Sequence record: OP292222.1
Strand: one strand, 5' to 3'
Length of the DNA: 64,000 nt
Origin: Escherichia phage Esco_phi_B-01
How positions within the stretch are numbered: the stretch's first letter is position 1; every line of letters starts with the position of its first letter. The position numbers and the translations under genes are program-made. This document shows, in pieces, positions 1 through 64,000 of this stretch. The notes beneath the pieces were generated by a model, which worked only from the letters and a program-made list of their open reading frames with translations, was not told the origin of the DNA and made no database searches.

Positions 1-18
1 TATTCTTGGATGAACTAA
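1..18 (+). CDS. 3' tip of upstream gene (frd/dihydrofolate reductase by T4 synteny), partial
   Basis: Frame ends ..Y S W M N * with TAA at 16-18 overlapping td ATG (TAATG); identity inferred from T4 gene order only. Confidence 0.3.
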   Translation, partial: YSWMN

Positions 19-878
19 TGAAACAATACCAATTTTTAATTAAAGATATCCTGGAAAATGGCTACGAAACCGACGACCGTACCGGCACCGGTACAATTGC
101 ACTGTTCGGTACTAAATTACGTTTCGATTTAACTAAAGGCTTTCCTGCAGTAACAACTAAAAAATTAGCATGGAAAGCCTGTATTGCTGAGCTCCTTTGG
201 TTCCTTTCGGGTTCAACTAACGTTAATGACCTTCGTTTCCGTACTCACGGTTCATTAATTGGTGGTAAAACTATTTGGGACGAGAACTACGAAAATCAGG
301 CCAAAGACCTAGGTTATCATAGTGGTGAACTGGGTCCGGTATACGGGAAACAATGGCGAGATTTTGGTGGTGTTGACCAGGTTGTAGAAATCATCGACCG
401 TATTAAAAAGATGCCTAATGACCGACGTCAAATCGTATCTGCATGGAACCCGGCTGAAATCAACCAGATGGCTCTTCCACCGTGTCATTGTTTTTACCAG
501 TTCAACGTTCGTAATGGGCATCTTGACCTCCAGTGGTACCAACGTTCTGTTGACGTGTTCTTAGGATTGCCATTTAATATCGCCTCTTACGCCGCTCTTG
601 TGCATATTGTAGCTAAGATGTGTAATCTTATTCCGGGCGATTTAGTGTTCTCAGGCGGCAATACGCACATCTATTCTAACCACGTTGAACAATGCCAAGA
701 AGTTCTTCGTCGTGAGCCTAAAGAGCTTTGTGAACTGGAAATTAATTGGCCTGAAGGATTCTCTGATTGGAGCACGACATTACAGCTTCATTGGGTGACA
801 GAGCATATGGTCCATGAAGATTTTAAACTCATTGGTTACGAATCGCACCCTACTATTAAGGCTAAGATGGCTGTATGA
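18..878 (+). CDS. td: thymidylate synthase
   Basis: 286 aa from ATG at 18 (track start at 6 is TTG); near-collinear with T4 Td (YETDDRTGTGT, LPPCH, DLQWYQRSVD); continuous ORF, no intron. Confidence 0.93.
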   Translation: MKQYQFLIKDILENGYETDDRTGTGTIALFGTKLRFDLTKGFPAVTTKKLAWKACIAELLWFLSGSTNVNDLRFRTHGSLIGGKTIWDENYENQAKDLGYHSGELGPVYGKQWRDFGGVDQVVEIIDRIKKMPNDRRQIVSAWNPAEINQMALPPCHCFYQFNVRNGHLDLQWYQRSVDVFLGLPFNIASYAALVHIVAKMCNLIPGDLVFSGGNTHIYSNHVEQCQEVLRREPKELCELEINWPEGFSDWSTTLQLHWVTEHMVHEDFKLIGYESHPTIKAKMAV

Positions 879-949
879 AAATTCAAATTGCCGGTACCTT
901 ATTTTTGGTTATTATGATTGGACTGAATTTCATTCTATAAATATCAGTC

Positions 950-976
950 CATGCTTAACAGGTTCTATGTTATTAT
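950..976 (+). promoter_or_regulatory. T4 middle-type promoter upstream of nrdA
   Basis: MotA-box-like TGCTTAA (952-958) 12 bp upstream of extended -10 TGTTATTAT (968-976). Confidence 0.45.
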
Positions 977-1006
977 AGATGTAGAACCTAACATATTGAG
1001 GAAATT

Positions 1007-3262
1007 ATGCAAGTACAAAAGAGTAGTGGTGTATCCCAAGATTTTGACGCACAAAAAATTATTAAAGTTCTGACTTGGGGCTGTGAAGGAACCCAAATCG
1101 ACCCCTATGAATTATACGAAGAAATCAAAACCCACCTTCGTGATGGTATGACCACCAAAGATATCCAAAATCTGACTGTTAAGGTAGCGGCCAACCTTAT
1201 CTCGGTCGAAGAGCCTGATTACCAATATGTTGCTGCAAAGCAATTGATGTTTGCACTGCGTAAAGAAGTTTACGGTCAGTTTGAACCACGCAGTTTTATC
1301 GACCATATTTCCTATTGTGTTAACGAAGGTAAATATGACCCCGAATTGTTGTCTCGATATTCTGCAGAAGAAATTACTTTCTTAGAATCCCATATCAAGC
1401 ATGAACGCGATTTCGAATTAACCTATGCTGGTGCAATGCAGCTGAAAGAGAAATATCTGGTTAAAGATAAAACAACCGGTAAAATCTACGAAACTCCTCA
1501 GTTCGCTATCATGTGTATTGGTATGGCCTTACACCAAGACGAGCCGGGCAACCGTTTAGCACATATTATTCGTTTTTATGACGCTGTAAGTACTCGTCAG
1601 GTTTCGTTGCCTACTCCTATTATGGCCGGCGCACGTACACCAACCCGTCAATTTAGTTCTTGTGTGGTTATTGAAGCAGGCGACTCACTGAAATCTATTA
1701 ACAAAACTGCTAACTCAATAATTGAATACATTTCTAAACGTGCAGGTATTGGTATTAACGTTGGTATGATTCGTGCTGAAGGTTCTCGTATTGGCATGGG
1801 TGAAGTCAAACATACCGGTGTTATTCCATTCTGGAAACATTTCCAGACTGCTGTTAAATCATGTTCACAAGGTGGAATCCGTGGCGGCGCTGCTACTGCT
1901 TATTATCCTATTTGGCATTTGGAAGTTGAAAATCTGCTCGTTCTGAAAAACAACAAAGGTGTCGATGAGAACCGTATTCGTCATATGGACTACGGAATTC
2001 AGTTGAATGACCTTATGATGGAACGTTTCGGTAAAAATGATTACATCACGCTGTTTAGTCCTCATGAAATGGGTGGCGAGCTTTATTATTCTTATTTTGA
2101 AGACCAAGAACGTTTCCGTGAATTGTATGAAGCGGCTGAAAAAGACTCTAGTATTCGTAAGAAACGTATTAAAGCCCGCGACCTCTTCGAATTGTTTATG
2201 ACCGAACGTTCAGGCACTGCACGAATTTATCCTCAGTTTGTTGATAACACTAACAACTTCACGCCATTTATTCGTGAAAAGGCTCCTATTCGCCAGAGTA
2301 ACCTGTGTTGTGAAATTGCTATCCCAACCACTGATGTGAATAGTCCTGATGCTGAAATCGGGTTGTGTACTCTGTCTGCATTCGTATTGGATAACTTTGA
2401 TTGGCAGGACCAAGACAAAATCAACGAACTTGCTGAAGTACAGGTACGTGCACTTGATAACTTGTTAGACTACCAAGATTATCCTGTTCCTGAAGCTCTG
2501 AAGGCTAAGAAACGTCGTAACCTTGGCGTGGGTGTTACTAACTACGCAGCATGGCTGGCAAGCAACTTTGCTTCTTATGAAGACGCAAACGATTTAACTC
2601 ACGAACTGTTTGAGAGATTACAGTATGGACTTATCAGAGCATCAATCAAGTTGGCCGAAGAAAAAGGACCTTGCGAGTATTATTCAGACACTAAATGGTC
2701 TCGAGGCGAGCTTCCTATCGACTGGTACAATAAAAAGATTGACCAAATCGCAGCCCCAAACTATGTTTGTGACTGGTCGTCGTTGCGGGAAGACTTGGCT
2801 AAACATGGCATCCGTAATAGCACATTATCAGCACTTATGCCATGCGAGTCAAGCAGCCAAGTTTCCAACTCTACCAATGGTATCGAACCTCCGCGCGGCC
2901 CGGTAAGTATTAAAGAATCTAAAGAAGGTAACTTCCGACAGGTAGTTCCTAATGTAGAACATAACCAAGGCCTTTATGATTACGCTTGGAGCCTCGCTAA
3001 GAAAGGTAATAAACCTTATCTTACCCAAGTAGCAATTATGTTGAAATGGGTTTGCCAATCAGCATCAGCGAATACGTATTACGACCCTCAGAATTATGAG
3101 AAAGGAAAAGTTCCTATGTCAGTAATGCTTGATGACCTGTTATATTTCTGGTACTTTGGTGGTAAGAACCTTTACTATCATAACACCCGTGATGGCTCTG
3201 GTACTGACGATTATGAAATCGAAACTCCTAAAGCCGATGATTGCGCAGCTTGTAAGCTTTAA
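1007..3262 (+). CDS. nrdA: aerobic ribonucleotide reductase large subunit
   Basis: 751 aa; strong match to T4 NrdA along whole length; SD GAGGAA upstream. Confidence 0.93.
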   Translation: MQVQKSSGVSQDFDAQKIIKVLTWGCEGTQIDPYELYEEIKTHLRDGMTTKDIQNLTVKVAANLISVEEPDYQYVAAKQLMFALRKEVYGQFEPRSFIDHISYCVNEGKYDPELLSRYSAEEITFLESHIKHERDFELTYAGAMQLKEKYLVKDKTTGKIYETPQFAIMCIGMALHQDEPGNRLAHIIRFYDAVSTRQVSLPTPIMAGARTPTRQFSSCVVIEAGDSLKSINKTANSIIEYISKRAGIGINVGMIRAEGSRIGMGEVKHTGVIPFWKHFQTAVKSCSQGGIRGGAATAYYPIWHLEVENLLVLKNNKGVDENRIRHMDYGIQLNDLMMERFGKNDYITLFSPHEMGGELYYSYFEDQERFRELYEAAEKDSSIRKKRIKARDLFELFMTERSGTARIYPQFVDNTNNFTPFIREKAPIRQSNLCCEIAIPTTDVNSPDAEIGLCTLSAFVLDNFDWQDQDKINELAEVQVRALDNLLDYQDYPVPEALKAKKRRNLGVGVTNYAAWLASNFASYEDANDLTHELFERLQYGLIRASIKLAEEKGPCEYYSDTKWSRGELPIDWYNKKIDQIAAPNYVCDWSSLREDLAKHGIRNSTLSALMPCESSSQVSNSTNGIEPPRGPVSIKESKEGNFRQVVPNVEHNQGLYDYAWSLAKKGNKPYLTQVAIMLKWVCQSASANTYYDPQNYEKGKVPMSVMLDDLLYFWYFGGKNLYYHNTRDGSGTDDYEIETPKADDCAACKL

Positions 3263-3315
3263 TAAAATCTGATTATAATTGACTCATGGATGAGTCACTA
3301 ACAAATGAGAATAAC

Positions 3316-4494
3316 ATGTCTACAGTTTTTAATACTACCCCAGTTGATGTTTTAGTCGAACCGATGTTCTTTGGTTCAGGATTGGGTATTGCTCGTTACG
3401 ATATCCAACGCCATAAAGTATTCGAAGAGCTTTGTGAAAAGCAGTTGAGTTTCTTCTGGCGCCCAGAGGAAGTTAACTTGATGATGGATGCTGCCCAGTT
3501 TAATAAGCTTCCTCAATTCCAACAAAATATTTTTACCAATAACCTGAAGTATCAATCACTTCTGGATAGTATCCAAGGGCGTGCGCCGACTGCTGCACTC
3601 CAAGCATTGATTTCAGACCCTAGCCTTGATACTTGGGTGGCTACATGGACCTTTAGTGAAACCATTCACTCTCGTTCTTATACCCATATCATGCGTAACC
3701 TCTATACAGACCCATCTAAGGTATTTGATGAAATTCTGTTAGATGATGCTATCATGAAACGCGCTGAATCCATTGGTCGTTATTATGATGATGTTATTGA
3801 GAAAACTAGATATTGGCAGAATGCTAAAGCTGATATTGAGTACCAAAAAGAAATTAACGCAGACGAAGATGATATTAAAGATGCCATAGAGCATGAAATG
3901 TATTGGAAACGCGAACTAATGCGCTCTCTTTACCTCTGCCTGCACGTAATCAACGCATTGGAAGCTATTCGTTTTTACGTATCTTTCGCATGCACCTTTA
4001 ACTTCCATAAGAATATGGAAATCATGGAAGGTAATGCTAAGATTATGAAGTTCATTGCACGTGATGAACAGCTTCACCTTAAAGGCACCCAATATATTAT
4101 TCGTCAACTCCAGCTTGGTACGGATGGTGATGAATGGGTTAAAATTGCCCAAGAGTGTGAACAAGAAGCAGTTGATATTTTCATGGAAGTTAACCGACAA
4201 GAAAAAGAGTGGGCTGCCCACCTGTTCAAAGATGGTACTTGCCCTGGATTAAATACTCAGAACATGGGTGCTTTTGTCGATTACCTGACAGTTTCTCGTA
4301 TGAAGCAATGCGGCTTACCATGTCCTATTACTGATGCCCCTACTCGCCATCCATATCCTTGGATTCGCGAATACCTGAACTCTGATGCTGTACAGGCTGC
4401 TCCTCAGGAAGTGGAAATCAGTTCTTACCTTGTAGCACAAATTGATAATGATGTCGATGAAAAAGTAATGGCGTCATACAAGAAATATTTTTAA
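3316..4494 (+). CDS. nrdB: aerobic ribonucleotide reductase small subunit
   Basis: 392 aa from ATG 3316 (MSTVFNT.. as in T4 NrdB); track start 3286 lies inside an 18-bp palindrome; continuous, no intron. Confidence 0.9.
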   Translation: MSTVFNTTPVDVLVEPMFFGSGLGIARYDIQRHKVFEELCEKQLSFFWRPEEVNLMMDAAQFNKLPQFQQNIFTNNLKYQSLLDSIQGRAPTAALQALISDPSLDTWVATWTFSETIHSRSYTHIMRNLYTDPSKVFDEILLDDAIMKRAESIGRYYDDVIEKTRYWQNAKADIEYQKEINADEDDIKDAIEHEMYWKRELMRSLYLCLHVINALEAIRFYVSFACTFNFHKNMEIMEGNAKIMKFIARDEQLHLKGTQYIIRQLQLGTDGDEWVKIAQECEQEAVDIFMEVNRQEKEWAAHLFKDGTCPGLNTQNMGAFVDYLTVSRMKQCGLPCPITDAPTRHPYPWIREYLNSDAVQAAPQEVEISSYLVAQIDNDVDEKVMASYKKYF

Positions 4495-4499
4495 GGAAT

Positions 4500-4520
4500 G
4501 GGGCTTCGGCCCCTTATTGC
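4500..4520 (+). terminator. intrinsic terminator after nrdB
   Basis: GGGGC-TTCG-GCCCC hairpin followed by TTATTGCT. Confidence 0.6.
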
Positions 4521-4521
4521 T

Positions 4522-4935
4522 ATGAAAGAAATCGCAGATGAATTTAGCTTTATCAAGTACGTTACACTGGAGCTCCAAACAGATGCTACTATAGCCCCTA
4601 TCACGGTTCCAAACAAACAAAATGTCATATATGCTATAGCGGTTGATGATATACTAGTCTACATCGGGAAGACTAAAAATCTTCGTAAGCGCATCAACTA
4701 CTACCGAACAGCTATTAATCGTAAAGACCAAACGTCGGATTCGACCAAGTCCATTCTGATTCATGAAGCATTAATGGCCGGTAAAAAGGTAGAGTTCTAT
4801 GCTAGACAGTGCTTTAATCTGTCGATGACTAACGAACTTGGAACTATGTCAGTTGAGACCATGTCTCTTGAAGAGCCAATGTTCATAAAGAAATTTAATC
4901 CACCTTGGAATACCCAACATAGGATAAAGCAATGA
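4522..4935 (+). CDS. denA: endonuclease II (GIY-YIG nuclease)
   Basis: 137 aa from ATG 4522; GIY-YIG motif (VIYAI..VYIGKT..R..NYY); matches T4 DenA and its position after nrdB. Confidence 0.85.
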   Translation: MKEIADEFSFIKYVTLELQTDATIAPITVPNKQNVIYAIAVDDILVYIGKTKNLRKRINYYRTAINRKDQTSDSTKSILIHEALMAGKKVEFYARQCFNLSMTNELGTMSVETMSLEEPMFIKKFNPPWNTQHRIKQ

Positions 4936-6080
4936 TTGAATTATATGATAACTTGATGACTTTGGTTAAAAACTCGACTAAATCTAAGTTCTTCTTTAAA
5001 GACTTCCAGAGTGCGCTAGGAGTCAACTATCGCATCTTTAGTTATAACTATGCATCGTACAGTGATTGGTTGGAAGACGGCGCACTAGAGTGCCGAGGCA
5101 TTATGTTTGAAATGGACGAGAACGGTCCTGTACGTATCGCTGCTCGTCCTATGCAAAAGTTCTTTAATCTCGATGAAAATCCGTTGACTATTGGTTTGGA
5201 TTTATCACAAGAAAATATCGACCTCGTAATGGCTAAGGAAGATGGTTCCTTGATTTCTACCTTCATGGACAGACAATATCTTTCTGTTAAATCTAAAGGC
5301 TCTATCCATTCGTCGATGGTACATGATTCTTTACGTTTCCTTCGTCTCCCTGAAAACGAGGCCTTCGCTGCTCGTTTAGAAGAAATTACTAAAGCAGGCT
5401 ATACATGTAACCTCGAGTATGTTTCGCCTACTAACCGTATTGTGCTGGCTTACCAAGAAACAAACCTTATCTTACTGAACGTTCGTAATAACGAAACGGG
5501 TGAGTATATCCCTTACGCTGAACTGTTTAAAGATGGCGCTCTGCGTAAGCATTTGGTTAAAAGCTATGAACTCTCTGAAGGTGATTTTGTTGACAATATC
5601 CGTAAACAAGAGGGTATTGAAGGCTTTATCTTTGTACTTAAAGATGGCACGTTCTTTAAACTCAAAACCGCTTGGTATAGCGCACTGCATCATACCAAAG
5701 ATTCCATTAACAACAACGAACGTTTGTTTGAAGTTGTAGTGGCTGGTGGAACCGATGACCTCCGAGGTTTGTTCAGTACGGATTCATTTGCTATCGAGAA
5801 AATCAATGCATTTGAACGTATCCATTTAGACTACTTAGAACAGTCTTTGGCTTTGTTAGAAGCAGCATATTCCCAGCTCAAAGGCCGCGACCGTAAAGAC
5901 TATGCTGTCACCGGTCAGTTAATCCTCAAAGACTTCCCAGGGCTGTTCTCTATTCTTATGCAGGCGTACGTAGACGGTATTAATTATGATACGGTCATGG
6001 ACCAGATTAACTCTGTGTTCTTGAAAAATCATAAGGCCCAAATCCCTGAAAAATATTTGAAAGAAATTGTTATAGAGTAG
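4932..6080 (+). CDS. rnlA: RNA ligase 1
   Basis: 382 aa; strong match to T4 gp63 (YRIFSYNYASYSDW, ECRGIMFE, KEDGSL motif I). Confidence 0.9.
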   Translation: MIELYDNLMTLVKNSTKSKFFFKDFQSALGVNYRIFSYNYASYSDWLEDGALECRGIMFEMDENGPVRIAARPMQKFFNLDENPLTIGLDLSQENIDLVMAKEDGSLISTFMDRQYLSVKSKGSIHSSMVHDSLRFLRLPENEAFAARLEEITKAGYTCNLEYVSPTNRIVLAYQETNLILLNVRNNETGEYIPYAELFKDGALRKHLVKSYELSEGDFVDNIRKQEGIEGFIFVLKDGTFFKLKTAWYSALHHTKDSINNNERLFEVVVAGGTDDLRGLFSTDSFAIEKINAFERIHLDYLEQSLALLEAAYSQLKGRDRKDYAVTGQLILKDFPGLFSILMQAYVDGINYDTVMDQINSVFLKNHKAQIPEKYLKEIVIE

Positions 6081-6108
6081 TTTACATCTCCTCATGATGT
6101 GTTAGTAT
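6080..6108 (+). promoter_or_regulatory. early-type promoter upstream of alc
   Basis: GTTTAC (6080-6085), 17-bp spacer, TAGTAT (6103-6108). Confidence 0.5.
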
Positions 6109-6138
6109 AGACTTACCAACTAATGAGGAGAAAACAAA

Positions 6139-6639
6139 ATGAATATGCAAATGATTACCAACGAAATGGTTGTTAAAGCTTTTGGTGACTCTACTGACGG
6201 TATCCAAGTTTTTAAAGGTTCTCGTGCAGTAGGGTACCTAACCGATCTTCGTGTTACTTTAGCTAAAAATGCTAAAAAGAAAATTAAGCAAAAAGAATAC
6301 TCTACCCGTTATGCAGAAGAAAAGCGTGAAGCCATGCCTGAAGCTGTTAACTCTATGGTTGAGTTTCTCCAAAACAACCTTTCTAAGTATGATGCTGAGG
6401 TATTCATTAATATCAGCCAACCTAATGTCAAAATCGCAGGAATCACTTTCTATTTGATTTGCGACCCATTAAGCGATAAGTTTAATCGCCTTGGCATTTC
6501 GAGTCCTTACCATACCGCTGAAGAATTGTGCGTGATGTTCGAAACGTATAAAATCCAGTGTGAAAACCCTAAAACGGTTCTTATCAACTCCCTGTCACGT
6601 GATGACATCATCGAGATTATTACCAAATGTCTAAATTAA
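6139..6639 (+). CDS. alc: Alc, inhibitor of host transcription
   Basis: 166 aa; matches T4 Alc in sequence, size and position; SD GAGGAG 8 nt upstream. Confidence 0.85.
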   Translation: MNMQMITNEMVVKAFGDSTDGIQVFKGSRAVGYLTDLRVTLAKNAKKKIKQKEYSTRYAEEKREAMPEAVNSMVEFLQNNLSKYDAEVFINISQPNVKIAGITFYLICDPLSDKFNRLGISSPYHTAEELCVMFETYKIQCENPKTVLINSLSRDDIIEIITKCLN

Positions 6640-6980
6640 GTATTTACCTTTTAGCTGGAGCCATTGCAGTAGGTGCTTACGGTTTTATTTCGTATCAATC
6701 GAGCCGTATTGATACATTAACCGAAGAACTGAAAACAACTCAGCAAACGGCTAAACAGAACGCCGAAGCTGTAGAGGACCTTCGTGGTCAATACTCGGAT
6801 ATTGAATTCCGTACTACTGAAATGAATGCCCGAATGGATAAAATTAAGGCAGAAAATGAAAAGCTCCGTAAAGATTCGAAGAAGGCGCACGTGGTGGCAA
6901 GTAAGCCAGGATTGGTCGAAAAACAAATCAACAAGTCCTTCGATTCCTTTGCCCAAGACTTCAGGAGCATCACAGAATGA
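6627..6980 (+). CDS. i-spanin (Rz-like; T4 pseT.3 equivalent)
   Basis: 117 aa; N-terminal TM helix followed by charged coiled-coil region; immediately upstream of a lipoprotein gene. Confidence 0.65.
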   Translation: MSKLSIYLLAGAIAVGAYGFISYQSSRIDTLTEELKTTQQTAKQNAEAVEDLRGQYSDIEFRTTEMNARMDKIKAENEKLRKDSKKAHVVASKPGLVEKQINKSFDSFAQDFRSITE

Positions 6981-7267
6981 TTAAATTGACTGCTGTAATG
7001 TTATCTATTGGCTTGTTAGTTGGGTGTGCCCAGGATGTTCCTGTAGCGCCTAAACAACAACTCCACCCTTCATGGCCGCAACCTATTGCCGAACATAATG
7101 TTAAATGGCAGGTTAAGGTAATCGACGGTAAGGCCTGGGTTGGTATGCCATTTGAAGACTCACAAGAACACCGAATTTGGTTGAACGACGTAAAAAGATA
7201 TGTACAAGACCAGAAATCTATGTTATGTTATTATCGTTCTGGACTAAAAGAGGAGAAGTGCAAATGA
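6977..7267 (+). CDS. o-spanin lipoprotein (Rz1-like; T4 pseT.2 equivalent)
   Basis: 96 aa; signal peptide with lipobox LLVGC; ATGA overlap with upstream i-spanin ORF. Confidence 0.65.
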   Translation: MIKLTAVMLSIGLLVGCAQDVPVAPKQQLHPSWPQPIAEHNVKWQVKVIDGKAWVGMPFEDSQEHRIWLNDVKRYVQDQKSMLCYYRSGLKEEKCK

Positions 7268-7371
7268 TTGAAGCCTGTATCGATGGATGGGATGTTTTTA
7301 AATTCGGTGCTGCATGTTTTTGCTTTGGTATCGTGTTCAGCCTGTGTATGAATGGTATTTTTGGAAAGTAG
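7264..7371 (+). CDS. small hydrophobic membrane peptide (35 aa), hypothetical
   Basis: ATG 7264 preceded by GAGGAG at 8 nt; overlaps upstream stop (ATGA); Cys/Phe-rich TM-like sequence. Confidence 0.4.
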   Translation: MIEACIDGWDVFKFGAACFCFGIVFSLCMNGIFGK

Positions 7372-7400
7372 TTTACAACCTCTTGGGAGCAGAGTATAAT
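7371..7400 (+). promoter_or_regulatory. early-type promoter
   Basis: GTTTAC (7371-7376), 18-bp spacer, TATAAT (7395-7400). Confidence 0.55.
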
Positions 7401-7434
7401 GCTCCCACGGATTATAAAATTTGAGGAAATTATT

Positions 7435-7913
7435 ATGACATTACGTGATAACAGTTTTGTGGCTAAGCCTGAATACATTTCAGGTATTAAATCTCCTATA
7501 TTACAAAAGCTCTTAAAATTAGGGTCCTGTGCAAGTACACCAATTGAAAAGAAGGCAACTTTCGATTTTGCTTGGGCTATTGTGGACGGTATTGATGTAG
7601 TAAGACAGGTAACTTTTTATGCTCCAGGGTCTATTGAGCCTTCACAGATTATTAATTTGGATGGAAGTAATTATATTACCATCCAACAGTGGTATCGTAT
7701 GATGCGTCCAGTTTGGGAATACCCTGAATTCATTGAAGAGTACAATGAAAAAGAACGTATTCGTGAGTTGGTAAAAAGTTTTGAATATGCGGCTAAGCGC
7801 CATGGTCAAATGCAAGCTGCTGCTACACTTGGCGATGTTTCTGAAAGCGCGGCTTATGAAACTGGTAAAATCCTTAAAACCTGCCGTGAAGAGCTTTATA
7901 AGGAGCTTGGTGT

Positions 7914-7917
<4 letters not shown>
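7435..7917 (+). CDS. hypothetical protein (160 aa)
   Basis: ATG 7435 with SD GAGGAA; early-type promoter upstream; no recognised domain. Confidence 0.55.
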
Positions 7918-9138
<1,221 letters not shown>

Positions 9139-9139
<1 letters not shown>

Positions 9140-9336
9140 TGAATAATATCGAAAAGATTTTTCGTACAATCGAAGAAATTGAAAAACGTAAATGCTTTTT
9201 CTTCGGCGTATGGCCTTTAACTGATGGACGTATTGGCCTGGATGTTATGGACTATAGAGATGAAGACAGGGTCGATGGTGGTATTTTTAAATCAGCGCCA
9301 GAACTCCTTGCCTTCTTGGAAAAACATTATGTATAA
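9139..9336 (+). CDS. hypothetical protein (65 aa)
   Basis: ATG 9139 overlaps pseT stop (TAATG); track start 9109 rejected. Confidence 0.5.
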
Positions 9337-9544
9337 CAAACACCATGAAGTTGAAGAAGAAGCTTATAAAGAGCTTCAGAAACTGGTAGGGCTTAATATG
9401 TCTCCTACCCTCATTAACTCACTAGCAGCTCTCCGTAACGATTTGAATGAACGTTACAAAGGTGAGTACTATGTTGAGTTCGTTCCTCTGACTGAAGTCG
9501 TTGACCGGTTTATTGTTAACGTGAAGGTCCATACAGTACACTGA
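9329..9544 (+). CDS. hypothetical protein (71 aa)
   Basis: ATG 9329 overlaps upstream stop; in-frame part of track ORF 9224..9544. Confidence 0.45.
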   Translation: MYNKHHEVEEEAYKELQKLVGLNMSPTLINSLAALRNDLNERYKGEYYVEFVPLTEVVDRFIVNVKVHTVH

Positions 9545-9551
9545 GGTAATT

Positions 9552-9830
9552 ATGTTCCCTACTTATTCTGAAATTGTTAAAGTAGTTTTTAGTCAGATTG
9601 TATCTGATTACCTATACGAACCTGTCGACACGTCGATTGAATTAAAAGTGCACGGACGTTTGTCTGCTATTCTGGAAATCATGTTCCCAGATGCAGTTGA
9701 TGCAATCACTGTCCAACTCACGACTGGTGCAGCATTTGCAATTGTTCCATTTAAAATTGATAACCACATTTTGGCTATTTCATGCAAAATGGACTTCCAG
9801 AAACAAACGGTAGTTGTCGAAGCAATTTAA
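9552..9830 (+). CDS. hypothetical protein (92 aa)
   Basis: ATG with SD GAGG upstream. Confidence 0.5.
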   Translation: MFPTYSEIVKVVFSQIVSDYLYEPVDTSIELKVHGRLSAILEIMFPDAVDAITVQLTTGAAFAIVPFKIDNHILAISCKMDFQKQTVVVEAI

Positions 9831-9832
9831 GT

Positions 9833-9862
9833 GTTTATATCATGGTAGGACTGTGGTATAGT
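9833..9862 (+). promoter_or_regulatory. early-type promoter
   Basis: GTTTAT (9833-9838), 18-bp spacer, TATAGT (9857-9862). Confidence 0.5.
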
Positions 9863-9892
9863 AGTCCTACCGAAACAAATGAGGAAATCGAA

Positions 9893-10447
9893 ATGGGTAA
9901 GTTCTTTGAAGAGCGTAAGTTTTATAAGTTCATTAGCGAATACACTAAAAACAAATTCACTAATAACGGCTCTTATGGCCTCAATACAGCTTTTGCCAAG
10001 TATGTAGGTATGAATCCGTTTGAAGTTGAAATTGATTACCATAATGGGCGTGAACGTGTAAGCCGAATTCGTGTATATGACGAGATGATGTTTGTCGACC
10101 CGAGCAAAATCACAGGTAATCCTGATGATGTAAATGCTGTTCTTTTTAATTCAACAGGCCTTTTTGGCCATGAATTCGAATACTTTATTGAAGTAGTACG
10201 TCCACTGGCCTCGGTGAGTATTTCTGAAAATGGTGGACCTAAACCGGTAAAAGCCACCGCTGATTGGAAAGTGCTTATCATTAAAAACGGTAAGATTGAA
10301 GTTCATTCTCGCCATAACACAAAGGAACAAGCCGACCGTCAAGCCGAAGAGCTTTTGACCAGTTCGTTCCAACAAGTGTGTTATATTGTTAAAGGCGACG
10401 TTACCCAAGCTACCACTACCAAACAACTTAAGTTGGAGACCATCTAA
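9893..10447 (+). CDS. hypothetical protein (184 aa)
   Basis: ATG 9893 with SD GAGGAA; early-type promoter at 9833-9862 lies inside the longer track ORF. Confidence 0.55.
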   Translation: MGKFFEERKFYKFISEYTKNKFTNNGSYGLNTAFAKYVGMNPFEVEIDYHNGRERVSRIRVYDEMMFVDPSKITGNPDDVNAVLFNSTGLFGHEFEYFIEVVRPLASVSISENGGPKPVKATADWKVLIIKNGKIEVHSRHNTKEQADRQAEELLTSSFQQVCYIVKGDVTQATTTKQLKLETI

Positions 10448-10680
10448 TGCTGAGCGAACAACCTATTACTGTAGAGCAGTTTCAAGTTAAAGTTAAAGAA
10501 TTTGCTCAGGCCCTGATTAATAAGGTTTCTGTACGTTTTCCTGATGCGACCCTGCGAGTAATCCAGGAATCACCACGTACGGTATTGGTTATCGTTAATC
10601 CTAAAAATGGCGGCCAGATTACCCAGTTAAAACTTGGTTCTGATGGTCTGGTCGAAGCGCAGCGAGTGTTCGTAGAATGA
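10447..10680 (+). CDS. hypothetical protein (77 aa)
   Basis: ORF with overlapping start/stop to neighbours. Confidence 0.5.
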   Translation: MLSEQPITVEQFQVKVKEFAQALINKVSVRFPDATLRVIQESPRTVLVIVNPKNGGQITQLKLGSDGLVEAQRVFVE

Positions 10681-11222
10681 AAGCAAGTACATATCTTCAG
10701 ATTGCCTATCTGATTTCTCAGGAATCAAAATGTTGTTCATGGAAAGTGGGCGCGGTTATTGAAAAGAATGGTCGCATTATTTCTACAGGGTATAATGGTT
10801 CGCCGTCTGGTGGTGTTAACTGTTGTGACCATGCAGTGGAACAGGACTGGACTCGTGTTGTGTATGACACGGCCCGAATGTCCCATAAATCGATTCTTCT
10901 TAAAGAACATCGTATGGCTCATGCCGCATGGTCATCCAAAAATGAAATCCATGCTGAACTGAATGCTATCCTGTTTGCAGCTCGTACAGGAAGTTCTATT
11001 GACGGCGCTACGATGTATGTGACACTGTCCCCGTGTGCAGATTGTGCTAAGTCTATTGCGCAGTCCGGAATTAAAACGCTGGTTTATGCTGAACTCTATG
11101 ACCGAAATCCTGAAGGTTGGGATGATATCCTCCGTGAATCAGGCATCGAAGTTATTCAGTATAATCGTACCGGTCTCCGTTCTCTGAACTGGGAATCAAT
11201 TCAAAACTATTGTGGTGAATAA
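10677..11222 (+). CDS. cd: dCMP deaminase
   Basis: 181 aa; zinc-binding deaminase motifs HAE...PCADC; matches T4 Cd. Confidence 0.88.
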   Translation: MKASTYLQIAYLISQESKCCSWKVGAVIEKNGRIISTGYNGSPSGGVNCCDHAVEQDWTRVVYDTARMSHKSILLKEHRMAHAAWSSKNEIHAELNAILFAARTGSSIDGATMYVTLSPCADCAKSIAQSGIKTLVYAELYDRNPEGWDDILRESGIEVIQYNRTGLRSLNWESIQNYCGE

Positions 11223-11455
11223 TGAAATTTCGTCTAGTTAAGTTTTCAGGTCTGAATTCAAAAGGTGAAAGCTTAGTAGCCTATTCAGTAGAATACAAAA
11301 AGTACTTTTTCTCTCGATGGAAATCGTACTATAAATCCGAGTGGGTTTATGCCAACATGAAATACAAAACGGTGCCTATTCTTGATAATTGCCATAGCCT
11401 ATTAAGAGCTCTAAAAGAGCGTAATGCAACCACTATTAAAACTATTCTGGAATAA
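11222..11455 (+). CDS. hypothetical protein (77 aa)
   Basis: ORF coupled to cd stop. Confidence 0.5.
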   Translation: MKFRLVKFSGLNSKGESLVAYSVEYKKYFFSRWKSYYKSEWVYANMKYKTVPILDNCHSLLRALKERNATTIKTILE

Positions 11456-11457
11456 TT

Positions 11458-11757
11458 ATGATTTTAACTGAACAAGAAACTATTCGACTCCGTGAAAAAG
11501 CCAAGACTATTCTGTCCGTGGGTACTCACGAAGTTCTGTTTGAAAAGGCGGATGGTAGCGTTCGTCGTATGACTTGTACTCGCGACCTGGACCTCCTCCC
11601 GTATAAAGAAATTCAAGCACCGGGCCCAGAAGCTAATAAAGAACCGGTTAATTATATTCGTGTATTTGATACCAAGGTTAATGACTGGCGCTCGTTCCGT
11701 TTCGATAAATTGATTTCTATTAATGGGCTTCAGACTGAAACTCTGCTTGTCCTGTAA
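11458..11757 (+). CDS. hypothetical protein (99 aa)
   Basis: ORF between cd and gene 31; no recognised domain. Confidence 0.5.
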   Translation: MILTEQETIRLREKAKTILSVGTHEVLFEKADGSVRRMTCTRDLDLLPYKEIQAPGPEANKEPVNYIRVFDTKVNDWRSFRFDKLISINGLQTETLLVL

Positions 11758-11784
11758 TATGCTTTAAGAATAGCGTGTTATTAT
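11758..11784 (+). promoter_or_regulatory. T4 middle-type promoter upstream of gene 31
   Basis: MotA box taTGCTTTA (11758-11766) 12 bp upstream of TGTTATTAT (-10 at 11779-11784). Confidence 0.55.
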
Positions 11785-11815
11785 TAATCTATCAACAAAA
11801 CAACATGGATTAAAT

Positions 11816-12139
11816 ATGGAACTTCCTATTAAAGCGGTCGGAGAATATGTTATTCTCGTTTCCGAACCAAAACAAGCTGGCGATGAAGAAACTACTGCAT
11901 CTGGTATCGTTATTGGCAAACTTCATCAAGGCGAAATCCCTGAACTTTGTGAAATTTATTCTGTGGGACCTGATGTCCCTGAAGGTTTTTGTGAAGTAGG
12001 CGATTTGACTCCACTTCCTGTTGGTAAGATTGCTAACGTGCCACATCCTTTAGTTGCATTGGGTATTAAACAGCCTAAAGAAATTAAACAGAAATTCGTT
12101 ACCTGTCACTATAAAGCTATTCCGTGTCTTTATAAGTGA
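11816..12139 (+). CDS. 31: gp31 head-assembly co-chaperonin (GroES analogue)
   Basis: 107 aa; strong match to T4 gp31 ([27 protein letters not shown]). Confidence 0.9.
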
Positions 12140-12147
12140 TATAAATA
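12140..12147 (+). promoter_or_regulatory. late promoter motif TATAAATA downstream of gene 31
   Basis: Exact TATAAATA immediately after the gene 31 stop, upstream of rIII. Confidence 0.4.
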
Positions 12148-12285
12148 ATAATATGGATTGGCTGCCGGACTAGTTAGTTAACCGGAGAATCCTAAGCGGT
12201 GGACTACAACTGAGAGACTTGCCGAAAGGAAGTGAAATTCAGAAGAACGTGTCCACCAATCTTTATCTCGAATCGAGAATTTAAA

Positions 12286-12534
12286 ATGAACAAACATCTG
12301 AATCACGCTCTTGAACTGCAACGCAACGCTTGGAACAACGGTCACGAAAACTACGGCGCATCTATTGATGTTGAAGCCGAAGCACTGGAAATCCTGCGTT
12401 ATTTCAAACATCTTAATCCTGCTCAGGCTACTCTGGCTGCTGAACTGGAAGCAAAAGATGAACTGAAATATGCTAAGCCTTTGGCTTCAGCAGCTCGTAA
12501 AGCAGTACGTCATTTTATTATTACCCTGAAGTAA
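12286..12534 (+). CDS. rIII: rIII lysis-inhibition accessory protein
   Basis: 82 aa from ATG 12286 (MNKH.NHALELQRNAWNNGHENYG); matches T4 RIII; track start 12232 rejected. Confidence 0.85.
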   Translation: MNKHLNHALELQRNAWNNGHENYGASIDVEAEALEILRYFKHLNPAQATLAAELEAKDELKYAKPLASAARKAVRHFIITLK

Positions 12535-12782
12535 AATCGAGGAGCCGTCGAACTGTCTGATTAATGATTTGCGAATCATTATAGTTTTAAGACCCCAGCA
12601 GTTTTACGGTGTACCTCTTGAATGTATTTTATAGCGGCAAGTGCATGCTACCCCGAGGTGATGGCCAATCGGGAGTACGCCTCAAGGCCTATATATCCAT
12701 CAGTATATATCTTATCCTCGAGAAATCGAACCCGGAACCTTTAAGCTAACGGTGTGCAACAGATAAGAGCTATGATGACGAG

Positions 12783-12812
12783 GTTTACGGTTATCCTGTC
12801 GTTAAATATCTA
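12783..12812 (+). promoter_or_regulatory. possible early-type promoter for the small basic ORF
   Basis: GTTTAC (12783-12788), 18-bp spacer, TATCTA; weaker -10. Confidence 0.3.
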
Positions 12813-12886
12813 AAACCTATGTTCCCCTTGAGGGCTTGCGCAGGCAACGCCAATAAGTCCTGCATCCTAATTTAAGAGATTTAAAA

Positions 12887-13048
12887 ATGGCTAAGAAAGA
12901 AGTTAAAGTAGTTGACGGAACCTCTAAACGCGCTGGTTACAAGCGTGCGTCTAACAAGCGTATCAATCAGGTAGTTGATAAGCTTCAAGCTCGTGCTCGT
13001 GCAGTATTGCGTGCAGATGCTGCTTGCTTCGGTAAAGTTATTGCATAA
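12887..13048 (+). CDS. small basic protein (53 aa), hypothetical
   Basis: Below track threshold; Lys/Arg-rich; ends 6 nt before a strong terminator hairpin. Confidence 0.4.
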   Translation: MAKKEVKVVDGTSKRAGYKRASNKRINQVVDKLQARARAVLRADAACFGKVIA

Positions 13049-13053
13049 GTTAT

Positions 13054-13080
13054 GGGACTCTTCGGAGTCCCATTTTTGTT
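13054..13080 (+). terminator. intrinsic terminator
   Basis: GGGACTC-TTCG-GAGTCCC hairpin followed by ATTTTTGTTT. Confidence 0.8.
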
Positions 13081-13099
13081 TCTAAATCTTTAAAAAAGG

Positions 13100-13128
13100 G
13101 TATACATCTCCGGTAGGCATGATACTAT
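13100..13128 (+). promoter_or_regulatory. early-type promoter, cassette copy 1
   Basis: GTATAC (13100-13105), 17-bp spacer, TACTAT (13123-13128). Confidence 0.5.
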
Positions 13129-13172
13129 AGACATGTACCAAATAATACGAAAACAAACTGGAGAATAAAATG
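13123..13172 (+). repeat. 50-bp promoter-leader cassette, copy 1
   Basis: 48/50 identical to 13529-13578; spans -10, leader, SD GGAGA and ATG. Confidence 0.9.
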
Positions 13173-13502
13173 AAAACTGTAAACCTGAATGCATCTGTTA
13201 AAGCTAAATGTTTCAACGGTGAATATCAAGAAACCATGTGGGTCCTGACTGCAGTTGAAGGTGATATCATCGAAGTTGAAACAACTGAAGGTATGGGTAC
13301 TGATTTCACATTTACCATCGAGCTTCACAACTTCTTTACAGGTTGGATTTATGAACTGAAAACTGTAATTACTGGTCGTATCGAAGAAAACAAAATTGGT
13401 GAATTCTATTACGTTAATGCCCGTACACGTGCTGAACGTCTGATTGCTCAGATGAAAAAAGTTGGTAAACTTGATATGAAAAATTGGAATGTTGTGAAAT
13501 AA
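13170..13502 (+). CDS. hypothetical early protein (110 aa)
   Basis: ATG preceded by SD GGAGA within a conserved 50-bp promoter-leader cassette. Confidence 0.6.
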   Translation: MKTVNLNASVKAKCFNGEYQETMWVLTAVEGDIIEVETTEGMGTDFTFTIELHNFFTGWIYELKTVITGRIEENKIGEFYYVNARTRAERLIAQMKKVGKLDMKNWNVVK

Positions 13503-13505
13503 ATG

Positions 13506-13534
13506 TTTTACTTTGGTACAGGTTGTGTTATTAT
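13506..13534 (+). promoter_or_regulatory. early-type promoter, cassette copy 2
   Basis: TTTTAC (13506-13511), 17-bp spacer, TATTAT (13529-13534). Confidence 0.5.
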
Positions 13535-13578
13535 AGACCTGTACCAAATAATACGAAAACAAACTGGAGAATAAAATG
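13529..13578 (+). repeat. 50-bp promoter-leader cassette, copy 2
   Basis: 48/50 identical to 13123-13172. Confidence 0.9.
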
Positions 13579-13941
13579 AACTACATCAACTTCGAACGTA
13601 AATATGTTTCTAACGGTATCGCTGGTTCTTCTGAAGTTATTTGCCTGTGGAAACACAACAACGGCACAGTGTGCGAAATCGAACAGTGCATGACTCCTAA
13701 CTACGTTTATATGCGCTTTGAAAATGGTATCACGGTTTCAATCACTATGGAAGGTTCTACTTTTAAAATCGCTTTAGATGATGATTTCCGTCAACGTGAT
13801 TTAGGTACCCATCCTTGCTGGAACGGTGATAATCGTAAGCTTCTGGTTAAAACCTGGATTCGTCACATCCTGAGCAACCGTGCTAAACCTGAACACCTGG
13901 AAGCAATCTTTGATGTAGTTCTGAATGAATTTGATATCTAA
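13576..13941 (+). CDS. hypothetical early protein (121 aa)
   Basis: Second copy of the same promoter-leader cassette directly upstream. Confidence 0.6.
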   Translation: MNYINFERKYVSNGIAGSSEVICLWKHNNGTVCEIEQCMTPNYVYMRFENGITVSITMEGSTFKIALDDDFRQRDLGTHPCWNGDNRKLLVKTWIRHILSNRAKPEHLEAIFDVVLNEFDI

Positions 13942-13951
13942 TCTTAAAAAT

Positions 13952-13970
13952 GGAGGCTTCGGCCTCCTTT
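13952..13970 (+). terminator. intrinsic terminator or RNA hairpin
   Basis: GGAGGC-TTCG-GCCTCC hairpin followed by TTT. Confidence 0.6.
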
Positions 13971-13982
13971 GAGGAAAATATT

Positions 13983-14270
13983 ATGTTTATGACCACTTAT
14001 TTCGATACTCGTAAAAATTTCTGTGAAGTTGTTTTCTCTAAGGCAGGTAAAGATGTTCCTGCTGACAAACAGCCTACTCGTGAATCCATTAAGGCCTATG
14101 CTGATGTGGTTTGTCCAGTAGAATTCCGTACAGTCAATGGTCGTGACACCCTAGCAATCACTAAGCTCAACCATGATATTAACATAGACCCTAGCGCTGC
14201 CCGCGAAGTCAATACTTCTGACATCTATGGCGGTAATGTTAAATCACATGGATTTCAGATGAGGTTCTAA
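13983..14270 (+). CDS. hypothetical protein (95 aa)
   Basis: ATG 13983 with SD GAGG; track start 13950 lies inside a terminator hairpin. Confidence 0.5.
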   Translation: MFMTTYFDTRKNFCEVVFSKAGKDVPADKQPTRESIKAYADVVCPVEFRTVNGRDTLAITKLNHDINIDPSAAREVNTSDIYGGNVKSHGFQMRF

Positions 14271-14464
14271 TGCAACTATTCTTATCACAAACTGTTCAGT
14301 TAAAAGGTGTAGGTATTCCTGGTATGATTTCAAAGGTTTTACCTGCTTTTAAATTGGGTAATGCTACTATTAAAGAAGCCTACACTGTCCTATGGGTCGA
14401 TGGCACTGAAGACGTTCGCATGGGTGGTGAGTTGTCTGTAATCAAATGTTTGAAGCGAGGATAA
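14270..14464 (+). CDS. hypothetical protein (64 aa)
   Basis: ORF coupled to upstream stop; SD GAGG. Confidence 0.45.
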   Translation: MQLFLSQTVQLKGVGIPGMISKVLPAFKLGNATIKEAYTVLWVDGTEDVRMGGELSVIKCLKRG

Positions 14465-14465
14465 T

Positions 14466-14681
14466 ATGGTCAAGAAACTGATTCAGAAATTGTTAGGTAC
14501 GGAAATGGTTGAAGTGACTTATCGTGTGACTGATGTTTCTCCTCATACAGCGGACCATTTAGAACCTTATATCATGACAATTAAAATGCCTAAACATGAC
14601 GGCGGTTTATCCATTGAAGACCGACTGCCGGGTTATGGTTATTGGGCTGATGTCGAAATTATAAGTGTCAAAGATGTCTGA
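14466..14681 (+). CDS. hypothetical protein (71 aa)
   Basis: ORF with SD GAGG upstream. Confidence 0.45.
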   Translation: MVKKLIQKLLGTEMVEVTYRVTDVSPHTADHLEPYIMTIKMPKHDGGLSIEDRLPGYGYWADVEIISVKDV

Positions 14682-15132
14682 GTTAGAAATTAGAAGTAAC
14701 TTTCCGTGGCCATCATGCGCATTAAGTAACTTTGCTAAATGGCCTTTCGTTATGGATGGTATCCAATTTGGCGGACTCGAAGGATTCCTCCAAGGGTGTA
14801 AGGTGAAAAATGTTGAACAACAAAGACGTATATTTAGGATGACCGGGTTAGACGCTCAAAAAGCTGGACGAGCTTATGCTAGAGCTCAGGACCGTGGCAC
14901 GTTATTCTGGCTTGGAACCCCGTTTTCAAGATATTCCGAAGCATGGAAAGAGCTTTACGAAAGTGCGTATTTTGAAGCAGCGCTCCAGAACAAAGGATTC
15001 CGAGATGCATTACAAGCCACTAAAGGTAAGGTTTTAAAGCATTCAATGGCAAGCCACCTCAAAGAATGTGATACAATACTAACTGAAAAAGAGTTTATCG
15101 ACATCCTAAACAAATTGAGAGATTTATTATGA
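14674..15132 (+). CDS. NADAR/YbiA-like (DUF1768) domain protein
   Basis: 152 aa from first ATG (track start 14665 is GTG); motifs LSNFAKWPF.MDG and LEGFLQGCK align with E. coli YbiA FSNFAAWPI.VDG and SEHYFQAQK. Confidence 0.6.
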   Translation: MSELEIRSNFPWPSCALSNFAKWPFVMDGIQFGGLEGFLQGCKVKNVEQQRRIFRMTGLDAQKAGRAYARAQDRGTLFWLGTPFSRYSEAWKELYESAYFEAALQNKGFRDALQATKGKVLKHSMASHLKECDTILTEKEFIDILNKLRDLL

Positions 15133-15767
15133 AACCAGTTATCTTAACAGATATCGATGGAGTATGTTTAAGTTGGCAGTCCGGCTTGCCTTATTTCGCA
15201 CAGAAATATAATTTGCCTTTAGAACATATTTTGAATATGATTCAGGACGAACGTTTCTTATCTCCAGGCGAACTGTTTAATTGTGACGACGAATTAGGCG
15301 CACGTTTAATCGAGAAATATAACCAGTCAGATTTTATTCGTTATCTGTCCCCTTACATGGACGCATTAAAACACATCAACAAGCTCAAAAAAGACTTCGA
15401 TTTTGTAGCCGTGACTGCGCTAGGCGACTCAATTGATGCTCTGCTGAATAGACAATTCAATTTGAATGCTTTGTTCCCTGGCGCATTCAAGGAGATTCTG
15501 ATGTGTGGTCATTCAGAATCAAAAGAAGACCTGTTCATAAGAGCTAAAAATACATACGGTAAACGCATTAAGTTTTATGTTGACGATTTGGCTCACCACT
15601 GTGATGCCGCATCTAATATTCTCATGGATATCCAAGTTTATTGGTTAGCCCGTGGTGAGCGCGACTTTAAACCTAATTTAGCCGTAAAGGTTAATTCATG
15701 GGACGATATTGCAGCAATCGAATCCCTTCGTAATAATGCAGCCGTTGAATGGATTGCACGAGGTTAA
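15129..15767 (+). CDS. HAD-family 5'(3')-deoxyribonucleotidase-like protein (T4 30.2-like)
   Basis: 212 aa; N-terminal HAD motif I LTDIDGV; position matches T4 30.2. Confidence 0.6.
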   Translation: MKPVILTDIDGVCLSWQSGLPYFAQKYNLPLEHILNMIQDERFLSPGELFNCDDELGARLIEKYNQSDFIRYLSPYMDALKHINKLKKDFDFVAVTALGDSIDALLNRQFNLNALFPGAFKEILMCGHSESKEDLFIRAKNTYGKRIKFYVDDLAHHCDAASNILMDIQVYWLARGERDFKPNLAVKVNSWDDIAAIESLRNNAAVEWIARG

Positions 15768-15768
15768 T

Positions 15769-16032
15769 ATGTTTGTTGTTCATACTATTACTGATGGAAT
15801 CCCTAAATCCCATGATTATGGAAACGTTAGACAATTCCTTCGATTGAACCCTGTATATTTCCAAGCCAAAGATGAAGACATCTTTATCCAATGTGTTCGG
15901 CGTGGATTTATGTATGTTACTGAATATGATATTAAAGATAAGCGTATTATATCGTATCACAAAACTTTAAATGAGCTTTTAGATGAAGTAGCTTATAATA
16001 GAAGTACACAAACTGTAAGGACGGTAAAATGA
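15769..16032 (+). CDS. hypothetical protein (87 aa)
   Basis: ATG 15769 with SD GAGG; precedes ligase. Confidence 0.5.
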   Translation: MFVVHTITDGIPKSHDYGNVRQFLRLNPVYFQAKDEDIFIQCVRRGFMYVTEYDIKDKRIISYHKTLNELLDEVAYNRSTQTVRTVK

Positions 16033-17552
16033 TTTTAGATATTTTAAACGAAATTGCTTCTATTGATTCTACTAAAGCTAAAGAAGCTATTATTGCTCGT
16101 GAAAAGGATAACGAGCTTCTGAAACGTGTATATCGTATGGCTTATACCCGTCGTTTGAACTATGGTATTAAAAAGTGGCCGGAACCTGGATTTACGTCTC
16201 AATCCTTTGGTATGATTACACTTGAAGACCTTCTTGATTTCGCTGAGTTCACATTAGCCACCCGTAAGATTACAGGTAATGCAGCTATTGAAGAACTTGC
16301 CCAAATTATTGCTGATGCCAAGGGTCCTGACGCTGAGGTATTACGTCGCGTAATGATGCGTGACCTTGAATGTGGTGCATCGATTTCTATTGCTAACAAG
16401 GTTTGGAAAGGTTTAATCCCTGAACAACCTCAAATGTTGGCTAGTTCTTATGATGAAGATTTGATTAAGAAAAATATTAAATGGCCTGCGTTCGCCCAAT
16501 TAAAAGCTGACGGCGCTCGTTGTTTTGCTGAAGTTCGTAACGATGGGGTAACATTCCTTACTCGCGGTGGTAATGAATACCAAGGGCTTAATCTTTTGGC
16601 GGCTGAATTAATGGCCATGACCGAAGAAGCTCGACAGCGCCATCCTAATGGTGTTATGATTGACGGTGAATTAGTTTACCATACTCCTAAAGTGGAGCCT
16701 AAAGCGTCTAATGATTTGTTTAGTATGTTTGATGAGGAACTTCCTGAATTAAGTAAAGCCAAGGAATTCCAAACTGTCGCCGATCGTTCTACTTCAAACG
16801 GGTTGGCTAACAAGGCTCTTCAAGGAACTATTACTCCAACCGAAGCCGCAGGTATGGTATTACAGGCATGGGATTATGTCCCATTGGATGTCGTATATTC
16901 CGAAGGTAAAATTAAAGGCGATAAGTATGATGTACGCTTTGCAGCCTTAGAACTTATGGTTGCTCATAATGTCGTATTGCATGGTACAACGCGTGTTGAA
17001 GCTATCGAAAACCAATGGGTTAATAATCTTGACGAAGCTAAAGTCGTTTATAAGAAATATGTCGACCAAGGCCTGGAAGGTATTATCCTTAAGAACATGG
17101 ACTCCTACTGGGAAAACCGCCGTTCTAAGAATCTTATCAAGTTCAAAGAAGTAATCGATATCGCTTTAGAAGTGGTAGGTTATTATGAACACTCGAAGGA
17201 CCCAAACAAACTTGGTGGTGTCGAGCTAGTATCACGTTGTCGTAGAATTACAAGTGACTGTGGCTCAGGCTTTAAAGATACCACCCATAAGAAAGATAAA
17301 TCAGGTAAAAAAGTATTGATTCCATTGGAAGACCGTCCTGATTTAGACCGTGAACTTCTTATGAAACAAGCTCGTGAAGGTAAGTTGATTGGACGTATTG
17401 CTGACTGTGAATGTAATGGTTGGGTTCATTCCAAAGGACGTACTGATACTGTAGGTATTTTCCTTCCAATTATTAAAGGTTGGCGTTTCGATAAAACAGA
17501 AGCTGATACATTTGAAGATGTATTTGGTGATTGGTCTCAAACTGGACTATAA
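16029..17552 (+). CDS. 30: ATP-dependent DNA ligase
   Basis: 507 aa; adenylation motif KADGAR; near-collinear with T4 gp30. Confidence 0.92.
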   Translation: MILDILNEIASIDSTKAKEAIIAREKDNELLKRVYRMAYTRRLNYGIKKWPEPGFTSQSFGMITLEDLLDFAEFTLATRKITGNAAIEELAQIIADAKGPDAEVLRRVMMRDLECGASISIANKVWKGLIPEQPQMLASSYDEDLIKKNIKWPAFAQLKADGARCFAEVRNDGVTFLTRGGNEYQGLNLLAAELMAMTEEARQRHPNGVMIDGELVYHTPKVEPKASNDLFSMFDEELPELSKAKEFQTVADRSTSNGLANKALQGTITPTEAAGMVLQAWDYVPLDVVYSEGKIKGDKYDVRFAALELMVAHNVVLHGTTRVEAIENQWVNNLDEAKVVYKKYVDQGLEGIILKNMDSYWENRRSKNLIKFKEVIDIALEVVGYYEHSKDPNKLGGVELVSRCRRITSDCGSGFKDTTHKKDKSGKKVLIPLEDRPDLDRELLMKQAREGKLIGRIADCECNGWVHSKGRTDTVGIFLPIIKGWRFDKTEADTFEDVFGDWSQTGL

Positions 17553-17553
17553 T

Positions 17554-17724
17554 ATGAAAGCTTATTTAGAAACAATTGTTGTAACAAATACAAATACCAC
17601 CGCGGCCTCTCAAATCATCCTAGAGTTTGAGGATGAAATAGCTTTTGCCGATTTTAAAGACGTGTTTGATGGCTATGAAAAAGGCCCGACATTCGAAGTA
17701 TATCGTACGTTGCTACCACTTTAA
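17554..17724 (+). CDS. hypothetical small protein (56 aa)
   Basis: ATG 1 nt after ligase stop; followed by terminator hairpin. Confidence 0.4.
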   Translation: MKAYLETIVVTNTNTTAASQIILEFEDEIAFADFKDVFDGYEKGPTFEVYRTLLPL

Positions 17725-17741
17725 GGCCTTCGGGCCTTTTA
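17724..17741 (+). terminator. intrinsic terminator after the ligase operon
   Basis: AGGCC-TTCG-GGCCT hairpin followed by TTTT. Confidence 0.65.
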
Positions 17742-17774
17742 TGGCATAAATACGGTTATTAAAGAGGAATTATT

Positions 17775-19859
17775 ATGACCGAACAATTAAATGAAGTGTT
17801 TGAGTCTGAAGGCACCCTGCCTACTGTAAACTTAAACCCGAAACTTAAAGTACCACAGATTTGGAAGATTGGTGATGTCGAATCCCAATTAGTTGCTCGT
17901 ATGGTATCTTATGCCTCTGAAGGCGATGCTATTAAACAGGTTAAATTAGGTGATAAATACGCCCACGTTATCCTTATGAGCCTTTCAGCTAAAGGTTCTC
18001 CAGCCGAACTTAAAGGTGGCTTAGGCCCTACTCCTATTGATGCTATTAATACCATTTTCGACGTAGTATTCGAACAAGTTAAAAAGCTTCGTATGGATGC
18101 TGTGATGTTCCGTTTTCCAACCAAGAAAATGAAAGGACAAGGACCTATCGTCCAACGGATTATCCAACGTTTGGTAACTCAAAAAACAGGTGGACGCTTC
18201 AAAGTAGTTCCGGCTATGTACCAATTTACCGGTAAACATACTTATATCCTAGTAGTTCGTAAACAAGCTGATATTGAAGATATCAAAGGTATGCCAGGAA
18301 TTAATGCCGAATTATATACTAAGGTAGATTCTGATGTTGGTGAAGTTTATATTTCTAAAAAAGAAGGTGTGCAGGTTACTAAAGAAACTGCTATTGCCGG
18401 CAGTATTGCTAAAGTTGAAGAACGTCGCACTGATAAAATGGTTATAACCAAGACTAAGATTTCTCGACGCGCTATTGCAGCAAGTCAGTCTTTAGAATCT
18501 TATCGTAATGAAAGTGAGCTGTTTAAGAAATATGAAGCTACTGCAGCAGATTTTAATAAACCGGCAACAGCTCCATTAATTCCTGAAGCACAGGAAATGG
18601 TCACCAATAACAATTCTCCTGCGGCTAAAAATAAAGTTGCTAATATAGTAGCTGAAGGCACAGCCGAAGAGTTGCATTATGAATATAAAATGTTTCCTCT
18701 TCACGGTATAGGTGAAATCCAAGAGAAAATTAAAGAGAGAATCCTTACGGCCATCAAAAACGAACCTTTGACATCTGTTAAAGCTCTAGAAAAATATGCC
18801 TCTGTTATTAATACCGTTTTCGAAGAATACAAAGGTGAATGGCTGGCTATACATAACAAAACTCGTAAAGGTCAACCTGATGACGTCTGGAATGAATTAA
18901 CCGAGTCCAAGTGGAAAGCAGCCAAGACCAAGTTCATTAAAAAACGTGTGTATAGTTTTGCTGGTGTAGGTGGTGGTATTATGGTCGATATTACTATCGC
19001 TCGTGATGGTTCTAAATACACCCCATCACAAAAGCGCGGCATCAGAGAATACTGCGGCTCAGGTTATACCGACATCAATAATCTTCTTTTAGGACGTTAT
19101 AATCCTCAGAACTATGATGTAATGAATGAAAGGTCTATTGAATCTGCTGTTAATAATCTTGATTCAGCTTTTGAAAATGGTGACCGTATACCAGAAGGCA
19201 TTACAGTTTATCGTGCTCAAAGTATGACTGCTCCTATATACGAAGCACTAGTTAAAAATAAGGTATTTTATTTTAGAAATTTTGTATCTACTTCACTGAC
19301 TCCTATCATTTTTGGACGTTTTGGTGTTACACATGCCGGGGTCGGTCTTTTAGAACCGGAAGTTCGCAACGAATTGACAGTCGATAAAAATGAAGAAGGA
19401 ATAACCATTAATCCTAATGAAATAAGAGCGTATAAAGAAAACCCTGATTACGTTAAAGTTCAAATAGGATGGGCAATTGATGGAGCCCATAAAGTTAATG
19501 TTGTATATCCAGGAAGTCTTGGAATAGCAACAGAAGCTGAAGTTATTCTACCACGCGGATTGATGGTCAAAGTTAATAAAATAACTGATGCCTCTAATAA
19601 TGACGGAACGACATCTAGTAATACAAAACTCGTTCAAGCCGAAGTTATGACGACGGATGAGCTTCAAGAATCTGTAGTGTATGATGGTGACGTACTAATG
19701 GAAACTGGTGAGTTGGTCGTATACCAAGATGACTTCGATACTTCCGAAAGCCCTGTATCTTTTGATTCATTTGTTAAATCTACGCGGTTTGACGTACTGC
19801 CTCTTTTGGCTTCATGCATAGACCTCTATGACATACCAGAAAAATTCATCCAAGGGTAA
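17775..19859 (+). CDS. alt: Alt, head-packaged ADP-ribosyltransferase
   Basis: 694 aa; collinear with T4 Alt including ART motifs (TVYRAQ, FVSTSL, EAEVILPRGL) and C-terminus CID..P.KF.QG. Confidence 0.88.
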   Translation: MTEQLNEVFESEGTLPTVNLNPKLKVPQIWKIGDVESQLVARMVSYASEGDAIKQVKLGDKYAHVILMSLSAKGSPAELKGGLGPTPIDAINTIFDVVFEQVKKLRMDAVMFRFPTKKMKGQGPIVQRIIQRLVTQKTGGRFKVVPAMYQFTGKHTYILVVRKQADIEDIKGMPGINAELYTKVDSDVGEVYISKKEGVQVTKETAIAGSIAKVEERRTDKMVITKTKISRRAIAASQSLESYRNESELFKKYEATAADFNKPATAPLIPEAQEMVTNNNSPAAKNKVANIVAEGTAEELHYEYKMFPLHGIGEIQEKIKERILTAIKNEPLTSVKALEKYASVINTVFEEYKGEWLAIHNKTRKGQPDDVWNELTESKWKAAKTKFIKKRVYSFAGVGGGIMVDITIARDGSKYTPSQKRGIREYCGSGYTDINNLLLGRYNPQNYDVMNERSIESAVNNLDSAFENGDRIPEGITVYRAQSMTAPIYEALVKNKVFYFRNFVSTSLTPIIFGRFGVTHAGVGLLEPEVRNELTVDKNEEGITINPNEIRAYKENPDYVKVQIGWAIDGAHKVNVVYPGSLGIATEAEVILPRGLMVKVNKITDASNNDGTTSSNTKLVQAEVMTTDELQESVVYDGDVLMETGELVVYQDDFDTSESPVSFDSFVKSTRFDVLPLLASCIDLYDIPEKFIQG

Positions 19860-19862
19860 ATA

Positions 19863-21986
19863 ATGGAAAATTTAAACGAAGTTTTTGATAGTGATTCCGC
19901 TAAAAACTATCCAGTAACAAATCTTAAGCCGGGCTCCGGTATCCCACAGATTTTCTCTATTAAAGCACCAGGTAACGATAACCTGGTTGCTCGTATGGTA
20001 TCTTATGCGTCTCAAGGAGACGCTATTAAAATGGTTAAGCCTGGCGACAAATACGTTCATGTTATTTTAATGAGTTTGTCGAGCAAGGGTGCTCCGGCTG
20101 AACTCAAAGGTGGCCTTGGTTCCGACCCACTTGGTACATTGAATACTATTTTCGATACGATATATGAACAAGTAAATAAACTTAAAATGGATGCGGTTTT
20201 GTTCCGTTTCCCTACCAAGAAAATGAAAGGTAAGGGCCCTACTGTTCAGCGTGTATTAGCTCGTTTGGCGATGGCACGTACCGGTGGTAAGTTTAAAGTT
20301 GTCGATAGCATGTTCCAGTTTAGTGGTAAACATACATACGTTCTTTTAGCACGTCGTGGCACTAATATCGAAGATATCAAGGGTATGCCTGAAATTGATG
20401 CAGACCTTTATACCAAGGTTGAGTCTAAAGTCGGGGAAGTTTATGTTTCTAAGAAAACTGGCCAGGCCGTAAGTAAGGTCGAAGCCGTAGCAGCATCTAT
20501 TGCGCAGGTTGAAGAGAAACGTACCGATAAGGCTGTTATTTCTCGTACTAAGATTTCCCGTCGTATGGCTGCAGCAGCGCAGTATTCTACTGCCGAACCT
20601 GAAACTTTATCACCTAAAGAATTGCAGGTTTATAACGAGTTTGAAGCTTCTGTCCCTGTTCACTCGGCCGAAGGCCCTGAGAACGAAGGTATTGAGCAGA
20701 TTAGCCAGAACTTTAAAAAAGGTGCTATTACTAAAATGCGTCAGGCCTCTCAGTTTAAATCTAAGAGTGAGGACCTTGCCAACTTTAGATACACCATTGC
20801 TCTCACGCACGCTTTAATGACTGATAGTAAATTTAAACTAAATTATGCTAATAGAGATAAACAAGGGTTTGAAATTTACTCTAATAATATGGCATTTTTT
20901 AATACAGAAGTCGATAGACTTTTAAGCGGCCTTTCTCAAATCAATACTACCAATAGTCTGGATATTATTAAGAGAATTGTTAATAACCTGAGTGCCCGTT
21001 TTCAGGGGTCTCCTTCAGAGAAAGCATCCCGAATTGCTTTCGCTATGGAAGCCGTTTATAAACTGATTAACGATTCTATTAGCGATGCATATGCTTATTC
21101 AGGCGAGCTCATTAAACCTAAGGGCTTGACCAAAGACGAAAGTAATGCCATTATTGAATATTGTGCGGCTGAATATGCTCCTATGAACTTATTCCTTTTA
21201 GGTAAACCTGAATCCGAAAACAATACAACAGCTATTAAATTGATTAAGGATTTAGACTCAGCATTTACCAAGGGTATTAAACTTCCTAAGGGTACTATTT
21301 TGTATCGTGGTCAGGATTTACCATACAAAATTCTGCGCCATAATATTGATAACAAAACATTTTACTTTAAGAACTTTGTGTCCGCTTCATTAAAGCCTAA
21401 TATCTTTGGTGAATTTGGTAAAAATTATATGGCCCTCGACAACCAAGCAGTTTTTGTTGGTGATGAAGGTTCTTTATCCTCCGCCGATGAGTTGTTTAAA
21501 TTGGCCAGTGGTAGTTCATCTGACGTAGGTGAAGTTGATGATGAAGAGGTAGAATGGGAAGAAGACGAGTTTGGTAATCCAATTGCACCTGAAGGCCCTG
21601 CAGACAGGATTGCTGAAATTGGTATGGTTATTAGAGGTGCTGAAGCAGTTAAAGTTATCGCTCCTGGTGACCTTACAGAATATGCCGAAGAAGCGGAAAT
21701 TATCCTTCCACGCGGATTATTGTTGAAGGTTGATAAAGTAGCGGCTTTTGCTATGAATGATAGAGTATCTCACAAATACCTTATGGAAGCTACAGTGACA
21801 TCTCCTTCAGAACTCAGTGAGTCCGTTTACGATGGCGACCATCTGATGGAAACCGGTGAAGTTAAATTGATGAATGGGTTTAAAGAATTCCTAGTTTCAG
21901 AATCTGTTTCAGAAAGTAACGAGGCTATGGAAATCCTTGCTGCATCTTTGGACATCTCTTCTTTACCAAATAAATTCAAAATGTAG
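19863..21986 (+). CDS. Alt-like ADP-ribosyltransferase paralog
   Basis: 707 aa; N-terminal ~230 aa closely similar to the adjacent alt product; retains YRGQ, FVSASL, EAEIILPRGL; divergent middle and C-terminus. Confidence 0.8.
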   Translation: MENLNEVFDSDSAKNYPVTNLKPGSGIPQIFSIKAPGNDNLVARMVSYASQGDAIKMVKPGDKYVHVILMSLSSKGAPAELKGGLGSDPLGTLNTIFDTIYEQVNKLKMDAVLFRFPTKKMKGKGPTVQRVLARLAMARTGGKFKVVDSMFQFSGKHTYVLLARRGTNIEDIKGMPEIDADLYTKVESKVGEVYVSKKTGQAVSKVEAVAASIAQVEEKRTDKAVISRTKISRRMAAAAQYSTAEPETLSPKELQVYNEFEASVPVHSAEGPENEGIEQISQNFKKGAITKMRQASQFKSKSEDLANFRYTIALTHALMTDSKFKLNYANRDKQGFEIYSNNMAFFNTEVDRLLSGLSQINTTNSLDIIKRIVNNLSARFQGSPSEKASRIAFAMEAVYKLINDSISDAYAYSGELIKPKGLTKDESNAIIEYCAAEYAPMNLFLLGKPESENNTTAIKLIKDLDSAFTKGIKLPKGTILYRGQDLPYKILRHNIDNKTFYFKNFVSASLKPNIFGEFGKNYMALDNQAVFVGDEGSLSSADELFKLASGSSSDVGEVDDEEVEWEEDEFGNPIAPEGPADRIAEIGMVIRGAEAVKVIAPGDLTEYAEEAEIILPRGLLLKVDKVAAFAMNDRVSHKYLMEATVTSPSELSESVYDGDHLMETGEVKLMNGFKEFLVSESVSESNEAMEILAASLDISSLPNKFKM

Positions 21987-22015
21987 TTTACAACACCACA
22001 AGGATGTGGTACTAT
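21986..22015 (+). promoter_or_regulatory. early-type promoter
   Basis: GTTTAC (21986-21991), 18-bp spacer, TACTAT (22010-22015). Confidence 0.5.
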
Positions 22016-22043
22016 TACCTTACACAAACATGAGGAGAACATT

Positions 22044-22334
22044 ATGAAATCTACATTCCGTTTTAATGGTCAAGAACTGGTAGTTGAAAACGTTATCCCT
22101 GCTTCTGAAGAGTTCGACAGTGCAGTCGGTAATGAATTACGTCGAGTTTTCGGCGAAGACAAACAGTTCGACTTACGCCCGGTTGAAAATTTTTCACAAC
22201 CCGAACAAACTGAAAATATCTTTAATGGTGTAGTAACCGGCCAGCTTGAATCTGAAGCTCCTATTTCTATCACCGTCTTTGTTAAAAAGCAGCCATTAAT
22301 GACCGCCGCAGGTTTCATTTCATTCCGTAAATAA
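22044..22334 (+). CDS. hypothetical protein (96 aa)
   Basis: SD GAGGAG; early-type promoter upstream; terminator downstream. Confidence 0.55.
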   Translation: MKSTFRFNGQELVVENVIPASEEFDSAVGNELRRVFGEDKQFDLRPVENFSQPEQTENIFNGVVTGQLESEAPISITVFVKKQPLMTAAGFISFRK

Positions 22335-22342
22335 ACCCCTAA

Positions 22343-22368
22343 AGGAGAGCGTAAGCTCTCCTTTTTTG
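22343..22368. terminator. bidirectional terminator between the alt region and gp54
   Basis: AGGAGAGC-GTAA-GCTCTCCT hairpin flanked by AAA upstream and TTTTTGTT downstream. Confidence 0.75.
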
Positions 22369-23322
22369 TTATAACAACCTGGATATTCCATTATTAATAG
22401 CACGCCCACCAAATGTATTAACCAATCCGGTCAATCCACTAGAAGCTCCTGAAAGTCGGCTTAATTTAGCTACAGAAGCACTTAATGAGTTACTCTCACT
22501 TATACCTGCTACGCCTTTAAGGACTTTATCTTCCAGCCATTCATAAGCAGCTTGTTTACCAACTGCACCCGTCTGCACACTTCTATAAGCAAATGTAACA
22601 TCAAACGAAGCAATTTGGTTATCACCATCATAGGATAATTCCGGCGATGAAACACTAACAGGAACACATCCATTAAGCATTACCACCGTATGTGGCAATC
22701 CATTACGAGAATGAAGGTTGACTTGGATGTCAGCTTCAACATCCTCCGGTAATGCTCTTAATTGTGTAATAGGGTCTTGGACACTATTGACCCAATCATT
22801 AAAAGCACGGTAGTTAGCAGCTTCAGAATCCATGCGGAAGCTTAATACCAATGGAGAATATTCTCTTCCGGTAATTTTGATATTAGGCGAGTTGTGGTTC
22901 AAATCCATTTCATAGTTCAAAGTATTATCCGGAATTTTAACTGCATGGACTAAAAGACCTGCCGTAGGATAAGCCATATTGAAAAAATCCATAAGATAAG
23001 TCCCGACTTCAAACTCACCTAGTAAGCTCTGCACAACCCTGGATGACATAGCTCCAATCAGATATTTACTTATGCCAGACTTACGAATCAACTTCTGAGT
23101 GCCCGCTGTCACTAATGTCGTAACACCTTGGGTTAAATCTCCTTGGGTAATTCCAAACAAATCAGTATTCAACGGGATATTGTTAAATAAAGCTCCACCG
23201 AACTGGTCGAGGAGCGATTGGGATTTAGAAGAAGGAACTGTAGCAAATACTACACTAAACAGGTTATTCCTTTGTAGGTCAATATTAATTGCCTGGTTTT
23301 GAAATTCTTGTAAAGTATACAT
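22369..23322 (-). CDS. 54: gp54 baseplate tail-tube initiator
   Basis: 317 aa; size and position match T4 gp54 (after gp48). Confidence 0.75.
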   Translation of the reverse strand: MYTLQEFQNQAINIDLQRNNLFSVVFATVPSSKSQSLLDQFGGALFNNIPLNTDLFGITQGDLTQGVTTLVTAGTQKLIRKSGISKYLIGAMSSRVVQSLLGEFEVGTYLMDFFNMAYPTAGLLVHAVKIPDNTLNYEMDLNHNSPNIKITGREYSPLVLSFRMDSEAANYRAFNDWVNSVQDPITQLRALPEDVEADIQVNLHSRNGLPHTVVMLNGCVPVSVSSPELSYDGDNQIASFDVTFAYRSVQTGAVGKQAAYEWLEDKVLKGVAGISESNSLSASVAKLSRLSGASSGLTGLVNTFGGRAINNGISRLL

Positions 23323-24410
23323 TAGAATCCTTCCGTATAAAGTGAGCCACGGTTCAAAGTAATGATTTCACGGAAAGTAACTTCTAAACTAAACGTGGAT
23401 GGTAAGTTAGGAGCAATAGCCAAACCATTAAAATGTCCGTCAGGAGTTTTATCAAATCGTATACTTTGGATTTGGCACGGTCCGAAAATATCTTCACGTC
23501 CGTCATATGAACTTGTATTACCAAAGTTTCGAATATACCAAATAGTTGGGTTACTTACCACAATAACATTAGAAAGGAAACTTGTGATACCTTCTCCTAA
23601 TAGCTTGCCGTCAAAGTTATCAATAGCTTCTTTTTTAAACGTGGAACGGTACCATGTATCAATCTTCTCTTTTAATTCGCCGGCGAAGGCAGAGTTGCCT
23701 GTTTCGCCATAAGAATAGTAATTAAAGATTTCGTATATTTTAATAATCTGAATAAGGTCTTGGGCGTTTCTAGGGGTCATTTCCCAAGTAAATACCTTAG
23801 TACGGTTATCTGGTCCTGCATACATACTACGAGCGGTTGTGTATATTTGCTCACCGGAATCAGCCATTACACCGTTAGTTACAGATTCCAATGCACCAAA
23901 TACAGCAGTACTGGCAACGTTACTCAAAATACCTGTAGCAGTACCACCACCTTTAGTAATTAATGATTCTCCTACATCATTAAATTTATGCGTAACCGAA
24001 TCAACATCAGATTTAGAACGTGGGAGCAAAATATTGGCTAAAGCCTGGCTATCAAATTTAACTCCTTTAGAATTGTTACTAAACAGGTTTTTAACAGCAC
24101 TGAACCCTCCAGTATTACCGGTAAGTTTACCTGCAGCTTTTGAAAACTTTTTGGTCATTTGGCTCGAGCGGTCGTTACGTAAATCAGGTGATACGCGAGA
24201 GCTAAAATTATATGCAGTAAAAAGTAATCCATTTTTATATAAATCGTTTAACACCATATCTGTAGAGGTATCATTGCCCGAGGCCCTTTCGGCTGGATAC
24301 TGGGCAGTTACCGTAGTTTGGGCCGGTTTAGCTTTAGATTGGCCCGCGGAGGTTTTTGAACCTCCTTTAAATAAGGAGGCTACGTCAATGTCAATTTCTT
24401 TTACTTTCAT
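23322..24410 (-). CDS. 48: gp48 baseplate tail-tube cap
   Basis: 362 aa from ATG at 24410 (track start 24416 is TTG); size and position match T4 gp48. Confidence 0.75.
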   Translation of the reverse strand: MKVKEIDIDVASLFKGGSKTSAGQSKAKPAQTTVTAQYPAERASGNDTSTDMVLNDLYKNGLLFTAYNFSSRVSPDLRNDRSSQMTKKFSKAAGKLTGNTGGFSAVKNLFSNNSKGVKFDSQALANILLPRSKSDVDSVTHKFNDVGESLITKGGGTATGILSNVASTAVFGALESVTNGVMADSGEQIYTTARSMYAGPDNRTKVFTWEMTPRNAQDLIQIIKIYEIFNYYSYGETGNSAFAGELKEKIDTWYRSTFKKEAIDNFDGKLLGEGITSFLSNVIVVSNPTIWYIRNFGNTSSYDGREDIFGPCQIQSIRFDKTPDGHFNGLAIAPNLPSTFSLEVTFREIITLNRGSLYTEGF

Positions 24411-24418
24411 TATCAATC

Positions 24419-26155
24419 CTAATTAACTTTAGTAGCTTGACGCATACCAGGAGCAGGAGTGGAAGACTGAGGTGGCAAATTATAACTAGTCTTACTCGTT
24501 TTCTTGATATTCGTTTGCTGATTTATTTGAGTTGGAGCTTGCTGACTATATTTAGCATTTTCCTTTGCTCTCATTTGCTCGTCAACCTTTTTAACCTGGG
24601 TATTTTCAGGAGATTCCGCTACAGAAGCAGGTTTAGGCTTTTCAGCTTCATTAAATTTCTCTAAAGATTTATTCATCTTATCAAGTAATTGCTGGATATT
24701 AAGGTCCTTAGGTGCTCCACCTTTAGCCATAATAGGGTCAGCCAATTGTTTCTCGATATCCGCTTTAAATGCCTTAGCATTTTCGATATCTTTAGAATCA
24801 GGCTTCATTATATTATCGGCGGTTTGAGTTAAACGAATAATATCAGCCTGGGCTTTATCACGTTTCTTAAAATACTCTAAACGTTCTTCTTCAGGGAGGT
24901 CACGGAAGCTTGTGTCAATTCCACCAGCGCGTAATTGGTCGGCTTGTTCTTTAGTAAGGTTACCGTATTTCTCTGCCTGGTTTATAAGCTCAGGTTTACC
25001 CTTATACTTCTTATTCATTTTCTCGGCTGTTTCTAAAGCCTCAGCTGAACGTCTATCATGGTACTTGGCTACTTTAGTTTGGTCTTCGTCATCTAAAGTG
25101 GCTCCGGTATTTTGTTGATACGACATTAAAGCGGATGCCTCTACATTTTCAGCCAAATCACCCATACCCGGTATTTTACTTAAAATAGCAGAAATCAATT
25201 TAGAAATACCGAGCATTAACAGTTGTGCCATATTTTTAGTAAGATTAACCATACCGCGAATAATAGCTTCAGCCAGACCTAGCCAATTTCTTTCGCTAAA
25301 CATAGCTTCAGCATTCTTGGCCCAGGTCATTAAGCCTTCAAGTAACGGACCCCACTCTTTAAACTTATCGTTAAATTTTTTCCATCCTTCATTAAATTGG
25401 TCCATGAAATATTGGAAGTATACACGAATAGCATCTATACCAAATATTAAAAGGGCTAGGCCTGCGGCCAGTTTAGCGGCTTCTGCGGCAGCAGTAATAG
25501 TATACTTAAAAAGCATACCTGAAATTCTATCAGCCACACCCACAGAGGCTTTAAATCCTTTTTCGGTTATTTTTGTAAGGGCTTCGATTTTATCAGAAAG
25601 AGAAGACTTGTCACCTTCTTTACCTTCATTTGAATTTTTAGGAGGCTCCGGTACAAATTCAGCGTCAGGTTTATTATCTTCAGGCGGAAGAATATCTTCA
25701 ATAACAGCAGGGACTTTAGGAGTTTCAGCCTTAGGTTCTTCCGGAATAGAGTCTTCAATAACCTTTAACGAGCTCCCTTCCGGCGGAATAGAAATACCAG
25801 AGAATTTAGCCTCTAACATATTAGAAAGCTTATTAATCTTTTCGTTTAAGGCATCCGAAAGAGCTTTAGATTGTTGGGTTTGTTCTGATATAGCTTCGGC
25901 TGTTAATTCTGTTCCGGCGACAACATCTTGAACACTTTTATCTACTCGGTCTATAGAATTAATAATCTGATTAGACTTTGTTTCAACAACTTCAGAGAGC
26001 AATTCAGACGCCGCCTGGGTTTCTGATAAAGCTTCTGTTATATTTCCTAATTCGTCGTTCTGGGTTTGGGCTAGCGCCTCAGCACGACGCTGAGGAGCCA
26101 TTTCTTCAATCAGTTTATTGCGACGAAAACTATTCTGATTAGATTCATTCTTCAT
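24419..26155 (-). CDS. 29: gp29 baseplate hub / tail length tape-measure protein
   Basis: 578 aa; position and size as T4 gp29; extended helical-type composition. Confidence 0.75.
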   Translation of the reverse strand: MKNESNQNSFRRNKLIEEMAPQRRAEALAQTQNDELGNITEALSETQAASELLSEVVETKSNQIINSIDRVDKSVQDVVAGTELTAEAISEQTQQSKALSDALNEKINKLSNMLEAKFSGISIPPEGSSLKVIEDSIPEEPKAETPKVPAVIEDILPPEDNKPDAEFVPEPPKNSNEGKEGDKSSLSDKIEALTKITEKGFKASVGVADRISGMLFKYTITAAAEAAKLAAGLALLIFGIDAIRVYFQYFMDQFNEGWKKFNDKFKEWGPLLEGLMTWAKNAEAMFSERNWLGLAEAIIRGMVNLTKNMAQLLMLGISKLISAILSKIPGMGDLAENVEASALMSYQQNTGATLDDEDQTKVAKYHDRRSAEALETAEKMNKKYKGKPELINQAEKYGNLTKEQADQLRAGGIDTSFRDLPEEERLEYFKKRDKAQADIIRLTQTADNIMKPDSKDIENAKAFKADIEKQLADPIMAKGGAPKDLNIQQLLDKMNKSLEKFNEAEKPKPASVAESPENTQVKKVDEQMRAKENAKYSQQAPTQINQQTNIKKTSKTSYNLPPQSSTPAPGMRQATKVN

Positions 26156-26666
26156 TTAAGATATCCATGATTTTAAGCAATCCTTTAATAGGACCATTAG
26201 GACCGGGGATAGCTACAGTAGAAGTTATATCGTCGGCCCATGTAGCAACAAAGGCAGGCATATCCAGAAAATCTGGTACATCGTCCCCAAGGTAAAGGGA
26301 TTGTAATACACTATCAACAGGACCAAATGTTTGGAACGGTTCATGTGATTTAAATTTAAATGTTTTACCTTGGAATTGGAATTCAAGACGTTGGCAGATA
26401 TAAAGGTCATTTAAGTTATACGTAAACCCATCCTTAGTTACCTTTTCTTTTAACCGTCCGTTGAATTCTAAAAGATGAAGAGCAGCGAAATCGGTTTCGG
26501 CTGCAGTTAAACCCTTATAAATGGAACTCATTAATATATGAAGAGCTTTATAAGGGTCTTTTTCATCTTTAACCAATTTTTGGTGTTTAAGACCCAATTT
26601 AGGAATGGAAATCTCTTTATCACCCAGCGTTATTTTCTTGATCGGGAGTATCAGTTTTAAGTTCAT
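26145..26666 (-). CDS. 28: gp28 baseplate hub distal subunit
   Basis: 173 aa from internal ATG with SD (track start 26708 lacks SD and overlaps gp27 by 89 nt); position matches T4 gp28. Confidence 0.65.
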
Positions 26667-27789
26667 TTTTAACCTTCGGTGGCTCTTCAATCTTAATAGG
26701 CTTACCATTAGTAAACATATAAAGGTTTGTAATTGATGTATTGTTACTCACTTCATGAATAACTTCGTCTACATAAAAATCGTATTGGAATTGGTTTTTA
26801 GGGTCATAGAAATTAATCTTATCACCCGGAGTTAATTCAAAGTTCCCATATACCTTGCAATGAGCGTACCCATCATACTGGGCCATTGTAACTAATCTAT
26901 CAGCTTCTTCAAATCCGTTTCGGTAGGTATAATCGGAATATCCGCCTGAACGAGAAACCAATATACTGTTTTGCCCGTCACCAAAAGTAATTCGTGTGGC
27001 GTTTTTATCTAGGAACGAATGGGCATATACTGTAGCATTTTCGTACGGTTTTCGGGTATGCTGGTTGGCTTTAGTTAACCACTCAAAATCAAATGCAATA
27101 GGAGTATCCATATCTTGGACATATTGACCTATTAAACGAGGCTCACCAACCACAAAATTGATAGGCTCTTGATTAACCATAAATTCGTAGTCCATGATAG
27201 AAATACCATCTATATCTTCCCAGACAAATACAAATTTATCGGATTCAACGGCCATACCAACTTCTCGGACAAATTCCATATATCTGTCCATTGAATCACA
27301 CCAAGGAACATTAGGAACATAAACGTTTATCCCGTTCAATGGAGGTGCAAGGAGTGGTCGGTCCTGGTAAATAACACCAATCATTTCTGTTAATGTTTCT
27401 TGAACACTAGGGAAGAACATACGTCCAAATTTAAGATTTTCTAAAAAGTGGATAGGGGCGAGTTGTATTGTTATGATATTGTCGCCCTTAGAATCCACCC
27501 CTACTGCAAAGTGCTTACTTCCGTAAATTCTTGATTGGGTACGTTCAGAGTTGGCATTCTTAACGGAAACTTGGATAATTTGTTCACCATCCATTTTAGT
27601 ATGAAGGTTTTTTGCATCATAAAACTGGAGCAATCCTTCATTATTACCGTAAAGGCCATCTCGCATTGTTAGGGTAGTAAATGTCGCGCCTAGTTCAACA
27701 AAACGATGCTCTAACCAGGCGTCATAATCTTCGTAAAGGCGTATACTAATATTAGGAAAGCCTTCACGCTGCATAGTTTTTGAACTCAT
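26620..27789 (-). CDS. 27: gp27 baseplate hub subunit
   Basis: 389 aa; size and position match T4 gp27. Confidence 0.8.
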
Positions 27790-28538
27790 TTCTTAAGGTC
27801 CTTTTCAACCAAAGACAAAGCAATACCGCGTTCGATTGGAATCATCTGCATAATGCTTTCTAATGAATAGTTGTTCTTTACCAGTAAATGGTTTATTTGG
27901 TAAAATAAAAATATCTCATCCGGATTGACTATAAGCTTAAATACTTCTAAAATGTCAGTGTATGTAATTGTTCTACGATTACAGCACCCATATTTGAGCT
28001 CGAAATGAATAGGGCTTGTTTGTTTGACTATATCCTCTAAAGTAGATAAGTCTATAGCATCTATTACGGCTAACTGGTCTTCTTCAGAAAGGTCTGTCCA
28101 GTTATAAACCCCATTTTCATCTTCTACTGTTTGGAGGGTATTCAAAATCAATTCGGATTTATCATGATATTCTATTTCAGGGAATTTGAATGTCAATTTC
28201 AAGCCAGCCACTTCAATTGTGGGGTTAACTAACTTGGTCTGCTTCAAATTGAATAAAACTTGTCTATCCTTTTCACACTTACTGCAAGTGTATCGAATAG
28301 GAATTTTGGTCTTGCCGAGAGATGACGTATACAATTCAATAAACATGTATGGGCGCCATGACACAGGGTACTCACCAAAGTATTCTTCCAGTAACTCATC
28401 TAAAATTTGTTTTTGCTCTTCAGGTGATTTATTATTCATATCATTTCGAATCAAAATAAAATCACGATAATCAGCTACTGTAAAAGGTTTAAATCGGTGG
28501 ACTCCATCAGGCATTTCGCAACGTACTATATTAGCCAT
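27786..28538 (-). CDS. 51: gp51 baseplate hub assembly catalyst
   Basis: 250 aa from ATG 28538 with SD AGAGGA (track start 28589 is TTG); size matches T4 gp51. Confidence 0.7.
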
Positions 28539-28558
28539 AGGGTATCCTCTTATTGATG

Positions 28559-28570
28559 TATTTATAAATA
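28559..28570. promoter_or_regulatory. overlapping divergent late promoters for gp51 and gp26 operons
   Basis: TATTTATAAATA: TATAAATA on plus (28563-28570) and on minus (28559-28566). Confidence 0.6.
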
Positions 28571-28588
28571 AGCTTAAAGGAGAAGACA

Positions 28589-29212
28589 ATGAATTATACT
28601 TTTGACGTAAAAATTAAAAACAAGACCATAAAATGCAGAGCATTTACCCTCAGAGAGTATAAGGACTTGCTCCAAGCTAAATTAGAAGGCAGAATAGAGT
28701 CCTTTATCAATGAACTCATTTCGAATTGCACAGATGCTCGTGATTTAAACAAGCAAGAATCTGAGCTCCTGGTGATAAACCTGTGGGCCCATTCATTAGC
28801 TGAAGTGAATATAGAACGTGAGTGGGTTTGTAGTTGTGGTCGCTCACAGGTTGTTCCTATGACACTAACTCGCGCAACATTAGGTAAAGAGCCGGATGTT
28901 ATTAAAGACTTTGGCAACTTTAAAATTGTTTTCAGATATCCTAAACTCTTTGAAGATAAAAATAGAGCTATGATGGTCGCAGGGTGTATCGATTATATTT
29001 TAACTTCTGCAGGCGAAAAGCTTTTTCTTTCTGATTTAAGTGATGCGGAACTTGATGACCTTTATTCTGTGATAACAGAAAAAGATATAAAAGAAGTTTA
29101 TGATGCTTTAGTCACCCCTAAGCCTATTTTGGCCATACCTATTTCTTGTGAATGTGGTGAACATACCGTCCATGTTATTGAGGGACTTAAAGAGTTCTTT
29201 AAGGTGATGTAA
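28589..29212 (+). CDS. 26: gp26 baseplate hub subunit
   Basis: 207 aa; SD AAGGAG; divergent from the gp51 operon as in T4. Confidence 0.75.
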   Translation: MNYTFDVKIKNKTIKCRAFTLREYKDLLQAKLEGRIESFINELISNCTDARDLNKQESELLVINLWAHSLAEVNIEREWVCSCGRSQVVPMTLTRATLGKEPDVIKDFGNFKIVFRYPKLFEDKNRAMMVAGCIDYILTSAGEKLFLSDLSDAELDDLYSVITEKDIKEVYDALVTPKPILAIPISCECGEHTVHVIEGLKEFFKVM

Positions 29213-29601
29213 TGAATATCAATAAAATGTATTCAGATTTAGACCCTGAAATGAGGACGTCTTGGAATAGAGACGTCGCTAAAGCTACAGGGGCCCGTGC
29301 AGTAAAAAACAGTTTGTTAGGCATTATTACTACCCGTAAGGGTTCTCGCCCTTTTATGCCTGAATTTGGTTGTGATATCAGTAATCAACTATTTGAAAAT
29401 ATTACTCCATTAATCACGGATACCATTAAGCGTAATATAGTTTCCGCTGTGCGGAACTTCGAACCCAGAATTTCTGCTCTTGCCGTAGGCGTTACCCCTG
29501 TTTATGATGACAACTCTATTATAGTAACCGTCCAGTTTAGTATTGTTGATGACCCGGATACATTAGAGCAAATTAGAATCCAGCTCTCGCAGAGTGGTTA
29601 A
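29212..29601 (+). CDS. 25: gp25 baseplate wedge subunit
   Basis: 129 aa; strong match to T4 gp25 (ITTRKGSRPF.PEFGCD, ENITPL). Confidence 0.88.
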   Translation: MNINKMYSDLDPEMRTSWNRDVAKATGARAVKNSLLGIITTRKGSRPFMPEFGCDISNQLFENITPLITDTIKRNIVSAVRNFEPRISALAVGVTPVYDDNSIIVTVQFSIVDDPDTLEQIRIQLSQSG

Positions 29602-29628
29602 TTGCTGTTCAAATGAATAGTGTATAAT
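29601..29628 (+). promoter_or_regulatory. possible middle promoter upstream of uvsY
   Basis: Imperfect MotA-box-like atTGCTgtt 13 bp upstream of TATAAT (29623-29628). Confidence 0.4.
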
Positions 29629-29659
29629 GGTCCTATGGTTATTACACAGGAAACATGCG

Positions 29660-30094
29660 ATGAGTAAAGAGATTGAATATAAATTAGAGTCGTTTCAGGA
29701 TGCTTTGGATGAAGATTTAAAGATTGATGGGACTCGTTTACAGTATGAAGTACAGAACAACGTTTTGCTGCACAGCAAATGGCTAAGGCTGTATACGAAT
29801 TGTAAGAAAGAGATAATGCGATTAGAAATCCAGAAAAAGACCTCTCTTAAGAAGCGTTTAGATTTCTACACGGGACGTGGAGAGCCTGGTGATGAGGTTT
29901 GTATGGACCAGTACGAGAAGTCAGAATTAAAGACTGTAATGGCCGCAGATTCTAGCGTGATTAAAATCGATACATCAATCCAGTATTGGGCTTTATTACA
30001 AGATTTTTGTAGTTCGGCACTTGATGCCATTAAGGCGCGTGGGTTTAACCTTAAGACCATGCATGAGATGAGACAATTTGAGGCAGGTAAATAA
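29660..30094 (+). CDS. uvsY: UvsY recombination mediator
   Basis: 144 aa from ATG 29660 with SD AGGA; matches T4 UvsY (YEKSE.KTV, IKARGF). Confidence 0.88.
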   Translation: MSKEIEYKLESFQDALDEDLKIDGTRLQYEVQNNVLLHSKWLRLYTNCKKEIMRLEIQKKTSLKKRLDFYTGRGEPGDEVCMDQYEKSELKTVMAADSSVIKIDTSIQYWALLQDFCSSALDAIKARGFNLKTMHEMRQFEAGK

Positions 30095-30204
30095 TGAAAA
30101 ATATTAGTGAGATTCTTGATGAGATGGTTGTTTCTGCTAACAGAATAACCGAAATTGTTAACGAATTGAAAGCAAAAGCCGCAGCAATGAAGGCTAATAA
30201 ATAG
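30094..30204 (+). CDS. small helical peptide (36 aa), hypothetical
   Basis: Below track threshold; ATG overlaps uvsY stop (TAATG). Confidence 0.35.
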   Translation: MKNISEILDEMVVSANRITEIVNELKAKAAAMKANK

Positions 30205-30232
30205 ATATGTAAGATAAACTAAGGAGACAATC

Positions 30233-30400
30233 ATGTCAGATAAGATTTGCGTTGTCTGTAAAACTCCAATCGATGCTGCATTGGTTGTTGAAACAGAAAA
30301 AGGTCCGGTTCATCCGGGTCCATGTTATAATTACGTTCAAAGCATGCCTGTTACGGAAAACACTGAAGAACAGCTGAACGAAACCCAATTATTACTTTAG
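30233..30400 (+). CDS. small Cys-rich protein (55 aa), possible zinc ribbon
   Basis: Below track threshold; SD AAGGAG 7 nt upstream; CxxC...HPGPC pattern; terminator downstream. Confidence 0.5.
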   Translation: MSDKICVVCKTPIDAALVVETEKGPVHPGPCYNYVQSMPVTENTEEQLNETQLLL

Positions 30401-30430
30401 TCTAGTGTGTATAGCCATTTTATGGTTATT

Positions 30431-30464
30431 GGCCCTTCCGAAAGGTTGGGCCCTTTTTGTTTTT
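30431..30464 (+). terminator. intrinsic terminator after the uvsY operon
   Basis: GGCCCttCC-GAAA-GGttGGGCC hairpin followed by CTTTTTGTTTTT. Confidence 0.7.
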
Positions 30465-30690
30465 AGAACTCTTCTTGCTCTTCGTCATCCATAGATTCTA
30501 ATTCAGCCCGTTTACCTGCTAAGGCATCACGAACACTGATATCATCCGAATCTCGAAGTTCAGCTTCTTTACTACGAGTTTTGTAATACTTCTCCAATTC
30601 CTTCAAACCGTCCATGGTCTGACAGGAACTAATTTTAGACATGAAGCTCTCGATAGAGGCTTCATAGATAACTTCTTTAAAGGACTTCAT
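30463..30690 (-). CDS. uvsW.1: UvsW.1 helicase accessory protein
   Basis: 75 aa ORF directly downstream of uvsW, as in T4. Confidence 0.7.
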   Translation of the reverse strand: MKSFKEVIYEASIESFMSKISSCQTMDGLKELEKYYKTRSKEAELRDSDDISVRDALAGKRAELESMDDEEQEEF

Positions 30691-32183
30691 AAATCCACCT
30701 GTTTCATTACGTAATTAAATTTCTCGTCAGCATAACGTTGAATACGTTCTAAGGCATGTTTTAATGCATAATTCAAATGAACATATTTCTTTTTGGCATT
30801 TGCTGATTTAGGCTTAACGCCCATGTCGTCTATAATGTCCCAAACTTGTGCTGTTGATTTAGAAGCATGTTTACGGAGTACACGACCGATTGTCTGGAGT
30901 ACAATGATTTTGGATTTTACCGGATGAGCAAATACAACATGGTGAAGGTTCTTAACGGAAATACCAGTAGAGAACACACCATAACTTGCCACAACAATAA
31001 TACCCTTACCATTTTCCGCCATTACTTTCAGAGCATTACGCGTTTCGGTATTAACTTCACCTGATACGTAATAAACTTCTTTATGTTGCTCTTTAACCAT
31101 TTCAAAAAGAGTTTTACCGTGTTCGATGTTTTTAAACATCAGGAATACGTTCTCTTCTTTCTTAGCGAGTTTAACAGCTAAATTAGCAACCCATTTATTA
31201 CGACGAGTAGCCTTAGTAATGACCTTTATTTCTGATTGGTAATCTTTACCTTTCATCTTAACAGTGAATTCATCCGGATAACGAAGGAAAATACTGTTTA
31301 TTTTTAAATCAGTGACCTGTCCTTCTTCCATTAACTGTGAAGTGGATACCGGCTTAAACACATCACCAAACAAACCCATATATTGCATTAAATTGGCTTT
31401 ACCGTCTTTTAAAGAACCAGACAAACCGAATTTAAACATACAATTGGTTAGGCCTTCGATGATGGTAGAAATTGATTTACCTGTTGCCAAATGGCATTCG
31501 TCGTTCATAAACATACCAAACTGAGCAAACCATTCTTTAGGTTGTTTAATAGCCGTTTGATAAGTTGAAACATAAATCATTGCATCGGAATCACGAGCAG
31601 TACCTGAACGAATACCAAGCATAGCAGCTTTAGGGAACAAACGATAATCAATGAAGTCATTAATCATCTGGTCGACAAGTGCAGTAGTAGGAACTAAGAT
31701 AAGAATTTTACCTTCATAGTTCTCAACGTAATATCGACTCAGGAGCGCCTGAATCAATGATTTACCTGCAGATGTAGGTAAATTCAGAATTGCACGACGT
31801 TTTGTCAGACCGTTGTATACGGCTTCATTCTGATACCAATGTGGCTCAATCTTGGTAGAACCTGAATAAATCTCTTGTGAAGCTACCCATGAGTCAAAAT
31901 CTTCGCGAGAAATATCTTCTTGTTCAAGAATTCGTGGGTCTATCCAAAGAGAGTATTCAAACTGGTCAGCGAATTTTTTAATTTGTGGGACTAGACCATA
32001 CGGAAGTTTACGGTTATAATCTAGAAGACGAATTCTCCCATCCCATTGCCCGTAACGGTATTTAGGGTTAAATTTATATCCATCAGCTTCAAAGCTGAAA
32101 TAGTCTCTGAGTTCGTAGAAGGTGGATTCATCACACTCAACACGAACATGACTAAAATTATCAAAATGTACTTGAATTTGCAT
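30687..32183 (-). CDS. uvsW: UvsW SF2 DNA helicase
   Basis: 498 aa; Walker A NLPTSAGKS and helicase motifs; size as T4 UvsW. Confidence 0.88.
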   Translation of the reverse strand: MQIQVHFDNFSHVRVECDESTFYELRDYFSFEADGYKFNPKYRYGQWDGRIRLLDYNRKLPYGLVPQIKKFADQFEYSLWIDPRILEQEDISREDFDSWVASQEIYSGSTKIEPHWYQNEAVYNGLTKRRAILNLPTSAGKSLIQALLSRYYVENYEGKILILVPTTALVDQMINDFIDYRLFPKAAMLGIRSGTARDSDAMIYVSTYQTAIKQPKEWFAQFGMFMNDECHLATGKSISTIIEGLTNCMFKFGLSGSLKDGKANLMQYMGLFGDVFKPVSTSQLMEEGQVTDLKINSIFLRYPDEFTVKMKGKDYQSEIKVITKATRRNKWVANLAVKLAKKEENVFLMFKNIEHGKTLFEMVKEQHKEVYYVSGEVNTETRNALKVMAENGKGIIVVASYGVFSTGISVKNLHHVVFAHPVKSKIIVLQTIGRVLRKHASKSTAQVWDIIDDMGVKPKSANAKKKYVHLNYALKHALERIQRYADEKFNYVMKQVDL

Positions 32184-32197
32184 GTCTAATTCTCAGT

Positions 32198-32219
32198 TAT
32201 AAATATAATTATATTTATA
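32198..32219. promoter_or_regulatory. divergent late promoters for inh-hoc (+) and uvsW (-)
   Basis: TATAAATA on plus at 32198-32205 and on minus at 32212-32219 in the 55-bp intergenic region. Confidence 0.6.
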
Positions 32220-32238
32220 CACCAACAAGAGACTAATT

Positions 32239-32910
32239 ATGGATACTCAATATATTGAAGAGCTTCGTGCACTCGAAGATAAAAAAGAAGCTAAAGCTAA
32301 GTTAATCGAATACGGCGAACAATTCGGTTTAAAACTTAAGAAAACCCGTTCGTTTGATAATTTGATTATCGATATCTCTGAAGGCCTTAAAGCCTTGGCT
32401 GATGAACCACTTCCAGAAACCGAAGGTTTGTCTATTTCCGATTTGATTGATGCTGCTGACGAACTCACAGGTGCTAATGAATTTGTTGATGGCGCGGAAC
32501 CTGCCAAAGAAGAGGCTACCCTATTATTTGATGCCCCTGAAGCGGTAGTTGAAGTTATTGAGGTAGCCGAACTTCCTAAGGTAGAGATTATTGAAGAAGA
32601 CGTCCCGTTTGTCGAAGAGAAATTCAAAGAGGCTGTAACCAAGGTTATTGAATCGGAAAAACCTGTATTCTCTTTGCCTGAAAACTTTAGCCCTAATCTT
32701 TTACTCATTGGTAAAAACCCAGGGTATTGTACTGTGCCTTGGTGGATTTATCAATGGATTACCGAAACCCCTGATTGGAAAGAGCGTCCTAAAGATTTCC
32801 AACACCCATCTGCCCACCAAACACTATTCAGTCTGATTTATTACATTAATCGTAATGGTTCAGTATTAGTACGTGAAACGCGTAATTCATCTTTCGTAAC
32901 TTTAAAATAA
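32239..32910 (+). CDS. inh: Inh-like protein (inhibitor of prohead protease), by position
   Basis: 223 aa acidic protein directly upstream of hoc, as T4 inh; sequence not confidently recalled. Confidence 0.5.
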   Translation: MDTQYIEELRALEDKKEAKAKLIEYGEQFGLKLKKTRSFDNLIIDISEGLKALADEPLPETEGLSISDLIDAADELTGANEFVDGAEPAKEEATLLFDAPEAVVEVIEVAELPKVEIIEEDVPFVEEKFKEAVTKVIESEKPVFSLPENFSPNLLLIGKNPGYCTVPWWIYQWITETPDWKERPKDFQHPSAHQTLFSLIYYINRNGSVLVRETRNSSFVTLK

Positions 32911-32919
32911 GGGTAAAAT

Positions 32920-34329
32920 ATGGCTTTTACTGTAAGTATAGCCGGCGCTGCGTCTATTAAAATAGGCGAAAGCGCCAACTACACTGCTACCGCAACAGGT
33001 GCAGCTGTAGAAGGAACCGTTACATATGTATGGACCATTGACGGTGCTTCTAATCCGGAGGCAACCAATGTTTTGAAATATACCGGTGTGGCTCCAGCTG
33101 GTAAGAAAGTTTTAAAAGTAGTAGCAACTTCTACTCCAGCCGAAGGCGAACCTGAGGTAGCTGAAAAAACTTTTGAAGTTACCGTAGCTAATAAGACCAT
33201 TGGGGCTCTTTCTTTGACCTTAGACCCTACTTCTGTTTCTAAAGAAATTGGTCAATCCCAAGTTGTTACTGCTAACGTATCGGGTGTCCCTGCTGGCGCT
33301 ACAATTACTTATGTTTGGAAACGTAATACAACTGTAATTTCAGGTCAAACTGGTAAAACTATTACCATAACCGAAGCAGCGGCAGCGAATTACACTTTGA
33401 ACTGTGAAGTTACTGTTACCGCCCCTGAATATGACCCGGCTACAGCTACTAAAGGTATTGCGGTAACTTTTGTTAAGAAAACTATATCAGGCGCTTCCGT
33501 TACTTTAACACCGGCCTCAATTAGTACAGAGAAAGGCTCATCTGCACAGTTTAAAGCGGATGTAGTTGGCGCTCCTTCCGGCGTAAATGCAACTTATTCT
33601 TGGAAGAAAAATGGTTCTATTATTCCGGGCGAAAGCAGTAATACCCTTGCTGTCGATACATCTACAGTAGGTTCTTACACTATTGAAGTTTCGGTAGTCC
33701 TAAAAGGTGCGGATTATAATGATTTAACCGTTACCAAAACCGGAAGTGTAACAATTACTAAAAAGACCATGACAGGTGTTTCTGTTACTTTAGCGCCGGC
33801 CTCTATTAATACTCCGGAAGGAACTCCAGCTTCTTTTAAAGCTACCGTAGCTGGCGCCCCTGCTGGTGCTACTTTTGCATATTCTTGGAAGAAAGATGGT
33901 TCGCCAGTCGCCGGTACCACAGATACTTTAGTAGTCGATACAAGTGCTGAAGGTTCACAGGTTATTGAAGTTTCTGTTGTGGTTTCGGCTACCGACTATA
34001 ATCCTGTGACTGTCAAAAAATCTGGTAATGTAACAATTACGCCTAAAGTCGCTCCTGAACCTGAAGGCGAACTACCTTACGTCCACCCGCTGCCGGTTCG
34101 TAATTCAGCGTATATTTGGGCCGGTTGGTGGGTTATGGATGAAATCCAGAAAATGACACTTGAAGGTAAAGATTGGAAAACTGATGACCCTGATAGCAAT
34201 TATTATCTCCATCGCTATACTCTTCAAAAAATGGTTGCCGATTATCCAGAGGTTGATGTACAAGAATCACGAAATGGAAGAATTATCCATCGTTCGGCTC
34301 TTGACACAGGTATAATTTATTTTTACTAA
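32920..34329 (+). CDS. hoc: Hoc, highly immunogenic outer capsid protein
   Basis: 469 aa; four Ig-like repeats plus C-terminal capsid-binding domain (PEPEGELPYVHPLP...WWVMDEIQKMT.EGKDWKTDDPDS.YYLHRYTLQKM) matching T4 Hoc. Confidence 0.88.
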   Translation: MAFTVSIAGAASIKIGESANYTATATGAAVEGTVTYVWTIDGASNPEATNVLKYTGVAPAGKKVLKVVATSTPAEGEPEVAEKTFEVTVANKTIGALSLTLDPTSVSKEIGQSQVVTANVSGVPAGATITYVWKRNTTVISGQTGKTITITEAAAANYTLNCEVTVTAPEYDPATATKGIAVTFVKKTISGASVTLTPASISTEKGSSAQFKADVVGAPSGVNATYSWKKNGSIIPGESSNTLAVDTSTVGSYTIEVSVVLKGADYNDLTVTKTGSVTITKKTMTGVSVTLAPASINTPEGTPASFKATVAGAPAGATFAYSWKKDGSPVAGTTDTLVVDTSAEGSQVIEVSVVVSATDYNPVTVKKSGNVTITPKVAPEPEGELPYVHPLPVRNSAYIWAGWWVMDEIQKMTLEGKDWKTDDPDSNYYLHRYTLQKMVADYPEVDVQESRNGRIIHRSALDTGIIYFY

Positions 34330-34341
34330 TTTTGGCTAAAT

Positions 34342-34375
34342 AAAAACGGGAGAGCGAAAGCTCTCCCGTTTTGTT
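34342..34375. terminator. bidirectional terminator between convergent hoc genes
   Basis: AAAAA-CGGGAGAGC-GAAA-GCTCTCCCG-TTTTGTT. Confidence 0.85.
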
Positions 34376-35234
34376 ATATGACATTTAATGTCAGGTGCTT
34401 CCTATTCAAAATATACCCATTTCTTGATTCCTGTATTTCTACATCAGGATATCGTGACAAAAGTTCTGCCACTTTTGCGAGCTCACACTTATACCTAAAA
34501 TTGCTATCTTCTATATTGATAGCCCAATCCTGGTTTTTATCAAGGGCACCTTTTATCTCATCCAACACCCACCAGCCTATCCACATGTGGGCCCTATTTC
34601 GGCCACCTGGATAAGACAAATACTGATTTAAATCATGTGAGTATATAAATGGACACACTTCAGGTTCAGGTAAATCACCATCCATAGGCATAATATCTAC
34701 CGTAACTATATCATGATACGGATTATAAGCACCTTCGGCTGTGGCAGAGACATTAAGAGAATATGTCCCATACATAGAAGGCTTTATATCAACATCTAAA
34801 TCCTTTACATTTGAAACCATTTTATCATATTTCCACCATTCACACTCTACTTCGGCCCAGGGTGTGGTACCCATAGAAATTAAAGGTTGTAAAGAAACTT
34901 TTTGACCTATTTCAGCCTTTATGATAGCATCTAAATTTTCTATGGAAATAACTATATCTCTAGGCTCTATCCCGATTTCCAAAACAAAATCTTCGCTTTG
35001 AAAAGTCTCTTGTGTTAGCTTATCAGTGGCTATCGCATAATAAGTCCCTGCTGCAGGAAACCCTACATCCCAAAGATTTAGATACATCGGGTCTTCTTTA
35101 TCTAATAATGGAACGTTTACACCGTTTTTGTACCATTTTATATCGACATCGGTTAAAGATTCAGATAAAACAGCCCTAAGAGTTACCGTTCTCCCAACCA
35201 ATTCATAATGAGGTCCATTTACTTGTATAGACAT
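34374..35234 (-). CDS. Hoc-like paralog
   Basis: 286 aa; C-terminal domain shares the Hoc capsid-binding signature (WIGWWVLDEI, YPDVEIQESRNGYI); SD GGAGG. Confidence 0.75.
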   Translation of the reverse strand: MSIQVNGPHYELVGRTVTLRAVLSESLTDVDIKWYKNGVNVPLLDKEDPMYLNLWDVGFPAAGTYYAIATDKLTQETFQSEDFVLEIGIEPRDIVISIENLDAIIKAEIGQKVSLQPLISMGTTPWAEVECEWWKYDKMVSNVKDLDVDIKPSMYGTYSLNVSATAEGAYNPYHDIVTVDIMPMDGDLPEPEVCPFIYSHDLNQYLSYPGGRNRAHMWIGWWVLDEIKGALDKNQDWAINIEDSNFRYKCELAKVAELLSRYPDVEIQESRNGYILNRKHLTLNVI

Positions 35235-35245
35235 GCTACCTCCAA

Positions 35246-36253
35246 TTAATAAGGGAAACTAACCATTTTAACCAATATAGGTTTATTAGAATCTACACTG
35301 CGCCCGTGTTGAAATACCGTTATTTCTGAAATTGTTTTAGAACCCCATTCCTTTAAGGTTATATTAATAGGACGTAGCCCGTTATATGCCGCACTTACTA
35401 TAACAAATGAGCCTGTAGGAGACAAAGTCTTAGTTCCGCCACCGGTAGTAACCGTTCCACCCGAAACACTAGGAGCAACAAAGTGATAATCACAATATCG
35501 GGTAGTCCCACCTTTACTTAAAATGCTGTATTCTATTTGGTTGTTAACCAATCTAACTCTAAGAACCGTATTGGCGACCCCAGGTATTTTTATTTCGCCG
35601 TACCCAGCAGCAACGTTGGTATACTTATGGAATGAAAACAAATCTGTACCATCTTTACCAGGTTCGCCTTGAGGACCCTGAGGACCTAGAGGGCCAGTAG
35701 CTCCGTCAAGTCCATCAATCCCATCCACCCCAGGAGGACCTTGAACACCTTGCGGACCCTGCTCACCATCTTTACCCGGGATACCCTGTTCGCCTTGTGC
35801 ACCCTGAGAAGCCAATAAGGCCCAGTAAAGGCTGTTTTCTTCAGCAGGATTATTACCGGTAGAATCCTGAACGCAAAAATAAGAAGCCCCATTGTACCCT
35901 ACTGCATCATCCTTAACATAGGCTGTTGCAGCACTCCATGTTCCTTTCCAATTTAGACCCACAGGGCCTACAGGACCAGCCGGGCCTCTCGGTCCTACAA
36001 TGCTTTCACCTTTAGGGCCAGGGATACCAGGGGATAACATTTCTTCGGATATCCCCAAATGAGCCAGAACTTCAGCTCTTCCGGATTTACTAACCAAGCC
36101 TAAGCCATACGAATTACTCCCTACCAATCTTGCCGGGTTTATAAGACTTTCTTTAGTAAGAATTTTTTCAAAAGGGATAACAGTATCCGATTCCTTTAAA
36201 GCAATACCGGAAAAGGTCCCTCGACCGTCATGACCAAAAATAGAATCTGCCAT
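35246..36253 (-). CDS. collagen-like repeat protein with CBM5/12-like motif
   Basis: 335 aa; uninterrupted 17-triplet Gly-X-Y run and a shorter run; between them WKGTWSAATAYVKDDAVGYNGASYFC..YWALL resembles a chitin/carbohydrate-binding module. Confidence 0.75.
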   Translation of the reverse strand: MADSIFGHDGRGTFSGIALKESDTVIPFEKILTKESLINPARLVGSNSYGLGLVSKSGRAEVLAHLGISEEMLSPGIPGPKGESIVGPRGPAGPVGPVGLNWKGTWSAATAYVKDDAVGYNGASYFCVQDSTGNNPAEENSLYWALLASQGAQGEQGIPGKDGEQGPQGVQGPPGVDGIDGLDGATGPLGPQGPQGEPGKDGTDLFSFHKYTNVAAGYGEIKIPGVANTVLRVRLVNNQIEYSILSKGGTTRYCDYHFVAPSVSGGTVTTGGGTKTLSPTGSFVIVSAAYNGLRPINITLKEWGSKTISEITVFQHGRSVDSNKPILVKMVSFPY

Positions 36254-36264
36254 TTAATACTCCT

Positions 36265-36294
36265 GTTTACAAGTTAAAAATCCTATGTTAAGAT
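36265..36294 (+). promoter_or_regulatory. possible early-type promoter
   Basis: GTTTAC (36265-36270), 18-bp spacer, TAAGAT; weaker -10. Confidence 0.35.
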
Positions 36295-36325
36295 GGCTTT
36301 ACCAAACTCAACAAGAGAATTTGTT

Positions 36326-36535
36326 ATGGATAAGGTTAAAGTACATTTTTTACATGAATCTGGACTTAATTTTATAGAAATTGCTAAAAAATTAGGTGGT
36401 ACTGCTAAAGACATGGCTAAAGCATGGGTTGATGTGGAACAGGCCAAGGCCAAATTTAAGTCAAAAGAGAAAGTAGTATATCGCAAACGTCTAATCAATA
36501 AGGTTCGGCGCAAAGCGCGTTCTAGTTCAAAGTAA
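36326..36535 (+). CDS. small basic protein with HTH-like segment (69 aa)
   Basis: ATG 36326 (track start 36293 lies in the promoter -10); early-type promoter upstream; Lys/Arg-rich tail. Confidence 0.45.
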   Translation: MDKVKVHFLHESGLNFIEIAKKLGGTAKDMAKAWVDVEQAKAKFKSKEKVVYRKRLINKVRRKARSSSK

Positions 36536-36563
36536 TATGCTTTAAATTTAGGTGTGTTATAAT
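36536..36563 (+). promoter_or_regulatory. T4 middle-type promoter upstream of rnlB
   Basis: MotA box taTGCTTTA (36536-36544) 13 bp upstream of extended -10 TGTTATAAT (hexamer 36558-36563). Confidence 0.55.
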
Positions 36564-36649
36564 GGGTCTAGGTCCTTCCGTTAAACCATTTGGCTTGGTG
36601 ACAGAAGATTACTAGCTCTTCTATTTAATTATATTTATTATGGTGATTT

Positions 36650-37657
36650 ATGTTCAAGAAATATAGCAGTCTGGAAAACCACTACAACAGTAAGTTTATC
36701 GAAAAACTCCGTACCAATGGTTTGACTGGTGGCGAATGGGTAGCACGTGAGAAGATTCATGGAACCAACTTTAGTTTAATCATAGAACGTGACGCAGTCA
36801 CATGCGCCAAGCGCACGGGTCCAATTCTCCCTGCTGAAGATTTCTATGGTTATGAAATTGTACTTAAGAACTATGCTGATTCTATTAAATCCGTACAAGA
36901 TATTATGGAAACTTCGGCAGCCGTATCTTATCAAGTTTTCGGTGAATTCGCTGGAACAGGCATTCAGAAGAACGTTGATTACGGTGATAAAGATTTTTAT
37001 GTATTTGACATTATTGTTACAACCGAAAGTGGCGATGTGACTTATGTCGACGATTATATGATGGAATCATTTTGTAAGACGTTCAAATTTAAAACGGCGC
37101 CACTTTTAGGTCGTGGTAAATTTGAAGACCTTATTAAATTGCCAAATGATTTGGATTCCGTCCTTCCTGATTATAATTTTACAGTAGATAATGTCGGGCT
37201 AGCCGAAGCTAATGCTCATGTGTGGAATGCTGAAGCAAAAGGCGAAGTATTTACCGCTGAAGGGTACGTATTAAAACCTTGTTATCCACTTTGGCTCCCT
37301 AATGGAAATCGTGTAGCGATTAAATGTAAGAACTCTAAATTCAGCGAGAAGAAAAAGTCTGATAAGCCTATTAAAGTTGCAGTAGTATTATCTCAAGACG
37401 ATTTAGATTTATTACAACAATTCACTGATTATGTGACTGTTAACCGTATTAACAACGTTATCAGTAAGATTGGTGAAGTATCACCTAAAGATTTCGGAAA
37501 GGTAATGGGACTGACGGTCCAAGATATTTTGGAAGAGGCAGCCCGTGAAGAATTAGAATTAACCGATGCAGAAAACCCTGTTGAAGTTAAAAAGCAGCTC
37601 GTTGAGTGTGTAAAAGATACGCTACGGGCCGTGTGGATTGAATTAGTATCCAAATAA
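36650..37657 (+). CDS. rnlB: RNA ligase 2
   Basis: 335 aa; N-terminus near-identical to T4 Rnl2 including motif I KIHGTN. Confidence 0.92.
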
Positions 37658-37662
37658 ACAGT

Positions 37663-37690
37663 AAAGGGACCTTACGGTCCCTTTTATTTT
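37663..37690. terminator. bidirectional terminator between rnlB and the gene 24 operon
   Basis: GGGACC-TTAC-GGTCCC hairpin flanked by AAA and TTTTATTTTT. Confidence 0.8.
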
Positions 37691-38964
37691 TCTAGTGGTG
37701 GAAGTTTAACACCAAGATAAGAACTCAACTGGCTTTGGTTAGCCATTTTGTCCATATCAGAGCCATCAATAATGCGGGCTTCTTTATCGTCCTTAGCGAC
37801 GGTATAAGGGTTTGCAGTCAATGCATAACGAGCAAGCAATGCTACTGTAGGTTGTAAGCTTTCCGGGTCAACAATAACCTTAAATTCACCTACTGAAGTA
37901 TCACCTTCTTCATCAACCACATCCAAACCTTCCGTATAAGGCGCATAATATAAAGATGCGACCGTCTGTCCTTCACCCATCTGGGCATTTACACCAACAA
38001 TAACATAATCACATGGACTATTCATATCAGCATAAAGAGGCAGACCATTCTTTAATACACCATAGGCCAATTCGTCTTGGTCTTCCTTTTTCTCAACCCA
38101 ACCGGAAGCGGCGAGAATAGCAGCACAACGAGAACTAGCTACTGCATAAGTCCCAGCGAAAGAAGTTTGACGTTGGACGGCAGAGTTCATCTCACACATG
38201 TAATAATATAATGTACGAGCACGGTCCTGGGCGTTATCGTAACGTGGGTTGGTAAGGTCTAATACACCTTTTTCAGAAACACCTTGGACTTTAAAACGAG
38301 AACTCACCGTAATTAATGACTGTAATACATCCTTATTAATTTCTTCTGCCATTTGGATGCCTAGCAGATTTTCAACGAAATTAGGAGCATTAAACCCGTT
38401 TGATTCTAGGTCCTGGGCTAATTCGACTGTCAATGAAGTTTTCAGTTTACGTGATTTAACTTCAGATTGCCATTTATCAATACGGAAGCCTGCTTCAGCA
38501 ATTTCAGGATGGCCTTGTTCGAATTTAGAAGTAATAGCAGCATCCGATACCATACGAATATGTCCGGCTGCCACTGCTTCAGAAATAACTTCACCGAGGT
38601 CGGTTTCTGTGGTTCCAGCGAAAGGAGATGCTTCTAGAACTTTAAACACCACACTTTCAAACTGGAACATATCGCCGGCTGCATAAGCTGTAGACGAATC
38701 GGCAAATTCAGGAATATTTTCACGTTCCGACATACCAATCTGGCCCGCAAATGTAGCACCACCAAGATAAGTCATTTTGTCGTCAGGGTTAAGTACACGA
38801 ACCCCGTACAGAGCAGCAACAGGTTGGCTTGTTTTTTGTTCAGCAACTAGGGCTTTAAAGATTCGTTTATTAGTTGCTTGGGTGTATGAAAGAAGAGCAG
38901 GACGGCCAACCGAGTTGGCAGCCGTCAATGTGGATTCTTTAATTAGGTCTATAATCTTAGACAT
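37684..38964 (-). CDS. gp24-like capsid vertex protein paralog
   Basis: 426 aa; roughly half identical by eye to the adjacent gp24 (shared blocks RKLKT.LTVELAQD.ESNGF, INKDVLQSLITVS, ANPYTVAKDDKEAR); overlaps gp24 stop. Confidence 0.8.
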   Translation of the reverse strand: MSKIIDLIKESTLTAANSVGRPALLSYTQATNKRIFKALVAEQKTSQPVAALYGVRVLNPDDKMTYLGGATFAGQIGMSERENIPEFADSSTAYAAGDMFQFESVVFKVLEASPFAGTTETDLGEVISEAVAAGHIRMVSDAAITSKFEQGHPEIAEAGFRIDKWQSEVKSRKLKTSLTVELAQDLESNGFNAPNFVENLLGIQMAEEINKDVLQSLITVSSRFKVQGVSEKGVLDLTNPRYDNAQDRARTLYYYMCEMNSAVQRQTSFAGTYAVASSRCAAILAASGWVEKKEDQDELAYGVLKNGLPLYADMNSPCDYVIVGVNAQMGEGQTVASLYYAPYTEGLDVVDEEGDTSVGEFKVIVDPESLQPTVALLARYALTANPYTVAKDDKEARIIDGSDMDKMANQSQLSSYLGVKLPPLEK

Positions 38965-40247
38965 TAATCAGCCTCGTAAATAATTGCTGGAAGTTTAACA
39001 CCAAGCAGATAAGACATATTACTCTGTCCGGCCATTAAATCCATATTGGTGGCATCGATAACACGAGCTTCTTTATCGTCTTTAGCTACGGTGTACGGGT
39101 TAGCGGACAGTGCATAACGAACCATCAGAGAAATAGAAGGCTGTAATGAATCCGGGTCGACAATAACCTTATAAGCACCAACGTGTTCTGGGTCGTCTAA
39201 ATCCAGGCCTTCTGTATACGGGGCATAGAAAATAGAACCGACAACTTCATTACCGCCATAGTTCTCTTTAACACCTACGATAACATAATCCAATGGGCTG
39301 TTAACGTCACAGAACAATGGTAATCCATTCAACAAATAACCATAGGCAGTTTCTGGGAGCCAATTATTATCTTCAGGTCTATGTTTTAACCAGCCAGAAC
39401 CTGCAAGCATTGCAGCCACACGACTTGAAGCCACAACAAACGTACCGGAATAAGAAGTAGTTTTCTGGATTTCAGAATTCATCTCACAAACAATTTCATA
39501 AAGTTTACGTGCAGATTCTGGAGCACTATCATAAGTCAAATCGATGATGCCATTATCAGATACACCCGTAACTTTATAGCGTTTAGATACGGTTATCAGA
39601 GATTGCAGAACGTCTTTATTAATTTCATCTGCCATTACTGTAGCCAGGAGGTCTTCTAAGAATGCAGGGGCGTCGAAGCCATTTGATTCCATATCCTGGG
39701 CCAATTCTACAGTCAAAGCAGTCTTCAATTTACGGGTCTTAACAGGAGCATTCCATTTATTAACCTGGAATACAGCATCAGAGATTTCTACATTACTCGC
39801 TTCGAATTTAGTGGTATGGGCTGCATCAGGAACCAGACGACATGTTAATGACACCAAACCTTCTTGAAGGGCATCAGCCAATCCTGTAGCGCTAGTGGAT
39901 GCGAGTGGGCTTGCTTGAAGAGCCTTATAAACCACATTCTGATACTTAAAGTAGTCACCCTTGGCAATCGCCTGGGCTTTATCTGTGAGTTCTGGGATAG
40001 TTTCACGGTCTTTAGAACCAACTTCACCACCATAAACAGCACCAGTTTGGAAACTGAATTCATTATCAGGGGTAAGATATTTGACACCGTACAATGCAGC
40101 AATAGGCTGACTAGTACGTTGTTCAGCGATGATATCGCGATAAATTAGTTTAGTGGTAGCACGGGTCAAAGCAACAAGATTAGGGCGACCCAATGAGTTG
40201 CTGGTAGTAGTTGTTGACTCGCGCAGTAATTCGTTAATCTTTGCCAT
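38964..40247 (-). CDS. 24: gp24 capsid vertex protein
   Basis: 427 aa; N-terminus matches T4 gp24 (MAKINELLRESTTT.SNS.GRPNLVALTRATTKLIY). Confidence 0.9.
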   Translation of the reverse strand: MAKINELLRESTTTTSNSLGRPNLVALTRATTKLIYRDIIAEQRTSQPIAALYGVKYLTPDNEFSFQTGAVYGGEVGSKDRETIPELTDKAQAIAKGDYFKYQNVVYKALQASPLASTSATGLADALQEGLVSLTCRLVPDAAHTTKFEASNVEISDAVFQVNKWNAPVKTRKLKTALTVELAQDMESNGFDAPAFLEDLLATVMADEINKDVLQSLITVSKRYKVTGVSDNGIIDLTYDSAPESARKLYEIVCEMNSEIQKTTSYSGTFVVASSRVAAMLAGSGWLKHRPEDNNWLPETAYGYLLNGLPLFCDVNSPLDYVIVGVKENYGGNEVVGSIFYAPYTEGLDLDDPEHVGAYKVIVDPDSLQPSISLMVRYALSANPYTVAKDDKEARVIDATNMDLMAGQSNMSYLLGVKLPAIIYEAD

Positions 40248-40275
40248 TGCGCTTTCCTTATTGAGGGTATATGTT

Positions 40276-40283
40276 TATTTATA
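40276..40283 (-). promoter_or_regulatory. late promoter for gene 24
   Basis: Minus-strand TATAAATA about 30 nt upstream of gp24 ATG. Confidence 0.6.
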
Positions 40284-40288
40284 AAGTT

Positions 40289-40318
40289 GTTTACAGCAAG
40301 GTTCTCACGTGTTACTAT
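40289..40318 (+). promoter_or_regulatory. early-type promoter
   Basis: GTTTAC (40289-40294), 18-bp spacer, TACTAT (40313-40318). Confidence 0.5.
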
Positions 40319-40347
40319 AGTCCTATCAAAACACGAGGAGATTAAAA

Positions 40348-40614
40348 ATGAACAAATTAAACTTTATCCGTACCACGCTTTCTAACCTTGACAAAGACAT
40401 CAAAGCTCTGGTAGAAAAATTTGGTACCAATCCTAACGGTAATGCAGTTAATGCATTGGTTAAGAAATACGAAGCTCTGGCTTATGAAACCGACTTCTGG
40501 TGGAACGGCGAATACTCTACCCATACCAAAGACAAATATGGTAACTGGCTGAAAATCCAAGAAAATCGTATTGACTTCCGTGATATCATCAACCGTCGAG
40601 TTAAGATTGCATAG
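40348..40614 (+). CDS. hypothetical protein (88 aa)
   Basis: SD GAGGAG; early-type promoter upstream; terminator hairpin downstream. Confidence 0.55.
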   Translation: MNKLNFIRTTLSNLDKDIKALVEKFGTNPNGNAVNALVKKYEALAYETDFWWNGEYSTHTKDKYGNWLKIQENRIDFRDIINRRVKIA

Positions 40615-40627
40615 TACAGAAACAAGA

Positions 40628-40649
40628 ATGGGAGACCGAAGTCTCCCAT
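40628..40649 (-). terminator. hairpin/terminator downstream of gene 23
   Basis: ATGGGAGAC-CGAA-GTCTCCCAT perfect 9-bp stem; U-tract weak. Confidence 0.55.
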
Positions 40650-40663
40650 AATAAGGTTAGGTA

Positions 40664-42223
40664 TTAGATACCTTTAACATAAACGCGACGGAAGTAACCA
40701 TTCAGACCGAGGCTGTTAACGATGTCAGGCATACCGCTCTGAATACGTTTGGTAGGAGCCTGTGCAGACGGGTCAGCGAACGGGTTAATACCGATACCGT
40801 AACGAGTTTTGAAGCCCATTACCGGCTGGAAGTTCTTCGGATCGGAACCGCGCAGTGGGGTAAGTGCAACGTAAGGAGCGTAGTAGATACCTGCGTCCAT
40901 TTCGTTGGAACCTTTATAACCGATGGTGAAGTAATCAGCACGGGCATACTGGTCGATGTAAACGCGATATTTACCACCAAGAACACCGGCAAATACTGCT
41001 TTAGTGGTGTCAACGTTGAAACCTTGACCCAGACCTTGAGCTGCATAACTTACAGAAGTATCAACTGCAGCCAGTACGTTAACTACGTTACGGGAAGCGA
41101 TGATGAAGTTACCAGCACCACGACCGGTCTGACGAGCGATTTCGGCTGCTTCTTTATCAATCTGGAACAGAAGGGCTTTAAAGCTCTCACCGGCCCAACG
41201 AGCACCACGGATATCAATCGGGTCCTGGAAGTCAAACACACCAGCTTTAGCGCCAACGGTGTTGGTCATACCAGATTTACCAACCTGTGCAGAGTAGTTA
41301 ATCCAATCGATAACTTCACGGTTGATTTCGAGCATAATTTCGGTAGCAAGGATACCGGACAGTTCAGCATCTGCATCCATACCGTGTACTGCACGAAGGT
41401 CCTGTGCCAGTTCGATGGAATAGCTTGCTTTCAGCTGACGGGATTTAGCTTCGATAACTTGTTTATCGATACGGAAGCCCATTTCGTTCCACGGGTTATC
41501 CTGAGAACCGTTAAAGCCTTCCTGAAGTTCAGCGATAGAAGTAGCCATACCTTCAGCCAATTCAGCCAGCTGACCAGCTTCCAACAGAGCAGTTACGGCA
41601 ACATCCAGTTTAGCGGCATCAGTAGCAGCAGCATCAACGGTTACGGCTTCAACAGCCTGGAAGTGTGCAGCACCGGTAGCTTCGAAGAAGTGAGAATAAA
41701 TTTTACCAACTTCCAGAACTTTACCTGCAGCCAGTGCTTCAAAAGTCTGAGCAGCGCCCTGACCAGAGAACATAGCGTTCGGAGCATACATCGGGTGGAA
41801 AGCTTCTTTAGCGCCAGCAGCGATAGGGTCTTTACCGTATACTGCACGCAGTGCAAATACCTGGCCGGTAGGGTTATTCAGAGGCTGAACACCACAAATA
41901 TCAAAAGCAATCAGATGAGGAATAGCACGACGAACCATACCCATTACTGCCGGCCCAATCTGAGTTACAGCACCAGAGGTCTGGCCAGCTGCGATATTGG
42001 TAGCATCATAACCGTGGTCACCACCGATTTCAGCTTCGGTCAGGAAAGAACCAAATGCTTCAGAGATTTTTTCGTCACGATATTCAGGAGCGGTCAGAAT
42101 ATCTTGTTCCTGGTTTTCGAAAATTTTAGCGATGATAGCTTGTTTAGAAGCACCAACGATTTCAGGAAGAGCTTCGTTTTCCAGCAGAGCGGACCATTTT
42201 TGAACTAATGCATTCTTTTTCAT
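40664..42223 (-). CDS. 23: gp23 major capsid protein
   Basis: 519 aa; size, position and N-terminal region consistent with T4 gp23. Confidence 0.92.
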   Translation of the reverse strand: MKKNALVQKWSALLENEALPEIVGASKQAIIAKIFENQEQDILTAPEYRDEKISEAFGSFLTEAEIGGDHGYDATNIAAGQTSGAVTQIGPAVMGMVRRAIPHLIAFDICGVQPLNNPTGQVFALRAVYGKDPIAAGAKEAFHPMYAPNAMFSGQGAAQTFEALAAGKVLEVGKIYSHFFEATGAAHFQAVEAVTVDAAATDAAKLDVAVTALLEAGQLAELAEGMATSIAELQEGFNGSQDNPWNEMGFRIDKQVIEAKSRQLKASYSIELAQDLRAVHGMDADAELSGILATEIMLEINREVIDWINYSAQVGKSGMTNTVGAKAGVFDFQDPIDIRGARWAGESFKALLFQIDKEAAEIARQTGRGAGNFIIASRNVVNVLAAVDTSVSYAAQGLGQGFNVDTTKAVFAGVLGGKYRVYIDQYARADYFTIGYKGSNEMDAGIYYAPYVALTPLRGSDPKNFQPVMGFKTRYGIGINPFADPSAQAPTKRIQSGMPDIVNSLGLNGYFRRVYVKGI

Positions 42224-42244
42224 GTGTTGTATAACCTTATTAAA

Positions 42245-43060
42245 TTAAGAAATTCGAGATGCTGCGATTGCAGACAGGTCCGCGAAGGACAGGGTAGGCT
42301 TAGCGCCTTTTTCTTCAACTGCTTCCGAAATATAATTCAGTGCTGCAGCATCGTCTTCAGTTTTATTTATAGCGGCTTCGGTGATTGGTTTTTCAACGTC
42401 AGTCTGGCCTTTAACCATTTCAACGATAGCGCCAATTTTTTTACCAAATGCATCGGAATAATCCATGCCTTCTACCAGAGAACTAACTTTTTCTTTCTGA
42501 GATTCAGTCAGGTCTTTAGTTGCTTCAGTCAACGCAACTTCACGCTGTACGTAATTAATATATGCGTCACGCTTACCAACTTCTTCGAACAGACGAGCGG
42601 TTTCATCTTTCTGCTCTTGGAGTTCTTCTTCCATTTCAGCAACAACATCCACTGCTTCTTCTGGAACAACCACATTGTGTTCAACAAACAGTTCTTTCAT
42701 ACCCATCAACATGGATTCGAACAGTTCGGCTTTAATACCTTTATCAACAGCCAGCTGGTTTTCAGCCATCCATTCTTTAGCGACGTGGTCAAGGAAACGA
42801 CCGGCAGCTTCTTGGATTTTCTTATCAGCTTTTTCTTCAGCTTCTTCTTTATTTTTCTCAACTTCTTCTTCCGCTTTTTCAGCGATTTTAGCGATGTGAG
42901 ATTCAGCCAGTTTAACGGCGTGTTGCTTGACGGTAGCTTCGAATACAGTGCCGAAAGTTTCTTTTGCTTCCGGAGAAATATTAACTGATTCGAAAATACT
43001 GTCAAGAGCAACGGAAGCATCAATATTCTGTGCTTCGGCAATCAGTTGTTCTTTAAGCAT
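42245..43060 (-). CDS. 22: gp22 prohead core scaffold protein
   Basis: 271 aa; charged helical composition; position and size as T4 gp22. Confidence 0.8.
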   Translation of the reverse strand: MLKEQLIAEAQNIDASVALDSIFESVNISPEAKETFGTVFEATVKQHAVKLAESHIAKIAEKAEEEVEKNKEEAEEKADKKIQEAAGRFLDHVAKEWMAENQLAVDKGIKAELFESMLMGMKELFVEHNVVVPEEAVDVVAEMEEELQEQKDETARLFEEVGKRDAYINYVQREVALTEATKDLTESQKEKVSSLVEGMDYSDAFGKKIGAIVEMVKGQTDVEKPITEAAINKTEDDAAALNYISEAVEEKGAKPTLSFADLSAIAASRIS

Positions 43061-43087
43061 TTTGTAGTCCTGTTGTTTAGATAATAA

Positions 43088-43095
43088 TATTTATA
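43088..43095 (-). promoter_or_regulatory. late promoter for gene 22
   Basis: Minus-strand TATAAATA overlapping the gp21 stop. Confidence 0.6.
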
Positions 43096-43726
43096 ACGCT
43101 TTTTTCATGGCCTCTGCGAGAGCCATAAAGGCGTCATCGGCACTGGTATCGGTATCTACCGTTTGTGATTCTGTAATTTGTTTAGGAGTTACATAAGCAT
43201 CAGGAGCAGATGGACCCCATACTGCATCAACACCGACGGTTAATTTATAACCTTCGTTTACACGCTTATATCCTTTATTGGTTTCGGTTAAAGAACCTAG
43301 ACCACGAGAACTAACACCAGGCACCCAACCAGCTCTAATATTAGCAGCTAGTTTATCACCAGGACCATGGTCGCCTTCAATAATACGAGCACGTCCATAA
43401 ACGTCATTACCTTTCCACCACATATCTTCAATAATAATAGCGGCTTGCATAGGGTCGACGTTAGCACGAGGCGGATGATTTAATTCTCCTAAAGCTTGTT
43501 TAGTAGCAACCTGTTCTGCCATATAATCGGCAACAGCTTTTTCCAAAATAGGTTTTGGATAAAGGCGTTTATTACGGTTAACCACTTCGGCTTGCATGAA
43601 TATGCCTTCTATATAAAGGCCCGGGGCAAGTCCAGAATCTTTTCCATCATGAGATTCCAACATCGGAACCCCATCGATAATTTCACCTGGTTGTCCCCAA
43701 TGTTCGATGAGCAATTCAGGTTTCAT
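43091..43726 (-). CDS. 21: gp21 prohead core protease
   Basis: 211 aa; size and position as T4 gp21. Confidence 0.8.
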   Translation of the reverse strand: MKPELLIEHWGQPGEIIDGVPMLESHDGKDSGLAPGLYIEGIFMQAEVVNRNKRLYPKPILEKAVADYMAEQVATKQALGELNHPPRANVDPMQAAIIIEDMWWKGNDVYGRARIIEGDHGPGDKLAANIRAGWVPGVSSRGLGSLTETNKGYKRVNEGYKLTVGVDAVWGPSAPDAYVTPKQITESQTVDTDTSADDAFMALAEAMKKAL

Positions 43727-44154
43727 TAGTTAAGTCCAAAGGCTTTACGTTTAGAACGAGCTTTCTTACGCTTACGTTCAGCACGTACTTGAGTAGACGG
43801 GTTAGCACGTTTGGTTTTAGACGCTTTGCGAGCGATCTGACGGCGTTTTGCTTTAGACAACCCAGTCGTTTGATAAGCGTTGCGTTGACGGGTTTTAATA
43901 TCTTTAGTACGAGTAAGCTCACCTTTAGAAGAGACGTGCTTAACGATAAATTCGTTAAGAGCCATATTTTCATTCAAAGAGGCAATGGCAATAGCTGTAT
44001 CGATATCACCATCAGCAATCATGTTCTCTACAAGATTATTTATATCGCTTTTCTCGAGGGCTTCAGAAAGAGTAGCAAAACGTCCCTGTGCTTCTGGAAT
44101 TTTGGCCTCTACGCTTTCTAGAGTTAATTCGTAATCATCAGGGATAAGGAACAT
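43726..44154 (-). CDS. 68: gp68 prohead core protein
   Basis: 142 aa; N-terminus [21 protein letters not shown] as T4 gp68. Confidence 0.75.
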
Positions 44155-44429
44155 TATTCGTCGTCCTCGTCGTCTTCATCGTCGTCATCACCTTCATCCG
44201 CATCGTCAGATTCTTTTTTGTCTTTCTTATCTGCTTTATCGGATTTTTCGTCTTTATCTTCGTCTTCGTCATCTTTATCAGCTTCTTCGCCTTCAATCAT
44301 AACGGAGCGAGCAATTTCTGCTTTACGGGCTTCAATCAAAGCGGCTACTCGAGATTCGATAAGCGGGCCTGCTGCTTTACGAACTGCTACGAGGTCGTTT
44401 GATTTAATAGCTTCGATTAAATCTTCCAT
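44154..44429 (-). CDS. 67: gp67 prohead core protein
   Basis: 91 aa; highly acidic C-terminal tail; position as T4 gp67. Confidence 0.7.
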
Positions 44430-46003
44430 TAGAAATCCTCTTCTTCTTCATCTGGGTTTTGGAAACGAGCCTCTTTAGACTCTTCTTCAATTTGCTTAGC
44501 TTCTTGATTAATTTCTTCGTCAGTCATCTGAAGGAAATCTTTCATAGCCGTTTGATGTGAAATATACTTACCAATAAATGGTTCAGCCATCGTTAGCATA
44601 TTGATTCTGCGTTCCATGATTTCCGCATCTTTCATTTCACTGAAATAGCTATCACGGTTGAACGTAACTTTAATATTATTTATTTCTCTTTCCCACTCAT
44701 CTTCTGTAATAATCTTTTTAAGAATGAGGTTTGTTTTTAATGGGTCTAAGAAAATTTCTTCAAATTTATTTTGGAGCTGGCGAATCCATTTAGCAAATTT
44801 CAACTCATCGCGAGTGATTGCTGTACCGGCATCAAACATAACGCCTGAATTAGATTCACTAGGGATACGTGACTCTGGAATACGCAGTGCACGATAAAGT
44901 GCTGTGCGGAAATAAAGAACATCATCCATATCACTCATACCAGTAGCACCTGGCATTGTATCAACTTCTGTTACCGCTTTACCGTCACGACGTTGCAACC
45001 AATAGTCTTCAGTCATGGACATATTGTGTTGTTGGTTTTTAATTTTACCGGTCGAAGCATCATACACCACACGGTTTTTCATCGTGTTCATGATATGTTG
45101 CATTTGTGCTGCAGCCTTACGTGAAGGCATATTACCTGTATCGATATAAAACACACGACGGTCAGGAGCACGTGTAATACGGTAGATGACCATTGCATCT
45201 TCCATCAATTTAAGCTGGTTTGCAGGCTTAATAGCACGTTGCAAATAGCCAATGATGTTTTTACCACAACAATCTAATAATCCAGAATGTGCATAAACTA
45301 CGGCAGCACGAGGAATTTTAACTTTAGTCCCGGCTGAATAAATGCGTCCATCAGCACAATAACTTTCATGACCAGTATCGTAAACGAAAAACTCGCGGTA
45401 CCCATCTACAATTTTAACACCATCTTCCATACGTGTAACAATTTCACGAATATATTGGACTTGGCGCGGGTCTAAGCGTCGAAGCTCTTGTACGCCATCT
45501 TTCATTTTTTTAGGGTTTATAATTTTATGAAAGAATATTCTCGAGTCCACATACCAACGTTGGAAATGGTCAGTGCCTTTACGTTGGAAATTTAAAAGAT
45601 TCAAAACTTCACTAAATTCAGCCAAAATTTTATCTTTAATTGATTGACTGAAATCTGTCCCGTCTAAATTTAATGCAACTACTTCTTTATCATCCTCGTA
45701 GACAATAGCGTCAGACACAATTTCTTGAACTGCGTTATCGACTTCATAGTTGTTCATCAAATTACGGTAGGTATCAATGAGTTCCCTGGTGTTTTTAACT
45801 TCAGGCTCATTACTACCAAACATTTGTTGCATAAGAGCGTTATAAGGAATATTTTGCTCTTGGGTTTCAATTTCGCGAGCGCCATCATCAAGCTTAGGTG
45901 CAGTGACAGACTCTAAATTGTTATTAATTTGTTGTTTATATTCTTTTTCGTCTTCATTAGCCCATGGCTTAAGAAAACTTAATATTGTATTAAAGTTTGC
46001 CAT
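44429..46003 (-). CDS. 20: gp20 portal vertex protein
   Basis: 524 aa, same length as T4 gp20; SD GGAG. Confidence 0.88.
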
Positions 46004-46051
46004 TAGAGTCTCCGATGAATGGGATAAGGAGCCGAAGCTCCTTTATAATTC

Positions 46052-46059
46052 TATTTATA
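46052..46059 (-). promoter_or_regulatory. late promoter for gene 20
   Basis: Minus-strand TATAAATA between gp19 stop and gp20 start. Confidence 0.6.
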
Positions 46060-46060
46060 C

Positions 46061-46564
46061 TCATTCCCACCAATCGATAGCGAACGTAGATTCGAAAGTT
46101 TCTACCTCGTTGTTTGAATCCCAATCCATCTGGACTTCACCAACGTTAGTAGGCCATAAGCCATAAATTGTAACTTCTTTAGTCACAGTCTTACCGTCAC
46201 GATGGAACTGACGAACAACTGCTTGTTTCTTATATTCTGCAGGTGCTGCACCCGTAATTTCATTGGTCATACCATGGCAGAGGTTTTGCCAATCAACAAT
46301 TGCCTGACGGGTGTCATGGGCATCATCGTTATAAATGGTAATGGTCCAATCATCAAACGTACGGTCGCCAGCTACGTTAATTTTACGGTTCATGTAGCCA
46401 ACCGGTACTTTTTCTACAATGCCTGCCGGCATAGGTGCTGCTTTACATTTAAAGCTAAAGTTTTTACCAAGAAATGGAATTTCCACTTCGAAAAGGTTAG
46501 GGCGTGCAAAGTCACCTGACTCAAACGCACGAGTGATATCTGTCAACTCCATGGGATGCCTCAT
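46061..46564 (-). CDS. 19: gp19 tail tube protein
   Basis: 167 aa; size and position as T4 gp19. Confidence 0.85.
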   Translation of the reverse strand: MRHPMELTDITRAFESGDFARPNLFEVEIPFLGKNFSFKCKAAPMPAGIVEKVPVGYMNRKINVAGDRTFDDWTITIYNDDAHDTRQAIVDWQNLCHGMTNEITGAAPAEYKKQAVVRQFHRDGKTVTKEVTIYGLWPTNVGEVQMDWDSNNEVETFESTFAIDWWE

Positions 46565-46604
46565 AAGTCAGTTCCTGGCCACACCAGGAACGTTCTGATT
46601 AATT

Positions 46605-46612
46605 TATTTATA
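46605..46612 (-). promoter_or_regulatory. late promoter for gene 19
   Basis: Minus-strand TATAAATA about 40 nt upstream of gp19 ATG. Confidence 0.55.
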
Positions 46613-46737
46613 ACAGTTGATAAATCATATTCCTGATAGTAAATCACTCCCAGGCGCAATTCTACGTGATGTACGCTGTAACCAAACACATGGTATAATG
46701 GTTTTAGGTTCTTTATATTACAGCCTGGGATAATAGA

Positions 46738-48720
46738 TTATACTAAAGGTCCAATCAATTCATCAAAATCAGCACCAGTGCTCGTTGCAACGAAGTTCAA
46801 CGTGATGTAGTTAATAGAACGAGCAGGTTTAACATAGATATTAGCAATAAACTCATTACGGTCGATAACCGCAGGGGTGTTCACTGTAGTATCACAAACC
46901 ACACGTCCTTCATAAATCCCACCAAGTGCCTTAATACCATCTAAGTACTGAGAAACTTCCATACGGAAGCTTGAACGAGTGAAGTTATCGTTCAATTCAA
47001 ACAGTTTATATTTAGAGGCATCACCGATATTTTTCTTAAGCATGTTGAACAGACGGCGAACGTTAATATGGTCCATCGGAGATGGAACTTTAGTTGCAGT
47101 CTTATCACCAAACAATACGAAACCATCACCACCAGCAAAACCAACAACTGGGTTAATAGCTTCCTGGTACATGCGGTCACGTTGTGCTTGACGTGGTTCA
47201 ATTGCCAATTTCAGAACGTTAAGAATCTGACCACGGTTATAACCGGCAGGAGACATCCAAGGCTGAGACACATCATCAGTACGTGCACACAAACCAGCCA
47301 AATCGGCAGCCAGTGGTACCCAACGGTTTACGTCGTTATATTTGTCGTATTGATATTTATAGTTACCATCAATAGCGGCATAAGTGGTACTGATGTTCAT
47401 GTTGTTGGCATCGAAATTACCGGCACCGGTACGCCAGTCGATAAGGTTATCTACTGCACGAGTTAGTGGAACGTTAACCAACAGACCTTTAGGAGGAGAA
47501 ATAAATGCTAAGCAATCCTGACGTTCATCAGCAATACTCACAACGTGTTTCTGAACAGTAGAAGCCACTTCATCGCCTTCACCAGCAACAGCACCAGCAA
47601 TAAGCAGGTTAATATGGAGTGCTTCACGGTCGGCAAACAAATCCCAACCCTGCATCAAATCACCTGCAGTAACTTTATCGTTAGCGGAAATACCACCAGA
47701 CAGATTAATGATACCGCTAAATCCTTTCGGCCAGTTCAGAGAAGTCGCATAGATGTAATTAGAAGTACCTTTAGCGAAATAGTCGTCAAGATAAATGTTA
47801 TTACCGTAAACGTCTTTTTCACCTTCTTTGGTAGAAAGTACGACGGATTCTACGATAGCGCCATCGCGACGAACGATAATGGCATATTGGTCATCTGTTT
47901 GTGGGCCGTAATTAAATACTGCCTTGGCAATAGAAGCACGGGTACCGCCACCAGGATAAACATCCAACATTTTAGAAGAACCAGCTTCATAAGCTGCTTT
48001 AGAAACGATTTCTACTTCCAGAGTAGAACCAATTTCACCAGGATAAAGAGCCACTACGCCTGGCATAGCAAATTTCTTAAGGGCCGCTTGGAATTCAAGA
48101 GAAGTAATAGCTTCTTCACTATTCTCGGCTTCGGTCAAAAGAATACCGGAATCGGTAACAATTCGGCCAACGGTAATAGTACCGGAAACACCCGAAGAGG
48201 CGGAAGTAACTTCAGCAGTCCAAGCCGGGCCTAGGGTAGGATACTGGTTTAAAGAACGTGCGTAAGCAATAATTTTTGCTGACGGAATAAACACAGAAAG
48301 AATTTTACCGTCTGTATCTACAGAAGTCACACGACCTTCAGATTCGACTACAGTTTGGTTATATTTAATATTAATTTTATCGCCTACAGCATAGTTGGAA
48401 CCAGCCGTAGTAATAGTGGTTTCGATATTACCAGCGATAGGAGATGCGTTTTTAGCAAATTCGCGACTAACGACACGAACTGTACGAAGGTCATTACCAT
48501 ACTGGAGGAAGTTCATACCAGACATAAAGTAATCTGCTACTTCGTTATTAGGACCTCCAAACAAATCAACCAGTTCAACTTCATTGGTAATCTGAGTTAC
48601 CTGGAAAGCAGGGCCCCACTGGAATTTACCAACCAGCGCTGCACGACCCGTTGCGTTACGAACGACAGTACTCTGTACGGACGTTTCTTTGAGCTCAATG
48701 CCCGGTGATAATAAAGCCAT
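46738..48720 (-). CDS. 18: gp18 contractile tail sheath protein
   Basis: 660 aa; size and position as T4 gp18; SD AGAGGA. Confidence 0.9.
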   Translation of the reverse strand: MALLSPGIELKETSVQSTVVRNATGRAALVGKFQWGPAFQVTQITNEVELVDLFGGPNNEVADYFMSGMNFLQYGNDLRTVRVVSREFAKNASPIAGNIETTITTAGSNYAVGDKINIKYNQTVVESEGRVTSVDTDGKILSVFIPSAKIIAYARSLNQYPTLGPAWTAEVTSASSGVSGTITVGRIVTDSGILLTEAENSEEAITSLEFQAALKKFAMPGVVALYPGEIGSTLEVEIVSKAAYEAGSSKMLDVYPGGGTRASIAKAVFNYGPQTDDQYAIIVRRDGAIVESVVLSTKEGEKDVYGNNIYLDDYFAKGTSNYIYATSLNWPKGFSGIINLSGGISANDKVTAGDLMQGWDLFADREALHINLLIAGAVAGEGDEVASTVQKHVVSIADERQDCLAFISPPKGLLVNVPLTRAVDNLIDWRTGAGNFDANNMNISTTYAAIDGNYKYQYDKYNDVNRWVPLAADLAGLCARTDDVSQPWMSPAGYNRGQILNVLKLAIEPRQAQRDRMYQEAINPVVGFAGGDGFVLFGDKTATKVPSPMDHINVRRLFNMLKKNIGDASKYKLFELNDNFTRSSFRMEVSQYLDGIKALGGIYEGRVVCDTTVNTPAVIDRNEFIANIYVKPARSINYITLNFVATSTGADFDELIGPLV

Positions 48721-48749
48721 TTTGAATCCTCTTGGTTATGCTTTATTGT

Positions 48750-51059
<2,310 letters not shown>

Positions 51060-51063
<4 letters not shown>

Positions 51064-51926
51064 GGGTTTCTCCTTGGTGCTGGAGGTTCTGGTTCAACAG
51101 GCACCGGAATATCTTGTGAATATGTTTGAATGGATTTACCGTCCCATTCTTTTTCTTCTACACCTCTAGGAACTACTTCGCTATCAACCGATTCAAAATT
51201 ACCCTCAGGAGCGAGTTCTTTAGAGTTGGCAAAGAAATCAAGATAAATGGTTTTGATTTCGCCTTCCATTTCTTTAACAGGAGGATATAGCCATCCGTTA
51301 ACCTCAAACATCATAGACCATTCCAAGCGACGACGTGAAGTGGTATCGCCTTCTAATTGTTCATCCATTGCTATAGATTGGAACACAATACGAATATCAC
51401 GGTCAAATTTAATTTCGTTTGTATAGAGTTCGGTAATTGTTGTATTAAAGTGAGGTTGGAAATACGGCATAATTTGTTCCACAATCTGGAACATATCATC
51501 TTGAGTTCTAGTGTAAATACCCAGTTCAAAAATCATTTTTACTGGAGTAGGAGAATATTGGCTGACTCGTTTACGAGGGTCTCCATTCTCAAATTGAATT
51601 TGTGTTCTATTTTGAAGAGCTGTTTTGTATTGTGAGTTATAAAGCATGTCAACCATTTGGAGGTTCATACGTGGAAGAACAGTTTCAACCTTAGCTTTTT
51701 GTTCAGCCCTTTCTTTTGGCGTCATATTAGGATTTGGGATATTCTGTACTGCTGTCCACTTACCTAAATTAGCCATAAATCTTTCTTTAGAAGCATACGT
51801 AATAGGAACCTTAATAAATTTAAGCCCTGTATCTTCTCTTTGACGTGCTACTTGAACATGGGAAAATAAATCACCCATCAAAACAATATAGCGACGTAGC
51901 GAACTATTATACCAATGTCCAAACAT
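51060..51926 (-). CDS. 15: gp15 tail sheath stabiliser / tail completion protein
   Basis: 288 aa from ATG 51926 (track start is TTG); SD AGGAGG; matches T4 gp15 blocks ([25 protein letters not shown]). Confidence 0.8.
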
Positions 51927-51939
51927 CAAACCTCCTAAA

Positions 51940-51958
51940 ATGGCGCGGGATGCGCCAT
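51940..51958 (-). terminator. hairpin (terminator/attenuator) between gp14 and gp15
   Basis: ATGGCGC-gggat-GCGCCAT hairpin; on minus strand followed by TTTT then SD AGGAGG of gp15. Confidence 0.5.
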
Positions 51959-51965
51959 GTATTAT

Positions 51966-52739
51966 TTAATCATCTAAAAAAGCATCATCAAATGCTGTAG
52001 GAGGAGCATCTTCTCCTCTACCGTTAATCACTACATAAGGGTGTACGAATTCCGCTGCTTCAGCATTAATCTCATTAACCTCTTCATATTGGATATCAGA
52101 GATATCAGCCAACCCATCAATATTCTTAACAGGCATTAAATCAAGCTCACTGAATTCAGGAATATTAATGCCTTCATTTCTCTGTAATTCAGGACGAAGT
52201 TCTTCACCATTATAAATGAACTTGGTAGCAGTAATGCGACGCTGGACGTTTGTACCGACTTGATAGAACGGGTCGTAAGGTTGAACCCAGTTAATTTCAA
52301 ATAGGCTGTTGTCCATTGGGAAATAAATCAAATCACCCGAAACAGGTTCAGTACCGTTGCATTGATGTTTAAAAAGGTTAGGGTTAATTGTGATTGTTAC
52401 TTCATCATTAACCATCATACCGAACTTACTGAAATAAGTATTGTCACCGGAATAACCTTCAAAGGAATCCAAATAACCCGCAAACTTCCAGGCTTTAGTA
52501 AATTTGTTCTGAAGGTCTTCGCCAAATAGCTGGTCAGGATTAACGTATTCGCGTGGTATATAATAAAGCTCGATACCACGCATTTGAATAGACTCAGCAA
52601 CTAAAGCATCAGCCAATGTTTGAGTGTTCTCATGGCGATAAAAGTTGACGAAAGGGTTCATTATTTCAGTTTCGTTCGTGTTAGCATAGCCGGTGTTATT
52701 TTCCAGCTTAGCAAATAAACTCGAATCGAAAGTAGCCAT
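51966..52739 (-). CDS. 14: gp14 neck protein
   Basis: 257 aa; size and position as T4 gp14. Confidence 0.8.
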
Positions 52740-52741
52740 AA

Positions 52742-53677
52742 TTATCCAATTAAAATAGGTGTTGGTGGGTCGAGCAAATCTAATTCTTCGCGAAGACGTT
52801 CTTTTTCTAAACGAGCTTCTTCAATCAATCGAATGCCGTCTACAGTGGTTCCGCCGGCTAATTGCATACCTTGGTGTTTGGCTAAAATATTACCATTGAC
52901 CTCTTTAACTAATGCCGTAGCGTAATCTTTGACCCAACGGTTATTATACGCGCCATCTTGTAGTCCAAGGTCCTCACCAGCTCTCATTCCAGAAATTCGA
53001 CGCGCAGGATTGTCCCAAATAGCCCCAGGACTCCATTCATTTTCGTCACAGCCACCAGAAGCATATCCATATCCTGCTGTATTCCCAACCATGGAATCAA
53101 CGCCATTAAATGAACGGGTATAAACTTCAATTACAATAAAGTCGCCTTTAACAAAGTTGCCCATTACCTTCAATTGTTCAGTGGCATCATTATACCAATA
53201 ATCAGGCAGCGGAACCAAAAGGTCCTGCATCATAGAACGATATTGCATTAATTGTGTAAAATAGCCAAGGTCGGCGCCGAAGGCATTAGGTCCAAAACTA
53301 TTACATGAAGACCCAAGACCACCATTAATACCTGCCAAACCTAGTACAAAATCTGTAAACCATGGATAAGTTGCTTGCCCGTCCATAGATGTTAAAGAGC
53401 CAACGTTAGTTCTCAAAATTTGTGTTACTGCAAATATATTACGTCCTTTAAGGTCGAATACGCCATTACGGAATTTTTCTTCATCGTCATGGCCAATATA
53501 AAAAGCCTGATAACCTTTGTTATACCCGTTATAATGGTATTCGCCGTAGAGCTCCAGGGCGCGCTGGATGCAATCGTATACTTGGTCAGTAGTTACTTCA
53601 ATATTTGTAATCGGTGCACCCAGGCGGCGCAGAATAGCGTCCTTGAGTTGCTTAGGGTTATATGATTCACTTGCCAT
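52742..53677 (-). CDS. 13: gp13 neck protein
   Basis: 311 aa; size and position as T4 gp13. Confidence 0.8.
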
Positions 53678-53698
53678 GTTTTATTCCTCTAATAACCG

Positions 53699-53706
53699 TA
53701 TTTATA
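53699..53706 (-). promoter_or_regulatory. late promoter for gene 13
   Basis: Minus-strand TATAAATA just downstream of the wac terminator. Confidence 0.6.
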
Positions 53707-53710
53707 GCAA

Positions 53711-53731
53711 AAAAAGGGCCGAAGCCCTTTT
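53711..53731 (-). terminator. terminator after wac
   Basis: AGGGC-CGAA-GCCCT hairpin flanked by AAAAA and TTTTATT, right after the wac stop. Confidence 0.75.
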
Positions 53732-53732
53732 A

Positions 53733-56216
53733 TTATGGTGCTGAGTTTAAAGTCACAAAATCAGACAATAATACCCATGCGTTATCAACCAGAACATACG
53801 GAAGTCCATCTGCGGCAGGAGCCACCGGTGGACGTTTAGATAATTCTGTTTCTAAGGCTGTAATTTTACCTTCGGCAGCGGTTAAACGGGTTCCTAAGTC
53901 AGCAACTTTATCAGATTCAACTTTAACATCATCCAAACCTGTTTCAAGAGTACCAACTTTACCTTCGACCGTGCCTAAACGGGTATTAATACCTGCTACC
54001 TTATCGGATTCGACTTTAACAGCAGCTAAACCTGTTTCAAGAGTACCAACTTCACCTTCAACAGCGGTTAAACCAGACTCAAGGGTAGTTATTTTACCTT
54101 CTGCCGTAGTTATTTTACCTTCAGCCGTACCTAAACGGGTATTGATTCCTGCCACTTTGTCAGATTCAACTTTAACTGCTGCTAAACCAGACTCAAGGGT
54201 AGTTATTTTGCCTTCAGCTGTACCTAATCGAGTATCAATTCCTTCTACTTTATCGGATTCAACTTTAACATCATCCAAACCTGTTTCAAGGGTAGTTACA
54301 CGAGTTGTTAAAGGAGCTATTTTAGCAGTATCAACTTTAACTGCAGCCAAATCAGACTGAAGGGTAGTTATTTTACCTTCAGCTGTGGTCACACGAGTTG
54401 TTAAAGGAGCTATTTTAGCGGTATCTAATTTAATATCAGTAATTTCGCCTTCATTAGCTGCTACTCGCCCGGTTAAAGTAACGATATCACCTTTATTCTT
54501 GGTTATATCGGCTTTAATAGGGGTTAATTGTGATTCTATAGAACTCACATCTAAAGCCAAAGCCGTAACATCAGAATCGGTTGTATCCGTCTTGGTTTCC
54601 AATGCGGTTATTTTGCCATTAATAGTTACGTCACTTTCTTCCAAAGCAGTAATACGATTATCTTGCTCGGTGTCTTTGGATTTTAGCAAAACGACATCTG
54701 CTTTAATTTCTCCTACCGAAGTGTTTAAAGCACCAGTTCTAGTATCAAGAGAAGAAATGGAGGCGTCATTAGTATCGACTCTGGAAGTTAAAGCGGTCAC
54801 TTTACCATTGGTAACAACCAAATCGGCTTTAACAGTTTCTATTTCTGTGGAATTATTAACAACTTCGGCCCATGCCGCATTTCGACGTGCATAGAGTTTA
54901 CCATCAGAAGGCGCGTCACCTAATTTACCTTGCATCTGGGTTTCTAAAGAAGTAACCGCATTAATAAGACCACGTTCTTCTACGGTAGCTCCGTTAGGGT
55001 TCGTTCCGTCAACCTTATTTGTGAGCTTAAGCAAAGTACCTTTTATACCGGATTGGTTGTTACCAATTTCTACCTGAATATCCTGGATGGACGAGGTAGA
55101 TTGGTTTGCTTGAATAATAACATCATTCAAACGCTTATTAATTGTGCCAGCAGCAGGAGACACTTCACTACCAAGGCGTCGATTAATATCGGAAACCTGG
55201 AAACGAAGCCCTTCACTAGAACTATTACCAACAACGGTTTTTAAATCATTTACATCAGTACGAAGCCCACTTAAACGTCCATTAATAGATGCTGGTGCAG
55301 ACTCAGAACCGATTTGAGTTTCTATAGAAGTTACTCTAGGTTTTAAATCATCATTAACCGAATTTTCTAAGGTAAAGGTTTTGCTTTCTAAAGTAGTTAC
55401 TCGGTCCTTTATAGGCATACCAGAGAAATCAATATTATCCTTAATTTCGTCAATAGCTGTATTAAAATTAACTGCAGCCGTTTCTAATACTGAAATTCGG
55501 GTATATGCAGGTTGTTTACCTACCGTATCAGAATGTGGTCCTAATTCGGCGCGAATTTCATTTAATTTAATACCCAATTGTCCAACATCAGAATCTTCAT
55601 AGTTTCTTTCAAGGGTATCAATACGAAGACGATGGTCCACCAATTCAGTGGTATTATCCATGATGCGGCGTTTTATACCAGTGGCTTCGCTAGTTTCACC
55701 CGGAGGTAAAGGATTGCCGTTTATATCCTGGTCCTCATAGTGACCAATTTCATTTTTAAGAAGAACAATATTTTCACGTACAGTTAAATATGGGCCGTCT
55801 TGTAAAGGGTCATGATATCCAACATCTTCACGCAAGAAATCAAAATTGGTTGTTAAGGTGTCCAATTTTTCTGTTGTATCTTCGGTGACTTTTTTAAGGT
55901 CTACAATATCAACACGGTTTTTCTCTATTTGTTGAATGATGGAAATATCTGTTGACATTTCTAAAGCGTCATTGATATTATTAACGTTTTCTATAAGCTC
56001 ATTAACTTTATCAGCAGTTTTTAAATCGTTGGCATCAAGAGCTTCTACGTTTTTCTGAACTCCTAAAGCAGCAGCGTTCAAATTACCTTCATTGCCGTAT
56101 TTTGTTTTTGCTGCAGACATACAATCACCCTCGCGTATCCATTGGATACGCTTTTGAGGAGCATCAGGTACGCCGTCAACAAATGGTAACTCACTAAGTT
56201 CCAATTTGTTAATCAT
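53733..56216 (-). CDS. wac: fibritin (whisker antigen control), repeat-expanded
   Basis: 827 aa; heptad coiled-coil repeats; C-terminal foldon-like sequence DGLPYVLVDNAWVLLSDFV as in T4 fibritin. Confidence 0.85.
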   Translation of the reverse strand: MINKLELSELPFVDGVPDAPQKRIQWIREGDCMSAAKTKYGNEGNLNAAALGVQKNVEALDANDLKTADKVNELIENVNNINDALEMSTDISIIQQIEKNRVDIVDLKKVTEDTTEKLDTLTTNFDFLREDVGYHDPLQDGPYLTVRENIVLLKNEIGHYEDQDINGNPLPPGETSEATGIKRRIMDNTTELVDHRLRIDTLERNYEDSDVGQLGIKLNEIRAELGPHSDTVGKQPAYTRISVLETAAVNFNTAIDEIKDNIDFSGMPIKDRVTTLESKTFTLENSVNDDLKPRVTSIETQIGSESAPASINGRLSGLRTDVNDLKTVVGNSSSEGLRFQVSDINRRLGSEVSPAAGTINKRLNDVIIQANQSTSSIQDIQVEIGNNQSGIKGTLLKLTNKVDGTNPNGATVEERGLINAVTSLETQMQGKLGDAPSDGKLYARRNAAWAEVVNNSTEIETVKADLVVTNGKVTALTSRVDTNDASISSLDTRTGALNTSVGEIKADVVLLKSKDTEQDNRITALEESDVTINGKITALETKTDTTDSDVTALALDVSSIESQLTPIKADITKNKGDIVTLTGRVAANEGEITDIKLDTAKIAPLTTRVTTAEGKITTLQSDLAAVKVDTAKIAPLTTRVTTLETGLDDVKVESDKVEGIDTRLGTAEGKITTLESGLAAVKVESDKVAGINTRLGTAEGKITTAEGKITTLESGLTAVEGEVGTLETGLAAVKVESDKVAGINTRLGTVEGKVGTLETGLDDVKVESDKVADLGTRLTAAEGKITALETELSKRPPVAPAADGLPYVLVDNAWVLLSDFVTLNSAP
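53830..54500 (-). repeat. intragenic tandem repeats in wac (coiled-coil expansion)
   Basis: Imperfect tandem repeats visible in DNA and protein (repeated KVESDKVAGINTRLGTAEGKITTLE-like units); boundaries approximate. Confidence 0.6.
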
Positions 56217-56225
56217 TTTTTACCC

Positions 56226-57752
56226 TTATTCTACTTTAATAATAAAAAGAACGGACATTGTCCAAGGACGTGTTTCATTTGCAATAAGTCCTTCACTATT
56301 CAGTGTGGTATGGCCGTCACGGTTCCAAGGTTCAGTGGTCTCAAAACCTTCGTTAGTATAATAACTACGGTTATCCCAGTCAAGTCCTTTACGAGTACCG
56401 ACATATCCAGAGTTAGCAGTGTTACCAAAAGCGCCATAGTTATCATGTTCACCAAAACCACCAGCATGTTTATGATAACGTAATGCTTGGGCTTGAACAG
56501 AAGATTGCGGGAACGAACCTACACCGTTACCTAAACGGGCTTTACCTTTACCGTCTTCTCCTCGGTTACCTGCAATATGTGGGTTAACTTCACCTTCAGA
56601 ATATCCACCAACCATGTTAGCACCACGAGGATATAATCCACGGAAATCTGGAATAGCACCCCACCATCCCCAACGTCCACCGACAGCATTTAAATATGCA
56701 CCACCGGTATAAGTTCCACCTACACAAGCTCGCCATTTGCCTGGGATATTACCTTCATGTCCACCCCACATACAAATAGTACCTACAGGAACGCTATCTG
56801 ATAATTGGTCATGGGTAACAACATCAACACCATTACGACGTAATGCGCCATTAACGTTTAAAGTACCCCATATTTCACCGCCCGAAGTAGAAATAACGTT
56901 AGCATTATAAGCCAGGGCCGTATTACCATCGCCTTGACCTACTGTAGTAGTTAAACGCACTAAGCCAATTCGTCCTGTATTACCTGTACGAGCTAGCAAA
57001 GATGCCGGAGTAACAGCGGCAGTATGGTCAGTACCATTAGATACCATATCCCAACCTGCGAGTTTAATAATACCGCTTCGTTCTTCGGTGGAAGTTAATG
57101 TGGCCAATCCCGCTGGAGAAATAGCAATACCTATAGAAAGATTTCCATTACCAACTTCAGCATTAGTCGCTAAACGAACTAAACCTTCATTTGTAGTCGT
57201 TGCCGTAGAATAAACCGGTAACGCCGCTGTCGCTGCACCAATTGCTTGCGATACTTTAAGTGGGGTCATCGCCGTGGTATCGTCGGTACCAGCTAATGCA
57301 GCAGGTGTAGTTGAAATCTTGATAACGCCTGTAGTGTTCTCTGTTGATAAACGGTTCTCAAATGTATAATCCATTACCGCTTTCAAAGAGGTTGCTACGA
57401 TTGCAGCCTGGGGCTCTGTGCCTGCTATAGCTTCAGCGTTAGTAGCATAACGGGTAATACCTACATAAGTTTCTGTTGCCTGAGTAGGAATATCTAAACG
57501 TGCTTTTAAAGTTGCAGGGGTCACTGCACTATAGGCATCCAACCCATCCATTACTTCTTGTGTTGTGGCAAGACGAATAATACCTTGGGATGTTTCTGTG
57601 GCTGAAGGAACATTACCTGTGACACCGATTAATGAAATAGCCGCCAATGCTTCTTGAACATTAGTAATATCAGGTGGGAAATTCGACCCAGTAGGGTCGA
57701 ATGATTTGAATTCCGATTTATCACTAATGTGTTTTAGTGTGTTTGTTGACAT
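56226..57752 (-). CDS. 12: gp12 short tail fiber
   Basis: 508 aa; position between wac and gp11 as in T4. Confidence 0.8.
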   Translation of the reverse strand: MSTNTLKHISDKSEFKSFDPTGSNFPPDITNVQEALAAISLIGVTGNVPSATETSQGIIRLATTQEVMDGLDAYSAVTPATLKARLDIPTQATETYVGITRYATNAEAIAGTEPQAAIVATSLKAVMDYTFENRLSTENTTGVIKISTTPAALAGTDDTTAMTPLKVSQAIGAATAALPVYSTATTTNEGLVRLATNAEVGNGNLSIGIAISPAGLATLTSTEERSGIIKLAGWDMVSNGTDHTAAVTPASLLARTGNTGRIGLVRLTTTVGQGDGNTALAYNANVISTSGGEIWGTLNVNGALRRNGVDVVTHDQLSDSVPVGTICMWGGHEGNIPGKWRACVGGTYTGGAYLNAVGGRWGWWGAIPDFRGLYPRGANMVGGYSEGEVNPHIAGNRGEDGKGKARLGNGVGSFPQSSVQAQALRYHKHAGGFGEHDNYGAFGNTANSGYVGTRKGLDWDNRSYYTNEGFETTEPWNRDGHTTLNSEGLIANETRPWTMSVLFIIKVE

Positions 57753-58417
57753 TAATATAATCTCTTATAGTAATATAAAGGAATCGTGCCGTTAACTGTA
57801 CCACCTGCTAACGATTGGGTAGAGTTACCTAAGTATTCCCACTTACCATATCCGGCCCTTGGCTGCTGGACTATAGTATGGGAAATTGTACAACCCGATT
57901 GTTTATATGGTGAAAAAATATGATTCTGATAGTCATTGTATTTAATATTCAAGGTAGATTGGTCTAAGGCGTCAATAGACGTTTCGGCTAAAATATAGCT
58001 ATTAGCAATGGCGTCTAAAAATACATCATTTACTTTAGATGCAACCAATACAGATGAATCACCAACTAAGACCTCTACAGGAAGTCCAAACACTTTAATA
58101 ATAACCGGGTCGCCAAGTTCGCCGCCTGAAGAAATAGAACCGGTAAATGTAATTTTATCAGATTGTTGGATAAATCCGGGTGCTCTGTTTTCTGTGGTAA
58201 TAATAACAGAGTTCACAGGAAGCTCTGTTCTAAATGCAATATCATCTATTGCACTTTGGACTGTAGGAAAATAAACGCCCTTCTGGGTTTGGTTTGCAGA
58301 AGGGCCACCGATAGGTCGTTGGTCAGCAACAGCAGTAGGCTTGTCACTGGTGTAAGATAATTCCAAATAGTCAGCTAAGCGGGATTTTAACCCGCTTTTC
58401 ATTTCAGTTAAAGTCAT
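57752..58417 (-). CDS. 11: gp11 baseplate wedge subunit / tail pin
   Basis: 221 aa; size and position as T4 gp11. Confidence 0.8.
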   Translation of the reverse strand: MTLTEMKSGLKSRLADYLELSYTSDKPTAVADQRPIGGPSANQTQKGVYFPTVQSAIDDIAFRTELPVNSVIITTENRAPGFIQQSDKITFTGSISSGGELGDPVIIKVFGLPVEVLVGDSSVLVASKVNDVFLDAIANSYILAETSIDALDQSTLNIKYNDYQNHIFSPYKQSGCTISHTIVQQPRAGYGKWEYLGNSTQSLAGGTVNGTIPLYYYKRLY

Positions 58418-60228
58418 TATGCAATCCTCATCCAGCGATGAACAGTTAAGTATGGTGGTAGAGTATTAACCGGGATAGGAGTGGTCCCTTGAGCCTTATT
58501 AATACTGGCTTTATCTTCACGATATTTTGTATAAGCCGGTCCTTGTGAATCAGGGTCAACTAAACATCCACCTACAAAAATAGGGCCATCATTATCAGCA
58601 ATAAGGACTTTATCATCTGTATTAAGTTCTGGGATATTCTCATATTTCAAATTAGCCACATGAGCACCACCAGTCCCGCCTGCAGTTGATTGTGGAACAC
58701 CCGCTGAATCCAGGTCGTTATTATTTGCATTAAACAAAGAACTAGCGTCAGGAGACCAACCTACCAAGAACACATCAGATAAACGCTTCCATGAACCAAA
58801 GCCCATATAAGTTTTAGGGTTATTAGGGTTCACCGTGTTCTCATAGATGGTTCCTACAGGGTAAATTAAATCAAAAAATGTCGATGCCGTATCTATTGTA
58901 ATATTAGATGGGGCGACAGGTTCAACGTTAGGTGCAAAAGGATTATCTACATCAGTGATACGAACCTGGCCTGATATATCAATAGAAGGGCCTTTAGAAA
59001 TATAGATGTTATTGGTATAATCCAAAATCTCATCAATTTCCATGGTAGTGCCGATATCGTTATTGTACCAAATTACCGTAAGAATATCGCCATGTTCAAA
59101 GTCACGTCCAAATTCGATGGATTCAATCTTATCTTCAGGGGTCAAATTAAAAATATAGTCTGATTTAGATTGAGTCCATTGCCCACCTGCATTAAAACAC
59201 TCGGTAGCAGTACGTCCGTCGGCACCTTCACAATAAAACGAAGGAAGGCCAGCAGTACCAGCTTGATGAAGTAATGTGCTATTAAGCATGACTTGGCAAG
59301 CATTTGGGTTGATAGGACTGTTAACGGAAATATTCAAATCAGCTGCTGATATAACATGTGAAGTACTCAAATCGCCCACGAAAGAAGAACCAGGAACAGA
59401 AACGTCTTTAGTCAATTCTGAACTTTTGATTGTTATATCACGGCGGTTATAAGAACTGCGCCATTGGGCAAGTCCGTCATTATACGATTTGATAATAACA
59501 GTATCACCTGCTTCGCATGGATATTTTAAACGGATGTCCTTACCATTCAAGGCAACCAATTCACCTGGTTGAGCACCCGGAGAACCAAACTCTGCGGTAG
59601 CTGCATCAAAAATATCATCAACACCATAGAACAAATTGTTACCACGTTGTGAAACGCTTAAACTTGCTACGTTGTAAGAAAGGCCAGGGAAAACATCTAG
59701 AAAATCTGTTTGACCTTCAGTGGCAATAAACTGCTTAGTTGCTACAGTAGCAAGGTCGTTATTTGGGATACGGTTTACTTGCTTATTTTCAACATATTCC
59801 CAACGACCAGGTGCACAATAAACTAATTCAAGGTCAGAGAAGTTGCGAGCAATTTCAACTGGAGTAGCTGAACCTTTAATGGTATCACCTGTGGCAGGGA
59901 TTAAGGTTACCGGGTTAGCTTGCCATGAAGAATACACGTCACGTACACGGATGACAAAGTTATATTCTTCAGGAGAGCCTTTAGGAAGCTGGACGTTAAT
60001 ACGCCCACCCTGGGTATTAAGGGTGTAGCTATGACCCATTACGGCATTCAACAAAGCACCGTCTTCAGTAGAATGTTGTTTCCAAGCGCCTGCGGCATGT
60101 GGGTTATTGCCGTCGCCTAATTGGTAATAAAGCTCATTGAAGTTGTTATTAATTTTAAGACCACCTGCGCGCAGGTAATCACCGGACCCGTCATCAACAG
60201 CGGAACCTACTTTTAAGTCTTGTTTCAT
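58417..60228 (-). CDS. 10: gp10 baseplate wedge subunit / tail pin
   Basis: 603 aa; size and position as T4 gp10. Confidence 0.8.
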   Translation of the reverse strand: MKQDLKVGSAVDDGSGDYLRAGGLKINNNFNELYYQLGDGNNPHAAGAWKQHSTEDGALLNAVMGHSYTLNTQGGRINVQLPKGSPEEYNFVIRVRDVYSSWQANPVTLIPATGDTIKGSATPVEIARNFSDLELVYCAPGRWEYVENKQVNRIPNNDLATVATKQFIATEGQTDFLDVFPGLSYNVASLSVSQRGNNLFYGVDDIFDAATAEFGSPGAQPGELVALNGKDIRLKYPCEAGDTVIIKSYNDGLAQWRSSYNRRDITIKSSELTKDVSVPGSSFVGDLSTSHVISAADLNISVNSPINPNACQVMLNSTLLHQAGTAGLPSFYCEGADGRTATECFNAGGQWTQSKSDYIFNLTPEDKIESIEFGRDFEHGDILTVIWYNNDIGTTMEIDEILDYTNNIYISKGPSIDISGQVRITDVDNPFAPNVEPVAPSNITIDTASTFFDLIYPVGTIYENTVNPNNPKTYMGFGSWKRLSDVFLVGWSPDASSLFNANNNDLDSAGVPQSTAGGTGGAHVANLKYENIPELNTDDKVLIADNDGPIFVGGCLVDPDSQGPAYTKYREDKASINKAQGTTPIPVNTLPPYLTVHRWMRIA

Positions 60229-61088
60229 TATACTGGAACTCCAATAGTTTGGGTTTCTACGACCTTAATTGCAAGCCTCATAGGATTGACAGAAGAAGCG
60301 GTCGCGATAATATAGTTTGATGTATCGAATTTAAAATCTAGAGAATAAATTTCGTCATCATCTGAAGTTTGTCCACGTTTAATAACTGCATATTCAGTGG
60401 AATAAATCTTTTTAGCTTGGTTGTCGATAAACACAAGATATTCTGAAGCTTTGTAAATGGTTTCGTTGGCATTCACTGCAGTAACTAAAAGTTTGACCAA
60501 TGAATACTGACCTGAATAAACCAGCGGGATATCACGAGCGACAGAAGATATATTATATGTCTTATTTAATGGAACTCGTTTATCACCAAACATGCTTTCA
60601 ATTGAATAATCCCATACCGCAACACCGTTTGTATCTGATACACACCATAAAAGAACTCGGGTATAAGGTGTTACAATACGTAGGGTTGAAGTAGGATGAC
60701 TTGCAAAAGTATCTAATATACGGATTTCAAGATAGTTGGTAGACGAAATACTTCCGTTAGAGTTGATAATCTCAATTCCTTCACCAACTGCACCCTTTAC
60801 AGTGGTTAATACGATAGAACCGCTAGAAGCATCGATATCCACCAAAGAGCCTAAATCAACCGAGCTTGCTTGGTCCATATCACCAAATTTTTGATAATAC
60901 CCTGTAGCGTGTAATTTCTGGCCGGTCAATTCGCCGGTTAAAGCGGTTTTACGTTGGTCGCCGAAAGTATTATAGATGTTGTTTAAGTCAGTGTTCAGTT
61001 TAACACCGCCGTCATAAAGAATGTCGCCGGTGCTGGCATTACCAATTTCACCGACGTCAATTAGTTCTTTACCAGTTTGCTTAATCAT
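60228..61088 (-). CDS. 9: gp9 baseplate wedge, long-tail-fiber socket
   Basis: 286 aa; size and position as T4 gp9. Confidence 0.8.
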   Translation of the reverse strand: MIKQTGKELIDVGEIGNASTGDILYDGGVKLNTDLNNIYNTFGDQRKTALTGELTGQKLHATGYYQKFGDMDQASSVDLGSLVDIDASSGSIVLTTVKGAVGEGIEIINSNGSISSTNYLEIRILDTFASHPTSTLRIVTPYTRVLLWCVSDTNGVAVWDYSIESMFGDKRVPLNKTYNISSVARDIPLVYSGQYSLVKLLVTAVNANETIYKASEYLVFIDNQAKKIYSTEYAVIKRGQTSDDDEIYSLDFKFDTSNYIIATASSVNPMRLAIKVVETQTIGVPV

Positions 61089-61131
61089 AGGTATGCCTCA
61101 TTATTGATATACTGTATTTATTAAACCCGAA

Positions 61132-61147
61132 AGGGCCTTGCGGCCCT
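61132..61147 (-). terminator. hairpin between gp8 and gp9
   Basis: AGGGCC-TTGC-GGCCCT hairpin just downstream of the gp8 stop. Confidence 0.5.
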
Positions 61148-61149
61148 TA

Positions 61150-62154
61150 TTAGAATTCGAAGACAATGTTAATTTCTTCTGTTTGGTCCATGGAACGAAT
61201 AACCGGAGGACGGTTTTCCATATAAATCATTTCACCGGAGTGGCGGGAGAGGTCTATAACATCATAGTACTCTTTTTCGGCTTTAATGATCGGATCGGAT
61301 GGGTAGGCTTTAGCTTCTAACGGGTTAGAAATTATCGAAAGCTGTCTAAAACCTTTGTTTCCCGGCAAACTAAATTCAGGGAAATAAACCGAATCTAAGA
61401 ATGCTTTAAAGCGAATAGTATTGGCTTTAATACGGTAAATTAATCCATAATCGTCTTGTTGCCAAGTGAGGTTATTCTCGTATCCCCAACGTTCAGGGTC
61501 CTCAGCAATTTCTTCTGGCCATGGAACTACAATATATTCATTAGTGCATCGGTTAATACTTACATCAGGTGGAATCTCATACAAATATTCCCAGAGATAT
61601 CCATCACCAGTATCCACCATACCTTCCGTATCACCCTGTCCTGCCGGGGCTTTAACTGATTGCACATTTGAAGTCCATTTGCCACCAAGTTTAATACACT
61701 CAGTTTTATTATCAAGGGACAAGATAGAACATGTACCTGATTCAGGAATATCTACACAACGATAAACCATCCACCCGGCACCTACATCAGTACGGTTTTG
61801 TGGCTGGCTATTCGCTACTACAATTTCACCGATCTGGAAAGTAAATGGGTTAGGATAAGTTGTGTCACCCCAGTCTTTGCGTGGGACAACACAATCCAGC
61901 ATACTCTTATAAACCTTAACACAACCCATCATGTTGGTCCAGACGTCTTCTACGCCTTCAGAATCATCTACAGGATAGGGTGGTGCAAAACCAGGGTCAT
62001 TTTCGTTATCGGCCCACGGTCGGGCCCTTCCGAAAGATACATACATAGTGTTCTGGTCTTCGCCATCACCTATTGTTCTGTAAAAGTTGTACATTTTTTC
62101 CGTTCTAAATTTTGAAGTAACAATAGAACGATAAACTACTGTAGAATTAATCAT
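61150..62154 (-). CDS. 8: gp8 baseplate wedge subunit
   Basis: 334 aa, same length as T4 gp8. Confidence 0.8.
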   Translation of the reverse strand: MINSTVVYRSIVTSKFRTEKMYNFYRTIGDGEDQNTMYVSFGRARPWADNENDPGFAPPYPVDDSEGVEDVWTNMMGCVKVYKSMLDCVVPRKDWGDTTYPNPFTFQIGEIVVANSQPQNRTDVGAGWMVYRCVDIPESGTCSILSLDNKTECIKLGGKWTSNVQSVKAPAGQGDTEGMVDTGDGYLWEYLYEIPPDVSINRCTNEYIVVPWPEEIAEDPERWGYENNLTWQQDDYGLIYRIKANTIRFKAFLDSVYFPEFSLPGNKGFRQLSIISNPLEAKAYPSDPIIKAEKEYYDVIDLSRHSGEMIYMENRPPVIRSMDQTEEINIVFEF

Positions 62155-64000
62155 TAATTTTTACCTGAGTTGGAACTTTAGGGTCTCTAGGATTTCCAAT
62201 ATCGTCTTTAAGACGCTTATCAACCAGTGCACGCCAATTGGCAAAAGTCACAGCACTTTGGTCAAACAATGGACTATGCTTTTTAATACGTTCGTGTGGT
62301 AATTGACCTTGGAATACAGAGAAATCATTTTCTGCATCATAATCGGCAGGAATATCAAACGGTTCACCCGCTTTAGGTCCAACGTTGTACATCGGAGCAC
62401 CTGTACGAGGGTCTCGTTCTATATTACCATCAAAACCTATTACAGCAACTCTATCATACCATTCAGATGGCAAACCTGAGTCCCATTTATAGTTCTTAAG
62501 GATATTAATAATGGTTTCTGTATGTTTTAGTGTTAAACCAACGTTAACAAACATAGAAAGCAAAGTTATACCTATAAAGCCGAAACCTACCGGGTGAACA
62601 AATCTCAAAACGTCGTTGCGATAACGAGAGGTTGGGAGATTAGACTTAATAGTCATCACATAGTAAGAACGGTTACGGTTGATATAATCGATATTGTTAC
62701 TCAAAAGCTCTTTACCGCGAACGCCTTGAACAATCATACCCTTAAATGAAGTACGTTCAGATTTGATTTCCTGACCGACTATAAAACGACCTAAAAGATT
62801 ATGAATGGTTAAACGCCATTGCAATTTACCATCTTTGTAATTTCGTTCTATATAAGTAACATTACTTCTTCCTGTAGGAGTATAAATCGTTTGGCCTACG
62901 ATATCTTCACTGATATTGTCGGATTCTACGATGATATCATATTCGATAGAGTTCTTGGACTCGATATCAATTTCGACATCTTCATTATAAAGCAATTTAA
63001 ACAGGAATTTATATGAAGCTTCAGTACCTTTAGTTGACCAAAAATCAGACTGACGAGCTTGGAAAAATCTAACAACTTCGTCGCGTTTTTCTTTTGACAA
63101 ATAGATATTACGTTTATAAATTTCAGACCATAGGTATTCCCATGAGTCTTCTTCACGAGGATACTGATTTCGAATAAGGTTTAACAAATTATTATAATGA
63201 GTGCCAGAACCATCACTAATAAACTGTAGATAATATTCGCAGAATTTTTCAAAATTGGAATCTTGGAGTAAATAACTATCCGGGACCATTTTGACCAATA
63301 ATGGTTTCAAATCAGGGTCTTGTTCGCCGGTCTCTTCTTTAGGGGCCCATGGAATTTCATGTTCTTGGTTTTGGAGCTCTGCCGTAAACATAATTTCTTT
63401 AGGCTTCCAAATAACACGGACTTCATCACGCACACGATAGTCGAATTCAAAATAACCAACTAATTCACCGGTAGATTTGTGAATCATCATACCAGAGGAA
63501 TATTTTTTAAAGCCATTAAATTCGATATTAGGGGATGTAACTTTGCAAAATCCTTTATTCCAAATCTCATGAACAATACGTTCTGGCGATGAACCACTAT
63601 TAAGGTCGATTACTTTCTGATACAAAGCATCGTTATAAACAACCATCGCATGGTCACCTGTAGTAATCCAAGAACGGGTTCCATCACGACGTGACCAACT
63701 GAAGAATGGTTCAGCATAATAAGCCATACGACCTGGTTTAAATTCTTTAAAATCTGATTTAGAGTTAGACCTAAAGCTCATCATCAAATAATGTTTATTA
63801 TGAATCCACTGTTCGTCTTTAACGTATTTAACGGCCGAAGTAACAATTTCAGGATATTTCCAAGGAAGTTCAGAATCAACCTCTACTTCATATCTAAAGT
63901 TGCTTGAACTGAAAAATAACTCTTCGCCATCTGTAGACATGCTAGTATATCCATGCTCTATACGACGACGTTCTTCTTCAGTATTTCCGAATACACGAGT
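62147..64000 (-). CDS. 7: gp7 baseplate wedge initiator, C-terminal part (5' end beyond window)
   Basis: Frame stays open to the window edge upstream of the track's first Met at 63940; position matches T4 gene 7. Confidence 0.7.
   Translation of the reverse strand, partial: TRVFGNTEEERRRIEHGYTSMSTDGEELFFSSSNFRYEVEVDSELPWKYPEIVTSAVKYVKDEQWIHNKHYLMMSFRSNSKSDFKEFKPGRMAYYAEPFFSWSRRDGTRSWITTGDHAMVVYNDALYQKVIDLNSGSSPERIVHEIWNKGFCKVTSPNIEFNGFKKYSSGMMIHKSTGELVGYFEFDYRVRDEVRVIWKPKEIMFTAELQNQEHEIPWAPKEETGEQDPDLKPLLVKMVPDSYLLQDSNFEKFCEYYLQFISDGSGTHYNNLLNLIRNQYPREEDSWEYLWSEIYKRNIYLSKEKRDEVVRFFQARQSDFWSTKGTEASYKFLFKLLYNEDVEIDIESKNSIEYDIIVESDNISEDIVGQTIYTPTGRSNVTYIERNYKDGKLQWRLTIHNLLGRFIVGQEIKSERTSFKGMIVQGVRGKELLSNNIDYINRNRSYYVMTIKSNLPTSRYRNDVLRFVHPVGFGFIGITLLSMFVNVGLTLKHTETIINILKNYKWDSGLPSEWYDRVAVIGFDGNIERDPRTGAPMYNVGPKAGEPFDIPADYDAENDFSVFQGQLPHERIKKHSPLFDQSAVTFANWRALVDKRLKDDIGNPRDPKVPTQVKIND

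Follow-up and report, generated by a model that had tools for sequence, protein, structure and literature searches.

The gene 30.3 ortholog of a JS98-like Dhakavirus encodes a phage-type NADAR protein predicted to counter DarTG1

The stretch of Escherichia phage DNA analyzed here (64,000 nucleotides, hereafter the window) carries at positions 14674-15132, on the plus strand, a gene that in all likelihood is the adfN of a JS98-like Dhakavirus, encoding a core-only NADAR enzyme predicted to act as a guanine-ADP-ribose DNA glycohydrolase and to counter the DarTG1 defence. The gene starts with ATG and its product, a stand-alone phage-type NADAR protein of 152 residues, is the ortholog of T4 gp30.3. 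In the proposed mechanism, infection of a host with the DarTG1 toxin-antitoxin defence would lead DarT1 to place ADP-ribose on the guanines of the phage DNA, by which replication would be blocked. AdfN would then hydrolyze the bond between ADP-ribose and guanine via Glu36, Lys43 and His123, yielding normal DNA and allowing replication. In this way the phage would bring its own orphan antitoxin, one that acts without binding to the toxin. The T4 protein, a close ortholog, has been characterized by experiment, so that the finding itself is already known, and our analysis brings no new biology beyond the work on T4. Its value lies in annotation. JS98 and most related records label the ortholog "hypothetical protein", a label that can be replaced by adfN, and the name carries the prediction that this phage resists DarTG1.

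The orthology is apparent from the sequence of the product and from the order of the genes around it. T4 gp30.3 and the window protein share 85% identity, with 152 of 152 residues aligned and no gaps. The substitutions relative to T4 AdfN fall at 23 of the 152 positions, none of them in an invariant column of the family. Identity to JS98 gp30.3 is 99%. A megablast search with positions 13900-16100 matched Escherichia phage JS98 (Dhakavirus, Tevenvirinae) over the full length at 98.4% identity, along with a further 431 records, mainly from coliphages. The window phage is a JS98-like Dhakavirus, not a Tequatrovirus. In the annotations of both JS98 and T4 the genes run in the order 30.6, 30.5, 30.4, 30.3, 30.2, 30.1, 30 (ligase), alt.1 and alt, and this order identifies 14674-15132 and 15129-15767 as the orthologs of T4 genes 30.3 and 30.2. 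All genes of the window for which coordinates are given here lie on the plus strand. The gene 30.4 ortholog (14466-14681; phrog_2042, E = 6.3e-35, and JS98 annotation) runs into adfN, its stop codon (TGA, 14679-14681) falling 8 nt within the gene. A GTG at 14665, in frame with adfN, would lengthen the product to 155 residues. Genes 30.1 (DUF3045) and 30 (ATP-dependent DNA ligase) occupy 15769-17552 (PF11243, E = 6.7e-20; PF01068, E = 1.3e-23; JS98 annotation), with the ligase itself at 16029-17552, downstream of gene 30.2, and an Alt-type ADP-ribosyltransferase is encoded at 17775-19859 (PF03496, E = 1.5e-35). A preliminary description of this DNA, made from the letters and their open reading frames, had correctly located both reading frames, 14674-15132 and 15129-15767, upstream of the ligase.

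The preliminary description had placed these genes in an early cluster. A sigma-70 consensus scan of positions 12000-18000 gave 7 promoter-like sites, where shuffled sequence would lead one to expect 16, a count that does not bear on this label. Of terminators, the same interval has a single convincing example, a strong hairpin resembling an intrinsic terminator at 13052-13073 (plus strand), just after the 30.9 ortholog, with a GC-rich stem of 9 bp and a T-run.

The 152-residue protein had been described as NADAR/YbiA-like on the strength of three sequence motifs. The first, SNFA.WP...DG, is indeed shared with Escherichia coli YbiA (LSNFAKWPFVMDG here, FSNFAAWPIKVDG in YbiA). The second is present as EGFLQGCK, opposite EHYFQAQK in YbiA, but the common pattern is E.F.Q..K, with the phenylalanine one position earlier than in the E..FQ..K that had been given. 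The third is also recognizable, LQATKGKVLKH standing opposite LLATAPAKLVE, but its last residue is His123 and not the glutamate that had been claimed. A histidine in place of the YbiA-family glutamate and the DarG1 aspartate, in the last strand, is the published hallmark of the gp30.3 subfamily of phage NADARs (PMC11125620, PMC12945103) and no defect.

Searches with the single sequence placed the protein firmly within one family. PF08010 (Phage_30_3) matched it at E = 2.4e-65 with 219 bits (cut-off, 36) over profile positions 2-138 of 138, and no second family was found by Pfam hmmscan at E <= 0.1. A direct match to PF08719, which had been proposed as a check, was absent at the same threshold, because Pfam models the phage branch separately as PF08010. 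We dropped this miss as a refutation of the NADAR call, since profile comparison, family members and fold recover the link. In a phmmer search of the protein alone against PDB sequences, the sole match was PsbR at E = 1.4, a chance value. With a profile of 40 family members, hmmsearch against the PDB gave YbiA (2b3w) as the only match, at E = 0.004, aligning LsnFakhpFvldg...EGFlqslK with FSNFAAWPIKVDG...EHYFQAQK. Comparison of a 51-member family alignment with YbiA by hhalign gave a probability of 91.7% and E = 7.7e-7 over 90 columns. PF08719 was matched directly by 9 of the 51 family members, the best at E = 1.5e-7, and in the reverse search YbiA matched PF08010 at E = 0.004. At the level of sequence comparison, the similarity of the protein to NADAR/YbiA is far above chance, as judged from the PF08010 score (219 bits) and the hhalign E-value (7.7e-7).

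We then considered the predicted structure. An AlphaFold2 (AF2) model of the protein, built from a family alignment without the T4 sequence, was obtained with a pLDDT of 93.2 and a pTM of 0.87. It displays the YbiA-like alpha-helical core with small flanking beta-sheets by which we recognized the NADAR fold. The top three matches of the model in the PDB, as ranked by the program Foldseek, were all NADARs, with probabilities of 1.00, 1.00 and 0.94: YbiA (2b3w), the NADAR of Phytophthora nicotianae bound to ADP-ribose (8bau) and the DarT1-associated NADAR of Geobacter lovleyi (8bat). YbiA, the best of these, was matched with E = 1e-4, a TM-score of 0.67 and 18% identity in the structural alignment, and the fourth match reached only E = 2.5. 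The comparison of a predicted structure with YbiA, the other computational check that had been suggested, was favorable. Taken together, profile, family members, fold and conserved residues support the assignment of the reading frame to the NADARs, and the link is solid at the level of profile and predicted fold.

The residues expected to form the active site are conserved. Glu36 (codon at 14779-14781), the predicted catalytic glutamate, is equivalent to E36 of T4 AdfN, E43 of PnNADAR and E48 of YbiA, and Lys43 (14800-14802), which would contact ADP-ribose, is equivalent to K43, K50 and K55, respectively; both codons were checked. His123 (15040-15042) is specific to phage NADARs and takes the place of YbiA E125 and of the DarG1 aspartate. 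All three residues are invariant in both family alignments (n = 40 and n = 51). The alignments pair E36 and K43 with YbiA E48 and K55, and the placement of H123 opposite YbiA E125 comes from the hhalign register, in which K122 stands opposite YbiA V124. Absence of the predicted catalytic residues had been named as an observation that would speak against a NADAR, and E36, K43 and H123 are all present. The C-terminal alpha-helix (residues 138-152, encoded at 15085-15129; helical from 138 to 151 in the AF2 model) is intact, and the frame stays open up to residue 152, as it does in T4, with no frameshift. This part of the protein is lost in the RB69 allele, in which a one-base insertion at nt 411 makes the product 15 residues short, with loss of the helix and reduced activity (PMC11825919).

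Truncated or frame-switched gp30.3 products also occur among the close relatives (P0004, P0006, P0012, P0013, P0015 and P0021). P0015 begins in the adfN frame and finishes in the frame of 30.3', and P0021, from phage vB_Eco_NR1, does the opposite. P0013, from phage UGJNEcP4, is only 91 residues long, and the IME08 annotation gives 30.3 in two pieces. Natural frameshifts that inactivate adfN, like that of RB69, may be common, and gene-calling or assembly artefacts could explain some of these cases. Within adfN itself, in another frame, an open reading frame of 53 residues (14876-15037, plus strand) matches DUF2883, the family of T4 gp30.3', at E = 9.7e-17. It spans positions 23-75 of the 75 in the profile, the N-terminal third found in T4 being missing. 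The conservation of DUF2883 may be no more than the constraint on adfN seen in the other frame.

The function of the T4 ortholog has been established by experiment. In a study by Johannesman et al. (Nat Commun 2025, PMC11825919), the resistance of T-even phages against DarTG1 was mapped to gene 30.3, which then received the name adfN, for anti-DarT factor NADAR. In their work, purified T4 AdfN stripped ADP-ribose from DNA modified by DarT1, and the rescue of phage growth by T4 AdfN was impaired by E36A, by K43A and by a C-terminal truncation like that of RB69. Deletion of adfN made both T4-GT7 and wild-type T4 sensitive to DarTG1. AdfN did not bind DarT1, and it did not counter the thymidine-specific DarTG2 (PMC11825919). 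The in vitro activity of T4 gp30.3 was confirmed independently (Toxins 2024, PMC11125620; PMC12945103), and a 2026 study found that it removes guanosine-linked, not cytidine-linked, ADP-ribose (PMC12945103). A 2025 preprint on a transposon screen reports that 30.3 insertions were lost specifically on DarTG1 hosts (bioRxiv 10.1101/2025.11.20.689424). In uninfected cells, DarT1 toxicity is not relieved by T4 AdfN (PMC11825919, PMC11125620), and phages outside the T-even group are only partially rescued by it (PMC11825919). Thus, T4 AdfN requires a further T-even factor in vivo (PMC11825919).

For the window gene, sequence comparison and modeling establish orthology, a predicted NADAR fold and synteny, with the catalytic residues conserved and the C-terminal helix intact. 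Because of the 85% identity, the conserved catalytic residues, the full length and the conserved synteny, it very probably has the function of T4 AdfN, and we infer its activity and its anti-DarTG1 role from the T4 work. The earlier suggestion that the protein might remove ADP-ribose from guanine in DNA and oppose DarT-type toxins has in this sense been borne out by experiment on the 85%-identical T4 gp30.3/AdfN (PMC11825919, PMC11125620), and by extension probably holds here.

The gene that follows, the ortholog of T4 gene 30.2 (15129-15767, plus strand), encodes a protein of 212 residues that resembles phosphatases of the HAD superfamily, and its start codon overlaps the adfN stop codon (ATGA). 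The protein matches phrog_420 at E = 2.4e-70. T4 gp30.2 (278 residues) is 75% identical to it over the first 191 residues of the T4 protein, and the window protein is without the ~85-residue C-terminal tail of T4 gp30.2 (L001:6475-7311). Members of the gp30.2 family come in short (~200-220 residues) and long (~260-340 residues) forms, the difference lying in a weakly conserved C-terminal tail that follows the HAD domain. Inspection of the family alignment revealed all four HAD catalytic motifs (DxD, S/T, K and DD), with D8 and D10 of the DxD motif, K132 and D152/D153 invariant and T96 conserved in at least 90% of members. The AF2 model (pLDDT 95) consists of a Rossmann-like HAD core with a cap domain. 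The model had 142 matches in the PDB at E <= 0.001, and the best 50 of the 142 were all HAD-superfamily hydrolases. No Pfam family scored above threshold, the sole match being NT5C (PF06941), which at 12.9 bits (E = 0.1) falls short of its cut-off of 24.8. The gp30.2 family profile found PDB 2jao at E = 0.1, NCBIfam gave nothing for gp30.2, and a literature search for "gp30.2" found no papers. The preliminary description had called this neighbor a HAD nucleotidase. Motifs and predicted fold confirm that gp30.2 is HAD-superfamily phosphatase-like. The more specific half of the label finds only the NT5C match below its cut-off, and since deoxyribonucleotidases are among the structural matches of gp30.2 without being the best of them, "nucleotidase" stays a guess.

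The proximity of the two genes raises the question of whether they work together. adfN and 30.2 may be read as a two-enzyme counter-defence module, in which gp30.2 would be the T-even factor of AdfN or would process the released ADP-ribose or ribose phosphate; as a variant, gp30.2 could stabilize or localize AdfN. If gp30.2 were that factor, 30.3-30.2 would be a counter-defence module of two genes. The ATGA overlap of start and stop suggests translational coupling, the two genes adjoin in all close T-even relatives, and T4 AdfN is reported to need a further T-even factor (PMC11825919), all of which is consistent with such a module. However, a 30.2 homolog lies within 5 kb at only 20 of 80 gp30.3-family loci (IMG/VR), and a 30.3 homolog is found no more than 5 kb upstream at only 34 of the 78 loci surveyed for gp30.2, while the downstream flank contains the ligase at 67 of the 78 (loci L083-L149), where it starts 14 nt to ~1.5 kb after 30.2. 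In several T4-like genomes, such as the contig common to L075 and L106, 30.3 and 30.2 are ~55 kb apart. A weaker argument is that the text of the transposon screen names 30.3 alone as lost on DarTG1 hosts (bioRxiv 10.1101/2025.11.20.689424). By these co-occurrence counts, gp30.2 goes with the ligase, not the NADAR, and the adjacency of adfN and 30.2 is a feature of T-evens and their near relatives only. We rejected gp30.2 as an obligate partner of AdfN on account of the weak co-occurrence, and we consider the module improbable. Most likely, gp30.2 is functionally independent of AdfN. Its tight linkage to the ligase hints at a role of the HAD protein related to ligase, nucleotides or DNA ends.

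The preliminary description had also thought of a function in reversing ADP-ribosylation, in a phage with ADP-ribosyltransferases of its own. On this reading the enzyme would undo or edit the modification that the phage transferases Alt, ModA or ModB make on host proteins or RNA. Two Alt-type genes are found 2.6-7 kb downstream of adfN (17775-19859 and 19863-21986), and in many T4-like phages the NADAR gene occurs together with ligase and alt. Against this, the published activity of NADARs is on guanine-linked ADP-ribose in DNA or RNA, and for some of them, the T4 enzyme not included, on cytidine, and it does not extend to protein arginine (PMC12945103). Moreover, in several T4-like genomes ~55 kb separate the NADAR from the block of 30.2, ligase and alt (as on the contig that carries both L075 and L106), and most distant NADAR loci are without an alt gene within 5 kb. 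Nothing ties AdfN to the phage Alt, and we regard this role as very improbable. Equally improbable is a metabolic instead of a counter-defence role, in which the protein would be a housekeeping N-glycosidase of the YbiA type and remove reactive intermediates of the riboflavin pathway. YbiA is its best structural match, and its only NCBIfam match is a faint one to TIGR02464 (riboflavin-intermediate N-glycosidase), whose cut-off of 73.7 bits is not approached by the 14 bits obtained (E = 0.041). However, His123 replaces the YbiA-family glutamate in every family member, which places the protein in a separate phage branch and not with the YbiA type, the T4 ortholog shows an anti-DarTG1 phenotype (PMC11825919; bioRxiv 10.1101/2025.11.20.689424), and the published phylogeny sets the gp30.3 cluster nearest to DarG1, not to YbiA (PMC11825919).

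The Alt-type genes have a history of their own. The two ADP-ribosyltransferase genes at 17775-19859 and 19863-21986 (plus strand) stand in tandem, encoding 694 and 707 residues, as do altA/altB in JS98. The first Alt is only 70% identical to JS98 altA but 96-98% identical to the alt of IME341-type relatives (L004-L006), whereas the 30.x genes flanking it resemble those of JS98 at 98-100%, a pattern suggesting mosaicism by recombination. NADARs of the gp30.3 type, at ~40% identity, were also seen on very large viral contigs of 250-424 kb (L023, L026, L032, L051, L055, L062, L073 and L081), where neither 30.2 nor ligase nor alt lies within 5 kb of them. Thus, the phage NADAR branch reaches beyond classical T4-like genomes to contigs of jumbo-phage size.

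Finally, we compared the two window proteins with known systems. The protein that we read as AdfN is like T4 gp30.3/AdfN in its length, its flanking genes, E36, K43, H123 and the C-terminal helix. It differs from it by the 23 substitutions and in the genus of the phage, T4 being a Tequatrovirus and the window phage a Dhakavirus, and the activity is predicted here from that of the T4 protein. With DarG1 (BC4488 family; G. lovleyi NADAR, 8bat), whose published reaction is the hydrolysis of guanine-ADP-ribose, the phage protein has the predicted fold in common, and DarG1 is reported to be the nearest non-phage relative of the gp30.3 cluster (PMC11825919). However, DarG1 is extended at its N terminus by a segment with a basic groove, which is absent from the phage protein (219 versus 152 residues), and it has an aspartate at the position of His123. 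Its gene lies beside that of DarT1, whereas the phage adfN is an orphan, and DarG1 rescues DarT1 toxicity in uninfected cells, whereas T4 AdfN does not (PMC11825919). E. coli YbiA (PF08719, 2b3w) shares the SNFA.WP...DG and E...Q..K motifs with the phage protein. It is a housekeeping N-glycosidase of riboflavin intermediates with Glu125 where the phage protein has His123, and, like T4 gp30.3, it does not rescue DarT1 toxicity in cells (PMC11125620). For gp30.2, the cytosolic and mitochondrial 5'(3')-deoxyribonucleotidases of the NT5C family (PF06941; 2jao, 4mum) have the HAD fold, an alpha-helical cap and the DxD nucleophile motif in common with the window protein, but as structural matches they are outranked by haloacid dehalogenases, YfnB and HDHD4.

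Follow-up and report, generated by a model that had tools for sequence, protein, structure and literature searches.

Alt Proteins and Related ADP-Ribosyltransferases

Alt of phage T4 (gpAlt, NAD+--arginine ADP-ribosyltransferase, 682 aa) is a packaged protein that is present in ~40 copies per head and is cleaved at ITE-6 and LTE-619 (PMC9026906, PMC5694885). Cleavage at LTE-619 removes 63 C-terminal residues. Alt paralogues were reported in 2006, and the tandem alt pair is not new: papers on T4-like phages and GenBank records have described such genes since 2006–2009. The same full-length pair occurs in phage T2 and in hundreds of other phages, and three-gene alt arrays are found in MX01, QL01, WG01, AnYang and others. 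The second alt gene of T2 (YP_010073850, 685 aa), for which we found no functional study in the literature, has counterparts in ~400 Tequatrovirus records.

Related ADP-ribosyltransferases (ARTs) include the C3, VIP2, iota-Ia, CDTa and Vis R-S-E toxins (PF03496), whose catalytic fold and motifs are common with Alt proteins. However, these toxins rely on secretion signals or on adaptor domains of the binary-toxin type, whereas Alts use a phage-specific N-terminal module (N module) and protease-trimmed termini. ModA and ModB of T4 are likewise phage ARTs of the R-S-E clade, and their targets are host proteins of transcription and translation; unlike Alts, they are ~200 aa long, expressed early and unpackaged, and they have no N module.

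Identity of the Locus

We analyzed a 64,000-nucleotide stretch of Escherichia phage Esco_phi_B-01 (sequence record OP292222.1), hereafter the window. Nucleotide comparison identified it as Dhakavirus, with 97.5% identity to phage JS10. The original prediction had described two adjacent ORFs of ~700 aa separated by 3 nt, and these were found on the + strand at 17775–19859 (694 aa) and 19863–21986 (707 aa), with the junction TAA-ATA-ATG. Gene order around them is the same as in T4 and T2 (30 - alt.1 - alt - alt - alt.-3 - 54), and the annotations of JS10, JS98, T4 and T2 agree in placing the locus between DNA ligase (30)/alt.1 and alt.-3/gene 54. Both counterparts are named in the JS10 records (alta and altb) and are annotated likewise in JS98 and IME08; identity to the JS10 proteins was 99.3% for AltA and 99% for AltB. 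What we have here is a Dhakavirus alt locus of the JS10 kind, whose genes are the annotated altA and altB, a pairing which is ordinary among T-even phages and no peculiarity of this genome. Our finding mainly confirms existing annotation.

Both proteins were confirmed as ADP-ribosyltransferases of the Alt family whose C-terminal half adopts an ART (C3/VIP2-like) fold, as had been proposed for the pair; profile and structure analyses detected the fold in the second ORF as well. Pfam domain PF03496 was matched by AltA (1.5e-35) and AltB (5.9e-18), and the 'Alt-like' family phrog_802 matched both end to end (AltA, 1–693 of 694 aa, 3e-263; AltB, 1–707 of 707 aa, 2e-250). Together with alignments to T4 Alt (full-length identity of 47% for AltA and 33% for AltB), the phrog_802 matches showed that both have the architecture of a complete Alt, N-terminal module included. 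AlphaFold2 (AF2) models had pLDDT values of 83.4 (AltA) and 78.8 (AltB).

A close relationship between the N-terminal ~230 aa of the two proteins and divergence of their middle and C-terminal parts had also been claimed, and pairwise BLASTP agreed with both statements. The N-terminal 239 residues were 64% identical (E 1e-102) and the C-terminal ~300 residues 34% identical (E 9e-39). No BLASTP similarity was detected in the middle (~aa 240–415), where alignments gave 9–13% identity. When AltB was compared with AltA by region, identity was 13% in the middle, 35% in the ART domain and 41% in the tail.

altA is an A-type gene orthologous to T4 alt. Gene position, the layout of N module, body and tail, the R-S-ExE motifs and the two L/I-x-E positions that are processed in T4 are common to T4 Alt and both AltA and AltB, and the ART domain of AltA is 63% identical to that of T4 Alt; on the other hand, identity of the AltA and AltB N modules to the T4 N module is only 42–46%, and the AltB middle is unrelated to the T4 middle (12–13% identity). 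T4 has one intact alt gene and a remnant, whereas Esco_phi_B-01 has two intact genes. T4 alt.-1/alt.-2 matched residues 1–116 of the second T2 Alt at 89–96% identity and are the remnant of the B-type gene. altB is the orthologue of this remnant and of the second T2 alt gene, which also has a B-type body and tail and a ...KFKM end, and which likewise follows the first alt gene at a distance of 3 nt. Identity between AltB and the second T2 Alt was 44% in the middle, 58% in the ART domain and 62% in the tail, but the N module of the T2 protein follows the genus, with 45% identity to that of AltB and 68% to that of T2's own first gene.

Domain Layout and Predicted Processing Sites

The two proteins follow one plan: each comprises a putative N-terminal propeptide of 6–7 residues, the last three of which are L-x-E, a basic N module of ~230 aa, an acidic body of ~390 aa (a helical region followed by a C3/VIP2/iota-like R-S-ExE ADP-ribosyltransferase domain) and, after a second L-x-E, a C-terminal tail of 62 aa in AltA and 54 aa in AltB. 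All features lie on the + strand. In AltA, the putative propeptide MTEQLNE (17775–17795), with a predicted prohead-protease (gp21-type) site L-N-E|V, is followed by a basic alpha/beta N module (aa 8–238; 17796–18488), an exchangeable body that consists of a helical middle and the ART domain (~aa 413–632) and ends in LQE632 (aa 239–632; 18489–19670), and a tail predicted to be a C-terminal propeptide (aa 633–694, SVVYDGDVLMETGE...IPEKFIQG; 19671–19856). In AltB, the corresponding elements are the putative propeptide MENLNE with its predicted site L-N-E|V (19863–19880), an N module with a pI of 9.75 (aa 7–240; 19881–20582), a body with a B-specific helical middle and an ART domain (~aa 420–653) ending in LSE653 (aa 241–653; 20583–21821), and a predicted B-type C-terminal propeptide (aa 654–707, SVYDGDHLMETGE...LPNKFKM; 21822–21983). 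The shared C-terminal tail is a second common element of the two proteins, which the original prediction had missed.

The candidate L-x-E positions (LNE7 and LQE632 in AltA, LNE6 and LSE653 in AltB) have a Glu that is invariant or nearly so across the family. AltA LNE7 aligns with the T4 site ITE-6, and all 63 family members compared keep E7 and F9; E6 and F8 of AltB are likewise invariant in the family; LQE632 aligns with LTE-619, and E632, D637 and G638 are nearly invariant. L-x-E motifs are short, and the processing argument is one of position and conservation. Because both prohead-protease motifs of the packaged T4 Alt are kept, the best reading is that AltA and AltB are both packaged, trimmed and injected. 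The idea that the N-terminal ~230 aa correspond to the head-packaging region of T4 Alt found no support; the literature consulted credits targeting to short propeptides.

Catalytic Motifs and the Acidic Loop of AltB

All of the ART-like catalytic motifs that had been quoted for the two ORFs were found: R480 (YRAQ), S505-T-S (FVSTSL) and E587-A-E589 (EAEVILPRGL) in AltA, and R482 (YRGQ), S507-A-S (FVSASL) and E610-A-E612 (EAEIILPRGL) in AltB. Among 63 family members, the S, ExE and LPRG were invariant and the R nearly invariant, and every one of these elements was present in both ORFs. AltB has S-A-S, compared with S-T-S in more than 90% of the family; S-x-S is generally enough in the R-S-ExE ART clade. 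The acidic insert reported for the second copy was located as well: the run DDEEVEWEEDEF (AltB aa 559–570; 21537–21572, + strand) lies in a loop predicted to be disordered, which connects the S-x-S strand to the one preceding ExE. This loop has 63 residues, including 17 D/E vs 2 K/R, with AF2 pLDDT below 50 at residues 518–539 and 551–565. The acidic run is absent from A-type bodies and from the second alt gene of T2, which, unlike AltB, has S-T-S.

Cassette Exchange and Mosaic Structure

The locus is mosaic. Compared with JS98, the window showed 93–100% nucleotide identity on the flanks and 44–79% between ~18500 and ~19690, and both breakpoints were sharp, falling at AltA codons ~242 and ~638. 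At the protein level, the AltA bodies of JS98 and the window were 36% identical in the middle and 61–70% identical in the ART region, depending on delimitation, yet the AltA tail was 98% identical to that of JS98 despite the differing body. A T2-like island, which marks a laterally exchanged ART segment, was found at 18980–19660 (+ strand); over this 0.7 kb, the window matched T2's first alt gene at 83–96% nucleotide identity, vs a window-T2 background of 45–76% over 8.7 kb. T2 belongs to a different genus from the window phage. The corresponding proteins, AltA and the first T2 Alt, were 94% identical in the ART domain vs 47% in the N module. One N-module type with different bodies was found in Bp7, P0003/4, P0007 and gene 2 of MX01, and in MX01-type phages an additional gene in the middle joins a B-type N module and an A-type tail to a novel body. 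These patterns indicate that the mature body behaves as a cassette swapped by recombination between conserved flanks, and body exchange suggests that selection favors changes in target or anti-defence specificity.

In these respects, alt loci resemble polymorphic effector systems (MuF-fused head proteins, Rhs, CDI), which also have conserved flanks, sharp recombination boundaries, an enzymatic part that varies and moves between lineages, tandem arrays and chimeric copies. The combination by which polymorphic toxins are recognized, a conserved part and variable effectors with recombination at the junction, was present in alt loci. However, the part that varies in alt loci stays within a single ART family: nearly all full-length N-module proteins carried an Alt-type ART rather than the diverse unrelated toxin domains of polymorphic toxin loci. 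No small immunity-like ORF was found after either altA or altB.

Transcription Signals

A hairpin with a T run (AAGGCC-TTCG-GGCCTT; 17723–17740, + strand) was read from the sequence directly 3' of the alt.1 stop codon. T4 alt is preceded by the same hairpin, AAAGGCCTTCGGGCCTTT, and the terminator upstream of alt is kept in 5 of 6 T4-like genomes (PMC1524935). We regard the hairpin as this conserved terminator; it was not called by a simple terminator scan because its stem is short. Just downstream, CATAAATA (17745–17752, + strand) differs by one mismatch from the T4 late-promoter box TATAAATA, a perfect copy of which occurs at the equivalent position in T4, after the same hairpin. One-mismatch matches were not enriched in the window, so it is positional homology that carries the promoter call; CATAAATA is likely the late promoter of an altA-altB(-alt.-3) transcript. 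The ribosome-binding site of altA is GAGG (17764–17767), and a Shine-Dalgarno-like AAGGG is located within the 3' end of altA, ahead of altB. There was no promoter in the 3-nt gap between the genes, and the pair probably shares a late transcript that starts from the promoter-like box behind the conserved hairpin.

Proposed Function and Alternative Explanations

With a probability of roughly three in four, we interpret the region as a JS10-like alt locus that encodes two packaged, trimmed and injected ARTs with different targets and cassette-type bodies. By homology with T4 Alt, AltA and AltB would become part of the prohead core, where the prohead protease would trim both of their ends, would stay in the filled head and would then be ejected into the cell with the DNA, where they would mono-ADP-ribosylate host proteins on arginine with NAD+ ahead of all phage gene expression. 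AltA is the counterpart of T4 Alt, whose known targets are RNA polymerase alpha and others, and AltB that of the second T2 Alt. Given its different helical region and active-site loops, AltB most likely has host targets that differ as a set from those of AltA. Even diverged Alt bodies, however, could have RNA polymerase alpha as a common target.

Other roles for AltB have to be weighed against this. That the pair is redundant, AltB being a second dose or host-range variant for RNA polymerase alpha Arg265 and the other AltA targets, is unlikely: architecture, catalytic residues and processing motifs are indeed the same in both proteins, T4 is fully viable after losing its B-type gene and Alt itself is non-essential, but the middle regions are unrelated and the two types are distinct across genera (ART identity of 58% between AltB and T2 gene 2 vs 35% between AltB and AltA), and the retention of intact B-type bodies in 461 phage records speaks for a function of their own that is under selection. 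Somewhat less probable is an AltB that stays unpackaged and acts late in the producing cell, as Mod enzymes act early. In the sources searched, we found no virion data for B-type Alts, nor expression or enzymatic data on AltA, AltB or any B-type Alt, and literature searches also returned no proteomic data on Dhakavirus or B-type Alt proteins; however, AltB keeps the N module and both propeptide-type termini of packaged T4 Alt, and altB is probably co-transcribed with altA behind the late-promoter-like box. AltB also lacks BLAST similarity to ModA and ModB: BLASTP of these against AltA and AltB gave E values of at least 0.066 with short alignments outside the ART core, and the window contained no Mod homologue. 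With their different architecture and no BLASTP similarity, neither protein classes as a Mod-type ART. A paralogue without activity, whose sole role would be that of an internal protein of the head or core (such as a filler that influences how much DNA is packaged), seems scarcely credible; it would fit the larger amount of DNA packaged by T4 alt mutants, which implies that Alt occupies head volume, as well as the S-A-S in place of S-T-S and the long disordered acidic insert within the ART domain of AltB.

Two packaged ARTs with different targets, the reading we prefer, is close to the original prediction of two injected effectors on a common delivery scaffold. The shared N module, the protease motifs and the diverged bodies make this the most reasonable view of the pair, but the scaffold is not a general one: the N module was found in only 72 of 1.84 billion representative proteins and is confined to T4-like phages, almost always preceding an ART body, with the exception of a dozen short (<250 aa) apparent fragments or remnants. 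It is distinctly unlikely that this module is an enzyme or cofactor-binding domain of GNAT ancestry, conserved for that reason and not for delivery, which would make Alts two-headed modifiers. Its candidate GNAT motif A, K120-M-K-G123-x-x, has an invariant G123, but the final G/A of the consensus (Q/R-x-x-G-x-G/A, beta4-alpha3 junction) is E in most members; no GNAT family was found in Pfam at E≤10 or in a PDB profile search, and hhalign against RimI gave a probability of ~0.1%. We consider it very improbable that the N module is a GNAT-derived acyl-CoA binder or acetylator in two-enzyme injected modifiers whose ART bodies, including the B type, are anti-defence cassettes not directed at RNA polymerase only. 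The GNAT-like fold may serve as a lead.

According to a recent preprint, Alt variants are unequal against a host defence system: T4 Alt counters Mokosh type I, and Alt of Bas37 is no substitute. Cassette exchange between genera fits an arms-race role. The cassette structure suggests a practical design in which the flanks are kept and bodies are swapped to probe the specificity of injected effectors. Intact B-type Alts are carried by T2 and by hundreds of coliphages that are candidates for therapy.

Identity of the tandem alt genes

The altA (17775-19859, plus strand, 694 aa) and altB (19863-21986, plus strand, 707 aa) ORFs are separated by only 3 bases between the altA stop and the altB start. 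The 5.4-kb altA/altB region was 97.5% identical at the DNA level to Escherichia phage JS10 (Dhakavirus, Straboviridae), in which both genes are annotated (alta and altb) and flanked by gene 30 (DNA ligase)/alt.1 and alt.-3/gene 54; AltA and AltB were 99% identical to the JS10 products. Neither the genes nor their arrangement in tandem is new, both having been annotated before; what is still of interest is the uncharacterised B-type Alt, together with the cassette-like way in which ADP-ribosyltransferase (ART) bodies are exchanged and a possible GNAT-like N module. Here, N module refers to the N-terminal ~230 aa, body to the middle region plus the ART domain, and tail to the part following the C-terminal L-x-E; A-type proteins resemble AltA and T4 Alt, and B-type proteins resemble AltB and the product of the second alt gene of phage T2.

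The original prediction described a tandem pair with related N-termini and differing bodies, and BLASTP bore this out: the N-terminal 239 residues of AltA and AltB were 64% identical (E 1e-102) and the C-terminal ~300 residues 34% identical (E 9e-39), with no detectable similarity across residues ~240-415, where multiple alignments gave 9-13% identity. Every motif it had quoted was found in the two proteins, and its assignment of both to the Alt family with an ART fold agreed with PF03496 (ADP-ribosyltransferase exoenzyme), which matched AltA (1.5e-35) and AltB (5.9e-18) above the Pfam threshold, with PHROG 802 (Alt-like RNA polymerase ADP-ribosyltransferase), which matched each protein from first to last residue, and with full-length alignments to T4 Alt (47% identity for AltA, 33% for AltB). 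The second ORF has an ART fold and is not a conserved single-copy gene unrelated to Alt. No NCBIfam model matched AltA or AltB. A relationship to ModA/ModB was rejected, as neither protein had BLAST similarity to T4 ModA or ModB and no Mod homologue was detected in the window.

Catalytic residues and predicted fold

In a family alignment of 63 homologues, the first Ser of S-x-S, both Glu residues of E-x-E and the following LPRG were invariant, and the catalytic Arg was nearly so. All of these elements are kept in AltA and AltB, the latter having S-A-S versus S-T-S in >90% of the family. AlphaFold2 models built from the 63-sequence alignment had mean pLDDT values of 83.4 (AltA) and 78.8 (AltB). 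An acidic run in AltB (DDEEVEWEEDEF, residues 559-570) lies within a 63-residue loop containing 17 acidic and 2 basic residues; the loop was mostly modelled with pLDDT <50 (residues 518-539 and 551-565, covering most of the run), and the run is missing from the closest B-type relative, in T2. Sequence searches of PDB returned only weak iota/CDTa matches for AltA and none for AltB, and no Alt structure appears to have been deposited. Separately, RB69 Alt (P0113) did not align across the catalytic Arg and the S-T-S strand (AltB aa 474-515) and aligned well on both flanks, which points to a local frameshift or sequencing error in the deposited sequence, or else to genuine loss of the active site.

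Occurrence of tandem alt genes and exchange of ART bodies

Tandem alt genes are common and no special feature of this genome. In phage T2, two full-length alt genes, of 697 and 685 aa, likewise lie three bases apart, three alt genes are present in some Dhakaviruses (MX01, QL01, WG01, AnYang and others), and Alt paralogues in T4-like phages have been reported (Nolan et al., 2006). Using tblastn, the AltB N module was found at 1811 places in 1201 phage records, and the B-type body, with the middle region that sets it apart, in 461 records at coverage of at least 80%. In the T4 annotation, the small ORFs alt.-1 and alt.-2 (positions 4066-4451 of the T4 sequence L002) are described as an ancient duplicate of the beginning of alt. 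However, alt.-1 was 89% identical to residues 1-61 of the second T2 Alt and alt.-2 was 96% identical to residues 62-116, compared to 56-62% identity with T4 Alt itself. This closer relationship to the second T2 Alt indicates that the two ORFs are the decayed remnant of a lost B-type gene and not a copy of T4's own alt.

When the proteins were divided into N module, middle region, ART domain and tail and each part was compared separately, the parts gave discordant relationships. N modules grouped by genus (65% identity between AltA and AltB and 68% between the products of the first and second T2 genes, but only 42-47% between genera), whereas bodies and tails grouped by type: AltB was 44/58/62% identical (middle/ART/tail) to the second T2 protein and 13/35/41% to AltA. 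Likewise, the ART domain of AltA was 94% identical to that of the first T2 protein, compared to 47% for the N module. At the DNA level, identity between the window and T2 was 45-76% over 8.7 kb, except for 18980-19660, where it reached 83-96%. Compared to phage JS98, identity was 93-100% on both sides and 44-79% between about 18500 and 19690; the divergent stretch corresponds to AltA codons ~242 to ~638 and coincides exactly with the mature body, bounded by N module and tail, and the JS98 body was similar to that of RB69 (68/64%). Other combinations were also observed, including a T4-Alt-like body behind a B-type N module in Bp7 and further body types behind B-type N modules in the homologues P0003/P0004 and P0007. 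The middle of the three MX01 alt genes (positions 3376-5421 of the MX01 sequence L004) combined an N module 90% identical to that of AltB with a novel body that resembled neither type (middle region 11-22%, ART domain 31-39%) and a tail of A type (68%); the gene appears to have arisen by unequal crossing-over within the array.

The discordant parts, the JS98 breakpoints and the T2 island together argue that the ART-containing body behaves as a cassette swapped by recombination between conserved flanks, also between genera, with the N module evolving along with the genome, through either gene conversion between the tandem copies or repeated import of bodies. According to a 2025 preprint, escape from the Mokosh type I defence system requires T4 Alt, and Bas37 Alt cannot take its place, which offers a plausible selective explanation for the turnover of bodies.

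The N module

The N module had no sequence relatives in the Pfam, NCBIfam and PDB libraries searched; a newer Pfam accession, PF26846, is listed by the protein database on all family members. Of 1.84 billion representative proteins searched with its profile, only 72 contained it, always at the N-terminus, and nearly all of these were 600-712 aa long and had an Alt-type ART. The remainder were fragments, plus a few proteins in which no domain was recognised. On this distribution, the idea of a general-purpose delivery domain joined to effectors of other kinds was rejected, and the N module is therefore Alt-specific. RIG-I helicase matches to its profile, at E about 0.05, were put down to chance. 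Four distant proteins, P0170 (1142 aa), P0173 (541 aa), P0172 (347 aa) and P0169 (485 aa), matched the Alt-type N module at E 1e-22 to 1e-14 and showed no clear ART or other Pfam domain; two had no ART match and two a marginal one (E ~1e-6). These may be highly divergent Alt proteins, or else N modules joined to a different kind of protein.

The N module was basic in each of the five proteins tested (pI 9.3-9.75; window 17775-18488 and 19863-20576 for the present pair) and the body acidic (pI 4.8-5.8). Such a division of charge would fit a location of the N module on packaged DNA. A GNAT-like N module is possible, as a weakly supported lead and not a finding. No GNAT homology was detected by sequence in Pfam at relaxed thresholds or in a PDB profile search, and hhalign was negative against both RimI alone (0.1% probability) and a RimI-family alignment; the RimI homologues were too uniform (83-100% identity) for a strong profile, and the RimI-family search added little. 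In addition, a small RNase E domain scored as high, and GNAT motif A was incomplete.

Predicted packaging and proteolytic processing

T4 Alt belongs to the prohead core, at about 40 copies, and is retained once the head has matured (PMC9026906). By mass spectrometry, the T4 prohead protease gp21 was shown to cut Alt twice, taking off six residues at the N-terminus (ITE-6) and 63 at the C-terminus (LTE-619) (PMC5694885). The positions aligned with these sites are LNE-7 and LQE-632 in AltA and LNE-6 and LSE-653 in AltB. Among the 63 homologues, the Glu of the N-terminal site was invariant and that of the C-terminal site nearly invariant, the latter being followed by a conserved S-V-(x)-Y-D-G-D-x-L-M-E-T-G-E tail. 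At the N-terminus, the L-x-E-[VAI]-F-[DE] signature was also present in the distant family members recovered when the 1.84 billion representatives were searched by profile. Because both conserved L-x-E sites are kept, both paralogues retain the features of a core-packaged, doubly trimmed protein, and we infer that AltA and AltB may be packaged and processed in this way. The suggestion that the N-terminal ~230 aa correspond to the packaging region of T4 Alt was not substantiated; targeting is ascribed to short propeptides, with the role of the two Alt propeptides left open (PMC5694885). Our literature search found no virion proteomics for Dhakavirus or B-type Alt proteins, and nothing specific on altA/altB naming or a described Alt N-terminal domain. 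Based on homology, the proposed interpretation of the pair as two injected effectors on a common delivery scaffold is reasonable.

Transcription context

A hairpin (17723-17740) directly after alt.1 is followed by a CATAAATA box (17745-17752), then by GAGG and the altA start codon. In T4, the same hairpin stands at the equivalent place and is followed by a late-promoter box with no mismatch (TATAAATA). T4-like genomes conserve a terminator ahead of alt (PMC1524935). One-mismatch late-promoter boxes were not enriched in the window. The altA-altB gap leaves no room for a promoter, and a Shine-Dalgarno-like AAGGG lies within the last codons of altA. This arrangement suggests that altA and altB are likely co-transcribed late. 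Scans of the locus for sigma-70 promoters and terminators gave nothing above shuffled expectation except the alt.-3/54 terminator, a strong hairpin of 10 pairs with a GTAA loop and T runs (22341-22367) between the convergent alt.-3 and gene 54, which is likely to be a bidirectional terminator. No tRNA genes were found in window 1-64000, and no Rfam family was found there at threshold. Exact T4 late-promoter boxes occurred 16 times in the window compared to 7.15 expected; 10 of these, all on the minus strand, fell within the 40-54 kb interval (40276-53706), where they presumably precede late structural genes.

What the first reader, a model, noticed from the sequence alone, without database searches (positions are those of the whole stretch)
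32920..35234. Two convergent hoc genes sharing one capsid-binding domain but different Ig-repeat arrays
The plus-strand hoc (469 aa, four Ig-like repeats) and a minus-strand paralog (286 aa, about two Ig-like modules) both end in the Hoc capsid-binding signature (WWV.DEI..., YP.V..QESRNG.I). They face each other across a single bidirectional terminator. T4 has one hoc. Two decoration proteins that probably compete for the same capsid site suggest mixed or switchable surface display.
Basis: partly seen in the sequence, partly recalled or inferred. Interest (0 to 1): 0.6.

Follow-up and report, generated by a model that had tools for sequence, protein, structure and literature searches.

The report
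Second Hoc gene in fibre cassette
This T4-like coliphage carries two head-decoration (Hoc) genes, which was already annotated in its close relative JS10; the short second copy always travels with a collagen-like fibre gene, so it may tether a fibre to the phage head.

Summary
hoc1 (32920-34329 +, 469 aa) has four Ig modules plus the Hoc C-domain. hoc2 (34374-35234 -, 286 aa) has two Ig modules plus the same C-domain. They converge on a strong bidirectional hairpin terminator.

It is not new. The window is 96.6% identical to phage JS10, whose GenBank record calls both genes "hoc". Phage 65 has an annotated "hoc-2". Fokine et al. 2023 describe phages with two Hoc-like proteins.

Both proteins keep 14 of 16 T4 Hoc capsid-contact residues. 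The gp23 docking loop matches T4 at 18 of 19 positions. Sharing one site per hexamer is therefore plausible. I found no evidence for "switchable" display.

- hoc2 is not a local duplicate. It belongs to an old lineage found across genera.
- It is the second gene of a two-gene cassette. The gene immediately upstream encodes a collagen-like fibre with a family-specific N-terminal domain.
- The pair is exchanged as a unit. No intact fibre gene occurs without a hoc2-type gene in the same genome.

hoc2 is under purifying selection (dN/dS 0.10). My inference, at about 0.4, is that Hoc2 anchors the fibre to the capsid. Expression and packaging remain untested.

The parts
32198..32205 (+). Perfect T4-type late promoter box TATAAATA upstream of inh-hoc1
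   Evidence: It lies 34 nt upstream of the inh ATG. Function is inferred from the consensus only.
32239..32910 (+). inh (prohead protease inhibitor). Its last ~60 aa resemble the Hoc capsid-binding domain
   Evidence: PHROG 1051 E=5.8e-91 and a weak PHROG 1149 hit. The Hoc C-domain HMM hits Inh of all phages examined, including T4 (E 2e-8 to 2e-4). Alignment.
32920..34329 (+). hoc1, the canonical Hoc. Ig modules: aa 1-91 (32920-33192), 92-185 (33193-33474), 186-280 (33475-33759), 281-375 (33760-34044). Capsid-binding C-domain: aa 376-469 (34045-34326)
   Evidence: The C-domain scores E=9.5e-57 against T4 Hoc. 14 of 16 contact residues are kept.
34343..34372 (.). Bidirectional intrinsic terminator hairpin shared by the convergent genes
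   Evidence: -23.6 kcal/mol, z=-5.6.
34374..35234 (-). hoc2, the short Hoc paralogue. Ig D1: aa 1-90 (35234-34965). Ig D2: aa 95-183 (34952-34686). C-domain: aa 198-286 (34643-34377), with a ~9-aa insertion in the beta1-beta2 loop
   Evidence: dN/dS against JS10 is 0.10. A GGAGG Shine-Dalgarno box lies 6 nt before the ATG.
35246..36253 (-). Collagen-like fibre gene, the cassette partner of hoc2. Family-specific N-domain: aa 1-75 (36253-36029). Collagen 1: aa 76-99. CBM5/12-like knob: aa 100-148. Collagen 2: aa 149-203. Swappable C-terminal tip: aa 204-335 (35644-35249)
   Evidence: Pfam Collagen E=1.2e-10 and CBM_5_12 E=7.3e-5. PHROG 5073. N-domain alignment and HMM. Tip shared with tail fibres of unrelated coliphages. 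The gap to hoc2 is 11 nt.
36626..36639 (-). Only late-promoter-like element upstream of the cassette (AATAAATA and TATAATTA, one mismatch each). It lies 386 nt upstream of the fibre ATG and is antisense to 24.3
   Evidence: It is conserved in JS10 and dhabil, but that may only reflect the 5' region of the plus-strand gene. Function is unproven.
41198..41254 (-). gp23 loop corresponding to the T4 Hoc docking region G326-R344 (GAKAGVFDFQDPIDIRGAR)
   Evidence: It matches T4 at 18 of 19 positions, and D336 and R344 are kept.

Best explanation
The window comes from a JS10-like Dhakavirus (a T4-like coliphage).

hoc1 is the canonical Hoc of the inh-hoc late operon. It has four Ig modules and a capsid-binding C-domain.

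Convergent with it lies an accessory, horizontally exchanged two-gene cassette. The first gene encodes a collagen-like, presumably trimeric fibre. The fibre has a family-specific N-terminal domain and a swappable C-terminal tip. An 11-nt gap then leads to hoc2, a short Hoc with two Ig modules and the capsid-binding domain.

Shown here:
- Homology of both proteins to Hoc.
- Retention of the T4 capsid-contact residues and of the gp23 docking loop.
- Purifying selection on hoc2.
- Cassette linkage and co-transfer across genera.

Inferred:
(a) Hoc2 is assembled on the head at hexamer centres, sharing the ~155 sites with Hoc1 and giving a mosaic surface (about 0.7).
(b) Hoc2 works together with the fibre, most likely as the capsid anchor onto which the fibre's conserved N-domain docks. 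The swappable tip would then be held beyond the Hoc1 canopy as an adhesin (about 0.4).

By analogy with T4 Hoc (180 A for four domains), Hoc2 alone would reach about 135 A and Hoc1 about 225 A. A bare Hoc2 would therefore be shadowed by Hoc1. The 79 collagen residues would add about 230 A.
For: Identity and prior annotation.

Hoc membership.

Same docking determinants:
- hoc1 and hoc2 each keep 14 of 16 contact residues, including Y293, R300, W306, W309, W310, D313 and the Q-ESRNG loop.
- The gp23 loop is conserved.

Functional gene:
- dN/dS is 0.10 (46.7 synonymous and 20.3 non-synonymous differences against JS10).
- The ORF is intact across genera.

Old lineage: fibre-linked hoc2 C-domains cluster apart from the canonical Tevenvirinae Hoc next to inh.

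Cassette linkage:
- Every full-length hoc2-type gene examined, except in IME08, is preceded on the same strand by a fibre gene carrying the GHDGRGNF...LGIT.EML N-domain.
- That covers 12 further GenBank phages besides the window. The gap ranges from -58 to +11 nt and often overlaps.
- The same holds in the metagenomic contigs that include the upstream gene, L019-L022 and L024. L022 carries two tandem pairs.
- The cassette sits in different genomic contexts: next to hoc1; directly after gene 24 in the head operon of Cronus and FBB1; and elsewhere in phage 65 and Phynn.
- Among 50,697 phage records the N-domain appears only in about 20 T4-like phages.
- No intact fibre gene occurs without a hoc2-type gene in the same genome. 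hoc2 does occur with only a decayed or displaced fibre gene (IME08, PspYZU05).

Co-transfer:
- Four Dhakaviruses share 96-100% identical Inh, yet carry three cassette alleles (fibre N-domain 34-49% identical, Hoc2 Ig region 33-48%).
- Each allele's nearest relatives, where found, are in another genus or a metagenomic contig: dhabil with CGG4-1 and L019, and ABTNLsp5 with TH15.

Late promoter: a TATAAATA box lies upstream of the fibre gene in TH15, ABTNLsp5, Phynn, L019, L022 and L024.

Precedents:
- SPP1 gp12 is a collagen-like trimer at hexamer centres (PMC7602432).
- Phage 7-7-1 capsid fibres are seated on an Ig-type link protein (PMC12796354).
Against: - I found no expression, virion proteomics or imaging data for any cassette-bearing phage.
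- The window, JS10 and dhabil lack a perfect late promoter upstream of the cassette. The nearest candidate is AATAAATA at -386.
- A hairpin after gene 24 probably limits read-through into the cassette.
- No fusion protein joins the fibre N-domain to a Hoc domain among the roughly 17 true family representatives in 1.84 billion clusters.
- Stoichiometry is awkward: Hoc is a monomer and the fibre is presumably a trimer.
- The Hoc2 D1 module is more conserved than D2 (37% against 28%), but the conserved residues are mostly generic Ig framework positions.
- Linkage could reflect co-transfer alone.
- Other phages carry two Hocs without this fibre: MN01 and Muldoon, whose second Hoc is reported in PMC10385173 and in which the fibre searches found no Serratia-phage match.
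- hoc2 has a 9-aa insertion next to R300 and a Y304H change, either of which could alter docking.
Confidence: 0.5

Rival explanations
1. There are two independent decorations. Hoc1 and Hoc2 simply share hexamer-centre sites. The collagen-like protein is an accessory tail, baseplate or neck fibre with no physical link to Hoc2. The two genes stay together only because they are co-selected adhesins or move together through a hyperplastic region.
For: - PHROG and GenBank call the partner gene a 'tail fiber'.
- Its C-terminal tip is shared with tail-fibre proteins of unrelated coliphages.
- Two-Hoc phages exist without the fibre.
- No fusion proteins were found.
Against: - The pair persists with tight or overlapping junctions down to about 30-40% identity and in at least four genomic contexts.
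- The fibre N-domain is never found intact without a hoc2-type gene in the same genome.
- In Cronus and FBB1 the pair directly follows gene 24 in the head operon.
Confidence: 0.35
2. Hoc2 is not a virion decoration. It acts as an assembly factor or chaperone for the fibre encoded upstream, as gp38 and Tfa do for tail fibres, or it binds some target other than gp23.
For: Genes immediately downstream of fibre genes are often chaperones (general knowledge). The beta1-beta2 loop carries an insertion and Y304 is changed to H.
Against: - The near-complete capsid-contact set and the ESRNG loop are conserved throughout the hoc2 clade.
- hoc2 has no similarity to any chaperone family, only to Hoc.
- hoc2 persists where the fibre gene has decayed (IME08, PspYZU05).
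Confidence: 0.07
3. One reading: the phage alternates between Hoc1-coated and Hoc2-coated heads by a regulated or invertible switch.
For: The genes are convergent, and a 28-nt inverted promoter-like repeat brackets the block.
Against: - The repeat is only 79% matched, AT-rich and promoter-like.
- No invertase or recombinase lies in the locus.
- In the relatives fetched here, hoc2 is convergent with the neighbouring canonical or other Hoc gene wherever the two are adjacent.
Confidence: 0.05
4. hoc2 is a decaying duplicate or a non-functional remnant.
For: The window has no canonical late promoter directly upstream of the cassette.
Against: - dN/dS is 0.10 with dS 0.32.
- The ORF is intact and has a strong Shine-Dalgarno box.
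- It is conserved across genera.
Confidence: 0.02

Closest known systems
Escherichia phage JS10 (EU863409) genes EpJS10_0178, _0177 and _0176
   Same: The gene order and orientation are identical. Nucleotide identity is 96.6% over 4.4 kb. Protein identities are Hoc1 98.3%, Hoc2 94.4% and fibre 99.7%. Both hoc genes are already annotated as 'hoc head outer capsid protein', and the partner as 'tail fiber-like protein'.
   Different: The hoc2 segment is much more diverged (dS 0.32) than its flanks (0.02-0.10). JS10 has an extra 369-nt ORF between 24.3 and rnlB.
T4 Hoc (PDB 5vf3, 8t1x) and RB49 Hoc (3shs)
   Same: [quoted passage not shown]
   Different: T4 has one Hoc with three Ig modules. Here there are four Ig modules in Hoc1 and two in Hoc2. 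Hoc2 also carries a loop insertion and a two-residue 'NF/RF' insertion typical of its clade.
Aeromonas phage 65 hoc-2 (65p146) with collagen-like 65p147, and Salmonella phage CGG4-1 'Hoc I' with CGG41_166
   Same: These are the same cassette: a collagen-like fibre carrying the same N-domain, followed by a short hoc2-type gene.
   Different: The genera and genomic positions differ. Their fibres carry the family's common C-terminal domain, whereas the window and JS10 carry a different tip.
Two Hoc-like proteins of Serratia phage Muldoon and Enterobacter phage PG7 (Fokine et al. 2023, PMC10385173)
   Same: This is the published precedent for a second, shorter Hoc (two Ig modules plus the C-domain) and for reuse of the C-domain to display other modules.
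   Different: No member of this fibre family was found in Serratia phages. The paper does not mention a linked collagen-like fibre.
SPP1 gp12 (a collagen-like trimer at hexamer centres), phi29 gp8.5 head fibre, and phage 7-7-1 capsid fibres on an Ig-type link protein
   Same: These are the functional analogues for the inferred capsid-anchored fibre.
   Different: There is no sequence relationship. The only PDB match of the fibre N-domain profile is phi29 gp8.5 at E=1, which is chance level. Attachment of the fibre here is unproven.

Membership tests
Hoc (T4-type outer capsid decoration protein) | C-terminal capsid-binding domain homologous to T4 Hoc 281-376 | tested here: met
   hoc2 against T4 Hoc: E=3.6e-16. 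hoc1 C-domain against T4 Hoc: E=9.5e-57. PHROG 1149 hits.
Hoc (T4-type outer capsid decoration protein) | Conserved capsid-contact residues and the E-S-R-N-G loop | tested here: met
   14 of 16 positions are kept in each protein. hoc2 differs at H299G and Y304H. hoc1 differs at H299V and Y360R (residue list from PMC10385173).
Hoc (T4-type outer capsid decoration protein) | N-terminal string of Ig-like domains | tested here: met
   hoc1: four repeats with a 285-nt period and Pfam Ig hits. hoc2: two beta-sandwiches in the AF2 model, with RB49 Hoc as the top fold match.
Hoc (T4-type outer capsid decoration protein) | Cognate docking site on the major capsid protein (gp23 G326-R344) | tested here: met
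   18 of 19 residues are identical, and D336 and R344 are kept.
Hoc (T4-type outer capsid decoration protein) | Late expression and presence on the virion at hexamer centres | not testable with these tools
   TATAAATA lies upstream of inh-hoc1. No perfect box lies upstream of the cassette in the window, although one does in six related cassettes. No proteomic data were found.
Fibre-hoc2 cassette (defined here from phage 65, CGG4-1, Cronus, dhabil and others) | A collagen-like gene with the GHDGRGNF...LGIT.EML N-domain immediately upstream of a short hoc2-clade gene on the same strand | tested here: met
   The window's N-domain scores E=4.4e-30 against the HMM. The gap is 11 nt. The C-domain falls in the hoc2 clade.
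Collagen-like or fibrous capsid decorations (SPP1 gp12, phi29 gp8.5) | Sequence homology to gp12 or gp8.5 | tested here: not met
   The only match is gp8.5 at E=1. Apart from the weak CBM_5_12 hit, the Pfam and NCBIfam hits are to generic collagen repeats.
Collagen-like or fibrous capsid decorations (SPP1 gp12, phi29 gp8.5) | Trimeric fibre physically attached to the capsid | not testable with these tools
   The single-sequence AF2 model of the fibre was unusable (pLDDT 34). No multimer tool was available.
Invertible or switchable fibre systems (Mu Gin, P1 Cin type) | A site-specific recombinase plus inverted crossover sites | tested here: not met
   There is no recombinase ORF in the locus. 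The only flanking inverted repeat is a weak promoter-like match.

The most novel reading that the evidence does not exclude
Hoc2 is the capsid-docking adaptor of a two-component head fibre. The conserved N-domain of the collagen-like protein binds Hoc2, and Hoc2 binds the gp23* hexamer centre. T4-like phages of several genera would then exchange a plug-in 'head-fibre cassette' whose distal tip is swapped like a tail-fibre tip. A subset of hexamers would carry long adhesive fibres among ordinary Hoc.
Probability: 0.35. Interest if true: 0.65.

Novelty: already known. Interest (0 to 1): 0.32.

Why it matters
The finding as reported is a catalogued feature of JS10-type phages, so it matters little by itself.

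It could matter for three reasons:

- Hoc is thought to mediate mucus and surface adherence, and it is the main display platform on T4 heads. Dhakaviruses such as JS10 have been considered for phage therapy (my own knowledge, not checked here). A second Hoc sharing the same sites would change surface chemistry, antigenicity and the capacity for display.

- The fibre-hoc2 cassette appears undescribed in the literature I could search. If it builds a capsid-anchored collagen fibre, it would be a new way for T4-like phages to add a swappable adhesin to the head.

- It would also explain why short Hoc paralogues persist in these genomes.

Tried and rejected
Searches that gave little or nothing:
- The word-indexed protein search with the fibre N-domain found nothing. 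With the N-domain alignment it found only two fragments.
- The IMG/VR scan returned only three loci that match the record lengths of phages already in hand (CGG4-1, PspYZU05, Cronus).
- The exhaustive HMMER search found about 17 true relatives, none fused to a Hoc domain. The long multi-hit proteins were spurious TPR-like repeat matches to 'GRAEVL..LG'.
- PDB sequence searches with the fibre N-domain and with its tip gave nothing significant.
- NCBIfam found only generic collagen adhesins.
- Literature searches for two hoc genes in JS10 or Dhakavirus, for a link between Hoc and collagen fibres, and for Inh-Hoc similarity found no direct treatment.

Analyses that failed or were uninformative:
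- Single-sequence AF2 of the fibre failed (pLDDT 34). No fold search was attempted on that model.
- Tandem Repeats Finder did not see the diverged Ig repeats. The repeat finder did.

Ideas rejected:
- Recent local duplication of hoc1: rejected by the tree and by the Ig identities.
- Pseudogene: rejected by dN/dS.
- Invertible switch: rejected.
- A specific link to the duplicated gp24: rejected because MN01, which lacks the cassette, also has two gp24 genes.

Not attempted: a linker-fused fibre-Hoc2 chimera was not submitted for structure prediction, because the tool reports no inter-domain error measure and accepts only native sequences.
Full report
**What is there.**
The locus reads as follows:
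- uvsW (30687-32183, -)
- inh (32239-32910, +)
- hoc1 (32920-34329, +, 469 aa)
- hoc2 (34374-35234, -, 286 aa)
- a 335-aa collagen-like ORF (35246-36253, -)
- 24.3/DUF2774 (36293-36535, +)
- rnlB (36650-37657, +)

Two gp24 paralogues and gp23 follow on the minus strand. The 4.4-kb block is 96.6% identical to Escherichia phage JS10, genus Dhakavirus, family Straboviridae.

**Check of the observation.**
- hoc1 and hoc2 align over their last ~190 residues (E=7e-19).
- Both hit the Hoc PHROG.
- hoc2 aligns to the solved T4 Hoc chain at E=3.6e-16.
- hoc1 has four Ig modules. A 55-nt repeat recurs at exactly 285-nt spacing, the modules are 26-60% identical, and Pfam reports Ig hits.
- The AF2 model of hoc2 (mean pLDDT 84.7) shows two beta-sandwiches and a C-domain with a strand-strand-helix-helix-strand order. 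Its best PDB fold match is RB49 Hoc.
- The 44-nt intergenic region holds a 13-bp hairpin with a GAAA loop, flanked by an A-run and a T-run. It folds at -23.6 kcal/mol (z=-5.6) and scores as a terminator on both strands.

**Already known.**
- The JS10 GenBank record names both genes 'hoc head outer capsid protein' and the neighbour 'tail fiber-like protein'.
- IME08, dhabil and dhaeg are annotated with two Hoc genes.
- Aeromonas phage 65 carries 'hoc-2, second copy of the hoc gene'.
- CGG4-1 has 'Hoc I' and 'Hoc II'.
- Fokine et al. 2023 (PMC10385173) describe second, shorter Hoc proteins in Muldoon and PG7. They discuss reuse of the C-domain to functionalise the capsid.

**Do both proteins fit the same site?**
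The T4 structure paper lists the residues of the Hoc C-domain that touch gp23* and the gp23 loop they bind, G326-R344.
- In my alignment, hoc1 and hoc2 each keep 14 of 16 of these residues. The kept set includes Y293, R300, W306, W309, W310, D313 and Q354-G359.
- The window's gp23 loop is GAKAGVFDFQDPIDIRGAR, against GSKAGVFDFQDPIDIRGAR in T4.
- Only one Hoc binds per hexamer in T4, so shared or competing occupancy is a sound inference.
- hoc2 carries a ~9-residue insertion beside R300, modelled at low confidence. This could alter affinity.

**hoc2 is not a local duplicate.**
- Its Ig modules are 12-30% identical to those of hoc1.
- In a neighbour-joining tree of C-domains, hoc2 groups with short Hocs of Gelderlandvirus, Gaprivervirus, Roskildevirus, Aeromonas, Pantoea and Pseudomonas phages. 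It sits apart from the canonical Hoc next to inh in T4 and the Dhakaviruses.
- Against JS10, hoc2 has dN/dS 0.10. It is therefore a constrained, functional gene.
- Its dS of 0.32 far exceeds that of its flanks (fibre 0.017, hoc1 0.084, inh 0.103). This points to a separate recombinational history.

**The cassette.**
A tblastn search with the neighbouring collagen-like protein showed that its N-terminal ~160 residues recur next to hoc2-type genes in distant phages. I then fetched loci from GenBank phages and from metagenomic contigs.
- With the exceptions noted below, each hoc2-type gene is preceded on the same strand by a gene with the motif M..(L)FGHDGRGNF.G...LGIT.EML, followed by G-X-Y repeats. 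The gap ranges from -58 to +11 nt and is often a 4-nt overlap.
- Contig L022 carries two tandem fibre-hoc2 pairs plus a Hoc of about 930-940 aa.
- The pair sits beside hoc1 in Dhaka-, Gelderland- and Gaprivervirus and in some Aeromonas phages.
- It directly follows gene 24 in the head operon of Cronus and FBB1.
- It lies elsewhere in phage 65 and Phynn.

The N-domain is rare.
- It occurs in about 20 phages among 50,697 records, all Straboviridae.
- It has about 17 true representatives among 1.84 billion protein clusters.

The exceptions run one way.
- IME08 keeps hoc2 while its fibre gene is split and displaced.
- PspYZU05 keeps a 132-aa Hoc beside a 49-aa fibre remnant.
- AP1 has only a 78-aa fibre remnant.
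- No intact fibre gene was found without a hoc2-type gene in the same genome.

**Co-transfer.**
- The window, JS10, dhabil and ABTNLsp5 share 96-100% identical Inh. Their cassettes fall into three alleles: fibre N-domain 34-49% identical, Hoc2 Ig region 33-48%.
- The dhabil cassette is closest to that of Gelderlandvirus CGG4-1 and contig L019 (fibre N-domain 70-74%, Hoc2 Ig region 59-70%).
- The ABTNLsp5 cassette is closest to that of Gaprivervirus TH15 (fibre N-domain 88%, Hoc2 Ig region 84%).
- Other Dhakaviruses and related coliphages (EcWhh-1, UP19, MX01, WG01) lack the cassette.
- The cassette is therefore an accessory unit that is exchanged as a whole.
- The window and JS10 fibre has a different C-terminal tip from the rest of the family. 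That tip is shared with tail-fibre proteins of unrelated coliphages (37-56% identity), as expected for a distal ligand-binding end.

**Mechanism.**
- Shown: Hoc membership, retained docking determinants, selective constraint, and cassette linkage.
- Inferred at about 0.7: Hoc2 occupies a share of the hexamer centres beside Hoc1.
- Inferred at about 0.4: Hoc2 is the anchor for the fibre.
- By analogy with T4 Hoc (180 A for four domains), Hoc2 would stand about 135 A tall under a Hoc1 canopy of about 225 A. The 79 collagen residues would add about 230 A, which would put the tip outside the canopy.
- Precedents are SPP1 gp12, a collagen-like trimer at hexamer centres, and the capsid fibres of phage 7-7-1, which sit on an Ig-type link protein.

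**Weak points.**
- I found no expression or proteomic evidence.
- A perfect TATAAATA box precedes inh-hoc1 and six related cassettes. It is missing before the cassette in the window, JS10 and dhabil. There, only AATAAATA at -386 is a candidate.
- A hairpin follows gene 24.
- No domain fusion was found.
- The fibre could not be modelled.
- A monomeric anchor for a trimeric fibre is awkward.

**Verdict.**
The finding is real but already catalogued. The 'competition for one site' idea is reasonable, and 'switchable' is unsupported. The added value of this check is the conserved, mobile fibre-hoc2 cassette. It suggests a testable head-fibre hypothesis.

Noticed in passing
window 32701-32892 (+), Inh residues ~155-218: The C-terminal ~60 residues of Inh (PWWIYQWI...DWK...RETRNS) are homologous to the Hoc capsid-binding domain. 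The Hoc C-domain HMM hits Inh of every phage examined, including T4 (E 2e-8 to 2e-4). The locus therefore encodes three proteins with this domain. I found no paper discussing this.
   Followed up: partly
window 34374-35234 compared with its flanks: Against JS10, hoc2 has dS 0.32, while the fibre has 0.017 and hoc1 and inh have 0.08-0.10. Differences are concentrated at 34439-35238. This looks like a recombination tract confined to hoc2.
   Followed up: partly
window 35249-35644 (-), fibre residues 204-335: The C-terminal tip of the fibre differs from the tip used by the rest of the family. It is 37-56% identical to tail-fibre proteins of unrelated coliphages (VR25, VR26, A7_1, A5-4, e4/1c, AugustePiccard, RobRod40), which suggests tip swapping.
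   Followed up: partly
window 32187-32214 and 36623-36650: A 28-nt inverted repeat (79% matched) links the inh late-promoter region to a minus-strand AATAAATATAATTA element. The two promoter-like sequences face inward and bracket the whole inh-hoc1 / hoc2-fibre-24.3 block. The minus-strand element is conserved in JS10 and dhabil.
   Followed up: partly
window 37684-38964 and 38964-40247 (-): Two tandem gp24 (head vertex) paralogues of 426 and 427 aa. The same duplication is seen in JS10, dhabil, CGG4-1, Cronus and MN01. It is not specific to cassette-bearing phages.
   Followed up: no
window 37663-37684: A 9-bp GC-rich hairpin lies between the convergent rnlB and gene 24. It is terminator-like on the plus strand but has a weaker T-tract on the minus strand. 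It may limit late read-through towards the cassette.
   Followed up: no
L001 (JS10) 6950-7318 compared with window 36536-36649: JS10 has an extra 369-nt ORF between 24.3 and rnlB that the window lacks.
   Followed up: no
L022 (metagenomic contig SRR10097265_5069) 1892-9725; L006 (CGG4-1) 4369-10590: Some relatives carry more Hoc-domain genes. L022 has two tandem fibre-hoc2 pairs plus a Hoc of about 930-940 aa. CGG4-1 has three Hoc-domain proteins of 285, 944 and 279 aa.
   Followed up: partly
L003 (IME08) 6768-8164 (-): The IME08 'tail fiber-like protein' is annotated from a non-ATG codon. A separate 68-aa ORF just upstream carries the fibre N-domain. The gene is therefore split, by frameshift or sequencing error, and lies on the far side of rnlB from hoc2.
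   Followed up: partly
window 33475-34044 (+), hoc1 modules D3 and D4: D3 and D4 are 60% identical, whereas other module pairs are 26-36%. IME08 and TH15 hoc1 have only three Ig modules (377 and 375 aa). This indicates recent gain or loss of an Ig module within the genus.
   Followed up: partly

Follow-up and report, generated by a model that had tools for sequence, protein, structure and literature searches.

Here we describe a pair of tandem capsid vertex genes in a 64,000-nt stretch of DNA from Escherichia phage Esco_phi_B-01 (OP292222.1), referred to below as the window. Two consecutive ORFs lie on the minus strand, in full agreement with the original prediction: gene 24a (38964..40247), which encodes a 427 aa capsid vertex protein identified as the T4 gp24 orthologue by its ORF, sequence identity, PDB match and tree position, and gene 24b (37684..38964), which encodes a 426 aa second vertex paralog assigned to a distinct conserved subfamily from its ORF, identity, dN/dS and tree position. 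Gene order in the window is 20-67-68-21-22-23-(small ORF)-24a-24b-rnlB, and the arrangement in T4 is likewise. The pair thus has the position of gp24-family genes, 3' of gene 23 (major capsid protein, 519 aa; 40664..42223, minus strand) in the late head-gene cluster and with a late promoter ahead of it.

The promoter is an exact match to the T4-type late box, TATAAATA (40276..40283, minus strand), and is located 29 nt ahead of the 24a ATG. Between the two, a Shine-Dalgarno-like AAGGA (40255..40259, minus strand) can be read from the sequence, 7 nt before the 24a ATG. This box occurs in a single copy between gene 23's own terminator hairpin (40628-40649) and the hairpin that follows 24b, the single terminator of the pair, which bears out the earlier claim that both ORFs share one late promoter. 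The hairpin after 24b is G+C-rich, with a 9-bp stem (AAAGGGACC-GTAA-GGTCCCTTT; 37663..37684, no strand assigned); it lies directly 3' of the 24b stop, is terminator-like on both strands and separates the convergent 24b and rnlB genes.

At the 24a/24b junction, ORF coordinates and sequence agree on a TAATG stop/start overlap (38962..38966, minus strand), as previously proposed. Only one base, 38964, is common to both ORFs: it is the A that closes the TAA stop of 24a and opens the ATG of 24b. A GAGG ribosome-binding site for 24b can be read inside the 3' end of 24a (38972..38975, minus strand), 7 nt from the 24b ATG. This arrangement is typical of translational coupling, and its presence here suggests that 24b translation is coupled to that of 24a.

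Homology between the two products is far above chance, because BLASTP over their full length gave 241/428 identities (56%) and 77% positives with an E-value of 1e-180; all four sequence blocks quoted earlier as evidence of kinship fall inside this alignment. Both proteins also match T4 gp24 over their full length, and far better than they match gp23. The upstream product, originally singled out as the T4 gp24 match, is indeed the closer of the two, with 70.5% identity to T4 gp24 (56.4% for 24b) and an E-value of 4e-199 against residues 1-423 of PDB 1YUE (3e-151 for 24b, in an alignment practically without gaps). Against the PDB gp23 chains, in contrast, both reach only ~1e-11. Each is ~27% identical to the window's own gene 23 product, the more distant paralog of both, and therefore they are of the gp24 type and not additional gp23 copies. 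Pfam PF07068 and PHROG 138 match both proteins; NCBIfam returned no model for 24a or for 24b. The assignment of both ORFs as paralogous gene 24 (capsid vertex) genes is supported, and 24b is not some other known head gene.

An AF2 model of 24b found as its best Foldseek matches the gp24 chains 5vf3_a, 7vrt and 1yue (E-values 3e-36 to 3e-29), with weaker matches to gp23 chains (about 1e-13 to 3e-13). The model adds little beyond the sequence evidence, since its quality is low (mean pLDDT 62.8, dropping under 50 in the N-arm and in several segments of the P-domain). It is too poor for residue-level mapping, and domains were placed roughly, from the gp23 alignment and secondary structure. Taken with the 1YUE alignment, the Foldseek matches of this low-quality model support an HK97-like fold with an insertion domain in 24b.

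T4 gp24 (PDB 1YUE, 5VF3, 7VS5) resembles 24a and 24b in size (426-427 aa for the latter), in its position after gene 23 and in late transcription. The two phages differ in that T4 has one vertex gene, the single copy stated in the original prediction being confirmed, and the window phage two. The window is a Dhakavirus with 97.5% nucleotide identity to phage JS10, in which the two genes are annotated 24a/24b; the difference between them is at the strain level only, and they carry one and the same feature. Other GenBank labels for the pair are 24(1)/24(2), as in VR7, and capsid vertex protein I/II, as in VR5, and in S16 the genes are gp108/gp109. Because GenBank annotates the same genes in JS98 (EF469154), JS10 (EU863409), VR7, S16 and others, including IME08, VR5, ZX14, Klebsiella phage F48 and Kosakonia phage 305, the pair is already known as a genomic feature and is not new. 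The proposed duplication was thus found in related T4-like genomes, but with about 100 relatives already annotated it is not a novelty. It occurs in roughly 90-126 of 1452 T4-like records (roughly 6-9%) and has been present in GenBank annotations since JS98, which goes back, by its citation, to a 2007 paper. In the literature we found no open paper on the pair, nor virion proteomics or a structure of a two-copy phage; the PDB holds T4 gp24 only, with no capsid from a two-paralog phage.

The annotated pairs in JS98, JS10 and others have the same order and orientation as that in the window, with stop and start codons that abut or overlap, and orthologue identities to the window of 73-95% for 24a and 79-91% for 24b. 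Individual values are 94.6% for 24a of JS98 and 90.8%, 84.5% and 79% for 24b of JS98, S16 and F48, respectively. In 15/15 lineages examined, a 24a-type gene immediately precedes the 24b-type gene and the junction between them measures -4 to +1 nt, a pattern that the window follows with its 1-nt overlap. Conversely, 24b was the sole vertex gene in 0/15 lineages, and no such phage or contig was found. Single-copy 24a-type phages, on the other hand, are common, and single-copy and two-copy phages interleave. KIT01, with a Dhakavirus backbone, has one copy of gene 24, as do PM2 and T4; since these phages are viable, 24b is dispensable in some genetic backgrounds. KIT01 DNA aligns to 24a and to the 3' part of 24b, which had raised the suspicion of a 24a/24b fusion by unequal crossing-over. 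Sliding-window protein identity rejected this, the KIT01 gene being PM2/PEi20-type throughout with no switch. A collagen-like gene is not strictly linked to 24b; it is mosaic and present in other phage groups too.

Both copies are under strong purifying selection, as judged from orthologue pairs with dN/dS of 0.024-0.113. For 24b, dN/dS is 0.02-0.09, with orthologues 79-91% identical across genera and saturated synonymous sites. Furthermore, more than 90 GenBank genomes and 8 metagenomic contigs carry 24b as an intact reading frame. Phage genomes often lose tandem duplicates quickly, and one copy is enough for T4, so 24b might have been taken for a duplicate that is redundant and decaying, or for an artefact of annotation or assembly; with such conservation and selection data this reading is refuted, and we give it next to no weight. 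Recent gene conversion as the source of the conserved blocks is also ruled out, because the synonymous differences between 24a and 24b are saturated in every 30-codon window (pS 0.55-1.0).

Phylogenetic analysis placed window 24b in a clade of 27 sequences with 100% bootstrap, an assignment in keeping with its diagnostic residues (below). A second clade, also with 100% bootstrap, unites 24a with the single genes of T4, Mosigvirus, PM2 and CC31 and leaves 24b outside. The trees are neighbour-joining trees from modest samples, and in the larger one the deep branches that order the 24b, Jiaodavirus-type and Acinetobacter-type clades have bootstraps of just 12-30%. The single gp24 of Jiaodavirus is 62% identical to both copies, and its grouping with 24b, at 68% in a small tree, is absent from the larger one. 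Tajima relative-rate counts for 24a and 24b were balanced (e.g. 58 vs 63 with the Jiaodavirus outgroup) and non-significant with 8 of 9 outgroups, giving no sign of acceleration in 24b. As judged from these sequences, the a/b split is older than the divergence of T4 from 24a, because 24b falls outside the 100% clade and shows no rate acceleration; the same tests and topology rule out 24b as a fast-evolving recent duplicate. Of the original claim of a tandem duplication of gene 24, the paralogous tandem pair therefore survives and the recent origin from a T4-like gene 24 does not.

The more likely histories are that the single-copy state of T4 is a loss or that 24b is a captured divergent allele. 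The pair did not originate recently within Dhakavirus: either an ancient duplication was followed by loss in the lineages that have one copy, T4-type phages among them, or T4-like phages that shared a host cell recombined unequally and left an ancestral phage with a divergent gene 24 allele in tandem. The tree result modestly revises the common view of a duplication in JS98-like phages.

A hallmark of the gp24 family is the removal of an N-terminal decapeptide by the gp21 prohead protease, with a cut after Glu10 in an L/I-x-E context. The N-terminal L-x-E↓S site of T4 gp24 (arrow, cleavage point, predicted for 24a and 24b), cut after residue 10 (PMC9958956), is identical in 24a (MAKINELLRE↓STTT), and the L/I-x-E↓S motif is kept in 24b (MSKIIDLIKE↓STLT). 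Indeed, L/I-x-E-S occupies residues 8-11 in all 27 sequences of the 24b clade. T4 gp24, 24a and 24b also all have Arg and Ala at the positions aligned with gp23 N381 and N384, the sites at which gene 23 mutations bypass the need for gene 24 in T4 (PMC10580926).

Against this shared background, the 24b clade has 18 diagnostic sites (e.g. L25, S26, N32, R34, F36, R56, V57 and G68, with residue 203 among the others), and its diagnostic substitutions are concentrated at residues 25-68. Compared with T4 gp24, 24b has 13 derived subfamily-specific substitutions, 8 of the 13 within this segment, as well as two insertions of 3 residues each, one after residue 238 and one near residue 349, both of which T4 gp24 and 24a lack. 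Divergence between 24a and 24b as a whole peaks at residues about 61-150 and 271-334. The earlier description of the downstream ORF as diverged at the N-terminus and internally thus holds for the internal segments but not for the N-terminus specifically.

Considering all of these features, we favour the explanation, which we hold to be probable though by no means certain, that 24a is the T4 gp24 orthologue and 24b an old second vertex subunit made along with it. In this scheme, both genes would be transcribed late as a single unit from the one TATAAATA promoter, with the TAATG overlap tying translation of 24b to that of 24a, so that the two proteins would be made together in a fixed ratio. The 24b protein would enter the prohead with 24a, be trimmed by gp21 as gp24 is, and share the head's 55 vertex positions (11 pentamers) with 24a. 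Each protein could form homopentamers of its own, at vertices of the prolate head that are not equivalent, or the two could mix within pentamers. A structural role is the most likely one for 24b, as far as its sequence can tell, because 24b preserves the gp24 architecture in full along with the L/I-x-E↓S site near its N-terminus; its incorporation into the virion, its processing and its stoichiometry are inferred. The earlier idea of heterogeneous or specialised vertices is a reasonable hypothesis.

The concentration of diagnostic substitutions in the N-terminal arm (residues 25-68) also bears on a different role, in which 24b is an assembly-only or regulatory paralog, absent from the mature head. 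It might be a transient occupant of prohead vertices, an aid to gp21 nucleation or activation, or a decoy for capsid-sensing host defences. In HK97-fold proteins the N-terminal arm region touches neighbours and scaffold, and a gene that never occurs by itself and that some viable lineages have lost has the look of an accessory. Attachment of T4 gp24 to prohead vertices is, moreover, thought to trigger protease activation (PMC9958956). However, the gp24 sequence is complete in 24b across every domain, with the surface insertion-domain region present and the C-terminus too, and purifying selection on 24b matches that on 24a in strength. Conservation of the whole shell-forming architecture would be unexpected in a factor that acts transiently, and the T4 literature consulted offered no precedent; we therefore regard an assembly-only role as unlikely.

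Slightly less credible again is the idea that the two proteins are interchangeable, each able to build all 11 vertices alone, and that the pair provides robustness when temperature, pH or host differ, or when one variant is the target of host factors. The strong effect of T4 gp24 on capsid stability to acid, heat and proteases (PMC10580926) would fit such a role, as would the vertex-type residues and protease site present in both copies and the abundance of single-copy 24a-type phages. If either copy sufficed, though, loss of either would be expected, and yet none of the 15 lineages has kept 24b by itself. The tight, long-conserved coupling of stop and start codons points to co-production rather than alternative use, and with one promoter common to both genes the phage has no means of expressing them differentially.

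Within the preferred explanation of a co-made second subunit, a more specific version is possible but tentative: both proteins would be present in the mature head and non-interchangeable, forming different vertex classes or obligate mixed pentamers. In the prolate capsid the vertex classes in question would be the apical vertex and the two rings of five, together the 11 non-portal vertices. If so, the 24b-specific changes in the N-arm would fit different neighbours or an extra vertex-attached decoration, the pair would be a clear case of paralog vertex specialisation in a tailed phage, and the single-gp24 head of T4 would be a secondarily simplified state.

There is a parallel within the same capsid, the T4-like vertex protein having itself been derived from the major capsid protein by duplication (PMC9958956). 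The gp23/gp24 and 24a/24b pairs are alike as tandem duplications of capsid-shell genes with each copy kept under selection; they differ in that gp23 and gp24 share about 20-27% identity and play distinct roles, in hexamers and pentamers respectively, whereas identity between 24a and 24b is 56%. For large prolate capsids the reference model is T4 head assembly, and capsid stability is governed by gp24. Because two vertex proteins have long been kept under strong selection in them, the two-copy phages are a ready-made natural experiment, from which one could learn what specifies a vertex and whether a prolate head can build its non-equivalent vertices in different ways.

The arrangement around the two vertex genes in the window, with portal gene 20, 67, 68, protease gene 21, scaffold gene 22, 23, a small plus-strand ORF, 24a, 24b and a convergent rnlB in that order, is the head-gene cluster of T4. 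As originally predicted, 24a (38964..40247, minus strand, 427 aa) and 24b (37684..38964, minus strand, 426 aa) are consecutive homologous ORFs, with 241 of 428 positions identical in an end-to-end alignment (56%; 77% positives; E 1e-180), and both match Pfam PF07068 and PHROG 138. The overlap that had been noted at TAATG amounts to a single base, which ends the TAA stop codon of 24a and begins the ATG of 24b. The product of gene 23 (40664..42223) is ~27% identical to each. Between gene 23 and 24a, on the opposite strand, lies an ORF of 88 aa (40348-40614, plus strand; PHROG 6003), which is also kept in JS98 (orf173), VR7 and KIT01; a segD-type homing endonuclease is found at its position in T4, Ursula, IME-CF2 and Kimel.

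The assignment of both copies as paralogous vertex genes was correct, with each matching gp24 far above the gp23 chains. In the PDB search, gp24 (1YUE) was matched at E 4e-199 by 24a and 3e-151 by 24b, and gp23 chains at only ~1e-11 by both; in the copy searched, T4 gp24 and gp23 were the sole solved relatives, and no capsid of a two-copy phage was present. A low-confidence AlphaFold2 model of 24b (mean pLDDT 62.8) gave gp24 chains as the top Foldseek matches (E 3e-36 to 3e-29), with gp23 chains ranking well behind. Identity to T4 gp24 is 70.5% for 24a and 56.4% for 24b; in comparisons with other two-copy phages, 24a shares 73-95% with their upstream copies and 24b shares 79-91% with their downstream copies.

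The two genes appear to share one late promoter, as had been proposed, since the box TATAAATA at 40276-40283, 29 nt 5' of the 24a start codon, is the only one between the hairpin terminator at the end of gene 23 (40628-40649) and the end of 24b. AAGGA and GAGG lie 7 nt before the ATG codons of 24a and 24b, respectively. Directly 3' of the 24b stop codon, facing the convergent rnlB, is a G+C-rich hairpin with a perfect 9-bp stem (37663-37684), for which either strand gives a terminator score, so that it is probably bidirectional.

The pair is not new, being already annotated and widespread. A 2.8-kb segment of the window is 97.5% identical to phage JS10, which makes the phage a Dhakavirus, and 97.6% identical to the unannotated phage Ec2-ASingh. 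In GenBank the genes are designated 24a/24b in JS10, JS98 and IME08, 24(1)/24(2) in VR7, and capsid vertex protein I/II in VR5, VR20, VR25 and CGG4-1; two head vertex proteins are annotated in S16, STML-198, Melville, Bp7 and QL01, as well as in Klebsiella phage F48, Enterobacter phage ZX14 and Kosakonia phage 305. With 24b as the tblastn query, 1578 match places were found in 1452 phage records, so that at most ~126 records could be two-copy; matches of at least 80% identity, the level of 24b orthologues, occurred in 91 records. The two-copy genera are Dhakavirus, Gaprivervirus, Gelderlandvirus, Kanagawavirus and Marfavirus, and both types are present in Erwinia phage FBB1.

The tandem duplication originally predicted is not a recent event; tree topology and relative rates indicate that it is ancient. 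In neighbour-joining trees of gp24-type proteins (26 and 72 sequences), the 24b sequences form one clade with 100% bootstrap, and 24a falls in a separate 100% clade with the single gp24 of T4, a Mosigvirus, Citrobacter phages Ursula and Merlin, Pectobacterium phage PM2, CC31 and others, leaving 24b outside. Tajima relative-rate counts were balanced with eight of nine outgroups (unique changes in 24a versus 24b were 58 versus 63 with Jiaodavirus and 51 versus 41 with Krischvirus), and therefore the 24b lineage is not simply faster-evolving. The a/b split is older than the divergence of 24a from T4 gp24.

How the split arose can be read in two ways, both of which fit the data: an ancient duplication with repeated losses later on, which would make the single gene of T4 a secondary state, or capture and later exchange of a gene-24 module via recombination among T4-like phages. 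In a gp23 tree, two-copy and single-copy phages are interleaved, with PM2 sister to a two-copy Kanagawavirus pair, Ursula sister to S16, F48 basal, and single-copy KIT01 nested in Dhakavirus. KIT01 (AP019521; locus L011), classified as a Dhakavirus, has a gp23 96% identical to that of the window and one gene 24 that is PM2/PEi20-like over its whole length (closest to Pectobacterium phage PM2 and Edwardsiella phage PEi20), and is an example of gene-24 module replacement within a genus. The deep order of the 24b, Jiaodavirus-type and Acinetobacter-type clades is poorly supported (bootstraps 12-30%). The distribution of a DprA-like gene (loci L004, L005, L006, L009, L010, L012 and L017) adds to the evidence that the stretch from gene 24 to rnlB is variable: the DprA-like gene lies between gene 24 or 24b and rnlB in S16, F48, KP185, X20, Ursula and phiP4-3, probably also in PM2, where the ORF carries just a hypothetical-protein annotation, and is absent there from the window, JS98, VR7 and T4.

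In all contexts inspected, which were the window, six genera from GenBank and eight lineages from metagenomes, a 24b-type gene lies immediately 3' of a 24a-type gene, with a stop-to-start spacing of -4 to +1 nt; no solitary 24b-type gene was found among them, and solitary 24a/T4-type genes are the rule. The 24b proteins of the metagenomic lineages are 66-77% identical to that of the window, and the partner 24a-type genes come from several subclades, the tree members P0047, P0086 and P0066 being with the CC31/T4-type, with the PM2-type and basal, respectively. The absence of solitary 24b genes from these contexts and the conserved stop/start coupling weaken the proposal that the two are interchangeable alternative vertex proteins.

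Nei-Gojobori dN/dS values between orthologues were 0.018-0.113 for 24a and 0.024-0.090 for 24b (window versus JS98, 0.064 and 0.058; versus VR7, 0.079 and 0.063), ratios which indicate that selection maintains both genes and exclude 24b as a decaying duplicate. When 24a and 24b of the window were compared with each other, all 30-codon windows had a synonymous proportion of differences between 0.55 and 1.0, so that the conserved blocks are attributed to constraint on the protein; recent gene conversion as their source was rejected. Non-synonymous divergence is greatest at residues ~61-150 and ~271-334 and least at 166-240 and 365-409; from the gp23 alignment and model secondary structure, residues ~61-150 were judged to be the E-loop and insertion-domain region.

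The pair raises the question of how one head would use two vertex proteins. Our search of the open full-text literature, with the original JS98 paper outside its scope, found neither a paper that discusses 24a and 24b together nor virion proteomics of any two-copy phage. The prohead protease removes the first 10 residues of T4 gp24 (PMC9958956); the N-terminus MAKINELLRE/STTT (slash, T4 cleavage site) is identical in 24a, and the 24b counterpart is MSKIIDLIKE/STLT. L/I-x-E-S at residues 8-11 is kept in 27 of 27 proteins of the 24b clade, x being variable there and a nearly invariant Arg in 24a-type proteins. Asn-to-Ser changes at gp23 N381 and N384 let gp23 replace gp24 (PMC10580926); T4 gp24, 24a and 24b alike have Arg and Ala at the aligned positions. 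In the best-supported reading, 24b would serve as a second structural subunit of the vertex, transcribed together with 24a and translationally coupled to it; it would enter proheads, be trimmed by gp21 like gp24, and share the 55 vertex positions with 24a. A rival reading would give 24b an assembly-only or decoy role. Eighteen sites are diagnostic, at least 90% conserved within each clade and different between them; 13 of the 18 are derived in 24b, and eight fall between residues 25 and 68, which make up the N-terminal arm and the first strand of the E-loop. Two insertions of 3 residues each, one after residue 238 and the other near residue 349, are further features of 24b. With the 24b-specific changes so concentrated in the N-arm, contacts with neighbours or scaffold may be altered.

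Nearby, a collagen-like ORF with G-X-Y repeats (35246-36253, minus strand, 335 aa) is 99.7% identical to the JS10 "tail fiber-like protein"; next on that strand comes a short Hoc-like ORF (34374-35234, 286 aa) with a C-terminal ...QESRNGY... capsid-binding motif. In five metagenomic T4-like lineages (L022, L023, L026, L027 and L028), this two-gene cassette lies immediately 3' of 24b, the collagen-like proteins being 42-48% identical across their first 180 residues. Mosaic in make-up, the collagen-like protein has an N-terminal part common to Erwinia phages Cronus and IT22 and Aeromonas phage 65, and a C-terminal part common to VR25/VR26 and to proteins annotated as tail fibres in smaller, unrelated genomes of coliphages (records of 45-50 kb); it may be a head fibre or decoration. 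Convergent with the short Hoc-like gene is another (32920-34329, plus strand), whose 469-aa product contains several Ig-like repeats; both proteins terminate in the conserved capsid-binding domain of Hoc, with its ESRNG motif. Phages PG7 and Muldoon have each been described as having two Hoc-like proteins (PMC10385173).

Follow-up and report, generated by a model that had tools for sequence, protein, structure and literature searches.

Between genes 14 and 15 of Escherichia phage Esco_phi_B-01 lies a short GC-rich hairpin whose structure is conserved, with covariation, among related phages. It adjoins the Shine-Dalgarno (SD) sequence of gene 15, has no terminator-grade U-tract and is dispensable. 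It is an element of an ordinary type and belongs to the general class of stable intercistronic hairpins long known from T4 mRNAs. With a probability of roughly 0.4, we infer that it serves as a leader or intercistronic stem-loop of gene 15, which acts post-transcriptionally, in RNA stability or processing, as a barrier to nucleases and causes leaky termination at most. All positions given below without further specification refer to the window, i.e., the whole stretch of 64,000 nt of sequence record OP292222.1 that was analysed.

The gene 14/15 junction

The 2-kb region around the hairpin is 99% identical to the corresponding region of the Escherichia phages EcWhh-1 and JS98 (Dhakavirus, Tevenvirinae), and the RefSeq record of JS98 annotates the same genes, i.e., gp13, gp14, gp15 and gp16. 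On the minus strand of the window, the list of open reading frames (ORFs) contains, in this order, wac (56216-53733), gp13 (53677-52742), gp14, encoding the neck protein (52739-51966), gp15, encoding the tail completion protein (51926-51060), gp16 (51063-50572) and gp17 (50588-48753); gp14 and gp15 are also identified by the JS98 annotation, and gp15 in addition by its conserved N-terminus. The start codon of gp15 is the ATG at 51926, from which the N-terminal sequence MFGHWYN is read, and all homologues begin with MFG(H/Y)(W/F)YN. The TTG at 51929, which was listed mechanically as the start of gp15, was rejected because all homologues start at the ATG. In three deposited records, the annotated gp15 start is located 14-16 codons downstream of the MFG(H/Y)(W/F)YN start, which has an SD sequence of its own; the gp15 coding sequences of RB69 (NC_004928, L097, 4060-4104), Entb_45 (L006, 793-841) and Acinetobacter phi1_092060 (L011, 757-805) appear, thus, to be N-terminally truncated.

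On the minus strand, the stop codon of gp14 (TAA, 51968-51966) is followed by an AU-rich single-stranded spacer, ATAATAC (51965-51959), and then by the hairpin, which, from sequence and folding, consists of the 5' arm ATGGCGC (51958-51952), the loop ATCCC (51951-51947) and the 3' arm GCGCCAT (51946-51940). A short U-run of three residues (51939-51937), or four if the closing A-U pair opens, separates the stem from the gp15 SD sequence AGGAGG (51936-51931), which has a GGAG at the same position in relatives, and the tetranucleotide TTTG connects the SD sequence to the start codon (51926-51924). The stem comprises 7 bp, including five GC pairs, with a 5-nt loop, and the calculated free energy of the isolated stem-loop is -11.0 to -11.6 kcal/mol. 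An earlier note on this DNA had placed a hairpin at 51940-51958 on the minus strand, between the gp14 stop and the AGGAGG and start codon of gp15, and these coordinates and gene identities are exact. The same note had read TTTT after the stem. Only three T follow the 7-bp stem, as T51940, which is already the last base of the stem, had been counted twice.

The hairpin is located between two cistrons inside a transcription unit that is driven from P13, an exact late promoter (TATAAATA) found by a motif scan upstream of gp13 at 53706-53699 (minus strand). P13 is the sole exact late promoter able to drive genes 13-14-15-16-17 as far as 49259-49252, where the scan detected another one on the same strand inside gene 17. 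Between P13 and 49259-49252, no exact late promoter for gp15, gp16 or full-length gp17 was found on the minus strand, and these genes depend, therefore, on polymerases that pass through the hairpin. Upstream of this unit, the wac (fibritin) ORF (53733-56216, minus strand) encodes 827 amino acids, while wac of T4 in NC_000866 measures 1464 nt (~487 amino acids). The ORF in the window contains many tandem coiled-coil repeats (...LETGLAAVKVESDKVAGINTRLGT...), which also produce a long spurious antisense ORF at 53662-54360.

The junction hairpin is not a product of chance. When perfect hairpins of at least 7 bp with at least five GC pairs and a loop of 3-8 nt were counted, the window contained 15 of them, compared with 1.32 +/- 1.25 (maximum 6) in 100 dinucleotide shuffles, and nine of the 15 are intergenic, though intergenic DNA makes up only a few percent of the window. 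Among 1000 composition-preserving shuffles of the 39-nt spacer, eight folded equally stably. The fold of a 91-nt context was not unusually stable (z = -0.8) and did not support a larger structure; the significance is, therefore, confined to the local hairpin. A search of positions 51700-52200 against Rfam in E-value mode returned only two chance-level matches, both with E > 4 and far below the gathering scores. The stem sequence has no second copy in the window. The palindrome ATGGCGC-N5-GCGCCAT has at least 124 matches in IMG/VR, with unrelated loops and in GC-richer contexts, and only three in a gp15 context among the matches listed; since these are scattered chance matches, the idea of a mobile repeat was rejected. 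Six members of the enriched hairpin class are located in coding regions. One of them, in the interior of gene 16 (small terminase) at 51020-51002 (minus strand), is a perfect 7-bp hairpin with six GC pairs, UCCCCGG-CUUGA-CCGGGGA.

Conservation and loss of the stem-loop

The junction was compared in 16 annotated phage genomes, in 80 IMG/VR loci retrieved with a gp15 profile and in the window, together representing 74 distinct upstream 80-mers. A hairpin was considered orthologous when its free energy was -7 kcal/mol or lower and it ended at most 26 nt before the gp15 start. Such a hairpin is present in 37 of the 74 distinct sequences, with 22 different inner stems. The stem reads, for example, GCGCCC/GGGCGC in Gaprivervirus, AGCCCGG/CCGGGCU in PEi20, GGGACC/GGUCCC in Jiaodavirus KPV15 and AGGCC/GGCCU in Gelderlandvirus, whilst RB69 contains the hairpin ACCGGUC-GAAA-GGCCGGU followed by UAGGAG, and IMG/VR lineages have stems such as ACGGCUC/GAGCCGU, UGGCCC/GGGCCA, GGGGC/GCCCC and GGGCC/GGCCC. 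The hairpins of all 16 lineage representatives are significant when compared with shuffles of their own spacers (p = 0.001-0.008). Plain MAFFT alignments of the spacers brought the stems out of register, and a loop-anchored set of 10 tetraloop lineages was, therefore, used. In this set, 96.7% of the cells pair, compensatory changes occur in five of the six pairs and none of 500 shuffles matched the covariation, but these counts lean towards structure because the alignment was fitted to it.

The loops belong to the UUCG or GNRA tetraloops in 16 of the 37 cases (eight UUCG, five GAAA, two GCAA and one GGAA), which suggests that thermodynamic stability, rather than a specific sequence, has been selected; the loop in the window, AUCCC, has 5 nt and is not a tetraloop. 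Within Dhakavirus, all 14 positions of the stem are invariant and the loop reads ATCCC, ATGGT or GTGGT. Sense-strand G-U pairs are present in the stems of RB69 and of the loci L026, L045 and L046, but they are weak evidence, because sense-strand G-U pairs were the only ones that the hairpin finder permitted. The pattern indicates that selection acts on a stable RNA helix and not on a particular sequence.

Such variation has consequences for the possibility that the hairpin is a protein-binding translational operator of the type described for T4 gene 43, which is bound by the gene's own product (PMC3014915). The gene 43 operator is a hairpin located just upstream of, or overlapping, the ribosome-binding site (RBS), and the hairpin described here adjoins an SD sequence in the same manner. 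However, the loop bases of the gene 43 operator are conserved and are recognized by the protein, whereas loop and stem of the gp15 hairpin vary freely: three different loops are found among Dhakaviruses with 99-100% identical gp15, 22 different stems are found across the lineages, and Rfam yielded no match. An operator function can, therefore, be given hardly any credence.

The hairpin is absent from T4 and other Tequatroviruses. In T4, the junction does not differ significantly from shuffles (p = 0.2), and only a remnant, AGCCCGG, is left, while the sequence UUAGGAG is retained without a stem. A different situation is found in three Dhakaviruses, vB_EcoM_005, ABTNLsp5 and KIT01, where a 588-nt ORF replaces everything from just past TAAATAA to the ATG of gp15. 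Its product of 195 amino acids is an HNH-type homing endonuclease according to PHROGs (PHROG 655, E = 7e-39); Pfam gave no match for it. The replacing segment is found at 405-1003 in vB_EcoM_005 (NC_055783, L218) and at 100-703 in L019, corresponding to 51965-51924 in the window, and the endonuclease ORF ends in a stop codon that shares bases with the ATG of gp15 (TAATG). As the hairpin has been replaced by an endonuclease gene in these phages, it is dispensable, and its role is modulatory rather than essential. Together with its absence from T4, the replacement also implies that any benefit it provides is modest. Moreover, an insertion of 588 nt in viable Dhakaviruses marks the 14/15 junction as tolerant to insertions, which may be useful for the engineering of JS98-type therapeutic phages.

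From the sequences compared, homing-endonuclease genes seem to have entered the junction repeatedly, in at least two lineages. This raises the question of whether the palindrome is an element at the DNA level, i.e., a target for recombination or for a homing endonuclease, or a neutral relic of cassette turnover. Besides the acceptance of endonuclease genes in the spacer, such an explanation would account for the observations that the insertion in vB_EcoM_005 takes out exactly the hairpin-SD segment and that substitutions are clustered in the first six codons of its gp15 (atgttcggtcacttttat vs. atgtttggacattggtat), as expected near a homing site. However, compensatory changes, stable RNA tetraloops and G-U pairs on the sense strand are signs of selection on an RNA helix, the stem is invariant in Dhakavirus while the loop drifts, and the exact palindrome is found elsewhere only as the scattered matches mentioned above. 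An origin of this kind is, therefore, considered very unlikely. In another locus, L051, a similar endonuclease-like C-terminus is encoded just upstream of gp15, and L060 and L079 are unconfirmed candidates for the same arrangement.

Possible roles in termination and translation

The earlier note had proposed that the hairpin could attenuate read-through from the neck genes. With at least 5 bp, a high GC content and a loop within the range of 3-8 nt, its stem is of the kind found in intrinsic terminators, with which it also shares its intergenic location and the presence of U residues after the stem. An example for comparison within the window is the canonical terminator between wac and gene 13 (53731-53712, minus strand), which consists of AAAAGGGC-UUCG-GCCCUUUU followed by UUU and served as an internal control. 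Unlike such terminators, the gp15 hairpin is followed by only three to four U before AGGAGG, is located inside a transcription unit, has a U-tract that is not conserved and is not called as a terminator. Other canonical-looking terminator hairpins are present in the window at gene ends, mostly between convergent genes (13052-13073, 22341-22364, 34343-34372, 37663-37684 and 40628-40649); several of them look bidirectional, being flanked by A-tracts and U-tracts on both sides, and two share the closing sequence ATGGGA...TCCCAT and have UUCG loops.

In the 37 orthologues, the 8 nt past the stem contain no T in two cases, one T in 10, two in 15 and three in 10, and never four or more; typical tails are UUAGGAG, UUUGGAG, UAGGAG and CUGGAGG. 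In no other orthologues is the U-run as long as in the JS98 clade, but even there it is polymorphic (TTTT or TTT), with one T fewer in QL01-like and IME341-like genomes, while the stem is invariant. In a consensus terminator scan, the hairpin was not called on the sense (minus) strand, as TTTAGGAG contains three T in eight positions where at least five are needed. The scan called the palindrome on the plus strand only. This call is irrelevant, since there are no plus-strand genes anywhere in 40.6-64 kb, and the tail on this strand, GUAUUAUUUA, is a poor U-tract. A d'Aubenton-Carafa-type score was negative whether the stem was taken as 7 bp (-15) or as 6 bp (-3), compared with +23 for the wac-13 terminator and +25 for the hairpin at 13052-13073, although these scores are only a rough, relative guide. 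Consistently, the list of terminators predicted by TransTerm in RB69 includes the 8->9 junction and a site after gene 23, and the 14->15 junction is absent from it (Nolan et al., 2006, PMC1524935), although RB69 does carry the orthologous hairpin. The hairpin is neither at the end of a transcription unit nor followed by a fresh promoter, as genes 15, 16 and 17 are located downstream and the next exact late promoter is the one at 49259-49252. Since these genes are essential and lack an exact promoter of their own, efficient termination would starve them, and an efficient terminator is, therefore, implausible. Thus, the scan, the score, the lack of conservation of the U-run, the RB69 predictions and the nature of the downstream genes all argue against the proposed attenuation, which found no positive support. 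The absence of a terminator U-tail makes a leader or mRNA-stability stem-loop more likely than an attenuator.

The sequences upstream of the hairpin also have to be considered in this respect. A degenerate late-promoter-like octamer, ATTAAATA, overlaps the gp14 stop at 51970-51963 (minus strand). It matches TATAAATA in six of eight positions and is the sole late-like motif between P13 and 49259-49252 on this strand. In most relatives, a late-promoter-like NATAAATA is present at the gp14 stop, with an (N)ATAAATA octamer that overlaps or abuts the stop codon. This octamer is exactly TATAAATA in the loci L040-L047 and L053, AATAAATA in T4, RB69, KPV15 and Gaprivervirus, and CATAAATA in PEi20 and Melville. 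In RB69, the gp14 stop at 98005 falls within a predicted late promoter, Pl:97979 (97979-98021; Nolan et al., 2006, PMC1524935), at the same place as ATTAAATA in the window. The T4 late consensus extends from -13 to -6, and position -13 is often A rather than T in T4-like phages; variation was reported for this position and not for -12 (Nolan et al., 2006, PMC1524935), whereas ATTAAATA has a mismatch at -12 too. The 18 gene-proximal NNTAAATA motifs in the window comprise 12 copies of TATAAATA, two of AATAAATA, one of CATAAATA and three unmatched variants, one of which also reads ATTAAATA. Promoter activity of ATTAAATA in the phage studied here is doubtful; initiation at the canonical +1, should the motif be active, would place the 5' end of the RNA on the stem's first or second base. 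No promoter or terminator features are annotated for this region in the T4 records NC_000866 and AF158101, and a map of transcription start sites or a Term-seq map usable for the gp14/gp15 junction was not found in the literature on T4 and T4-like phages.

With NATAAATA located upstream in most relatives, a gp15 transcript would carry the hairpin in its leader, and a terminator placed downstream of such a putative promoter, P15, would be self-defeating. This also bears on a weaker form of the attenuation proposal, in which the hairpin is a leaky intrinsic terminator that, in this clade only, releases some of the polymerases coming from P13 and thereby lowers the expression of gp15-gp17 relative to gp13-gp14. 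A 7-bp stem with five GC pairs and a free energy of about -11 kcal/mol, directly followed by three or four U, would fit such a function, as would the finding that the longest U-run among the orthologues occurs in the JS98 clade, where the upstream motif is degenerate (ATTAAATA). Furthermore, the 7 nt between stop codon and hairpin place the latter near the limit of the footprint of a terminating ribosome, so that it could presumably still form. However, besides being self-defeating in relatives, leaky termination is opposed by the absence of a call on the sense strand and the negative rough score, as opposed to the positive scores of true terminators in the window, by the absence of a TransTerm call for the RB69 orthologue and by the position of genes 15-17 downstream without an exact promoter. 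Moreover, the U-run is interrupted by AGGAGG, is not conserved in the 37 orthologues and varies by one T even within the clade. On balance, such a function appears unlikely.

The hairpin could, alternatively, modulate the initiation of translation of gp15, by insulating its RBS against the coding sequence ahead of it, by offering a standby or stacking platform to the 30S subunit or by uncoupling gp15 translation from termination at gp14. Indeed, the distance between hairpin and SD sequence is nearly fixed, with the 3' end of the hairpin located 10-13 nt before the start codon, i.e., 1-3 nt before GGAG, in 23 of the 37 orthologues, while the distance from the stop codon to the hairpin varies from 7 to 22 nt. 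This near-constant spacing could, however, be inherited rather than selected. The earlier note had suggested that the gp15 RBS is left single-stranded. The SD sequence is outside the stem in every case, but the predicted accessibility of the segment from the SD sequence to the AUG was about equal for native, hairpin-deleted and shuffled sequences in the window and 13 relatives and, thus, not consistently higher with the hairpin. In addition, gp15 is 99% identical in vB_EcoM_005 and its hairpin-less relatives, where it is reached via the overlapping TAATG; gp15 is, therefore, translatable without an adjacent stem, and T4 maintains its UUAGGAG in the absence of one. A role in translation is, on these grounds, quite improbable.

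Possible role in mRNA stability, and comparable elements

A stable hairpin that lacks a U-tract is commonly the mark of a protected RNA end, and E. coli mRNAs are reportedly stabilized by 5' stem-loops, as in the work of Emory and Belasco on ompA. In the favored reading, i.e., that of a nuclease barrier, the hairpin would be transcribed as part of the late 13-14-15-16-17 message that starts at TATAAATA before gene 13, whereas in many relatives it would also be located a few nt downstream of a late-promoter motif overlapping the gene 14 stop. After transcription, it would form a compact obstacle at the 14/15 boundary, which may shield the 5' edge of a primary or processed gp15-16-17 segment from 5'-end-dependent RNase E, the 3' end of the 13-14 segment from 3' exonucleases, or both. 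Thus, the two halves of the operon could be given different lifetimes, while the SD sequence of gp15 is kept outside the stem. Pausing or termination at the run of three to four U would be a minor effect, specific for the JS98 clade.

The mRNA-stabilizing stem-loops of E. coli, i.e., those in the ompA 5' region and at processed operon boundaries, have in common with the gp15 hairpin a stable stem upstream of an exposed RBS and an AU-rich single-stranded stretch ahead of the stem. There is a difference at the 5' side. Protection of 5' ends usually needs a hairpin within roughly 4 nt of the end, whereas a 5' overhang of 5-11 nt is predicted ahead of the hairpin in relatives if NATAAATA fires at the usual +1. 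This overhang exceeds the threshold and argues against the barrier; a stabilizing effect at this junction is putative. Inspection of the spacer sequences by eye revealed no clearly conserved RNase E motif of the RN|WUU type.

Other likenesses are found within the T4-type phages themselves. Tuerk and co-workers reportedly described, in 1988, the C(UUCG)G class of stable tetraloop hairpins located between cistrons in T4 mRNAs. The gp15 hairpin resembles them in being a short GC-rich stem between cistrons, with a UUCG or GNRA loop in 16 of the 37 orthologues, but the copy in the window has an AUCCC pentaloop and the junction lacks a hairpin in T4 itself. The PeSL (promoter-early stem-loop) cassettes of T4-type phages (Arbiol et al., 2010, PMC2839356) share the layout of a stop codon in an AT-rich stretch, a promoter motif, a GC-rich stem-loop, an SD sequence and a start codon, and also the insertion and deletion of genes at the site. 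In contrast to PeSLs, no sigma-70 -35/-10 promoter is present on the minus strand within 51927-51970, and the motif upstream of the gp15 hairpin is of the late type and degenerate. Also, the hairpin is located between the core late genes 14 and 15 rather than in a hyperplastic, ORFan-flanking region, and it is not part of a repeated family in the genome.

A more far-reaching and, in our view, rather improbable extension is that the junction constitutes a conserved late cassette in Tevenvirinae other than T4, in which a late-promoter motif over the gene 14 stop, the stem-loop and the SD sequence would yield a separately initiated or processed and differently stabilized 15-16-17 mRNA and which free-standing homing-endonuclease genes would, in addition, preferentially invade. 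If so, it would be the late-gene counterpart of the PeSLs, serving the genes for tail completion and terminase, and the fact that it has never been studied would be accounted for by the loss of the stem-loop in T4. Tuning of the relative stability or output of the two halves (13-14 and 15-17) of the late neck/terminase operon, if the stem-loop has this effect, would provide a small example of how T4-type phages set the ratios of late proteins with no additional promoters or terminators. In practice, hairpins of this kind should not automatically be annotated as terminators. None of these implications would alter the present view of how phage genes are regulated.

A few other junctions in the window have a related appearance. 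Before gp20 and gp19, too, a GC-rich hairpin lies within 8-13 nt downstream of an exact TATAAATA and precedes the start codon. Before gp20 (46059-46026, minus strand), the hairpin is AAGGAGC-UUCG-GCUCCUU, of which the 5' arm is SD-like. Before gp19 (46612-46571, minus strand), the hairpin GUUCCUGG-UGUGG-CCAGGAAC ends 6 nt ahead of the ATG; the gp18-gp19 spacer measures 173 nt and has a strong predicted fold (-49.9 kcal/mol over 196 nt). The order is reversed at the gp8-gp9 junction (61148-61115, minus strand), where the hairpin AAGGGCC-GCAA-GGCCCUU, whose U-tail (UCGGGUUU) is weak, precedes AATAAATA and the SD sequence of gp9. At the orthologous gp8-gp9 junction of RB69, a TransTerm terminator and a late promoter were both predicted at 89887 (Nolan et al., 2006, PMC1524935).
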